Part shown: positions 1 through 20,000 of the stretch, piece by piece
Layout: every line of letters starts with the position of its first letter
How positions within the stretch are numbered: position 1 is the stretch's first letter
The notes under the pieces: model-generated
What the model was told of the DNA's origin: nothing
What the model saw: only the letters and a program-made list of their open reading frames with translations
The model's database searches: none
Source: an uncultured virus (IMG/VR IMGVR_UViG_3300017774_008765)
Taxonomy: Duplodnaviria; Heunggongvirae; Uroviricota; Caudoviricetes
Strand: one strand, 5' to 3'
IMG/VR virus record: IMGVR_UViG_3300017774_008765
Length of the DNA: 20,000 bases
Program-made: the position numbers and the translations under genes

Positions 1-428
1 TCGTCGAACCCGACGTCGTGGAGGTACAGCAGCTCCTCCGAGAACCCCGCGGCCACAAGGGACACAGGGCACTGCTCGTAGAGGCCCAGCAATTTCTCCG
101 GCAACGGGTACGGCGTCTCGAACAGACGCTCGGATTGCGTGACCGGAATCCGCTGCTCCGTCTTGACGAGGAACGGACGCACGGTCTCCATGACCGTGTC
201 GATCGCCGTCGGAGAGGAGCCGAGACGCTTGAGCAGCGCGGGAAGCCCGCCTCCCCCGCAGCCCGCGAAGCAGTACCACTGCCCCGTAGCCGCGTTGAAC
301 GAGAAGGAGGGCTTGCTCTGACCGGGGACCTCCCCGTGCAGGGGACAGTACCCCATCCAGTTGGTTCCCGAGCCCGGCCGCAGTCCGGGGATGCGCTGCT
401 GCGCAACCCGGACGACGGCACCGCTCAC
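1..428 (-). CDS. DNA primase, N-terminal part (CHC2 zinc-binding domain, DnaG-like); truncated by the window edge
   Basis: Manual translation from GTG at 428, overlapping the helicase stop (GTGA): MSGAVVRVAQQRIPGLRPGSGTNWMGYCPLHGEVPGQSKPSFSFNAATGQWYCFAGCGGGG..., matching the CPxH...PSF...WYCFxxC primase Zn finger. Frame stays open to the window edge. Directly follows a DnaB-like helicase. Confidence 0.88.
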   Translation of the reverse strand, partial: MSGAVVRVAQQRIPGLRPGSGTNWMGYCPLHGEVPGQSKPSFSFNAATGQWYCFAGCGGGGLPALLKRLGSSPTAIDTVMETVRPFLVKTEQRIPVTQSERLFETPYPLPEKLLGLYEQCPVSLVAAGFSEELLYLHDVGFD

Positions 429-1822
429 AGACGGAACATCGGCGTCCGCGGAGGACGCTTCTCTCCGCTGGAGAGGTTGTTCGGACGGCCGCCTCCCGGC
501 CCCGGCGGCGGGGCCTCCCCGTCCTGCCGGGACTTGTCCGCAAGGAACGCGCGAACGTCCACGTTGGACTGGAGCAGCGAGAAGTCCGCGCCCGGCACCG
601 CGTTGATGAGGAACGGGTTGAGCTGCGCCTCACGCATGCCGGGGAACGTCAGCATGACCGCACAGCGCCCCGTCGGCCCACGCCCACGGAAGCACCGCAT
701 GATCATGTCGGCGTCCTGGCCGATCGCGTCGGAGCCGGCCAGCTCCGCGAGATCGTCGCCCTGCGACTTGTTCGCTTCCCGGTTGGCCTGGGTGGTGCCC
801 AGCACCGGCACCTTCAGCGCGCGAGCCATCAGCTTGAGATCCTGGCTGATGTGCGCGATGTTCTTCCAGTCCGCCGTGCGGGTGTTCGTCCGACCGTCAC
901 GCATCAGGTAGAACGCGTCGCACACGACCAGATCCGCCCCGAACTTCTCGGCCTTGGCGGTCAGCGTGTCCACCGAGCCACCCTTCTTGTCGGTGTCCCC
1001 GATGAAGCACAGCGCCCGCTTCCGGGTGCCGTCCTGCGTCTGGTTCTCGATGTTCGTCAGCTCGTCGAGGATGTCGAAGAACTCGAGTTCCTTCGCCTGC
1101 GGCAGCTTCGCCGTGCGGAGCAGCTCGTAGTCCACCCCGCAGATGACCGACGCAGCGCGGCGAAGCATCGCCTCCCGGCTCATCTCTTTGGAGTAGACGA
1201 GCACGCGGCGGTTCTGCTCGTAGGCGTGGGCGGCGATGGCCGTCGCCACCCACGACTTCATGTTCTTCGGCCGACCGTAGAGCACGATCAGCTCCTCCGG
1301 CTGCATCCCACAGGTGGCCGTGTTCAGCGGCTCCCACGGGTAGGGGATGCCGGTGATGCCGCCGGCGATCTGCTTCGTCGCGTACTCCTGCCGCAGCAGT
1401 CCGGCCGCGTTGGAGATCAGGAGCCCGTCGTTGTCCGCCGAGGTCGCGTTCAGGTCCCGCAGCTTCGGCAGGTACGCCGAGAGCACCGCGAACGGGTCTT
1501 CCCCGGAGTTGAGGAGGTCCGTCATCTCCATCGTCGCCTGCTCCATCTCCACCCGCATGCGCGTGGAGAGGATGTCGTGGATCAGCGCGTCGACCGAGTT
1601 CCGGCTGGGCCGGTAGTCGAAGTTCGGGAAGTGCCGCCGCAAGCGGTCGGCGTCCGGCACCTCTCCCGGATGCGCAGGACTGTGGAACTGCTCCCACATC
1701 CACCGGAAGACCAGGCGGCCCTCCTCCGTCAGAAAAGACTCCGGCGTCAGCCCGCGCTTGCGGACCGCGCTGAAGTCACCGGTAGCAACCACGTTGCTGA
1801 TCAGTTCGAGTTCTGCGTTCAC
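425..1822 (-). CDS. Replicative DNA helicase, DnaB/SF4 family (465 aa)
   Basis: GITGIPYPWEPLN, Walker-A-like GRPKNMKS, H1a SKEMS, Walker B VVCD, ISQDLKLMARALKVPV, TQANRE and LAGSDAIGQDAD match DnaB motifs H1-H4. Confidence 0.93.
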   Translation of the reverse strand: MNAELELISNVVATGDFSAVRKRGLTPESFLTEEGRLVFRWMWEQFHSPAHPGEVPDADRLRRHFPNFDYRPSRNSVDALIHDILSTRMRVEMEQATMEMTDLLNSGEDPFAVLSAYLPKLRDLNATSADNDGLLISNAAGLLRQEYATKQIAGGITGIPYPWEPLNTATCGMQPEELIVLYGRPKNMKSWVATAIAAHAYEQNRRVLVYSKEMSREAMLRRAASVICGVDYELLRTAKLPQAKELEFFDILDELTNIENQTQDGTRKRALCFIGDTDKKGGSVDTLTAKAEKFGADLVVCDAFYLMRDGRTNTRTADWKNIAHISQDLKLMARALKVPVLGTTQANREANKSQGDDLAELAGSDAIGQDADMIMRCFRGRGPTGRCAVMLTFPGMREAQLNPFLINAVPGADFSLLQSNVDVRAFLADKSRQDGEAPPPGPGGGRPNNLSSGEKRPPRTPMFRL

Positions 1823-2098
1823 TCATAGCTCCCAGTCTGGTTCAGGGGCCCCCGGGCCTGTAGGGACGTTCGAACGCTCTTCCAGTCCCGCACCCGTGTG
1901 CAGTCCTGCTTCCACGGCCTCAAGGAAGGCGAGCGCTCGTTCCATTACGAGATCGTCCGCGAGCGGGGTCTCCCCCATCGCGAGCGGGCCGGTGAAGGCC
2001 TCGTTCGCGAGGTGGACAGTGTACCGCGCGCGCACGGTCACGAGTCCAGTGGGAAGACGCGTGATCATGACTTCGGTCGGTTCAATCGTCACTTTCAT
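1823..2098 (-). CDS. Hypothetical protein (91 aa)
   Basis: Fills the operon gap exactly. ATGA overlap with the upstream gene, and its stop abuts the helicase start. Confidence 0.7.
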   Translation of the reverse strand: MKVTIEPTEVMITRLPTGLVTVRARYTVHLANEAFTGPLAMGETPLADDLVMERALAFLEAVEAGLHTGAGLEERSNVPTGPGAPEPDWEL

Positions 2099-2430
2099 TT
2101 GCGGTGACTCGCGTCGTACGCGTCGCCCGCCATCCGGTGCGCGCCGGTGATCATCTCCTGCACGAGCATCGCGGCGACCTCGTAGGCCTCCCGGACGGTC
2201 GGCTCATCTTGCCGGCAGGCGAGGCTCACGGAGACGAACGCCCCGAAGGCGTTGCCGTAGTTGTTGTCCTTCATGTCCATCGACACTGTCACCCGAGCCG
2301 CTCCGGTCGCATCAAGCGACCGGAGGGCATCGGGAGGCAGGGCGATCTCTTCGGCAGAGAGGTTTCTCTCCTCCACCTTCTCCGGCTGTCCGGGAACCCG
2401 GATGGCCTGGCGAGATCGCCCGGGGATCAC
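2095..2430 (-). CDS. Hypothetical protein (111 aa)
   Basis: 4-nt start/stop overlaps at both ends and a protein-like composition (beta-strand then helix pattern). Confidence 0.75.
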   Translation of the reverse strand: MIPGRSRQAIRVPGQPEKVEERNLSAEEIALPPDALRSLDATGAARVTVSMDMKDNNYGNAFGAFVSVSLACRQDEPTVREAYEVAAMLVQEMITGAHRMAGDAYDASHRK

Positions 2431-2858
2431 TTCAGGTCCTTGGGCAGAGTGACGCGGGGCGTCATCTCGACCTTCTGGAGGTACTCCCCGTACACGGCGC
2501 GCAGCTCTCCGGGGAGCCGCTCCATCTGGTCGGCGCGGGCCTCGTAGTACAGCAGGCCGTACTCGACGAGCTGCTTGATGTCGCCGCGCTCCGTGGCGCG
2601 GGAGACCAGCGAGCCCACGTCCACCTTCGTGCTGGTGGGCACCTTCACGTCGAACTTCCGGCCGAGCAGGTCCACCGTGGAGCGGCCCTTGCGCAGCAGA
2701 TCCTCGACCTTCGTGCGGGTCTGCTCGGCCTCCCCGCGGAGCTCGTCGATGCGCGCGTACTCCTCCGGGTGGAGGGCCTTGAGCTCCGCGAAGATCGCGG
2801 CTTCTTCTTCCTTCAGGTTGACCAGTTCAGCGATGGCCTTGGCCAGTTCTTCGGTCAT
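2427..2858 (-). CDS. Hypothetical protein with N-terminal coiled coil (143 aa)
   Basis: Heptad-like E/L/K-rich N-terminus, strong GC3 codon bias and 4-nt overlaps with both neighbours. Confidence 0.8.
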   Translation of the reverse strand: MTEELAKAIAELVNLKEEEAAIFAELKALHPEEYARIDELRGEAEQTRTKVEDLLRKGRSTVDLLGRKFDVKVPTSTKVDVGSLVSRATERGDIKQLVEYGLLYYEARADQMERLPGELRAVYGEYLQKVEMTPRVTLPKDLK

Positions 2859-3613
2859 TTGTCGTAGGTCTCCGGACGGTGTGGAAAGCTGGATGCGAAC
2901 AAGTCGCGGTACTCCTCGTTCAACAGGGCAACGGCGTGCTTGAGGTCCTGGACCGTCTTGTACGTTTCGCCCTTCTTCTCAGCGACCAGCTGGTGATCGC
3001 CCTTCTTCAGCAAGTGACTCGGCGGGAGGAGCACCATCACCGGGTAGCGGGCCGAGCCGCCGTGCGGAGAGGGGACGACTACGTCGAGGATCTCACCCCG
3101 CTTGTCCATCGGAGAGATGCTCTTCCCCACGAGCGCGCTGGCCGCCGTCTTGCCGAATGCGAGCACGAGGAGCGGATCGACGGCGTAGATCGTCTCCATC
3201 AACCGCGTCCGGCAGTTGCCCAGTTCCGTCGAGGTCGGCGGCCGTCCTTCCGGCGTGCGGCACAGGACCGCGTTCGTCCAGAAGATGTGCCGGTCGAGGT
3301 AGCTGCGCAGGGCGTAGAAGTACTCGACGTACGCCTCATCGCTCTGCGCGCCCATCACGCGGATCTCCTCCATCTCTGGCGTCTTCGGCCAGACCATCGC
3401 CAGCATTTCCATCAGTAGCCGCCCCGAACGGCCGGCGAACGGCACGCCCTGGTGGTCTTCCTCTTCGCCTGGAACCTCCCCGATGATGAGGAGGTCGGCG
3501 CTCGTGCTGCCGGAGCCGAACACCACCTGGGACCGGCTCCGGCACAGGACCGGGCAGGCCTCGCACCGCGCGTAGGAGGTGAACAGGGCTTCGACCGCAG
3601 GCAGCCCCCTCAT
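2855..3613 (-). CDS. Uracil-DNA glycosylase, family-4-like (putative [4Fe-4S]), with atypical motif B
   Basis: CEAC...VVFGSG...IIGEVPGEEED..GVPFAGRSG...NAVLCRTP...C matches family 4 UDG motif A and the four cluster cysteines. The motif B position reads LPPSHLL instead of HP(A/S)xxL. Confidence 0.9.
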   Translation of the reverse strand: MRGLPAVEALFTSYARCEACPVLCRSRSQVVFGSGSTSADLLIIGEVPGEEEDHQGVPFAGRSGRLLMEMLAMVWPKTPEMEEIRVMGAQSDEAYVEYFYALRSYLDRHIFWTNAVLCRTPEGRPPTSTELGNCRTRLMETIYAVDPLLVLAFGKTAASALVGKSISPMDKRGEILDVVVPSPHGGSARYPVMVLLPPSHLLKKGDHQLVAEKKGETYKTVQDLKHAVALLNEEYRDLFASSFPHRPETYDK

Positions 3614-3948
3614 GCGCCGAACAGGCCGGGCAGGAGAATACTGCGCCGTGCCGTCATCATCTCGTAGGTGCGGATGAGATCCGCGTCGGTCTCTGCCGTG
3701 TAGTGCGCAGAGAGCGGAAGGTGCAGCCGCACCGGTCCCTGCGCGGGCAGGAGCGGCGCGGGCATGACCCCCACCGCCCCGCGGGCGGGGTCGGTCATCT
3801 GGAAGCGGAGCTCGATGGTGTCGACCAACACCAGCGTCTCCTTCGTCTTCTCGGCCAGAACCCCCACCAACGTCTTGCCCTGGTAGAACACGACGGTGAG
3901 GTCTTTCAGGTACGCGCCAGCGGGTTGCGGCGACGATTCGCGGTCCAT
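3610..3948 (-). CDS. Hypothetical 112-aa protein, possibly Sm/LSm-like fold
   Basis: Likely start is ATG 3948 with an AGGAG RBS. The sequence (VVFYQGKTLVGVL...LVLVDTIEL...YEMMTARRSILLPG) has an Sm1-like beta pattern. The longer 341-aa ORF call is a shadow extension. Confidence 0.7.
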   Translation of the reverse strand: MDRESSPQPAGAYLKDLTVVFYQGKTLVGVLAEKTKETLVLVDTIELRFQMTDPARGAVGVMPAPLLPAQGPVRLHLPLSAHYTAETDADLIRTYEMMTARRSILLPGLFGA

Positions 3949-5309
3949 GTAGTACTCCTGAAGGGAAACTTCTGCTGTTTCAAAAAGCCGAGGACACTGA
4001 ACGTCAGCCCGGCGGCTTCCGGGATGTTGCGATCGAGGAACAGGATCACTTCCGGCGTGCGCTTGCCGGGCGCGGCGCGCTGCACCCGCCCGATCGCCTG
4101 CCGAAGCTGGGGCGCCTCGGCGTAACCGTCTGCTGCCAGCGGTGTGAGTACAAAAAGCGAGTCCAGGTCCTTCCGGTTGTACGCCTCGGTGGCGACTCCG
4201 AACGTGGCGAAGACCAGCTTGCTGCTGTTGAGCTGCTTCAAGCGCTCCTTGCTCGGAGTCTCCCCGGTAATAAGCCCGCTTCCGGGGTACTGCTGGCTCC
4301 ACCAACGGACGTGCTCGACGACGTGACTCAGCGCGAAGACCGTACGCCCCGCCGCTATCGCTTCGTCGAGCCGAACCCTTATGGCGGCGTTCCGTTCTTC
4401 GTTGCGTCCGAGCCATGCGCGGAGGAGTCCGATGTGCCGTTCTCCACTGCGATCGGTGACCTCGCGCTCGGCCTTGTCGTCGATCGTCGTGTCCAGCTCG
4501 AGGACCTCGACCTCGGGGATCATCTCCTGCGCGTCGTCGCTGAAGAGGATTGGCCCGATGTGCGAGAGGAAGATTCCCTCGCTCCGGTCGATCCGCTTCG
4601 GAGTGGCGGTGAGCCCGAAACGGTTCCCCATGCACACGTCCGCACTCTTCACGTAGAACGAGGCGGACATGTGATGGACCTCGTCGAAGATCACCGTTCC
4701 GAAGCGGGTCGCGAAGTCCTCGGGAAGCTCCCCCGCTTCGGCGCGGCCCGCGAGGGTCTGCACCGTCGCCAGCACGACCTCGTGCTCGTAGTCCATCTTT
4801 CCGTCGCCGATGCGACCAATCTTCCCGTCGAGAAGGAAGTAGTTGTTCAGCTCGGACTCCCAGTTGTCCAGATGCGCCCCCTGCGGAGAGACGATGAGCG
4901 TCGCCTTGCCCGCGTGGGCCGCCTTGTAAAGCCCCATGATCGTCTTGCCCGCACCGCAGGCCAGATGGAGGATTCCATTCTCTGCCTTAGAGAACACCTC
5001 CCACGCGGGGACCTGCCGCTCACGCAGCTGGAACCCCGGACGGGGGCGCAGCGAGCTGCCGGGAAATTCCTTGGGGCGAAGATCCACCACGGGAATCCCC
5101 ATTTCCTCCTCGATCTGCGCCCGCGTCAGGAACGCGCGAGGCACCTCGATGTGGTTCGGGTGCTCGATGACCAGCACCCTCGGCTCGTTTGACCGGTCGA
5201 GACCGAAGGTCAGAGCCCCGCGAACGGGGCCCTCGGCGATGCGCGTCCTGGGGAGGTACAAGGACGCGGCAACGTATGCCTTGTCGGAGTCCAGGCGCGG
5301 AAACTTCAT
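3906..5309 (-). CDS. Superfamily 2 DEAD/DEAH-box helicase (XPB/Rad25/UvsW-like, 467 aa)
   Basis: Q motif LRERQ, Walker A ACGAGKT, DEVHH, motif III GLTATP, motif V-like TEAYN..DLD and motif VI QAIGRVQR. Confidence 0.93.
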   Translation of the reverse strand: MKFPRLDSDKAYVAASLYLPRTRIAEGPVRGALTFGLDRSNEPRVLVIEHPNHIEVPRAFLTRAQIEEEMGIPVVDLRPKEFPGSSLRPRPGFQLRERQVPAWEVFSKAENGILHLACGAGKTIMGLYKAAHAGKATLIVSPQGAHLDNWESELNNYFLLDGKIGRIGDGKMDYEHEVVLATVQTLAGRAEAGELPEDFATRFGTVIFDEVHHMSASFYVKSADVCMGNRFGLTATPKRIDRSEGIFLSHIGPILFSDDAQEMIPEVEVLELDTTIDDKAEREVTDRSGERHIGLLRAWLGRNEERNAAIRVRLDEAIAAGRTVFALSHVVEHVRWWSQQYPGSGLITGETPSKERLKQLNSSKLVFATFGVATEAYNRKDLDSLFVLTPLAADGYAEAPQLRQAIGRVQRAAPGKRTPEVILFLDRNIPEAAGLTFSVLGFLKQQKFPFRSTTWTANRRRNPLART

Positions 5310-5312
5310 GGG

Positions 5313-5792
5313 CTACCTCTGAAACGGATTTGGATACCGGCGGCGGGGAATGGACCGTACGCCAAACACCGCTTCCTGAAGGACGGCTTCTACGGCGCTG
5401 AGAAAGCCGTTCTGCGCAAGCGCGCCCATGAACGTATCGCCGTCCTGCACGGCAAGGCGGCTGGCATCCGGGGGCGGCGCGTAGACCTGCTGCGCGTAGG
5501 GGGGTTGCTGCGTCGAGTACGTCGGGCGGATGACCTGCGCGGTCGGTGTGCCGGTTGTGGCGATCGGCGGGGCATACGTGGGAACGGCGGCTGTGGGAGC
5601 CGTGACGTAGCCACGGCTGATCGCGTTCAGCTTCTGTTCGACGTGGTACCGACAGCTGCCCTTGACGGGGCAAACGCGGCACGTCGAATCCTCATCGCTA
5701 TACTGGCTCGGGTTCGAGTAGCATTCCGGCTTCGTGGCCACGGGCGCCGCGCTCTGGCCGAAATTCTTTCCATAGAGTCCGTCTGACGGCAA
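5313..5792 (-). CDS. Hypothetical protein with a 4-Cys metal-binding motif and P/T/Q-rich linker (159 aa); first gene of the replication operon
   Basis: TTG start with a GGAGG RBS. Motif CY-x13-CRVC-x5-C. Confidence 0.75.
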   Translation of the reverse strand: MPSDGLYGKNFGQSAAPVATKPECYSNPSQYSDEDSTCRVCPVKGSCRYHVEQKLNAISRGYVTAPTAAVPTYAPPIATTGTPTAQVIRPTYSTQQPPYAQQVYAPPPDASRLAVQDGDTFMGALAQNGFLSAVEAVLQEAVFGVRSIPRRRYPNPFQR

Positions 5793-5811
5793 CTTACCTC
5801 CGGTTGCCCCC

Positions 5812-5826
5812 TCTTATGTCGTAATC
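5812..5826 (-). promoter_or_regulatory. Conserved 15-nt motif GATTACGACATAAGA; candidate phage promoter, copy 1
   Basis: 13/15 identical to 11129-11143, same orientation, 19 nt upstream of the first gene of a minus-strand operon. Confidence 0.6.
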
Positions 5827-5865
5827 TCCCTCGTCCTCTCCCTCGTTCGGCGCGTTGCGAACGAG
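5825..5865. repeat. Direct repeat TCTCCCTCGT x2 (5825-5834, 5837-5846) overlapping a perfect 8-bp inverted repeat CTCGTTCG-N8-CGAACGAG (5842-5865)
   Basis: Read directly from the divergent intergenic region. Confidence 0.7.
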
Positions 5866-5871
5866 TATGAT
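5866..5871 (+). promoter_or_regulatory. Sigma70-like -10 hexamer TATGAT upstream of the virion operon
   Basis: 5/6 match to TATAAT in high-GC DNA, followed by an AGAGGA RBS and GTG at 5895. No clear -35 element. Confidence 0.4.
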
Positions 5872-5894
5872 AGGCGGAAAAAGAGGAACCATCC

Positions 5895-6506
5895 GTGAAC
5901 GTCTACGATACCCTCCGCGACCTCGAGGCCTGTTGGCACGAGCTGGACTCCTACGATCGACACGCCTACGCGGTGACCGCCGTGAAGGAGGCGAGCGCGC
6001 AAGGGGCGGACGTGCCGGCGGAGATTTCCCGCTATGGCGGAGAAACCCTCAGCCCGCTCTTCGCCGAGCGGATGCGGGATCGCCAGTCCTTCGCGGCCGA
6101 CGAAGCGCTCGCCAGCGCGTACGCGCGGCTGGGCAAGGTCGCCTCGGCCCTGCCGACGGAAGAAGTCGTTCGCGTCCTGTTCACGCTCGACGATGTCGCG
6201 GGCCTCATCCCTCGCTACGGCCAGCGGATCCCCGATCCGCACCTCTGTGTCTACGAGGTGCAGAAGGAGGCGAACGGCTGGTCGTGGATCCACGGAGGCC
6301 TGATGGTCAACGAGGACCAGCTGCGTCGGTTCGCGTTGATCCCGAACCGGAAGATCCTCGAGGACCTGTTCCCAGAGGAGCTCGTCACGCAGTTCCGCGC
6401 TGATCCGCTTCCCACCTTCGAGTCGTTGCCCGAGGAGCTCAAGATCCTTCTGGCGCGGATGGCGACCCAGTCGGGCACCCGCAACGACGGCGGCCTCCGG
6501 GCATGA
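5895..6506 (+). CDS. Hypothetical protein (203 aa), probably virion/head-associated
   Basis: GTG start with RBS and GC3 bias. First gene of the portal operon. Contains repeated K-x-A motifs (VKEAS, GKVAS, QKEAN). Confidence 0.8.
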   Translation: MNVYDTLRDLEACWHELDSYDRHAYAVTAVKEASAQGADVPAEISRYGGETLSPLFAERMRDRQSFAADEALASAYARLGKVASALPTEEVVRVLFTLDDVAGLIPRYGQRIPDPHLCVYEVQKEANGWSWIHGGLMVNEDQLRRFALIPNRKILEDLFPEELVTQFRADPLPTFESLPEELKILLARMATQSGTRNDGGLRA

Positions 6507-7297
6507 TCTCCCTAAGCGACGAGAACCTCTCGCCCGTCGTGCTGTTCTTCTTCCTGACGAAGAAGTACGGACACGAGTGGATGAGCTGGGCGCCGGATCC
6601 CCTGCGGCACACGCTGGAGACGGACTTCAAGACGACCGTCGCGAAGAAGAATCTCAACCGAGCCCTCGCCATGGCCGTGCTCGCCACACGCGACACGTTC
6701 TTCGACAGCTGGGAGGCCTTCCACTTCCTCGTTCCCGCGCTCATCGTGGGCGTGCCCTCCGCCGACACGATGCAGGAACACACGGTCGGCGAGATGATGG
6801 CCGCCGTGGATGACGCGCTCTACCTGCGCACGCACCTCGACACGCTCGTACCCGTGCCGAAGTTCGCGGAGACGGTGGCGCGCTACGTGGCGGCGCACGC
6901 GAAGAACCAGGGGGTCTGGTATCTCCCGGAGCCGCTCGCCTTCGCCGCGGACTACTCGGCGGGGAAGAAGTACCGCTGCAAGGACTGCGGGAACGAGGGC
7001 GAAGTCCTGTTCGACGATGGGCTCTGCGACACCTGCGTCCACCGCTTCGACACCGAAACCCTCGGTGCGTGGCGGCCGGATCCCGAGGCGATGGCCCGCG
7101 GCCTGGGACGGAACACGGAGCTCTTCTTCGAGAACCCGCCGCAGGGAGCGCAGGCCCGCTTTCTCTTGCTCACGCGGGATCCCGCGCAGTACACGGGCTC
7201 GCAGGATGACGTCTGCGCCGCGAAGCTGGTAGAGGCCCTCGACTACGTCAACGCGCGGCGCATGCTGCGAGACCGCGCCCTGAAGGGGATCTCATGA
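6503..7297 (+). CDS. Hypothetical protein with a CxxC-x12-CxxC zinc ribbon (264 aa)
   Basis: YRCKDCGNEGEVLFDDGLCDTC; ATGA overlaps at both ends. Confidence 0.85.
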   Translation: MISLSDENLSPVVLFFFLTKKYGHEWMSWAPDPLRHTLETDFKTTVAKKNLNRALAMAVLATRDTFFDSWEAFHFLVPALIVGVPSADTMQEHTVGEMMAAVDDALYLRTHLDTLVPVPKFAETVARYVAAHAKNQGVWYLPEPLAFAADYSAGKKYRCKDCGNEGEVLFDDGLCDTCVHRFDTETLGAWRPDPEAMARGLGRNTELFFENPPQGAQARFLLLTRDPAQYTGSQDDVCAAKLVEALDYVNARRMLRDRALKGIS

Positions 7298-8037
7298 GCC
7301 TGCACCCGCACGCTCTCCGCGCTTTCGCGGACGAGCTGAGCAAGATCGCAAACACCTCGGGCGTTTCCGAGATCGGCCGGGGGCGCGAGTTCCTTGATGC
7401 GGTTCAGGACACGCCCCGCTCCGCCGGCCGGCTGTTGAACCCGATGACGATAAAGAACGAGGTCCAGGACATCTGGAAGGGGACCTCGAACCAGTCGTCC
7501 AACAACCGGGCCCTCCTCGCCGACGAGGTCTCCTCCGCCAACGAGGCGTTGGCGAAGGCCGGCAAGGGCGGGAAGTACGTGGACGACGTGCTGCACAACC
7601 AGACCGCCGTGGGCAAGCTTCGCCGGGGTGGCTGGCTCGCGAACTTCGGGAAGTACGAGGGCGGCAGCACGTTCCTGAAGGCGCGCAATGCGGTTGCCCG
7701 TGCTCTTCCGGGACAGCGCACGGTCGGCGTGGGGTTCACCGCGCTGGGCGTGCACTCCGATCTCCAGAAGCGGGACGCGACGGGCCGCGAACGCGGCGGC
7801 GCCGAACGCCTGCTCGGCGCGGGCGGAAACCTCGTGGGCGGCGTCGCCGGACTGAACCCGGTCGCGACGCGGCGCATGCTCCCCGGAAGCGGTCAGCGCT
7901 TCTTCGGCGGGGGCGCGGGATCTCTCGTCGGCGGCATGGCCACGCAGATGGCGCTCGGCGGCGCTGGGCGGTTCGCCGGCCGCAAGATCGATGAGATGCG
8001 CGGCTTCAAGCCCACCCCGCCCCCGGAGACCCCGTGA
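7294..8037 (+). CDS. Gly-rich basic protein with glycine-zipper-like segments and an N-terminal AFADELSKIA motif (247 aa); candidate internal virion protein
   Basis: LLGAGGNLVGGVAG and GGGAGSLVGGMATQMALGGAG segments; coupled to the portal by a GTGA overlap. Confidence 0.75.
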   Translation: MSLHPHALRAFADELSKIANTSGVSEIGRGREFLDAVQDTPRSAGRLLNPMTIKNEVQDIWKGTSNQSSNNRALLADEVSSANEALAKAGKGGKYVDDVLHNQTAVGKLRRGGWLANFGKYEGGSTFLKARNAVARALPGQRTVGVGFTALGVHSDLQKRDATGRERGGAERLLGAGGNLVGGVAGLNPVATRRMLPGSGQRFFGGGAGSLVGGMATQMALGGAGRFAGRKIDEMRGFKPTPPPETP

Positions 8038-10148
8038 ACTTTGTCGGAACCAACGTCGATAGCGGGGATCGGTTCAACACGAAGCTCTCCGGTGCCGGGG
8101 GGCGGAGCTTCGGCGTTCGCTATCCGTCGCCGTTCTTCGATGTCGCGCAGCAGTACCTGCCCGGCGACATCCACCAGCTCCACCACTGGTGCCGCTTCTA
8201 CTTCCTGACCAACCCGATCATCAACGTCGCGGTCAGCAAGATGGCGGAGTACCCCGTCACGCCAATCATCTTCGACACCGACGACCCGGAGAAGAAGAAG
8301 CTCTACCAGGGACTGGAGGAGCAGCTCAACATGCGCCAGTTCCAGGTCGAGATCGGCCTGGACCACTTCGCGTACGGCTCGGCCTTCGTGTCGATCTACT
8401 ACCCGTTCGTGAAGTACCTCGTCTGCAAGGGCTGCAAGGAGCGCTACCGCGCCGACGCGAACCGTTCGCTCTACAAGTGGCGCAACATGCGCTTCCGGCT
8501 CAAGTGCCCGAAGTGCAAGACGGACGACTACGCCGAGGAGCGGGACGTCTACATCCGTTCGATCCGGGACGTGCGCCTGGTGCGCTGGAACCCCGAGAAC
8601 ATCGACATCAAGTACAACGAGATCACGGGGGAGAGCCGGTACTTCTACCGAATCCCGAAACCCATCCTGAACGACATCACGATGGGGGATCCCGACACGA
8701 TCGAGAAGCTCTCGATCGAGTTCCTCGACGCCGCGCGCCGGCGGAAGGCGCTCCGGTTCTCGCCGGACAACATCTTCCACCTCAAGCGTCCGACGATCGC
8801 GCAGAAGGATCAGGGCTGGGGGATGCCGCTGATCTACCCGCTCCTGAAGGACGCGTTCTACCTGGCCGTGCTCAAGAAGGCCCAGGAGAGCATCGCGATG
8901 GAGCACATCGTGCCCCTGCGCATGATCTTCCCCGGCCCGTCAACCGGAGGCAACGACTCCCCCTACGGCAGCTACAACCTGTCGAACTGGAAGTCGAAGG
9001 TCGAAGCCGAGCTTTCGTTGTGGAAGCGGGACAACAACTACATCCCCATCCTGCCCGTGAACATCGGCTTCCAGCAGTTCGGCGGCGACGCACGGGCGCT
9101 GATGCTCCACTCGGAGCTGCGGCTGGTCGCCGAACAGATGCTCGTCGGCTGCGGCATCCCCATCGAGTTCGTCTTCGGCGGGCTCTCCTGGTCGGGCAGC
9201 AACACGTCGCTGCGCGCGCTCGAGAACATGTTCCTCGGCTACAACCGGCAGCGCCGGCGGCTGGTGAGCGACTTCATCTTCGGCAACATCGCCGCCTACA
9301 TGCGGTGGCCGAAGGTCGAGTGCCGGTTTGACCGCTTCAAGATGGCGGACGACCTCCAGCGCTCCATGTTCTACCTCCAGCTCAACCAGGCGCTCAAGAT
9401 CAGCGACAAGCGCCTGCACGAGGAGCTGGGAGAGGACACGGAGACCGAGGTGAACCGGATGCGCGACGAGATGAAGATCCAGCTCGGCGTGCAGCGGACG
9501 ATGCAGATGGCCACGGCCGACATCCAGGGCGAGGCGTCGCTCCGCACGTCGCGCTACCAGATGAAGACGCAGGAGCTCCAGAGCAAGGCGCAGATGGAGC
9601 AGCAGGCGCAGATGCAGCAGGCCCAGATGCAGATGCAGCAGCAGCAGCAGGCCCAGGGGGGAGACCCCACCCAGGCCCAGCCGCCGCCCGCCGATCCGAA
9701 CGCCCCGCAAGCGCAAGCGGGGGCGCCAGATCCGAACCAGCAGCAGCAGCCTGCTCCGTCCGCCGACGGACAGGCTGCCGCCCAGCAGGTGCCGGGGATG
9801 CCCGAGGGGGCAACGGTGTACGCCGAGAACGGGCAGCAGGCACCCGGGCAGGGCCTTCCCGTCGCCATGGCGGGGATGGCCTCGCCGCTGAACCAGAACA
9901 GCGGGGGGATCGACCTGCGCTACCTGGCGACCCGCGCCAAGGCGTTCCTCGACACCATCGCCGAGGAGCAGGGCGAGATGGCGGTGCAGCAGAACCTCAT
10001 GCGGATGCGGGCCGAGAACCCGGCGCTCTACCAGCTGGTGAACCAGCTAAGGAACGAGGGCGGGTCCAAGGTCAATCCCATGGACGCCGCCTCCGCGCCC
10101 GTACCGGCGGGCGGCTCGCGCCGCACCGCCGGGCGGACCATCGGGTAA
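8034..10148 (+). CDS. Phage portal protein with an inserted Zn ribbon and Q/P/A-rich C-terminal tail (704 aa)
   Basis: Portal-type succession: TNPIINVAVSKMAEYP, IGLDHFAYGSAFV, WNPENIDI, NIFHLKRP...GWGMPLI, ++ CGIPIEFVFGG and helical wing/crown segments. Insert CKGC...CPKC. Confidence 0.8.
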   Translation: MNFVGTNVDSGDRFNTKLSGAGGRSFGVRYPSPFFDVAQQYLPGDIHQLHHWCRFYFLTNPIINVAVSKMAEYPVTPIIFDTDDPEKKKLYQGLEEQLNMRQFQVEIGLDHFAYGSAFVSIYYPFVKYLVCKGCKERYRADANRSLYKWRNMRFRLKCPKCKTDDYAEERDVYIRSIRDVRLVRWNPENIDIKYNEITGESRYFYRIPKPILNDITMGDPDTIEKLSIEFLDAARRRKALRFSPDNIFHLKRPTIAQKDQGWGMPLIYPLLKDAFYLAVLKKAQESIAMEHIVPLRMIFPGPSTGGNDSPYGSYNLSNWKSKVEAELSLWKRDNNYIPILPVNIGFQQFGGDARALMLHSELRLVAEQMLVGCGIPIEFVFGGLSWSGSNTSLRALENMFLGYNRQRRRLVSDFIFGNIAAYMRWPKVECRFDRFKMADDLQRSMFYLQLNQALKISDKRLHEELGEDTETEVNRMRDEMKIQLGVQRTMQMATADIQGEASLRTSRYQMKTQELQSKAQMEQQAQMQQAQMQMQQQQQAQGGDPTQAQPPPADPNAPQAQAGAPDPNQQQQPAPSADGQAAAQQVPGMPEGATVYAENGQQAPGQGLPVAMAGMASPLNQNSGGIDLRYLATRAKAFLDTIAEEQGEMAVQQNLMRMRAENPALYQLVNQLRNEGGSKVNPMDAASAPVPAGGSRRTAGRTIG
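9565..9850 (+). repeat. Low-complexity CAG-rich (Q/M/A/P) coding tract in the portal tail
   Basis: QELQSKAQMEQQAQMQQAQMQMQQQQQAQGG...QQQQP. Confidence 0.8.
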
Positions 10149-10559
10149 TCAGCCGGCGACGCTGCCGCCCAGCAGCGTCGGATCCACGTGCGGCTCGAGG
10201 CACCCGAGGTGGTAGCCCACCTCGGGTTCCCCGTTCGGCATGGGGTGTGTCTCCAGCCCGTACGGCTGCACGGAGTGAAGGGACACCATCACCACATGCT
10301 GGCCGAACTCGTAGACCTCGTTGCACCACGCGCACGTTCCGCCGGTCGTCATCCCTACACCAAAGAGGCCGCGGGATGCCTGCCCGACGAAGCAGTCGTG
10401 GTGGTGGAACAGCTCATGGGAGCCATCCGCGAAGGAGTCCTCGTGCAGGCACGGTACGCCGCGAAGGCGTCCCTGTCCCAGCCGGAAGGCGCCCAGGTTG
10501 ACGGCGTAGTCCCCGACGTAAAGCGCCTTTGCGCACCATCCGCAGGCGTAGTCGCTCAT
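10149..10559 (-). CDS. Protein with two tandem CxxC...HxxC zinc-binding modules (136 aa)
   Basis: ATG 10559 with a GGAGG RBS and ATGA overlap. CGWC...HHDC and CAWC...HLGC suggest an internal duplication. Confidence 0.75.
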   Translation of the reverse strand: MSDYACGWCAKALYVGDYAVNLGAFRLGQGRLRGVPCLHEDSFADGSHELFHHHDCFVGQASRGLFGVGMTTGGTCAWCNEVYEFGQHVVMVSLHSVQPYGLETHPMPNGEPEVGYHLGCLEPHVDPTLLGGSVAG

Positions 10560-10849
10560 GGAACCTCCAGGGCAAGGACGATGGAGTAGCCCCCGCAGCT
10601 GTCGCACGCGCCGTCCGTCCAGTACGGAAGAGAGCGCCCGTCTCGCACACAGCCCGTACAGAGCCAGCGTCCTCCCTCCGGCCGGTAGGCGCAGTTGCGA
10701 CAGTCTATGTACGCGCAGCTGCCCACTCCGGCGGCTTCCCGACGCGCCGGGCAGTAGGCGAGCTGCGCCCCTTCTGTAAACCCCGCCTCCGAGAGAGGGA
10801 TCTCCCCAGGGGGGAGCAGCCCGCCCAGTCCCTCGTGCAGACGGGACAT
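10556..10849 (-). CDS. Cys-rich putative zinc-finger protein (97 aa, 8 Cys)
   Basis: YCP...SC, CRNC, CTGC, CDSC. The start is placed at ATG 10849 (uncertain) because the upstream part of the ORF call overlaps two better small ORFs. Confidence 0.7.
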   Translation of the reverse strand: MSRLHEGLGGLLPPGEIPLSEAGFTEGAQLAYCPARREAAGVGSCAYIDCRNCAYRPEGGRWLCTGCVRDGRSLPYWTDGACDSCGGYSIVLALEVP

Positions 10850-10866
10850 GAGCGGGCTGCGCCGTC

Positions 10867-10947
10867 TTACCACCTGAAACTTCCGAAGAAGTCCTTCAGG
10901 AACCGCGAGAAGCCGAGCAGGAACGCGAAGCCGAAGAGCGCGCCCAT
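10867..10947 (-). CDS. 26-aa hydrophobic/amphipathic peptide MGALFGFAFLLGFSRFLKDFFGSFRW
   Basis: Manual translation. TGATG coupling to the upstream small ORF; all eight Phe codons are TTC. Confidence 0.55.
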   Translation of the reverse strand: MGALFGFAFLLGFSRFLKDFFGSFRW

Positions 10948-11087
10948 CAGCGGTCATCCTCGTCGGCGTCGGTGCCGCTGCCACTGCTGCTTCCGAAAGC
11001 GCTGTCGTCGTCGTTGGAGTAGCCGAGCGCCTCATCGAGGGATGAGGCGAAATCTACGAGGGAGGAAGCGTTGTTGTCGTCGTCCAT
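10947..11087 (-). CDS. 46-aa highly acidic D/S-rich protein MDDDNNASSLVDFASSLDEALGYSNDDDSAFGSSSGSGTDADEDDR
   Basis: Manual translation. GGAGA RBS upstream of the ATG; first gene after motif copy 2. Confidence 0.6.
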   Translation of the reverse strand: MDDDNNASSLVDFASSLDEALGYSNDDDSAFGSSSGSGTDADEDDR

Positions 11088-11128
11088 GTGATTCTCCGGG
11101 AAATACACGCTGGTGTTCACGTGCAATT

Positions 11129-11143
11129 TCTTATGCCGTTATC
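11129..11143 (-). promoter_or_regulatory. Conserved 15-nt motif GATAACGGCATAAGA; candidate phage promoter, copy 2
   Basis: 13/15 identical to 5812-5826, 41 nt upstream of the ATG at 11087. Confidence 0.6.
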
Positions 11144-11145
11144 CG

Positions 11146-11154
11146 TGTTAGCCT
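11146..11154 (+). promoter_or_regulatory. Extended -10-like element TG-T-TAGCCT upstream of the RNAP gene
   Basis: Fits TGnTAnnnT and ends 7 nt before the ATG at 11162, which has no Shine-Dalgarno sequence. Confidence 0.35.
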
Positions 11155-11161
11155 TTGCCCC

Positions 11162-14100
11162 ATGCCGGACATCAATCCCGAGGCCGAGTTCGAGAGCGTC
11201 AAGCAGAAGGCGCTCGATGCGATCCGTCAGCAGTTCCCCATGTCCGGCAAGCTCAACCGCCTGGAGCTCGTGGGACTGGAGGCGAAGGACGCCCTGCACG
11301 TCGACGACGTGACGTCGCAGTACAAGAAGAAGGTCGAGGGCGGAACGTGGTCCGTTCCCGTGCGCGCCCAGCTCAAGCTGGTGGACGTGCAGACCGGGAA
11401 GACGCTCGACTCCGGAACGGTCACCCTGGCCCAGATCCCCAAGATTACGCGGCGCTACACCTACATCGTCGAGGGACACGAGCGGCAGCACGACTCGCTC
11501 TTCCTCCTCAAGCCTGGGATCTACCACCGCGTCGCGGACAACGGCGACATCCAAGCGAAGTGGAACCTCCAGAAGGGGCGTAACTTCGACCTCCTGATCG
11601 ACCGGGCCACCGGCCGTATCACGATGAAGATCAAGACGGCGGAGGTCCCTCTCTACTCGGTGCTCAAGGCCCTGAACGTGGCCGATGGGGACATCGAGCA
11701 GGCGCTGGGCCGGCAGGTCTTCGAGAAGAACCGGGAGCGCACCAGTTCGAAGGACCTGGTGAAGATCCCGAAGACCCTCTCCGACGGGCAGGACGCCAAG
11801 CGCACCGCGGCGGCCCTCCACCCCGACGAGGCCGCGACGAAGGTGCGCGATCTGTTCGCCCAGACCGCGACCACGCGGCCGGATGGAGACACGCACTCGA
11901 CGCTCGACGTCGCGTTCACCTCGGTGACGGGCCCGGCGCTCCTCGAGTCGGCGAAGCGCATCCTGCAAATCTCTCGCGGAGAGAAGGAACCCGACGACCG
12001 CCAGTCGCTTGGCGCCAAGGACATCCACGGCACCGCGGAGTTCGTCGAGCGGTTCATCACCCGCGCGAAGATGGACGTGACGCGCAAGATCGTGGCGCGC
12101 ATCGACAAGTCCGCCAAGCTCACGGACCTGCCGGTCAACAACCTCTACACCTCGCCCATCAACGGGACGTTCCGCAACGCGCAGTTCCCCGAGCAGCACA
12201 ACCCGCTCGGGTTCTTGTCCGGTCACCTGCGCACGACGATCGTCGGGGCCGACTACGGCGGGGTGAAGGGCGAGGACGTGAACCTCTCCGAGGACAAGCT
12301 CATCAACCCGTCGCACATCGGGTTCCTCGACCCGGTACAGACGCCCGAGTCGGCGGTGACGGGCATCTCGCTCCACCTCCCCATCGGCGCGCGCAAGAAG
12401 GGCAAGCAGCTCGTCACGCGGGTCTGGGACGTGAAGAAGAAGAGCTTCGTCGAGGTCGCGCCGCAGCAGCTCGAGCGCGCCGTCGTGGCGTACCCTGACC
12501 AGGTGGAGTGGAAGAACGGGCAGCCCTCCCCGCGCGAGCCGGAGGTCGTCGTCTACGACAAGGACCGCACGACCGGCCGCCGGAAGTGGGCGGAGGTCGA
12601 CTACGTTCTCCCGTCGGCGAAGGCGCTGTTCTCGTTCTCGGCCAACCTCGTCCCGTTCCTGTCCACCAACTCCGGCGGCCGCGCGATGATGGCGGCCAAG
12701 CAGCAGGAGCAGGCGATCGCGCTCAAGCACCGCGAGGCGCCGCTCGTCCAGACGAAGACGGACGGCACCGCCACCTTCCAGCAGCTCGTCGGGCAGTTCG
12801 CATCGCACAGCTCGCCGGTGGACGGCACCGTCACCAAGGTCGAGGCGGACGCGATCTTCGTGAAGGGAGCGGACGGCACCACGAAGAAGGTGCCGATCTA
12901 CGACCACTTCCCGCTCAACGGCGGGAAGGACATGATGCACGCCACGCCCCTGGTCAAGCCGGGCGACACGGTGAAGAAAGGCCAGACGCTCGCGGACACG
13001 AACTACTCGAAGGACGGCCAGTTCGCGGTCGGAACGAACCTGCGCGTCGCGTACACTCCGTTCCACGGCCTCACGTTCGAGGACTCGATCATCATCTCGC
13101 AGTCCGCGGCCGAGAAGCTGACCTCCGAGCACCTGCACGAGAACTCGGTCACGCTCTACCCGGGCATGTCGCTCAACAAGCGGCTCTGGCAGAACTACGC
13201 CATGCCCGAGCAGACGAACCCGCAGCGCATGGGCAAGCTCGACGAGGACGGCATCATCAAGCAGGGCCAGAAGGTCGAGCACGGGGACGTGCTGGTGGCC
13301 GTGCTCGCGGAGACGCGCCACAATCCGAACGACGAGGCGGCGAGCATCTCGAAGAAGCTCATCCGTCCCTACGACACCCGTCACTCGGTTCTCTGGGAGC
13401 ACGACTACCCCGGCGTCGTGGCCAAGGTCGTCCGCGCGGGCAAGACGATCCGCGTCTACGTGCGAACCGAGGAGCCGATGACCGTCGGCGACAAGCTGAC
13501 GGGGCGCTACGGCAACAAGGGCATCGTCGGGACGATCTTGCCCGACCACGAAATGCCGCACGACACGGACGGCAAGCCGGTCGAGGTCATCCTCGGCCCC
13601 GCCGGCGTCCCGAGCCGCATGAACGTCGGGCAGCTGCTTGAGACGACCGCCGCGAAGATCGCCAAGAAGACCGGCCAGAACTACGTCGTCGACAACTTCC
13701 AGCCGGGCGTGGACTACACCCAGAAGGTCAAGGACGACCTGAAGAAGCACGGGCTCTCGGACACCGAGGTCCTGCTCGACCCGAAGACGAAGCGCCCGAT
13801 CGGCGAGATCCTCACCGGGTTCCAGTACCTCCACAAGCTCCACCACCAGGTGGACAAGAAGATGACCGCGCGCTCGCACGGCGGCGCGTACGACGCCAAC
13901 GGCGAACCGCCGAGCGGCTCGGGGATCCCCGGCGGCGGGCAGACCCTCGACCAGCTTGCGACCTACGCGATGCTCGCGCACGGGGCCTACGCGAACCTGC
14001 GCGAGGCGCAGACGTGGAAGTCCGACCAGGATCAGGCGGACGTGTGGATCGCGCTCCAGCAGGGGCGTCCTCTGCCGGACCCGAAGCCGAACCGCAGCAT

Positions 14101-17100
14101 GGGCAAGCTCATCGGGTACATGCGCGCGATGGGCATCCACATGGAGAAGAAGGGCGACAAGTACGCCCTCGCCCCGCTCACCGACCACCAGGTCAAGACG
14201 TTCAGCAACGGGGCGATCGACTTCCCCAGCAAGACGCTCACCGCCAAGGGGGCGCGTACCCTCGAAGACGTGGGCGGCCTGTTCGATCCAAAGAAGACCG
14301 GCGGCATGGGCGGGAAGTACTGGACGCACATCCCGCTCGCCGAGCGGATGCCGAACCCCGTGTTCGAGCGGGCGATCCAGGCGCTCACCGGGATCGACAA
14401 GAAGACCTACGAGCAGATCACCGGCGGCGCCGCGGCGCCGGAGGCGGGGAAGACCGGCTTCCAGCGGATCGTCCACGCGCTCGAGCAGGTCGACGTGGAG
14501 AAGGAGATCAAGACGCTCGACCAGCAGCTGCCGAAGCTCACCGGCAGCCGGCTGGATCGCGCGTACCGCCGCATGCGCTACCTCAAGGCGCTCACGAAGC
14601 TCGGCGTGAAGCCGGTGGACGCGTACACCACGCAGAACCTCCCGGTGCTCCCGCCGGAGATGCGGCGCGTCATGGTCGGCATCGACGGCAGCCAGACGAT
14701 CGACGACCTCAACGTGCTGTACAAATCGGTCGGGCTGCTCAACGAGCAGGTGAAGAAGGCGGACCCCAAGCTCCCGCCCTCTGAGAAGCAGAAGCTCCAG
14801 GCCGACCTGTACCACTCGGTGCGGCAGCTGCGCATCACCGGCCTTGAGATGGGGCAGGGCACCAAGGAGCGCCACCACCGAGGCCTCATGGAGATGATGG
14901 AGGGGACGAAGACCTCGTTCTTCCAGTCCTCCGTCATGTACCGCCGGCAGGATCTCTCCGGGCGCTCGACGATCATCACCGCCCCGCACCTCGGACTGGA
15001 CGAGGTCGGCGTTCCGCAGCCGATCGCGTTCGAGATGTTCAAGCCGTTCATCGTCAAGGAGCTCGCGCAGTCGCACGGCAAGACGCCGGCCGAGGCGAAG
15101 AAGCTCGTGGACAAGAAGGACAAGCTCGCGCTCGAGGTCCTGCACAAGGTCACCGCCGACCGTCCCGTGCTGCTCAAGCGCGATCCCGCGCTCCACAAGT
15201 TCTCGATCATGGGGTTCAAGGTCCGTGTCACCGACGGCAAGGCCATCGGGCTGCACCCAATGGTGTGCGCCGGGTTCAACGCCGACCACGACGGGGACAC
15301 GATGGCGCTCTACGTCCCGCTCGGAAAGGAAGCGGTGGACGAGGCGCACGGCATGCTGCCCTCAAAGAACCTCTTCTCGCCGACCACCGGGCGCATCATG
15401 CCGGTGCCGGTCCAGGACGGCGTCCTCGGGCTGTACCACGCGACGAAGTGGGGCGAGAAGAAGAACGTAAAGGTCACGTCCCGCGACGAGGTGCTCAAGC
15501 TCTACAAGGACGGGAAGCTCCACATCTCGGACGTCATCACGTTGGACGGGAAAGAGACCACGCCGGGGCGCCTGCTCCTGGCGGGTGAGTTGCCCAAGGA
15601 GATGCAGAACAACGACAAGCTCCTGCACGACAAGGACTTCCGCATCGCCAAGGGCACGTTGAACACGTTCATGTCGGAGATCGGCAAGAAGCACCAACAG
15701 GACTACGCGCGCGTGGCCGACGCGTGGAAGAACCACGGCAACCGCATCGCCTACGAGAGCGGCTCGAGCTTCTCCCTCCACGACTTCCACGACGCCAAGC
15801 CGATGCGCGACGCAATCCTCAAGAAGTACGAGGCGGAAGAGAAGGCGGTGCGCGCGTCGAAGCTCTCTGACAAAGAGAAGAACGACAAGATCGTCGAGAT
15901 CTACAGCAAGGCGGGGCAGGAGATCGAGGAGAAGGGAAAGGCCCACTACAACAACTCCGACAAGAACCGGCTCTACGATTGGATCGCCGCCGGCGCGCGC
16001 GGCGACTGGAACCAGTTCCGCCAGATGACCTACGGACCGCTGCTCGTCGCCGACCCGAAGAACCGCGCGGTGCCGGTGCCGATCACCAAGTCCTACGCGG
16101 AGGGCCTGCCCATCTCGCAGTACTGGACCTCGATGCACGGTGCCCGAAAAGGGGCGATCGACCGCTCCGCCGGAACGGCCGAGCCCGGCGCGCTCACCAA
16201 GGTCATCATCAACACCGTCATCGACCACCAGATCTCCGCCGAGGACTGCCACACCACGAAGGGCGCGCACCTCTCGCTCGACGACAAGGACGTGCACGAC
16301 CGCTACCTCGCGCAGCCCGTCCACATCACCGGCGGCAAGGACGTGCCCGCGGGCACGTTGTTGACCGCGCCGGAGATCACCCACCTCAAGGCGGCGAAGA
16401 TCACGCAGGTCGTCGTCCGTTCTCCGCTGCACTGCGCGCAGTCCAAGGGCGTCTGCGCGCGCTGCTACGGCTTGAACGAGAACGGCAAGCTCTACCACAC
16501 CGGCACGAACGTCGGCGTCATCGCCGGACAGGCGCTCGGCGAGCCGGTCACCCAGCTGGCGATGCGGACCTTCCACACCGGCGGCACCGTCGGATCCCAG
16601 AAGGGAACCGGCTACGAGGCCGACGCGTTCGAGCGCGTGAAGCAGCTCTTCAAGGTCCCGGAGAAGCTGCCCGGCGCCGCGACGATCGCCATGAAGGCCG
16701 GCACGATCACCAAGGTGGAGGCGGACAAGGCGCGCGGCGGGCACGTCGTCCACGTCGAGGACCACGCCCACCACGTCCTCGCGGACCGTCCGCTGCTCGA
16801 CCACATCAAGCCCGGCCTGAAGGTCGAGGCCGGCCACGCGCTCTCGCAGGGGCCGATCAACCCGCACCACCTCCTCGAGGCGACGAAGAACCTCAACATC
16901 GTCCGCAAGTTCATGACCGACGAGGCGCTCCGCTACTACCCCTCCGGGACGCGGCGGCGGAACGTCGAGACGGTCGTGAAGGCGATGACGAACGTCACCA
17001 AGATCGACCACGCGCCGACGGACAGCCACTTTGCCCGTGGCCAGCTCGCCGCGCTCTCCGAGGTCGAGCACTACAACCTCGAGGCGAAGAAGAAGGGGCA

Positions 17101-17341
17101 CGCGCTCATCGAGCACACGCCCCAGCTCAAGAGCATGGAGCAGGTGCCGCTGACCTACTCCGAGGACTGGATGGCACGGGCGAACTACCGCTACTTGAAG
17201 AACACCTTCGAGGAGGGCGCCGCGCAGGCGTGGAGCTCGGACATCTACTCCTCCAACGTCGCCGGCCTTGCCCACGGCGCCGAGTACGGCAAAAAGCGTC
17301 CCGTCCCCTACGCGCCGCCCCCTCCCGGGATCCGGAAGTGA
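11162..17341 (+). CDS. Single-polypeptide DNA-directed RNA polymerase, fused beta + beta' homolog (~2059 aa), phage-encoded
   Basis: Beta motifs: QTPE, GGRAMMAAKQQEQA, TFEDSIIIS, GDKLTGRYGNKG, GVPSRMNVGQLLE, KLHHQVDKKMTARS. Beta' motifs: LPVLPPEMR, DLSGRSTI, VLLKRDPALH, FNADHDGDTMA, HGARKG, CAQSKGVCARCYG, GEPVTQLAMRTFHTGG. No stop between the halves. The start is set at ATG 11162, where codon bias begins. Confidence 0.96.
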   Translation: MPDINPEAEFESVKQKALDAIRQQFPMSGKLNRLELVGLEAKDALHVDDVTSQYKKKVEGGTWSVPVRAQLKLVDVQTGKTLDSGTVTLAQIPKITRRYTYIVEGHERQHDSLFLLKPGIYHRVADNGDIQAKWNLQKGRNFDLLIDRATGRITMKIKTAEVPLYSVLKALNVADGDIEQALGRQVFEKNRERTSSKDLVKIPKTLSDGQDAKRTAAALHPDEAATKVRDLFAQTATTRPDGDTHSTLDVAFTSVTGPALLESAKRILQISRGEKEPDDRQSLGAKDIHGTAEFVERFITRAKMDVTRKIVARIDKSAKLTDLPVNNLYTSPINGTFRNAQFPEQHNPLGFLSGHLRTTIVGADYGGVKGEDVNLSEDKLINPSHIGFLDPVQTPESAVTGISLHLPIGARKKGKQLVTRVWDVKKKSFVEVAPQQLERAVVAYPDQVEWKNGQPSPREPEVVVYDKDRTTGRRKWAEVDYVLPSAKALFSFSANLVPFLSTNSGGRAMMAAKQQEQAIALKHREAPLVQTKTDGTATFQQLVGQFASHSSPVDGTVTKVEADAIFVKGADGTTKKVPIYDHFPLNGGKDMMHATPLVKPGDTVKKGQTLADTNYSKDGQFAVGTNLRVAYTPFHGLTFEDSIIISQSAAEKLTSEHLHENSVTLYPGMSLNKRLWQNYAMPEQTNPQRMGKLDEDGIIKQGQKVEHGDVLVAVLAETRHNPNDEAASISKKLIRPYDTRHSVLWEHDYPGVVAKVVRAGKTIRVYVRTEEPMTVGDKLTGRYGNKGIVGTILPDHEMPHDTDGKPVEVILGPAGVPSRMNVGQLLETTAAKIAKKTGQNYVVDNFQPGVDYTQKVKDDLKKHGLSDTEVLLDPKTKRPIGEILTGFQYLHKLHHQVDKKMTARSHGGAYDANGEPPSGSGIPGGGQTLDQLATYAMLAHGAYANLREAQTWKSDQDQADVWIALQQGRPLPDPKPNRSMGKLIGYMRAMGIHMEKKGDKYALAPLTDHQVKTFSNGAIDFPSKTLTAKGARTLEDVGGLFDPKKTGGMGGKYWTHIPLAERMPNPVFERAIQALTGIDKKTYEQITGGAAAPEAGKTGFQRIVHALEQVDVEKEIKTLDQQLPKLTGSRLDRAYRRMRYLKALTKLGVKPVDAYTTQNLPVLPPEMRRVMVGIDGSQTIDDLNVLYKSVGLLNEQVKKADPKLPPSEKQKLQADLYHSVRQLRITGLEMGQGTKERHHRGLMEMMEGTKTSFFQSSVMYRRQDLSGRSTIITAPHLGLDEVGVPQPIAFEMFKPFIVKELAQSHGKTPAEAKKLVDKKDKLALEVLHKVTADRPVLLKRDPALHKFSIMGFKVRVTDGKAIGLHPMVCAGFNADHDGDTMALYVPLGKEAVDEAHGMLPSKNLFSPTTGRIMPVPVQDGVLGLYHATKWGEKKNVKVTSRDEVLKLYKDGKLHISDVITLDGKETTPGRLLLAGELPKEMQNNDKLLHDKDFRIAKGTLNTFMSEIGKKHQQDYARVADAWKNHGNRIAYESGSSFSLHDFHDAKPMRDAILKKYEAEEKAVRASKLSDKEKNDKIVEIYSKAGQEIEEKGKAHYNNSDKNRLYDWIAAGARGDWNQFRQMTYGPLLVADPKNRAVPVPITKSYAEGLPISQYWTSMHGARKGAIDRSAGTAEPGALTKVIINTVIDHQISAEDCHTTKGAHLSLDDKDVHDRYLAQPVHITGGKDVPAGTLLTAPEITHLKAAKITQVVVRSPLHCAQSKGVCARCYGLNENGKLYHTGTNVGVIAGQALGEPVTQLAMRTFHTGGTVGSQKGTGYEADAFERVKQLFKVPEKLPGAATIAMKAGTITKVEADKARGGHVVHVEDHAHHVLADRPLLDHIKPGLKVEAGHALSQGPINPHHLLEATKNLNIVRKFMTDEALRYYPSGTRRRNVETVVKAMTNVTKIDHAPTDSHFARGQLAALSEVEHYNLEAKKKGHALIEHTPQLKSMEQVPLTYSEDWMARANYRYLKNTFEEGAAQAWSSDIYSSNVAGLAHGAEYGKKRPVPYAPPPPGIRK

Positions 17342-18312
17342 GCGCGGCGACCAACGGACGGCGCGCCGCGATCATCGAAGCGGGGCGCATCACGCGCGTG
17401 GACCCGGCGACGTGGACGTGCGTCGTCGAGTCCGAGACCAGTCCGCGCCGCACCTACACGCCCTGCACGTTCGCGGCACCGTATCTGCACTACAACGGGG
17501 GCGAGGGGATGTACGCCCTGCCCGAGCGCGGCGCGGCCGTGTGGGTGTGCCGGACCTCCGAGGTCGACACCGCGGGGGTGATCCTCGGCTACCGCGCGCT
17601 CGCCAACGGCACGGGAAGCTACGCCGCGGGACGTGGGCAGGCGATCCCCGGCGACCAAGTCATGGTGGGACGCAACGGCAACGGCGTGCATGTCCGCCGC
17701 AACGGCACGACCGAGATCGGATCGAGCCGCGTGGCGTGGACGTCGTACGAACCCTTCCGCGGCTACGTACGGACCCACGCGGGAAACTGGGAGGTCACGA
17801 CCTTCGGCGGCACGCTCGGTCTGACGACCGCACGTCCGGAGGAGGACGACGAGGGCCGGCAGGGTGCCAAGTTCACCCTGGCCGTGCGCGAGTTCGTGAG
17901 CGACACCTACGCGGTCGCCCGCCTGGAGGTCGGTGGCCAGATCGAAGAGGAGTCCGAGACGGTTGTGGACCCCGTCCTCCATCTCCAGGTCAACGCCGCC
18001 GACGGCGAGGAGCGCGCGGTACGGGTGGCGGCGAACCGCGACGGAGATCTCGGACTGGAGCTCTTTCAGGCGAAGATCCAGCTCGACGCCGACGGCGCGG
18101 TCCAGATCTACGAGACCGCTACGGACGCGACCGAGCCGATGATCCGCGGTACGTCTTTCCTCACCGACCTACACGCCTCCCTCACCGAGATCTACACGGC
18201 GCTTATGGCGCTCGGCGTTCCGCTGACCGTGACGAAGGCGCTGCTGGACCGCATTCAGGTCTCGCTGGACACCGAGAGCGAGTTGCTCACTCCCCGTCTC
18301 AAGGTAGAATAA
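17338..18312 (+). CDS. Baseplate central spike-like protein (Gp5/GpV-type N-terminal OB fold, 324 aa)
   Basis: GTG start overlaps the RNAP stop. GRITRVDPATWTCVV...GEGMYALPERGAAVWV is an OB-fold spike pattern, followed by a beta-rich middle and an EPMIRG...LLTPRLKVE end. Confidence 0.7.
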   Translation: MSAATNGRRAAIIEAGRITRVDPATWTCVVESETSPRRTYTPCTFAAPYLHYNGGEGMYALPERGAAVWVCRTSEVDTAGVILGYRALANGTGSYAAGRGQAIPGDQVMVGRNGNGVHVRRNGTTEIGSSRVAWTSYEPFRGYVRTHAGNWEVTTFGGTLGLTTARPEEDDEGRQGAKFTLAVREFVSDTYAVARLEVGGQIEEESETVVDPVLHLQVNAADGEERAVRVAANRDGDLGLELFQAKIQLDADGAVQIYETATDATEPMIRGTSFLTDLHASLTEIYTALMALGVPLTVTKALLDRIQVSLDTESELLTPRLKVE

Positions 18313-18534
18313 ATGGCGCTCAATTCCGCTGTCCTCAGCACCGCCATCCAGGCCCAGCTCGCCACCCGTCCGGAACTGGCCAACGCCGGAATCGATCTCT
18401 CCTGGATGGCCAACGCGATCGCCGAGGCGGTCGTCACGCACATCACCACCTCCGCCATCGTACTCATCCCCAGCGTGTCCGGCGTAACCACCGGGAGCGG
18501 GGTATCCGGCCCAGGAACGGGTACAATCACCTGA
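18313..18534 (+). CDS. Small spike-associated protein (73 aa)
   Basis: Starts immediately after the spike stop. Helical MALN...ANAIAEAVVTHI followed by a G/T/S-rich C-terminus (GPGTGTIT). Confidence 0.65.
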   Translation: MALNSAVLSTAIQAQLATRPELANAGIDLSWMANAIAEAVVTHITTSAIVLIPSVSGVTTGSGVSGPGTGTIT

Positions 18535-18569
18535 CCTGTGCTACACCTCTTTCGTTCTGAGAGCCCTGC

Positions 18570-20000
18570 ATGCCCTCCACGCACGAGCCCCTTTTCTTCA
18601 CGCCGGTCGATCCGTTTTCTCTGTTCGAGAAATCGGCGGCAATTGCCCGGATGCCCGACGACGAGAAGCGCTGGCCCGCCCAGGTACTCTCCGAGATGCA
18701 CAAGCAGCTCCCGTTCCTGTCGAAGTACGACGTGGACATCGAGCTCACGCGCATCGACGCCGAAGCCGGCTACGCGCTCGGCTACGCGATCGTGCGCAAC
18801 AAGACCGGGCGGCAGCGCGCGGAGGAGCAGCTCGGCAAGCCCACGAACCGGATGCGGATTCCGGTCATCGTATCGGACCGCCAGCTCCAGCCGTTCCACG
18901 TCTTCGAGCTCGGCGGCACGGTCTACCCGCTCACGCAGGAGCGCGTCGATGCGGCGATGATCAACCCGTCGATGTTCGACGGCGCCGTCGATACCACCCC
19001 CGCGTCGCCGTCGCTGGTCGACCAAATCTACCCGCCGTTCCAGCACCGCCAGGGGAACGGCATGGCGTCCTCGGACCGCCAGGCCGCTGGGCTCGCGAAG
19101 CTCAGCTCCGCGCGGTTTGCCACGAAAACCGCGAGCGGGGAACCTGGCCCGCTCCGGGAGTTTCTTCGGCGTGAGGACTTCGACAAGGAAGCCGTAAACC
19201 TTACCACTATGGCCGCAGGAAAGGGGATCGCAGCGGCCCTGAAAGGGGGTACCCTGATGAAGGGCACGGCGGCCTTTGACGAAGCCGTCGCCGCGGCCCG
19301 TGCGGCGAAGAAGGCAAACCCGGGCATGAAGGTTACGCGGTCTCAAGCACGCCAGTTCCCCGTCAAGTCCATCGAGCCCAACAGCCCGCTTCTAAAGCTC
19401 GAGGGCATGACGCTGCGTACCCCGGAGCAAGGGGGCAAGTTCCTCGCCCCCGCGGGGCCCGCAACTACACCCAAGCAAGTTGTTGTTCAGCGTGGAACGG
19501 GCCCCGGACCCGGAGCCCCCGCTCCCGTCACGACCGCTCCCGTCACGACCGCTCCCGTCACGACCGCTCCCGTCACGCCTATCAGAGACGTCGCACCCCC
19601 GCCGCCGCCGGCGGGCAGGGCCCCAGCAGGCGCTCCGCTGCCCGCCACCGACGCGTCCGCCGTTCGTACAGTCCCTCCGGTGCGGCGTGAGCCGATTCGT
19701 TTTGCGCCTGAGCCAGGTCCGGTTCAGGTTACCCAAACGCGGGGTAGCACGGCCTTTAGAGAGCCACGTCGCCCAGACCTCTCGGGTATGAGCGAAGCGC
19801 AGCGACGCGCGTACCTGGGGGAGCAGGGGGTCAACCCTTCCATGAAGCCGGAGACCGCGCAGACGTTCCTCTCCGACCTCGACGCGCACGTTGCCGGAGG
19901 CGGAAAGGCAGAGGACTTCTTCCGGTACAACGCCACGACGCCCGAGGCACGCCGTCTTTTTGGGGTGTCCATGGGAAACCGGCAGGTCGCGACCACTGCC
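18570..20000 (+). CDS. Large hypothetical, probably virion protein; truncated at the window end
   Basis: Manual translation MPSTHEPLFFTPVDPFSLFEKSAAIARMPDDEKRWPAQVLSEMHKQLPFL...RMRIPVIVSDRQLQPFHVF..., open to 20000 (477 codons). Missing from the ORF track because it has no stop. Confidence 0.85.
   Translation, partial: MPSTHEPLFFTPVDPFSLFEKSAAIARMPDDEKRWPAQVLSEMHKQLPFLSKYDVDIELTRIDAEAGYALGYAIVRNKTGRQRAEEQLGKPTNRMRIPVIVSDRQLQPFHVFELGGTVYPLTQERVDAAMINPSMFDGAVDTTPASPSLVDQIYPPFQHRQGNGMASSDRQAAGLAKLSSARFATKTASGEPGPLREFLRREDFDKEAVNLTTMAAGKGIAAALKGGTLMKGTAAFDEAVAAARAAKKANPGMKVTRSQARQFPVKSIEPNSPLLKLEGMTLRTPEQGGKFLAPAGPATTPKQVVVQRGTGPGPGAPAPVTTAPVTTAPVTTAPVTPIRDVAPPPPPAGRAPAGAPLPATDASAVRTVPPVRREPIRFAPEPGPVQVTQTRGSTAFREPRRPDLSGMSEAQRRAYLGEQGVNPSMKPETAQTFLSDLDAHVAGGGKAEDFFRYNATTPEARRLFGVSMGNRQVATTA
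19521..19577 (+). repeat. 15-bp tandem repeat GCTCCCGTCACGACC x3.8, encoding (APVTT)3-APVT
   Basis: Perfect copies at 19521, 19536 and 19551, and a partial copy at 19566. Confidence 0.95.

Follow-up and report, generated by a model that had tools for sequence, protein, structure and literature searches.

Organization of the window and its two motif sites

The window, by which we mean the whole 20,000-nucleotide stretch that was analyzed, comes from an uncultured tailed virus (IMG/VR record IMGVR_UViG_3300017774_008765). On its minus strand lies a replication operon (3..5792), recognized from Pfam and PHROG matches and from synteny in relatives. The gene at the operon head (5313-5792) is followed by genes for an SF2 helicase (3906-5309), UDG (2855-3613) and DnaB (425-1822), all three assigned with Pfam/PHROG, and a primase comes next, at the window edge. 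A second minus-strand unit is a cassette of small, partly Cys-rich ORFs that had no family match (10149..11087). The plus strand carries an operon that runs from a GTG at 5895 to the portal protein gene (8034..10148; PHROG portal E 3e-4, Arash portal E 1e-77) and the gene for a single-chain beta-beta' RNA polymerase (RNAP) of 2059 aa (11162..17341; Pfam Rpb2_6 E 4e-63, Rpb1_2 E 5e-30), with NADHDGD at residue 1373. This RNAP is 32% identical to gp206 and 28% identical to gp216 of Arash, a cultured phage of Salmonella. By score, its strongest phage matches were Arash and the Vibrio phages D69, D181 and D148, and the closest RNAPs from locus searches were 49-53% identical to it.

A sequence-only reading of the window had pointed to two similar 15-mers at the heads of the minus-strand units. 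We re-found both exactly, GATTACGACATAAGA at 5826-5812 and GATAACGGCATAAGA at 11143-11129, on the minus strand and with 13/15 identity. The first sits 19 nt upstream of the TTG at 5792 (SD GGAGGT, 5801-5796) and the second 41 nt upstream of the ATG at 11087 (GGAG, 11097-11094). With our script-based gene calls they occupy the only two minus-to-plus divergent gaps of the window, which reproduces the placement described earlier. When up to three mismatches were allowed, this pair gave the only two 15-mer matches in the window, against a mean of 0.34 in shuffles and two matches in 10/200 of them, but this test is circular. In a fairer test, 15/2000 dinucleotide shuffles of both gaps yielded a 15-mer pair with at least 13 identities in either orientation. 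A look-alike of a sigma-54 promoter at the second site (GG-N11-GC) was rejected, having the wrong spacing relative to the sigma-54 consensus and no conservation.

The conserved core is shorter than the 15-mer. At the orthologous gaps of seven distinct relatives, only seven positions of the 15-mer are kept, namely G-14 and CATAAG, and these are kept in 7/7; the remaining eight positions agree with the window in 0-4 of the 7. The compact 15-nt element proposed earlier therefore reduces to G-N-CATAAG. As a functional unit the full 15-mer was discarded, since with up to three mismatches it occurred at 6 places in 8 loci and at neither of the two orthologous gaps. In the window the core reads G-A-CATAAG before the replication operon (5813..5820, minus strand; G-14 at 5820, CATAAG at 5818-5813, that is, -12..-7) and G-G-CATAAG before the small-gene cassette (11130..11137, minus strand; G-14 at 11137, CATAAG at 11135-11130). 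G-N-CATAAG also occurs at this second gap in the loci L049/L050 and L054. A matrix built from the relatives ranked these window sites 1 and 2. CATAAG occurs twice more within window genes, at 4383 (sense) and 18207 (antisense). The former belongs to a G-C-CATAAG with A-31 inside the SF2 helicase gene (4378..4385, minus strand), which ranked third with the same matrix and is a possible internal promoter.

CATAAG marks non-virion genes in related genomes

Genome-wide counts were taken from related records, not from the window's own genome. CATAAG lay largely on one strand, with strand ratios of 37:0 in G004, 29:1 in G003, 26:1 in G002, 7:0 in G005 and 16:5 in G001; a control word was near-balanced. 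The copies were mostly intergenic in G004 (36/37), G003 (27/30), G002 (20/27) and G005 (6/7). G001 was weaker, with 8/21 intergenic and one plus-strand copy in front of the terminase gene, and in G007 the ratio was only 18:6, against 10:14 for the control word. CATAAG was the top intergenic hexamer in all three genomes that were ranked. Across the relatives it occurred within 100 nt of 71/444 minus-strand (non-virion) genes versus 1/331 plus-strand (virion) genes. Its orientation follows the gene, and G001 has a back-to-back pair. The last base is near-invariant; intergenic minus-strand counts were 89 for CATAAG, 0 for CATAAT, 3 for CATAAA and 2 for CATAAC. Copies are abundant in the relatives and their placement is non-random, contrary to the absence of further copies that would have refuted the earlier idea. 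The many one-stranded, mostly intergenic copies support the earlier idea of a phage-specific promoter heading non-structural genes.

TTAG precedes 32 of the 89 intergenic CATAAG sites at a distance of 6-39 nt, mostly 3' of a GC-rich hairpin. Because the distance is variable and the hairpin mostly precedes TTAG, we read it as a terminator tail, not as a promoter element or a reversed late promoter. Four freshwater metatranscriptomes contained short, low-depth contigs, mostly at least 99% alike, over genes of both strands. These may include DNA and their starts and strand are not readable, so we did not count them as evidence.

The motif has the geometry of a bipartite sigma-type promoter

The sequence-only reading had found the motif unlike a -35/-10 pair. 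The flanks in the relatives do not support this. In the unselected flanks of the 89 sites, A-31 occurred in 72 and G-14 in 76, and AA[AG] starts peaked at -33..-30. A pyrimidine-purine (YR) step was present at -1/+1 in 69/89 CATAAG sites compared to 10/38 genic controls, and the start of the SD coincided with the predicted +1 in 29 of the 44 sites that have a clear SD. The element is bipartite and has sigma-type spacing, with an A-tract at -33..-29, G-14, CATAAG at -12..-7 and YR at -1/+1. It has what defines such promoters, a conserved, strand-specific intergenic -10 word upstream of start codons and an upstream element at fixed distance (A-31, 72/89), the latter weak in Arash. The fixed distances of A-31 and G-14 fit sigma regions 4 and 3.

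The window sites follow this layout in part. The first has the upstream A-rich element region AGAGG (5835..5839, minus strand; A-31 at 5837) and the second the A-tract AAAGG (11152..11156, minus strand; A-31 at 11154). Both have G/C in place of YR at -1/+1, and at the first site a pyrimidine-purine step lies one base later. From the geometry, the transcript of the replication operon is predicted to start at about 5806-5805 (±1-2 nt), so that 5790..5806 on the minus strand would span this start, the SD GGAGGT and the TTG at 5792.

A motif of this kind could instead be no promoter at all and reflect chance, codon bias, a terminator or a protein-binding box, and the window pair by itself exceeds chance by a modest margin. 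The genome-wide strand bias, intergenic placement, gene-following orientation and YR/SD phasing all argue against this, and we consider it very remote.

Another possibility is that the motif serves as a variant -10 for a host holoenzyme, carrying either the primary sigma or another one, for example sigma-28/WhiG. Its spacing agrees with that of sigma-70 promoters, and G-14 falls at the position typical of an extended -10. ATAA with an upstream A-tract also resembles the sigma-28 promoter TAAAGTTT-n11-GCCGATAA (PMC2859248), and TATAAG, the form found in Arash, matches TATAAT at 5/6 positions. Set against this, the motif departs from the RpoD criteria (T-12, A-11, T-7, TTGACA/TGn) in having C-12 and G-7, and the sigma-70 pocket takes T-7 according to passages of one review (PMC7598289), whereas the intergenic minus-strand counts have no CATAAT beside 89 copies of CATAAG. 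The full sigma-28 consensus, TAAA-N14-16-GCCGATAA, had no match in G002-G005 and the window, TAAA was found within the upstream regions of 8/89 sites and intergenic GATAAG in only three copies. A sigma-70 scan of the window gave no sites, and TTGACA is absent from it. In addition, the ATAAG core is common to phages of Salmonella, Vibrio and a high-GC host and tracks the phage sigma factor described below. We regard reading by a host holoenzyme as improbable.

Virion genes carry host-type signals

A putative host-type extended -10, TGTTAGCCT, lies 7 nt upstream of the RNAP ATG (11146..11154, plus strand) and overlaps the -31 A-tract of the opposite-strand CATAAG promoter. No SD precedes this ATG, so the RNAP mRNA is probably leaderless. 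Upstream of the plus-strand operon is a putative host-type -10, TATGAT (5866..5871, plus strand); several relatives have TATGTT in the corresponding gap. In the relatives, TG.TA...T, belonging to a class (G.TA...T) that was chosen by eye and tested afterwards, heads 15/122 plus-strand genes (shuffle mean 3.3) versus 1/188 minus-strand genes. When the gapped words preceding plus-strand genes were ranked without bias, no late word stood out clearly, and no other promoter class was found before minus-strand genes. A search for alpha-CTD was negative in 4/4 genomes.

A phage sigma factor accompanies the motif

G004 encodes a sigma-like protein, P0001, which shares 31% identity with gp10 of Arash (E 2e-21) and whose gene lies in a plus-strand block resembling that of gp10. 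It matched Pfam Sigma70_r3 at E 1e-4, under the family cut-off, and 19-20 of 22 P0001 homologues had weak FliA/WhiG and SigBFG matches (NCBIfam, under cut-offs). Foldseek returned 62 matches at E<=0.001, and the top 49, those listed, were all sigma factors or RNAP-sigma complexes, with low TM because the domains move. In sequence and fold P0001 has the sigma2-sigma3-sigma4 organization. A PDB sequence search with it gave no match, Pfam Sigma70_r2 was found in 0/5 of G001-G005, and the gene was located only via region 3 and via Arash. The partial records G002 and G005 had no sigma match. We infer that the window's phage also has a gp10-family sigma gene, which would be located beyond the window.

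Full-length gp10 orthologues occurred in only Arash, D69, D181 and D148 among 50,697 phage records. The related motif GNTATAAG (G-N-TATAAG) had strand ratios of 34:2 in Arash and 39:9 in D69 (D181 and D148 were not counted). The motif had no strand bias in five other RNAP phages, in which no gp10 orthologue was detected. Sites in Arash are often TGnTATAAG (T-15 in 14/29), which is near the host extended -10, and their upstream A element is weak (11/29 at -31; 15-16 of 29 at -32, -30 and -29). The Arash virion proteome includes gp206 with 3516 spectra, the highest, gp216 with 1210 and gp10 with 467, and does not list gp196 (PMC10585845 Table 2); it comprises 116 proteins, many metabolic enzymes among them, for which the authors allow carry-over. 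The main text of that paper nowhere uses the word "promoter". Neither gp196, the second Arash sigma, nor the annotated D69 sigma had a match in the G001-G005 gene sets.

The earlier proposal had the fused RNAP alone reading a compact word. Early promoters of the phiKZ type are AT-rich words of about 10 nt near -10 according to passages of a review (PMC7598289), and phages of this type have no recognizable sigma according to parts of another (PMC7824862). In contrast, the relatives encode a sigma-70-family protein that is conserved in the clade and whose orthologue is present in Arash virions, and A-31 and G-14 stand at the fixed distances expected of sigma contacts. Reading without sigma is thus quite improbable.

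For the G004 RNAP fragment with sigma, the predicted complex scored 0.70 compared to 0.00 for the best of three controls (a mark reached by 116/157 solved pairs and 2/215 mismatched pairs), with contacts agreeing at least 88%, partner pLDDT at least 77 and sigma placed on the flap tip and clamp helices of the RNAP, but because RNAP-sigma is a textbook pair this good score may only reflect how closely the two resemble holoenzymes of solved structure. Sigma could also read the motif on the host core, with the phage RNAP serving another role, for example late genes. Phages that encode sigma and no RNAP are thought to act in this way in the parts of two reviews that treat them (PMC13282480, PMC7598289), and the complex prediction does not distinguish phage core from host core. 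Against this, the RNAP gene has virion genes as neighbors, RNAP is the top Arash virion protein with gp10 alongside, and the model would seat sigma on the phage RNAP. Late genes have host-type TG.TA...T, which leaves no other obvious promoter class for the phage RNAP in this clade. We consider use of the host core unlikely.

G003 has a second, degenerate sigma-like gene, with a 58% homologue in G004. The second sigma-like protein, P0023, has an hhalign match to the sigma alignment (79%, E 1.6e-5). Together with the presence of the motif before both small accessory genes and genes of replication, this would fit a middle promoter, served by enzyme made after infection or by this second protein, and not an early promoter of an injected enzyme. 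But CATAAG heads the P0023 gene itself, no counterpart of P0023 was found in cultured phages, among them Arash, and the minus-strand genes show no other promoter class (TG.TA...T, 1/188). We consider a middle promoter slightly less credible even than reading by RNAP alone.

Computation shows the motif, where it lies and how it is built, that it co-occurs with a sigma and what that sigma is; the presence of RNAP and gp10 in virion preparations is published for Arash alone.

Proposed mechanism

As to transcript starts at CATAAG sites, the reader of the motif and the timing, we infer the following. It is fairly probable that G-N-CATAAG is an early promoter and that a virion-borne RNAP reads it jointly with a phage sigma, rather than unaided. 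The motif would form the core, at -14..-7, of a bipartite promoter of the sigma type that also has an A-tract near -31 and W-W at -19/-18, and transcription would begin some 7 nt past the hexamer. Such promoters would serve non-virion genes, namely the accessory genes and the replication operon. The reader would be a phage holoenzyme in which the single-chain beta-beta' RNAP is joined by a sigma-70-family factor, one that belongs with gp10 of Arash. The two proteins may be made late, packaged into the virion and injected, in which case the first genes would be transcribed without host RNAP. Virion genes, the RNAP gene included, would be transcribed from host-type extended -10 promoters, and the divergent gaps would hold both kinds of promoter back to back, overlapping at 11146-11154.

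A bolder version, to which we give somewhat less than even credence, is that the enzyme injected by Arash-like phages is a complete holoenzyme of minimal size that needs no other partner. This enzyme, with one beta-beta' chain, no alpha and a true sigma-70-family factor whose -7 pocket has changed from T to G, would read solely G-N-(C/T)ATAAG and stop at short hairpin-TTAG terminators, and the host-type late promoters that overlap the early ones back to back would be a built-in switch. In that case the phages would have a two-protein, sigma-programmable transcription system of the multisubunit type, orthogonal to host RNAP.

Reviews describe, in the parts that bear on this, RNAP-encoding giant phages without recognizable sigma and sigma-encoding phages that borrow host RNAP (PMC13282480, PMC7824862, PMC7598289). 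The present clade appears to carry both together, and the motif would be the missing third part, a promoter with predicted starts. No description of a CATAAG promoter was found in the open-access literature, where some searches were swamped by unrelated papers. The motif allows annotation of non-virion transcription units throughout the clade, and the model is directly testable since Arash is cultured. If it is true, G-7 promoter melting could be studied in a system of unusual simplicity, made up of an RNAP of one chain, a single sigma and an 8-nt core, which would also be a candidate orthogonal expression tool. According to a passage of a 2020 review, purification of a virion RNAP from a jumbo phage had not been achieved by then.

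Comparison with known systems

Arash (OQ632216), D69, D181 and D148 share with the window's clade a related RNAP, portal, terminase and capsid protein, virion-type genes on one strand and a gp10-family sigma; Arash and D69 also have G-N-YATAAG on the strand opposite the virion-type genes. Arash virions contained RNAP as well as gp10; in the window, the RNAP gene is surrounded by genes of the virion. The four phages differ in having RNAP split over two genes, T at -12, a weaker upstream A element and the second sigma (gp196).

In phages of the phiKZ/AR9 type, a conserved near -10 motif upstream of early operons is attributed to a double-barrel RNAP that the virion carries, according to passages of one review (PMC7598289). 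Parts of two others give these enzymes at least five chains, a second, non-virion RNAP and no recognizable sigma homologue (PMC13282480, PMC7824862), whereas the window's clade has one chain, a recognizable member of the sigma-70 family, late signals of the host type and a promoter in two parts.

The motif shares with the sigma-70 extended -10 (TGnTATAAT) G-14, A-11, the -7 position, a YR start and an upstream element near -31, but C-12/G-7 replace T-12/T-7 and the upstream element is an A-tract. It shares with sigma-28 (FliA/WhiG) promoters ATAA in the -10 and an A-rich upstream element, in keeping with the weak FliA/WhiG matches of the phage sigma, but has C/T before ATAA and an invariant G after it.

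The mReC phages (PMC7481178), in whose main text "sigma" and "promoter" do not occur, resemble this one as metagenomic tailed phages with recognizable beta/beta' and an NADxDGD motif. Their capsid is PF07068 and their terminase PF03237, whereas G004 has a capsid homologue without a Pfam match and terminase PF05876.

Phage N4 has hairpin promoters and leaves the late stage to host RNAP, and crAss-like phages use a virion RNAP early and host RNAP late. The division of labor that we propose would be identical, although the N4 vRNAP is described in part of a review as a single-subunit, T7-like enzyme (PMC7824862).

CATAAG sites in the window and in related phages

The source of the window is a tailed phage whose minus strand encodes DnaB, UDG and an SF2 helicase and whose plus strand encodes the portal, a fused beta-beta' RNAP of 2059 aa and a weakly matched baseplate-type protein. 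By our script's gene calls, there are two minus-to-plus divergent gaps, each with one copy of the 15-mer that the sequence-only reading proposed as a promoter. Both copies (5826-5812 and 11143-11129, minus strand, 13/15 identical) and their distances to the start codons (19 nt to TTG at 5792 and 41 nt to ATG at 11087) were confirmed. Taken alone, the pair exceeds chance only modestly because, when the two gaps were dinucleotide-shuffled 2000 times, 15 of the shuffles yielded an equally good pair. The small ORFs at 10149-11087 (minus strand) are Cys-rich, contain CxxC pairs in repeated form and had no match in a family search. At 18570-20000 (plus strand), about 180 conserved N-terminal residues precede a low-complexity region with PVTTA repeats.

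RNAPs 49-53% identical to that of the window occur at eight viral loci, which share its gene order, and at six metagenome loci, several of these loci being duplicates. The best phage matches in cultured records were Vibrio D69, D181 and D148 and Salmonella phage Arash; the remaining top rows were bacterial-type rpoB/rpoC sequence within unannotated records. The catalytic motif is NADHDGD at residue 1373 of the window RNAP (11162-17341), NADFDGD in seven of eight relatives checked, GADFDGD in one, and AADYDGD in Arash and D69. RNAP matches in loci L005, L050 and L054 extend 1.5-2.5 kb beyond the gene size, which suggests introns, inteins or inserted genes.

Minus-strand CATAAG was present in both divergent gaps of all eight viral loci. 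With L003 left out as a near-copy of L002 (n = 7), G-14 (C of CATAAG as -12) and the six core bases were identical in 7/7 at each gap, where the 7/7 for the core denotes presence in the gap only since sites were found via the core; elsewhere in the 15-mer, the eight remaining positions were identical in 0-4 of 7. Judged from these sequences, the conserved unit is G-N-CATAAG and not the 15-mer.

Genome-wide counts were made in the records of relatives (G001-G007), with genes from our own hexamer-model caller and not from Prodigal; our caller missed some small genes. CATAAG copies on one strand versus the other numbered 37:0 in G004, 29:1 in G003, 26:1 in G002, 7:0 in G005, 16:5 in G001 and 5:0 in G006; the control, the word read backwards, was approximately balanced in G001-G005. 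The AT-richer G007 had 18:6 versus 10:14 for its control. Most copies were intergenic in G004 (36/37), G003 (27/30), G002 (20/27) and G005 (6/7), with 8/21 in G001, and CATAAG was the first-ranked intergenic hexamer in all three genomes ranked. Of 444 minus-strand genes, 71 have a copy no more than 100 nt away; on the plus strand, the figure is 1 of 331. In G004, the minus strand carries polymerase A, primase, DnaB, RecA, gyrase B, ThyX and many small genes, and the plus strand carries portal, RNAP, terminase and capsid. The expectation of many non-random copies before non-structural genes was thus borne out in relatives. One plus-strand exception, in a CATAAG-T-CTTATG palindrome that would form two back-to-back promoters (G001 89645-89657, L033), faces the terminase large subunit; therefore, orientation follows the direction of the gene. 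That CATAAG is not a promoter would suit the modest excess of the pair taken alone, and is scarcely credible given the strand bias, the intergenic placement and the gene-following orientation in relatives. The proposed promoter is a real, clade-wide signal; its 15-nt size did not hold. Long ORF-free stretches that are headed by CATAAG and open with a T-loop-like word (G004 26844, G003 120292, G002 96862) are probably tRNA or other non-coding RNA.

Promoter architecture

We compared 89 intergenic CATAAG sites from G002-G005. At positions that played no part in choosing the sites, A-31 occurred in 72, G-14 in 76, T-1 in 56 and G+1 in 66, with A/T enriched at -19/-18. Pyrimidine-purine at -1/+1 was found in 69/89 intergenic versus 10/38 genic copies and persisted in 33 of 48 sites without an adjacent SD. 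Where a clear SD was present (44 sites), its first base coincided with the predicted +1 in 29 and preceded it in 5. An A near -31, G-14 and a pyrimidine-purine start form the layout of a sigma-type promoter. The sites appear to have this layout, with C-12 and G-7 substituting for T-12 and T-7, contrary to the earlier view that the motif does not look like a canonical -35/-10 pair. A host holoenzyme could read such a layout; with C-12 and G-7 in place and single-base variants scarce (intergenic minus-strand TATAAG 3, GATAAG 3, CATAAT 0), we consider this unlikely, and the CATAAG promoter probably needs a phage sigma. TTAG after a GC-rich hairpin, with only 2-4 T, lies 6-39 nt 5' of the core in 32/89 sites (G002-G004, for example L010) and probably represents a kind of terminator used by the phage RNAP.

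A matrix from the relatives' sites gave its highest score in the window to 5818 and its next highest to 11135; scored by flanks alone, both fell in the top 0.7%. Both have A-31, AT at -19/-18 and G-14; -1/+1 is G/C at both, so that starts may be displaced by one base. A third G-N-CATAAG with A-31, at 4378-4385 (minus strand) within the SF2 helicase gene, is a possible internal promoter.

A phage sigma as the likely reader

A Pfam sigma region 2 search of five records detected no sigma. The earlier proposal that the RNAP alone reads CATAAG seems improbable to us given the sigma-type layout and P0001, a sigma-like protein of 295 aa encoded on the plus strand of G004. P0001 gave a weak region-3 match (120 of 221 called genes scanned), weak FliA/WhiG and SigBFG matches and 31% identity to the Arash sigma gp10 (E 2e-21), with orthologues in G003 and G001 and 21 homologues in the protein collection. 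Its model had pLDDT 78, and all Foldseek matches among those listed were sigma factors or RNAP-sigma complexes.

Full-length gp10 orthologues occurred in 4 of 50,697 phage records, namely Arash and Vibrio D69, D181 and D148. GNTATAAG was distributed 34:2 in Arash and 39:9 in D69 between the non-virion strand and the other; of the 22 Arash sites within the first 100 kb, 19 have pyrimidine-purine at -1/+1. The phages YerA41, RHph_TM30, RP13, IME392 and Carin-5, whose RNAPs are of other kinds, gave no match to gp10, and GNYATAAG by strand was 12:14, 21:21, 22:14, 9:11 and 10:10, respectively, all under controls.

Co-folding of a G004 RNAP fragment (671 aa) with P0001 scored 0.70 (best control 0.00), with contact agreement of at least 88% and partner pLDDT of at least 77; the mark was passed by 116/157 solved and 2/215 mismatched pairs. 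In the model, the clamp helices carry sigma region 2, and region 4 is close to the flap tip (region names assigned by us). Because holoenzymes are already among the solved structures, this pass shows only likeness to them and would also be compatible with P0001 binding the host core. A phage sigma acting on the host core is accordingly worth weighing, if still not likely.

In the virion table of the Arash report, RNAP gp206 ranks highest by detection; gp216 and sigma gp10 are also listed, and the second sigma, gp196, is not. The authors of that report state that enzymes may be carry-over, and its main text makes no mention of promoters. Plus-strand GGTATAAG stands immediately 5' of gp9-gp10 (L047:11588-11595, Arash), so the Arash sigma may drive its own expression; in G004, CATAAG is absent from the plus strand. 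A CATAAG-headed gene of 353 aa in G003 (L024:18260-19321, minus strand) has a sigma-like N-terminal half (HMM E 6e-7, hhalign 79%), a 58% homologue in G004 and no match among cultured phages; it is a candidate second sigma or decoy. A middle promoter, or reading by this second, degenerate sigma-like protein (P0023), is about as improbable as the RNAP acting alone.

Host-type signals and the proposed mechanism

Two patterns chosen by eye and then tested marked plus-strand gene heads: G.TA...T in 39/122 (shuffle mean 14.6, maximum 23) versus 21/188 minus-strand heads, and TG.TA...T in 15/122 (shuffle mean 3.3) versus 1/188. TGTTAGCCT lies at 11146-11154, 7 nt 5' of the window RNAP ATG, with no SD. 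Placement is alike before the RNAP gene in loci L004 and L049 and weaker in L001 and L008; L002, L005, L007 and L054 have no such element there. The window RNAP gene thus looks leaderless, with an extended -10 (region 11146-11164, plus strand), as do those of L004 and L049. The last T of the window element pairs with A-31 of the CATAAG promoter on the opposite strand, and competition between them would be expected. By eye, a CTAAAATA-like word precedes several virion-strand genes in L045 and L046 (Arash, D69) and may be the target of gp196. A conserved G004 protein with a MerR-like N-terminal HTH (L015:18003-18734, minus strand; homologues in G001, G002, G003 and G005) is a candidate late-gene activator.

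The most likely reading, which we favor with some confidence, is that RNAP and sigma would be produced late from host-type promoters, packed in the virion and injected, and would then transcribe accessory and replication genes at G-N-CATAAG sites. Four metatranscriptomes held scattered, low-depth contigs of the phage, uninformative on transcript starts.

Comparison with known systems

We found no description of the CATAAG motif in the open-access literature; subscription papers and the Arash and mReC supplements could bear on this point. By the mReC capsid and terminase criteria, as given in PMC7481178, the window clade falls outside that group, and therefore we call it Arash-like. In mode of working, it would resemble the virion-RNAP early promoters of phiKZ and AR9, as outlined in PMC7598289. 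Unlike phiKZ/AR9-type phages, which have no recognisable sigma according to PMC13282480 and PMC7824862, the window clade has a recognisable sigma-like protein.

What the first reader, a model, noticed from the sequence alone, without database searches (positions are those of the whole stretch)
11162..17341. Streamlined single-chain beta-beta' RNA polymerase in a phage genome
Seen: one ORF carries beta then beta' motifs in bacterial order. The beta C-terminus (NRSMGKLIGYMRAMGIHME) is joined to the beta' N-terminus (YALAPLTDHQVKTFSNG) by only about 4 residues near 14140-14170. At ~2059 aa it is about 700 aa shorter than E. coli beta+beta'. No alpha, omega, sigma or ribosomal protein genes are in the window. 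Known: beta-beta' fusions occur in Helicobacter and Wolbachia, phiKZ-like phage RNAPs are split rather than fused, and uncultured Caudovirales with deep-branching multisubunit RNAPs (mReC) have been reported from metagenomes. Inference: this is a minimal cellular-type RNAP of such a lineage, which to my knowledge is not biochemically characterised.
Basis: partly seen in the sequence, partly recalled or inferred. Interest (0 to 1): 0.9.

Follow-up and report, generated by a model that had tools for sequence, protein, structure and literature searches.

The report
Single-chain phage RNA polymerase beside portal
A freshwater phage encodes both large subunits of a bacterial-type RNA polymerase as one 2,059-residue protein among its particle genes; this is the usual layout in a large phage lineage whose enzyme has never been studied biochemically.

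Summary
Window 11162-17341 (+) is one open frame of 2,059 aa. It aligns almost end to end with bacterial beta (residues 19-996) and then beta' (about 1001-2030). The beta end and the beta' start are joined by about four residues.

The fusion is real. It is kept in all 150 listed cluster representatives that span the junction. The junction motif is conserved. A contig from another metagenome run bridges it without any difference.

The gene is phage-borne. It lies between the portal gene and a baseplate-spike-like gene. This order is shared with eight IMG/VR contigs and with the cultured Salmonella phage Arash and Vibrio phage D69.

In two trees the phage enzymes form one clade, far from all sampled bacteria. 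Split forms are nested among fused ones.

"Streamlined" is overstated. About 420 of the 690 missing residues are insertions specific to the E. coli lineage. The real losses include the beta' zinc-binding domain.

Near-complete relatives have one polymerase gene and no alpha or omega. They do have a sigma-like gene.

In Arash the homologue gives the most spectra in particle proteomics, so a virion-carried enzyme is the likeliest reading.

The scan has found this lineage before on other DNA. My searches found no paper describing the fused form.

The parts
11162..17341 (+). Fused beta-beta' RNA polymerase gene (2,059 aa + TGA)
   Evidence: One open frame. Pfam Rpb2 then Rpb1 domains. 40-66% identical full-length homologues.
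11162..14149 (+). Beta-like module (residues 1-996)
   Evidence: Aligns to Taq beta 78-1101 of 1,119. Aligns to Salmonella beta up to 3 residues from its end.
13487..13519 (+). Beta active-site motif GDKLTGRYGNKG (residues 776-786)
   Evidence: G776, D777, K778, G784, N785 and K786 are invariant in 23 sequences. Lies inside Pfam Rpb2_6.
14144..14164 (+). Junction E995-K-K-G-D-K-Y1001 joining the beta C-end to the beta' N-end
   Evidence: The motif EKKGDxYxLxPLTDxQ is conserved. A contig of run X4 bridges it without change.
14150..17338 (+). Beta'-like module (residues 997-2059); its first ~92 residues replace beta' 1-172 and lack the zinc-binding domain
   Evidence: There is no Cys in residues 997-1100 in 94 of 97 family members.
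15278..15298 (+). Catalytic motif NADHDGD (residues 1373-1379)
   Evidence: The three Asp are present in 97 of 97 sequences. Position 1376 is H in 6 of 97 and F in 91 of 97.
16247..16465 (+). Second beta' zinc site (C1696, C1758, C1765, C1768)
   Evidence: All four Cys are present in 97 of 97 sequences.
16526..16585 (+). Uninterrupted trigger loop (GQALGEPVTQLAMRTFHTGG)
   Evidence: Aligned to bacterial beta'. The 186-aa insertion of enterobacterial beta' (948-1133) is absent.
8034..10148 (+). Portal protein gene (704 aa) upstream
   Evidence: 53-62% identical to the gene just upstream of the polymerase in 8 of 8 IMG/VR relatives. 28-32% identical to Arash gp204 'portal protein' and its D69 homologue. 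Weak hit to phrog_2833 portal.
17338..18312 (+). Downstream gene (324 aa); its GTG start overlaps the polymerase stop (GTGA); baseplate-spike-like OB domain
   Evidence: Pfam Phage_base_V E 0.015, below the cut-off. Homologues lie directly after the polymerase in 8 relatives.
10149..11126 (-). Small minus-strand ORFs between portal and polymerase (136-aa and 97-aa Cys-rich, 59-aa acidic); context only
   Evidence: GC3 and reading of the sequence. No family hits and no homologues in relatives.

Best explanation
The gene encodes the catalytic core of a phage's own bacterial-type RNA polymerase, made as one polypeptide.

Shown:
- The whole of beta is followed by the whole of beta'.
- The catalytic Asp triad, the beta lysine motif, the bridge helix, an uninterrupted trigger loop, the clamp helices and the second zinc site are all kept.
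- The junction is a conserved element, not a loose linker.
- The fused form is the rule in a large phage clade, and splits elsewhere in the gene are secondary.

Inferred:
- The covalent link does the assembly job that the alpha dimer and omega do in cells. Near-complete relatives have neither.
- Promoters are found with a phage-encoded sigma-like factor. It is present in relatives, but it is not in this 20-kb window.
- The enzyme is made late with the particle genes, packed into the virion and ejected with the DNA. Early phage genes can then be transcribed without the host polymerase.
- Because relatives have only one polymerase gene, the same enzyme probably serves the whole infection.
For: Sequence and architecture:
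- Domain order and motifs.
- Near end-to-end alignment to solved bacterial beta and beta'.
- Bacterial beta chains score 180-249 bits, against 88-117 bits for archaeal and eukaryotic ones.
- Junction conserved: 86 of 97 sequences have the same length. All 150 listed representatives span it, and 124 clusters score E<=1e-30.
- An independent contig bridges the junction.

Phage context and synteny:
- Portal upstream in 8 of 8 IMG/VR relatives, and in Arash and D69.
- A baseplate-spike-like gene is translationally coupled downstream and conserved in 8 relatives.

Phylogeny:
- LG+G4, 60 rows x 1,664 columns: phage clade versus 34 bacterial rows, SH-aLRT 100.
- LG+C20 PMSF, 36 rows x 751 columns: same split, SH-aLRT 100, with split forms nested among fused ones.

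Whole records of relatives (4 records, 2 near-complete):
- One polymerase gene each.
- No alpha in 4 of 4 (PF01000, PF01193) and no omega in 4 of 4 (PF01192). Each of these searches rang in all 14 control genomes.
- A homologue of Arash Gp10 in 3 of 4, E 1e-15 to 1e-19. Sigma70_r3 is above the Pfam cut-off in 2 of those 3.
- 19 sigma-like homologues were found.

Virion evidence (PMC10585845, passages read):
- Arash Gp206 gives the most spectra in the particle proteome (3,516).
- Gp216 (1,210 spectra) and sigma Gp10 (467) are also detected.
Against: - There are no proteomic, expression or activity data for this phage.
- The Arash particles were purified on a sucrose gradient only. 116 proteins were found, including ribonucleotide reductases and RNA ligases. 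The authors themselves allow carry-over of abundant proteins. Spectral counts also rise with protein length.
- The window holds no sigma gene, and the rest of this genome is not held.
- Sigma70_r2 was not detected in any of the 4 relatives' records at E<=0.01. Region 4 gave only hits below the cut-off.
- The beta flap-tip region is divergent and the beta' zinc-binding domain is missing. Sigma binding of the textbook kind is therefore not assured.
- Absence of alpha and omega rests on Pfam models, which could miss a very divergent substitute.
- No structure could be predicted.
Confidence: 0.6

Rival explanations
1. It is an active phage RNA polymerase that is not packaged. Host polymerase transcribes the early genes. 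The fused enzyme is made inside the cell and takes over middle and late transcription, like the non-virion polymerases of phiKZ-type phages.
For: The particle proteome of Arash contains many non-structural enzymes, so carry-over is possible. Relatives have only one polymerase gene, whereas known virion-polymerase jumbo phages have two sets (PMC7598289 abstract). There is no direct evidence for this phage.
Against: The gene lies between the portal gene and a baseplate-like gene and is translationally coupled to the latter. This placement is conserved in relatives. A polymerase expressed with late particle genes would come too late to serve as a middle-gene enzyme. Gp206 gives the most spectra in Arash particles, and sigma Gp10 is found there too.
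Confidence: 0.27
2. It is a cellular rpoBC fusion gene of a bacterium (as in Helicobacter or Wolbachia), or a recent transfer from one, on a chromosomal fragment.
For: Natural beta-beta' fusions exist in bacteria. The best NCBIfam hit by E-value is the fused beta/beta' model PRK09603.
Against: The score is 544 bits against a cut-off of 5,372 for PRK09603, and 473 against 4,632 for PRK14844. All rpoB and rpoC equivalog models are also far below their cut-offs. Both trees separate it from all 34 and all 20 bacterial rows with support 100. The neighbours are a portal, a baseplate-like gene, a primase and helicases, with no ribosomal protein genes. Relatives are 115-188-kb viral contigs.
Confidence: 0.01
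3. The fusion is an assembly or sequencing artefact: a lost stop codon or a frameshift between two adjacent genes.
For: One relative (L005) differs from its near-twin L004 by a single-base deletion exactly at the junction, which gives two overlapping genes. The state can therefore flip with one base.
Against: All 150 listed cluster representatives span the junction in one chain, and 109 of the 150 are 1,900 aa or longer. The junction motif is conserved. A contig from another run bridges it unchanged, and no indel was seen in four runs. Where the gene is split in the lineage (Arash, D69, L026, L107, L119), the split lies elsewhere and the junction is retained.
Confidence: 0.01
4. It is a catalytically dead polymerase relic that now serves as a structural or ejection protein of the virion.
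For: It sits among the particle genes. It has the unusual NADHDGD instead of NADFDGD, and it has lost the zinc-binding domain.
Against: The Asp triad, the beta lysine motif and the zinc site are invariant in 97 of 97 or 23 of 23 sequences. Conservation runs along the whole 2,059 aa at 40-66% identity, which fits selection on the enzyme. The H variant does not touch a catalytic residue.
Confidence: 0.03

Closest known systems
RNA polymerase of Salmonella phage Arash (gp206 + gp216, with sigma Gp10) and of Vibrio phages D69, D148 and D181
   Same: Same lineage. 29-32% identity over 71-97% of the query. Same gene order: helicase, portal, small ORF, polymerase. Same clade in both trees. The beta to beta' junction is also fused in gp206.
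   Different: There the gene is cut after the catalytic domain (profile position about 1470) into a 1,525-aa chain and a roughly 600-aa chain, with other genes in between. Here it is one uninterrupted chain. Particle proteomics exists for Arash but no polymerase biochemistry.
mReC phages (Weinheimer and Aylward 2020, PMC7481178)
   Same: Uncultured tailed phages with full-length, alignable beta and beta' that branch apart from cellular polymerases (abstract and sections read). The NADxDGD criterion is met here.
   Different: All 104 listed mReC rows have beta and beta' as two proteins, and the text does not mention a fusion in mReC. Rows of 1,521-1,563 + 997-1,038 aa resemble the split relative L107 (1,529 + 1,044 aa). 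Some overlap of the two groups is therefore possible but untested.
Bacterial rpoBC fusions (NCBIfam PRK09603 and PRK14844 'subunit beta/beta''; the attribution to Helicobacter and Wolbachia is recalled)
   Same: Beta is joined to beta' in the same order at the natural chain ends.
   Different: Scores lie far below those families' cut-offs. Those enzymes still work with alpha, omega and cellular sigma (recalled). The clade here is separate.
phiKZ / AR9-type jumbo-phage multisubunit polymerases
   Same: Phage-encoded two-barrel polymerases without alpha. One set is carried in the virion (PMC7598289, PMC7824862, passages read).
   Different: Those are split into 4-5 polypeptides, come in two sets, are much more divergent and have no sigma. 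PHROG hits to them are weak, E 1e-36 to 1e-5, against 6e-121 for the best family.
Single-chain virion polymerases of crAss-like phages and Thermus phage P23-45
   Same: One polypeptide carries both barrels and is delivered with the virion (PMC7481178 passages; bioRxiv 10.1101/2022.12.01.518664, abstract in the listing).
   Different: Those share little beyond the barrels and are not detected with the beta and beta' COG models. This protein aligns with bacterial beta and beta' over about 1,750-1,900 of 2,058 profile positions.

Membership tests
Bacterial-type two-barrel RNA polymerase core (beta + beta') | Beta' catalytic NADFDGD Asp triad | tested here: met
   NADHDGD at residues 1373-1379. 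The three Asp are present in 97 of 97 family members. Pfam Rpb1_2 E 5e-30.
Bacterial-type two-barrel RNA polymerase core (beta + beta') | Beta barrel with the GDK...GNKG lysine motif (Rpb2 domain 6) | tested here: met
   Pfam Rpb2_6 E 4e-63. The motif is invariant in 23 of 23 sequences.
Bacterial-type two-barrel RNA polymerase core (beta + beta') | Bridge helix, trigger loop, clamp helices and second zinc site | tested here: met
   Aligned without large gaps to solved beta'. The four Cys are present in 97 of 97 sequences.
Bacterial-type two-barrel RNA polymerase core (beta + beta') | N-terminal beta' zinc-binding domain (four Cys) | tested here: not met
   Query 997-1088 (92 aa) stands for beta' 1-172. 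There is no Cys in 997-1100 in 94 of 97 sequences.
Cellular rpoB / rpoC / rpoBC equivalogs (NCBIfam) | Score at or above the curated cut-off | tested here: not met
   rpoC_TIGR 519 bits against 963.5. PRK00405 351 against 896. PRK09603 544 against 5,372. PRK14844 473 against 4,632.
Cellular rpoB / rpoC / rpoBC equivalogs (NCBIfam) | Nests within a bacterial phylum; ribosomal-protein gene context | tested here: not met
   It lies on the phage side of a branch with support 100 in both trees. There are no ribosomal protein genes among the 24 ORFs scanned.
mReC phages (PMC7481178) | Beta and beta' COG matches, at least 800 aa, NADxDGD motif | tested here: inconclusive
   The motif and the length criterion are met. 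The COG0085 and COG0086 models were not on hand; the Pfam and NCBIfam counterparts hit strongly. The paper's lists contain only two-protein pairs.
mReC phages (PMC7481178) | Placement inside the mReC clade of the polymerase tree | not testable with these tools
   No mReC sequences were available under the paper's contig names. Six metagenome ids with fused contigs are absent from its Dataset 2.
Arash / D69 phage lineage | Polymerase homology plus portal-polymerase synteny | tested here: met
Arash / D69 phage lineage | Two-chain layout (beta + front of beta', back of beta' separate) | tested here: not met
   The window has one uninterrupted chain.
phiKZ-type jumbo-phage polymerases | 4-5 split subunits, two sets per genome, no sigma | tested here: not met
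   Single chain. Each of 4 relatives has one gene. A sigma-like gene is present in 3 of 4.
Virion-packaged polymerase | Protein present in purified particles | not testable with these tools
   Known only by proxy: Arash Gp206 and Gp216 in sucrose-gradient particles.

The most novel reading that the evidence does not exclude
The single 2,059-residue chain and one small phage sigma-like protein together form a complete holoenzyme that needs no alpha or omega. Both are packed in the capsid and ejected with the DNA. They then run the phage's whole transcription programme independently of the host polymerase. This would be the simplest known bacterial-type transcription machine: two polypeptides.
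Probability: 0.35. Interest if true: 0.85.

Novelty: new variant of a known kind. Interest (0 to 1): 0.7.

Why it matters
Cellular RNA polymerases need an alpha dimer (or its archaeal and eukaryotic counterparts) to bring the two large subunits together. Here a large natural family dispenses with alpha and omega and links the two subunits covalently. It still stays alignable with the bacterial enzyme over nearly its whole length. That gives a tractable system with one gene for the core. It can be used to ask three questions:
- What do alpha, omega and the beta' zinc-binding domain really contribute?
- How can a roughly 230-kDa polymerase be packed and ejected?
- How does a phage sigma direct it?

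Cultured relatives (Arash on Salmonella, D69 on Vibrio) make the virion and rifampicin experiments possible now.

The family also bears on the debate about whether phage polymerases are ancient or fast-evolving captures. The published survey of such phages appears to have missed the fused forms.

Tried and rejected
Tools that gave nothing:
There is therefore no fold evidence for the junction or for the missing zinc-binding domain.
- Complex prediction (beta' clamp region of P0047 with the sigma-like P0402) was not available. Sigma binding is untested.
- No whole genome is held for the window.

Computations that failed or gave no signal:
- The mixture-model tree on 60 rows x 1,664 columns did not finish in two calls. 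I replaced it by LG+G4 on the full set and by the mixture model on 36 rows x 751 columns.
- hmmalign gave only local spans for Salmonella. I replaced it by multi-domain hmmsearch mapping.
- The sigma-70-type promoter scan found 0 sites and the terminator count was at chance.
- Rfam gave 0 hits and there are no tRNAs.
- The repeat search gave no shared intergenic motif.
- PADLOC gave nothing for six neighbouring ORFs.

Wrong ORF choices, corrected:
- Two ORFs I first took as genes (10188-10589 + and 17268-18560 +) were wrong frames. They had no homologues, and GC3 and the sequence point to other frames.

Look-ups that led nowhere:
- Matching IMG/VR contig ids to the mReC supplement failed because the naming differs.
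- P0148, tried as a possible separate beta', led to another split variant (L119), not to an mReC-type pair.
- Cluster look-up gave no organism names.
- Sequence look-up in the scan's notes found nothing.

RNA run: X9 holds identical pieces of the gene. This does not show transcription, since DNA may be present in the library.

Full report
**1. What is in the sequence**

The window has 63-69% G+C, so spurious ORFs abound. The frame 10529-17341 (+) is open. Real coding sequence starts at the ATG at 11162, for two reasons:
- The translation upstream of it is Arg/Cys/Pro-rich read-through.
- The family consensus begins with the same M-x-x-L-N-P-E.

The product has 2,059 residues. Pfam finds Rpb2 domain 6 at 590-908 (E 4e-63). 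Weak Rpb2_2 and Rpb2_3 hits lie before it, and Rpb1 domains 1, 2, 3 and 5 lie between 1157 and 1829.

**2. The junction**

- A profile built from 97 full-length family members aligns Salmonella beta up to residue 1377 of the annotated 1,380, at query K996.
- It aligns Salmonella beta' 174-334 strongly.
- It aligns beta' 30-63 weakly (E 0.29) but in the right order, from about V1011.
- About four residues (K997-K1000) therefore connect the natural end of beta to a beta' that lacks its first ~20 residues.
- The segment is not a floppy linker. Query 985-1015 has the same length in 86 of 97 sequences, and EKKGDxYxLxPLTDxQ is conserved.
- A contig from run X4, a freshwater metagenome not flagged as the source, covers 13957-15244 with no difference and no gap. 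No indel was listed in any of the four runs laid.

**3. What is kept and what is lost**

Against solved chains:
- Residues 51-996 align with Thermus aquaticus beta 78-1101 of 1,119.
- Residues 1098-1980 align with a 1,188-aa bacterial beta' at 193-1109.
- Bacterial beta chains score 180-249 bits. Archaeal and eukaryotic ones score 88-117 bits. The enzyme is therefore of the bacterial type.

A block map against Salmonella was made. E. coli numbering below assumes that the annotated beta start lies 38 codons upstream of the usual one. The map shows these differences:
- Beta 236-422 is reduced to 64 aa.
- Beta 934-1046 is absent.
- Beta 1127-1193 is reduced to 15 aa.
- Beta' 1-172 is reduced to 92 aa.
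- Three small deletions are present in beta' (10-17 aa each).
- Beta' 948-1133 is absent, so the trigger loop is uninterrupted.
- The C-terminal tail is shorter.

By recall, the three large gaps correspond to the lineage-specific insertions SI1, SI2 and SI3 of E. coli. They make up about 420 of the 690 missing residues. Compared with compact bacterial enzymes the protein is only about 250 aa shorter.

Family-wide conservation (97 sequences unless stated):
- No Cys occurs in the first ~100 beta' residues in 94 of 97. The zinc-binding domain is therefore lost across the family.
- The second zinc site (four Cys) is present in 97 of 97.
- The catalytic Asp triad is present in 97 of 97.
- The window has NADHDGD. 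H occurs at that position in 6 of 97 and F in 91.
- The clamp helices align without large gaps.
- The flap-tip region is divergent.

**4. It is a phage gene**

Neighbouring genes:
- Minus strand: a primase zinc ribbon (1-428), a DnaB-type helicase (425-1822), a UDG-family protein (2855-3613) and an SF2 helicase (3906-5309).
- Plus strand: three unknown genes, then a 704-aa portal (8034-10148), the polymerase, and a 324-aa gene.
- The 324-aa gene has a GTG start that overlaps the polymerase stop (GTGA). It carries a weak baseplate-spike OB-domain match (E 0.015, below the cut-off).

Synteny with relatives:
- Eight IMG/VR contigs share the order helicase, UDG, helicase, unknowns, portal, polymerase.
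- Eight relatives carry the baseplate-like gene directly downstream.
- tblastn against cultured phages finds Vibrio phages D69, D181 and D148 (29% identity, 97% cover) and Salmonella phage Arash (32%) as the best true phage hits. They have the same portal-small ORF-polymerase order.
- Several other 'phage' hits are bacterial rpoBC regions filed as phage records.

**5. Size and shape of the family**

- The word-indexed search lists 120 clusters at 90% identity. They are 40-66% identical over the whole length, mostly 2,040-2,120 aa, and sit on contigs of up to 210 kb. Some carry intein or homing-endonuclease domains.
- A 201-residue query across the junction, run against 1.84 billion representatives, finds 124 proteins at E<=1e-30 and 766 at E<=1e-10.
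- All 150 listed proteins match across the junction in one chain. Of these, 109 are at least 1,900 aa and 63 exceed 2,200 aa.

Layouts seen in fetched loci:
- Fully fused: L004, L108, L109, L112 and L116.
- Fused with large insertions: L007 (two), L113 and L117.
- Split after the catalytic domain at profile position ~1470: Arash, D69 and L026.
- Split at ~1062: L107.
- Split inside beta at ~784: L119.
- In every one of these the beta to beta' junction itself is retained.
- The one exception is L005. It differs from its near-twin L004 by a single-base deletion at the junction. This creates a TGA that overlaps an ATG, and so gives two coupled genes.

**6. Phylogeny**

Rows were built from profile-aligned columns, merging separate ORFs of one genome.

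Tree 1:
- LG+G4, 60 rows x 1,664 columns. L026 and L034 were dropped as too incomplete.
- The 26 phage rows (24 fused plus Arash and D69) fall on one side of a branch with SH-aLRT 100. All 34 bacterial rows fall on the other side.
- The bacterial rows are Pseudomonadota, Bacillota, Actinomycetota, four candidate-phyla rows, and 19 rows from Cyanobacteria, Melainabacteria and Margulisbacteria.
- The connecting branch is about 1.1 changes per site.

Tree 2:
- LG+C20+F+G4 PMSF, 36 rows x 751 columns.
- It gives the same split, with support 100 and a branch of about 1.9.
- L107 falls inside a fused subclade. Arash and D69 fall in a basal polytomy with fused rows. The layout label needs at least two changes.

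Limits of both trees:
- There is no archaeal or eukaryotic outgroup and there are no mReC sequences.
- The bacterial sample is biased.
- Only 'quick' searches were run.
- The tool warned that long branches meet.

NCBIfam scores for every rpoB, rpoC and rpoBC equivalog are far below the curated cut-offs.

**7. Other subunits**

Four relatives' whole records were searched. Two are 99-100% complete by CheckV.
- Each has one polymerase gene.
- None has a hit to the alpha domains PF01000 and PF01193 or to omega PF01192 at E<=0.01. Each of these searches rang in all 14 control genomes.
- Sigma70_r2 gave nothing. Region 4 gave only hits below the cut-off.
- Arash Gp10 is annotated as a sigma factor, with Sigma70_r3 at E 9e-9. 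It has homologues in 3 of the 4 records, at E 1e-15 to 1e-19.
- These homologues carry Sigma70_r3 above the cut-off in 2 of 3. They give weak full-length matches to sigma subfamilies.
- A search with one of them finds 19 homologues.
- The lineage therefore most likely uses its own sigma-like factor. The window itself is too short to show one.

**8. Virion carriage**

The evidence comes from the Arash paper (PMC10585845; passages read).
- In particles purified on a sucrose gradient, Gp206 has the most spectra (3,516). Gp216 has 1,210 and sigma Gp10 has 467.
- 116 proteins were detected, including ribonucleotide reductases. The authors allow carry-over.
- The conserved placement between the portal and baseplate-like genes, and the translational coupling to the latter, point the same way.
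- I rate virion carriage as likely but unproven.

**9. Literature**

- The mReC paper (PMC7481178) was read as abstract, sections 6 and 12, passages, and Supplementary Dataset 2 parts 1 and 10-12.
- It mentions a fusion only for crAss-like phages.
- All 104 of its 'Metagenomic phage' rows list two different proteins.
- Six metagenome ids that hold fused contigs are absent from that file. One of them does appear in the paper's capsid reference sheet. This suggests that the pipeline did not retain fused genes. That is an inference.
- Two jumbo-phage reviews (PMC7598289 and PMC7824862, passages read) do not describe this form.
- Five full-text searches found no paper on a fused beta-beta' phage polymerase of this kind. 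Subscription journals are not covered.
- The scan's own notes show that the same lineage was found before on other DNA.

**10. Verdict**

It is untested on mReC membership and probably wrong on independence from sigma.
- The enzyme is a new variant (fully fused, alpha-less and omega-less, with its own sigma-like partner in relatives) of a known kind (phage-encoded multisubunit-type RNA polymerase).

Noticed in passing
L004:13040-13160 versus L005:13040-13160: Two near-identical IMG/VR contigs differ by one deleted G inside the junction codons. In L005 this ends beta at a TGA that overlaps an ATG (ATGA) starting beta'. One base therefore turns the fused gene into two coupled genes. It could be a sequencing error or a natural variant.
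   Followed up: partly
L119, L107, L001, L002, L026, L007, L113, L117: The lineage shows splits at profile positions ~784, ~1062 and ~1470. It also shows large in-frame insertions at ~400, ~784, ~1390 and ~1812, and 63 of 150 junction-spanning representatives exceed 2,200 aa. This looks like repeated invasion by inteins or homing endonucleases at a few hot spots.
   Followed up: partly
window 10149-11126 (-): Small minus-strand ORFs lie between the portal gene and the polymerase: a 136-aa Cys/His-rich one, a 97-aa Cys-rich one and a 59-aa acidic one. They have no family hit and no counterpart in relatives, which have a small plus-strand ORF there instead. The polymerase is left with its own 35-75-bp upstream region without an obvious Shine-Dalgarno sequence.
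   Followed up: partly
window 19504-19578: A 15-nt unit (CCGCTCCCGTCACGA) is repeated four to five times in tandem inside the ORF 18570-20000. The first 180 residues of that ORF are conserved in relatives.
   Followed up: no
window 9599-9656: A glutamine-rich 15-nt repeat (QQAQM...) lies near the C-terminus of the portal protein.
   Followed up: no
L024 (162.5-kb contig of a Leptolyngbyaceae MAG): A genome-collection contig binned as a cyanobacterium carries a full-length fused polymerase (40% identity) and the baseplate-like gene after it. It groups with the phage clade in the tree. It is probably a phage contig in a bacterial bin, or a hint to a host.
   Followed up: partly
L011, L104, L105, L106 (records of the 'phages' collection): Records named Enterococcus phage Efs 1-1-1, Staphylococcus phage SA 1306 Kay and Acinetobacter phage MD-2021a, and Salmonella WGS contigs, contain ordinary bacterial rpoB-rpoC. 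In L011 and L105 ribosomal protein genes lie beside them. They cluster with bacteria in the tree, so these are bacterial DNA filed as phage.
   Followed up: partly
window 15287-15289 (residue 1376): The catalytic motif reads NADHDGD. His replaces the usual Phe in only 6 of 97 family members.
   Followed up: partly
window 11443-15911, run X9: A freshwater metatranscriptome run holds short contigs identical to parts of the gene (for example 14701-15103). This is a weak hint of expression in nature. DNA carry-over is not excluded.
   Followed up: no
PMC7481178 Supplementary Dataset 2: Several mReC contigs carry two polymerase sets on one contig (labelled a and b: about 1,360 + 1,005 aa and about 1,000 + 900 aa). 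The relatives of this window have only one.
   Followed up: no

Follow-up and report, generated by a model that had tools for sequence, protein, structure and literature searches.

A fused beta-beta' RNA polymerase of an uncultured virus lacks the beta' zinc-binding domain and probably initiates transcription with a sigma factor from its own contig

How does a viral RNA polymerase find its promoters when the residues with which bacterial polymerases hold sigma have been replaced? The question is raised by the window analyzed here, which spans the 20,000 nucleotides at the end of a virus record of 77,530 bases (42% complete by CheckV) and carries beta and beta' in a single gene (Table 1). The initial annotation of this DNA held that the sigma-interaction surfaces had been lost and that the enzyme does not use host sigma70, leaving promoter recognition either intrinsic or dependent on an unknown phage factor. 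We favor a different reading, to which we assign a probability of roughly 0.8: the one-chain enzyme, devoid of the zinc finger, starts transcription with the contig's own sigma factor, seated on a remodelled clamp coiled coil.

Residues of the polymerase are numbered from the ATG at 11162, which is also the consensus start of the family. A homologue search listed 120 long relatives, 88 of which were aligned with the query to give 89 family rows; those set aside were mainly of intein length or partial. For bacteria, E. coli rpoB, rpoC and rpoD were taken from an annotated record, and the beta' N-terminus was compared across 81 bacterial rows (E. coli plus the best 80 of 601, mostly Proteobacteria). 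The Asp triad and two beta Lys residues read D, D, D, K, K in all 89 family rows, pointing to a bacterial-type multisubunit core, and a fold search with a segment of the polymerase confirmed the likeness to beta, without yielding a residue map of the clamp. The family consensus of the catalytic motif is NADFDGD, of which the query has a variant (Table 1); Salmonella phage Arash and Vibrio phage D69 have AADYDGD. No alpha subunit of viral origin was detected with the rpoA model (TIGR02027) in five records, three of them complete, with 11 of 14 controls positive. Elsewhere the contig encodes a family A DNA polymerase, RecA, DnaB and baseplate genes. Directly upstream of the polymerase, a 704-amino-acid gene (8034-10148, plus strand) has no Pfam match, and the portal gene of Arash sits in that position. 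A replication block on the minus strand (3-5792) includes a DnaB-like helicase (425-1822), a uracil-DNA glycosylase (2855-3613) and an SF2 helicase (3906-5309), and a lone GACATAAG lies at about 5813-5820, immediately upstream of it.

Table 1. Positions of the polymerase, its landmarks, the sigma gene and a promoter-like site
Feature	Position	Strand	Remarks
Fused beta-beta' RNA polymerase, 2059 aa	11162..17341	+	Single open frame; beta Pfam domains, then beta' domains
Promoter-like site CAAA-N16-GGCATAAG	11130..11157	-	Points away from the polymerase gene; 1 of 3 in the contig; function putative
Beta flap-tip helix region, residues 721-735	13322..13366	+	Shortened, divergent; predicted contact with the phage sigma
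Remnant of the beta' N-terminal zinc-binding domain, G1038-H1056	14273..14329	+	Without Cys; 32 residues shorter than in E. coli
Clamp coiled coil, residues 1182-1226	14705..14839	+	Fold kept, surface changed
Clamp L1193 (= R275)	14738-14740	+	Alignment; predicted contacts with sigma A90 and A93
Clamp L1212 (= E295)	14795-14797	+	HHalign; predicted contact with sigma A93
Catalytic motif NADHDGD	15278..15298	+	Three Asp invariant, 89/89 rows
Second beta' zinc site (C1696, C1758, C1765, C1768)	16247..16465	+	Each Cys in 88/89 rows
FliA/WhiG-like sigma70-family factor, 274 aa	G000:C1:20896-21720	+	Gene calling; outside the window, same contig

The absence of the four-Cys zinc-binding domain, one of the observations on which the initial annotation was built, is borne out by profile-profile alignment with the 81 bacterial beta' N-termini. 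There, GLFDPKKTGGMGGKYWTHI falls on the bacterial GLFC...MGHI segment (GLFD...HI against GLFC...GHI), and the CxC...CxxC segment is a gap. Counted from G1038, whose codon begins at 14273, the distance from G to H is 18 residues, compared with 50 in E. coli; it is 18 in 80 of the 89 family rows and 20-24 in the other nine. The segment has no Cys in any family row, and all four Cys are present in 80 of the 81 bacterial rows, the remaining row being a gap. A structure model of the polymerase (residues 642-1292, from 55 sequences, mean pLDDT 83) renders the remnant as a short turn followed by a strand (block pLDDT 93-97). The second beta' zinc site is intact, as had likewise been noted, its four Cys corresponding to C814, C888, C895 and C898 of E. 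coli. What the deletion means for sigma is another matter. E. coli RNA polymerase without the zinc domain retained sigma70 activity on lacUV5 and lost sigma28 activity (bioRxiv 2020.01.02.893370), and because the deleted enzyme stayed active with sigma70, loss of the domain is no argument against sigma binding. By analogy with E. coli, then, the zinc domain is not a sigma-binding determinant; sigma28 transcription there depends on it in part, and E. coli itself could not be made zinc-finger-free (bioRxiv 2020.01.02.893370). The idea that the deletion is a hallmark of all phage beta/beta' enzymes was ruled out by the enzymes of YerA41, Carin-5 and TM30, which retain the four Cys.

To call the sigma-interaction surfaces lost proves an overstatement. 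Both clamp helices are retained in the model (1182-1198 and 1206-1226, block pLDDT 78-96), and the flap tip is still modelled as a helix, albeit a short one of low confidence (pLDDT 53-77); it is the surfaces that appear remodelled. In E. coli, R275 of beta' pairs with D403 of sigma70. The earlier reading of both R275 and E295 as Leu is secure for the first position, which aligns gap-free with L1193 from N266/Y269, and alignment-dependent for the second, which is L1212 by HHalign. A pairwise BLAST alignment equating E295 with E1208 needs two gaps and was rejected in favor of the one-gap profile alignment, with which the predicted contacts agree. Arg is found at the R275 position in 80 of 81 bacterial rows and in none of the 89 family rows (Met 20, Ala 18, Ile 12, Ser 11, Leu 10, Val 9, Thr 8, Gln 1), and Glu occupies the HHalign E295 position in 2 of 89. 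Further along the clamp, for which we worked from a published list of sigma-core interface residues (PMC10216364), Q1196 corresponds to R278 and S1219 to A302; of the 89 family rows, 65 have Ala, Gly or Ser at the A302 position and 35 have Asp or Glu at the M298 position. Since R275Q and E295K impair formation of the E. coli holoenzyme (bioRxiv 2020.09.07.285775) and both positions have changed across the family, it is plausible that this polymerase does not use host sigma70, as the initial annotation supposed.

Not everything on these surfaces has changed. N266 and Y269 are invariant in all 89 rows and N276 is often kept. The flap-tip helix, which had been called divergent, is so in the query protein, where it is about four residues shorter, but the family keeps an E898, L901/L902, I905-like pattern (Glu at the E898 position in 55 of 89 rows; Leu, Met or Ile at L901/L902 in 70; Ile, Leu or Met at I905 in 65). 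Together with the preserved coiled-coil fold, such conservation would suit a polymerase that binds its own sigma without being insulated from the host, accepting sigma70 as well. The uniform absence of Arg at the R275 position tells against that arrangement, and its fortunes depend further on the promoter-like motif considered below.

A search of the rest of the genome for a sigma-like gene, suggested at the outset as a check, turned one up on the same contig. Its product scores 33.5 bits against Pfam Sigma70_r3, above the cut-off of 25.3. All 16 of its NCBIfam matches are to sigma models and all lie below their cut-offs, the best being FliA/WhiG (E 2.7e-9), where it fails the subfamily cut-off at 37.1 bits against 189.6. 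HHalign pairs it with E. coli sigma70 over regions 2-4 at 98% probability. The top Foldseek matches of its structure model (pLDDT 92) are the sigma chains of holoenzyme entries (E about 1e-8, TM 0.3-0.46), so that regions 2, 3 and 4 are supported by profile and by fold. The family comprises 469 representatives at E <= 1e-30, and a member is present in 11 of 11 polymerase-bearing viral records at least 90% complete. Of the 61 viral records with this polymerase, 50 were compared (the other 11 being short contigs) and 24 of these have a sigma match, as do 2 of 5 of a further set. In 6 of 27 sigma-profile matches (L162, L164, L165, L173, L174, L175) the match runs across a single stop codon that probably precedes the true start. 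Near the sigma N-terminus (G000:C1:20896-21000), 77 of 115 homologues carry a K-x-A/S word in their leader, compared with 27.9 expected from shuffles, 34 of the 149 aligned sigma rows having been skipped in this count; the word could be a head-maturation cleavage tag.

The phage factor that the initial annotation left unknown has a candidate here, a recognizable sigma70-family gene with changes in region 2.2. The other option, promoter recognition intrinsic to the single chain, is not supported given this gene, and sigma-independent recognition was dropped once it had been found. One might still argue for such recognition, or for recognition through a non-sigma phage factor, from the changed zinc domain and docking residues and from the existence of single-chain and highly divergent phage polymerases (described in PMC7481178). 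Against this, the contig and every near-complete relative encode a full region 2-3-4 sigma, the coiled coil has been preserved, no large DNA-reading insertion was seen in the clamp or flap alignments, and even in the phiKZ enzyme a sigma-like subunit is bound to the clamp helices, according to the account in PMC7618050. We consider sigma-independent recognition extremely improbable.

The core-facing surface of the phage sigma has changed as well. D403 and Q406 are listed among the core-binding sites of sigma (in bioRxiv 2020.09.07.285775). Across an alignment of 149 sigmas (the query plus 11 of the 18 matches of one search and 137 of the 150 of another), Asp is never found at the D403 position, where Ala (94) and Val (29) predominate; the Q406 position is Ala in 84 rows and Gln in 2, 86 rows retain E407, and 54 have Lys or Arg at the N409 position. 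The figures for M298 and N409 would suit a charge swap in part of the family, but the commonest interface change here is from polar to hydrophobic. Across 27 genome-matched pairs, the R275 position is never Arg and the D403 position is Ala in 23, Val in 3 and Gly in 1; weak sigma matches in two genomes (G044 and G051), probably other sigmas, were dropped from these statistics. Polymerase and sigma distances correlate over the 27 pairs (Mantel r 0.73, equalled in 0 of 5000 permutations), a result that shared descent alone would also give.

The residue mapping was fixed before the predicted complex (polymerase residues 577-1272 with sigma 38-274) was available. The predicted complex scored 0.78, compared with 0.00 for the best control, with a partner pLDDT of 84 and at least 95% of contacts shared between runs; the mark applied to this score is reached by 116 of 157 solved pairs and 2 of 215 mismatched pairs. 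Its tightest contacts include L1193 with sigma A90 (the D403 position) and A93 (the Q406 position), and L1212 with A93, and the interface also holds flap residues 721-735 and residues of sigma region 4. The score indicates likeness to the many solved holoenzymes, on which the prediction may draw, rather than binding. Taken together, alignments and model indicate a remodelling of the sigma-docking surfaces rather than their loss, accompanied by corresponding substitutions in region 2.2 of sigma.

A phage sigma need not serve a phage polymerase. It could instead reprogram the host core, in the style of T4 gp55 or phiEco32, leaving the phage polymerase to use something else; phage sigmas acting on host core are common (as surveyed in PMC7824862), and E407 is kept in more than half of the aligned sigmas. 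The loss of D403 and Q406, while R275 (80 of 81 rows) and E295 (invariant) are maintained in bacteria, speaks against this, as does the constancy with which the sigma accompanies the polymerase in near-complete records. Arash, moreover, has a second, RpoS-like sigma, gp196, which the query does not share and which looks the better host-core partner. This protein (L091:10516-11553), which retains Asp at the D403 position and is a weak match to the family profile (E 6e-5), may partner the host core. We regard a host-core role for the contig's sigma as very improbable, and return to its pairing with the fused polymerase.

The cultured phages closest to this system are instructive. Among 50,697 deposited phage records, the sigma matched only Arash and the Vibrio phages D69, D181 and D148, which rank 1-3 and 5 among polymerase matches in deposited phages. 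Like the query, Arash has an orthologous sigma (31% identity, E 5e-21) and a related -10-like motif, and Arash and D69 have beta fused to beta', the same zinc deletion (GGLFD..TGG..G..WSH) and a hydrophobic residue at the R275 position. They differ in that the C-terminal half of beta' is a separate gene in Arash (OQ632216; polymerase gp206 and gp216, sigma gp10), D69, D148 and D181, whereas the query enzyme is one chain. In a tree of 28 rows (unrooted, its bacteria mostly Proteobacteria), the fused enzymes, Arash and D69 lie on one side of a branch with 99/99 support, apart from 11 bacterial rows, YerA41, Carin-5 and TM30. The fusion, the zinc deletion, the orthologous sigma and this branch place the query in an Arash-like clade. 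The virion proteome reported for Arash lists gp206, gp216 and the sigma gp10; the preparation also held ribonucleotide reductases and RNA ligases, and the authors allow for carry-over (PMC10585845). The parts of that paper concerned with these proteins list them without mention of the zinc domain, the interface or promoters.

Other multisubunit-type polymerases share less. A bacterial holoenzyme with a group 3 sigma (FliA/WhiG, sigma32) has in common with the query the Asp triad, the two Lys, the second zinc site, the lid, the coiled coil and the flap, as well as sigma regions 2, 3 and 4 and the docking of sigma2 on the coiled coil, which is predicted here; the query differs in having no zinc domain, in the replacement of polar interface residues on both sides, in a sigma without W433/W434 and Y425, and in the lack of an rpoA match noted above. 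The mReC and other phage beta/beta' enzymes (PMC7481178; YerA41, Carin-5, RHph_TM30) are likewise phage-encoded, and in our small tree are alignable homologues that lie outside the bacterial rows. YerA41, Carin-5 and TM30, unlike the query, have unfused genes on a separate branch in addition to their four Cys, and none of the small genes upstream of these three polymerases matches the sigma profile. The mReC group of Weinheimer and Aylward (2020) is marked by its own polymerase clade, capsid VOG11186 and terminase VOG01069. None of its 97 contigs corresponds to the loci studied here when records are compared by dataset identifier and length, and the mReC annotation table mentions sigma nine times, with no full sigma factor evident in it (PMC7481178). 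The non-virion polymerases of phiKZ and AR9 lack alpha and, as described in PMC7618050, bind a sigma-like subunit of their own at the clamp helices; they have four core chains and a subunit unrecognizable as sigma by sequence, where the query has one chain and a recognizable sigma70-family factor. The lineage treated in PMC12619734 has no polymerase. We found no paper on the zinc loss, interface or promoters of this enzyme, in a literature search with the preprint and Arash supplements and most subscription papers outside its coverage.

What might such a holoenzyme read? In the 137.7-kb genome of Arash, all 37 GGTATAA sites lie on the minus strand, the strand of the non-structural genes. Upstream word counts gave GGTATAAG in Arash and in another relative, G024, and GTCATAAG in a third genome, G002; no clear motif emerged from word enrichment in the query contig (G000) or in G003 alone. 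In G024 (L202-L210), both strands of 178 kb are free of G[CTG]CATAA, and because this genome uses GGTATAAG instead, the -12 base differs between members of the clade. The two-part pattern BAAA-N15-17-G[GCT]YATAA, which was drawn from the same genomes, has 3 occurrences in the 42%-complete query contig, where Markov controls give 0.05, and 18 in G002, where they give 0.45. A previous version of the pattern gave 61 matches (some with overlapping starts) in 30 other records, against 27 for the reversed pattern, with none in 8 of the records; this out-of-sample excess is modest. The upstream A-tract is weak in Arash (7 versus 1.7), and a blind two-part word scan placed the motif first in one of five genomes (G002) and outside the top matches in G000, G003, G024 and Arash. 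The spacing resembles that of sigma28 promoters; the exact sigma28 consensus has no sites in G000 or G002. We regard the element as a candidate promoter, a non-sigma70 promoter-like motif that recurs across the clade.

This motif bears directly on insulation from the host. Were host sigma70 accepted by a polymerase that also binds its own sigma, the motif could be a variant extended -10 element, of the TGn-TATAAT type, read by the host holoenzyme, and in keeping with this a T precedes 22 of the 37 Arash GGTATAA sites, giving TGGTATAA. A T at -7 is, however, near-invariant in sigma70 promoters, and the base that follows GGTATAA in Arash is G at 29 sites and T at one; in the query contig and G002, moreover, the hexamer is CATAAG. 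We judge a non-insulated pair improbable. Like a host-core sigma and intrinsic recognition, it is less well supported than a private pair of polymerase and sigma.

We suspect, then, that the single chain adopts a bacterial-type core fold, that the phage sigma would dock on it through contacts of sigma2 with the coiled coil and of sigma4 with the flap, hydrophobic Leu-Ala packing standing in for the bacterial polar contacts, and that the resulting holoenzyme would open promoters bearing a GG/GY-YATAAG element ahead of non-structural genes. That the pair reads this motif seems to us probable. It is also likely, if slightly less so, that the pair is carried in the virion, a conclusion that we draw from the virion proteome of Arash and from the position of the polymerase gene in the plus-strand block. 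The loss of contact residues on both sides leads us to expect, with somewhat less assurance again, that cross-reaction with host sigma70 and host core is poor; the part of the interface that is conserved (N266, Y269 and sigma E407) could nevertheless permit some cross-binding with host partners. The full picture, a virion-delivered holoenzyme of two proteins without alpha, omega or zinc finger, orthogonal to the host through an interface turned from polar to hydrophobic on both sides, is a tentative proposal whose chances we place a little below even.

The contact between sigma2 and the coiled coil, and the zinc finger, are kept in the bacteria sampled here, and a whole phage lineage has dropped the finger and rewritten both contact faces. 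The lineage is, in effect, a natural test of the requirements for sigma-dependent initiation. It raises the question of how a group 3-like sigma with a weak -35 element operates without the zinc domain by which E. coli compensates for such an element. Arash provides a cultured relative, a phage of Salmonella, in which the system is testable now. If the pair is orthogonal, it would offer synthetic biology a transcription system of two genes; if it is both orthogonal and delivered by the virion, it would amount to a minimal sigma-dependent polymerase found in nature, with a promoter class of its own and shared by a large lineage of phages.
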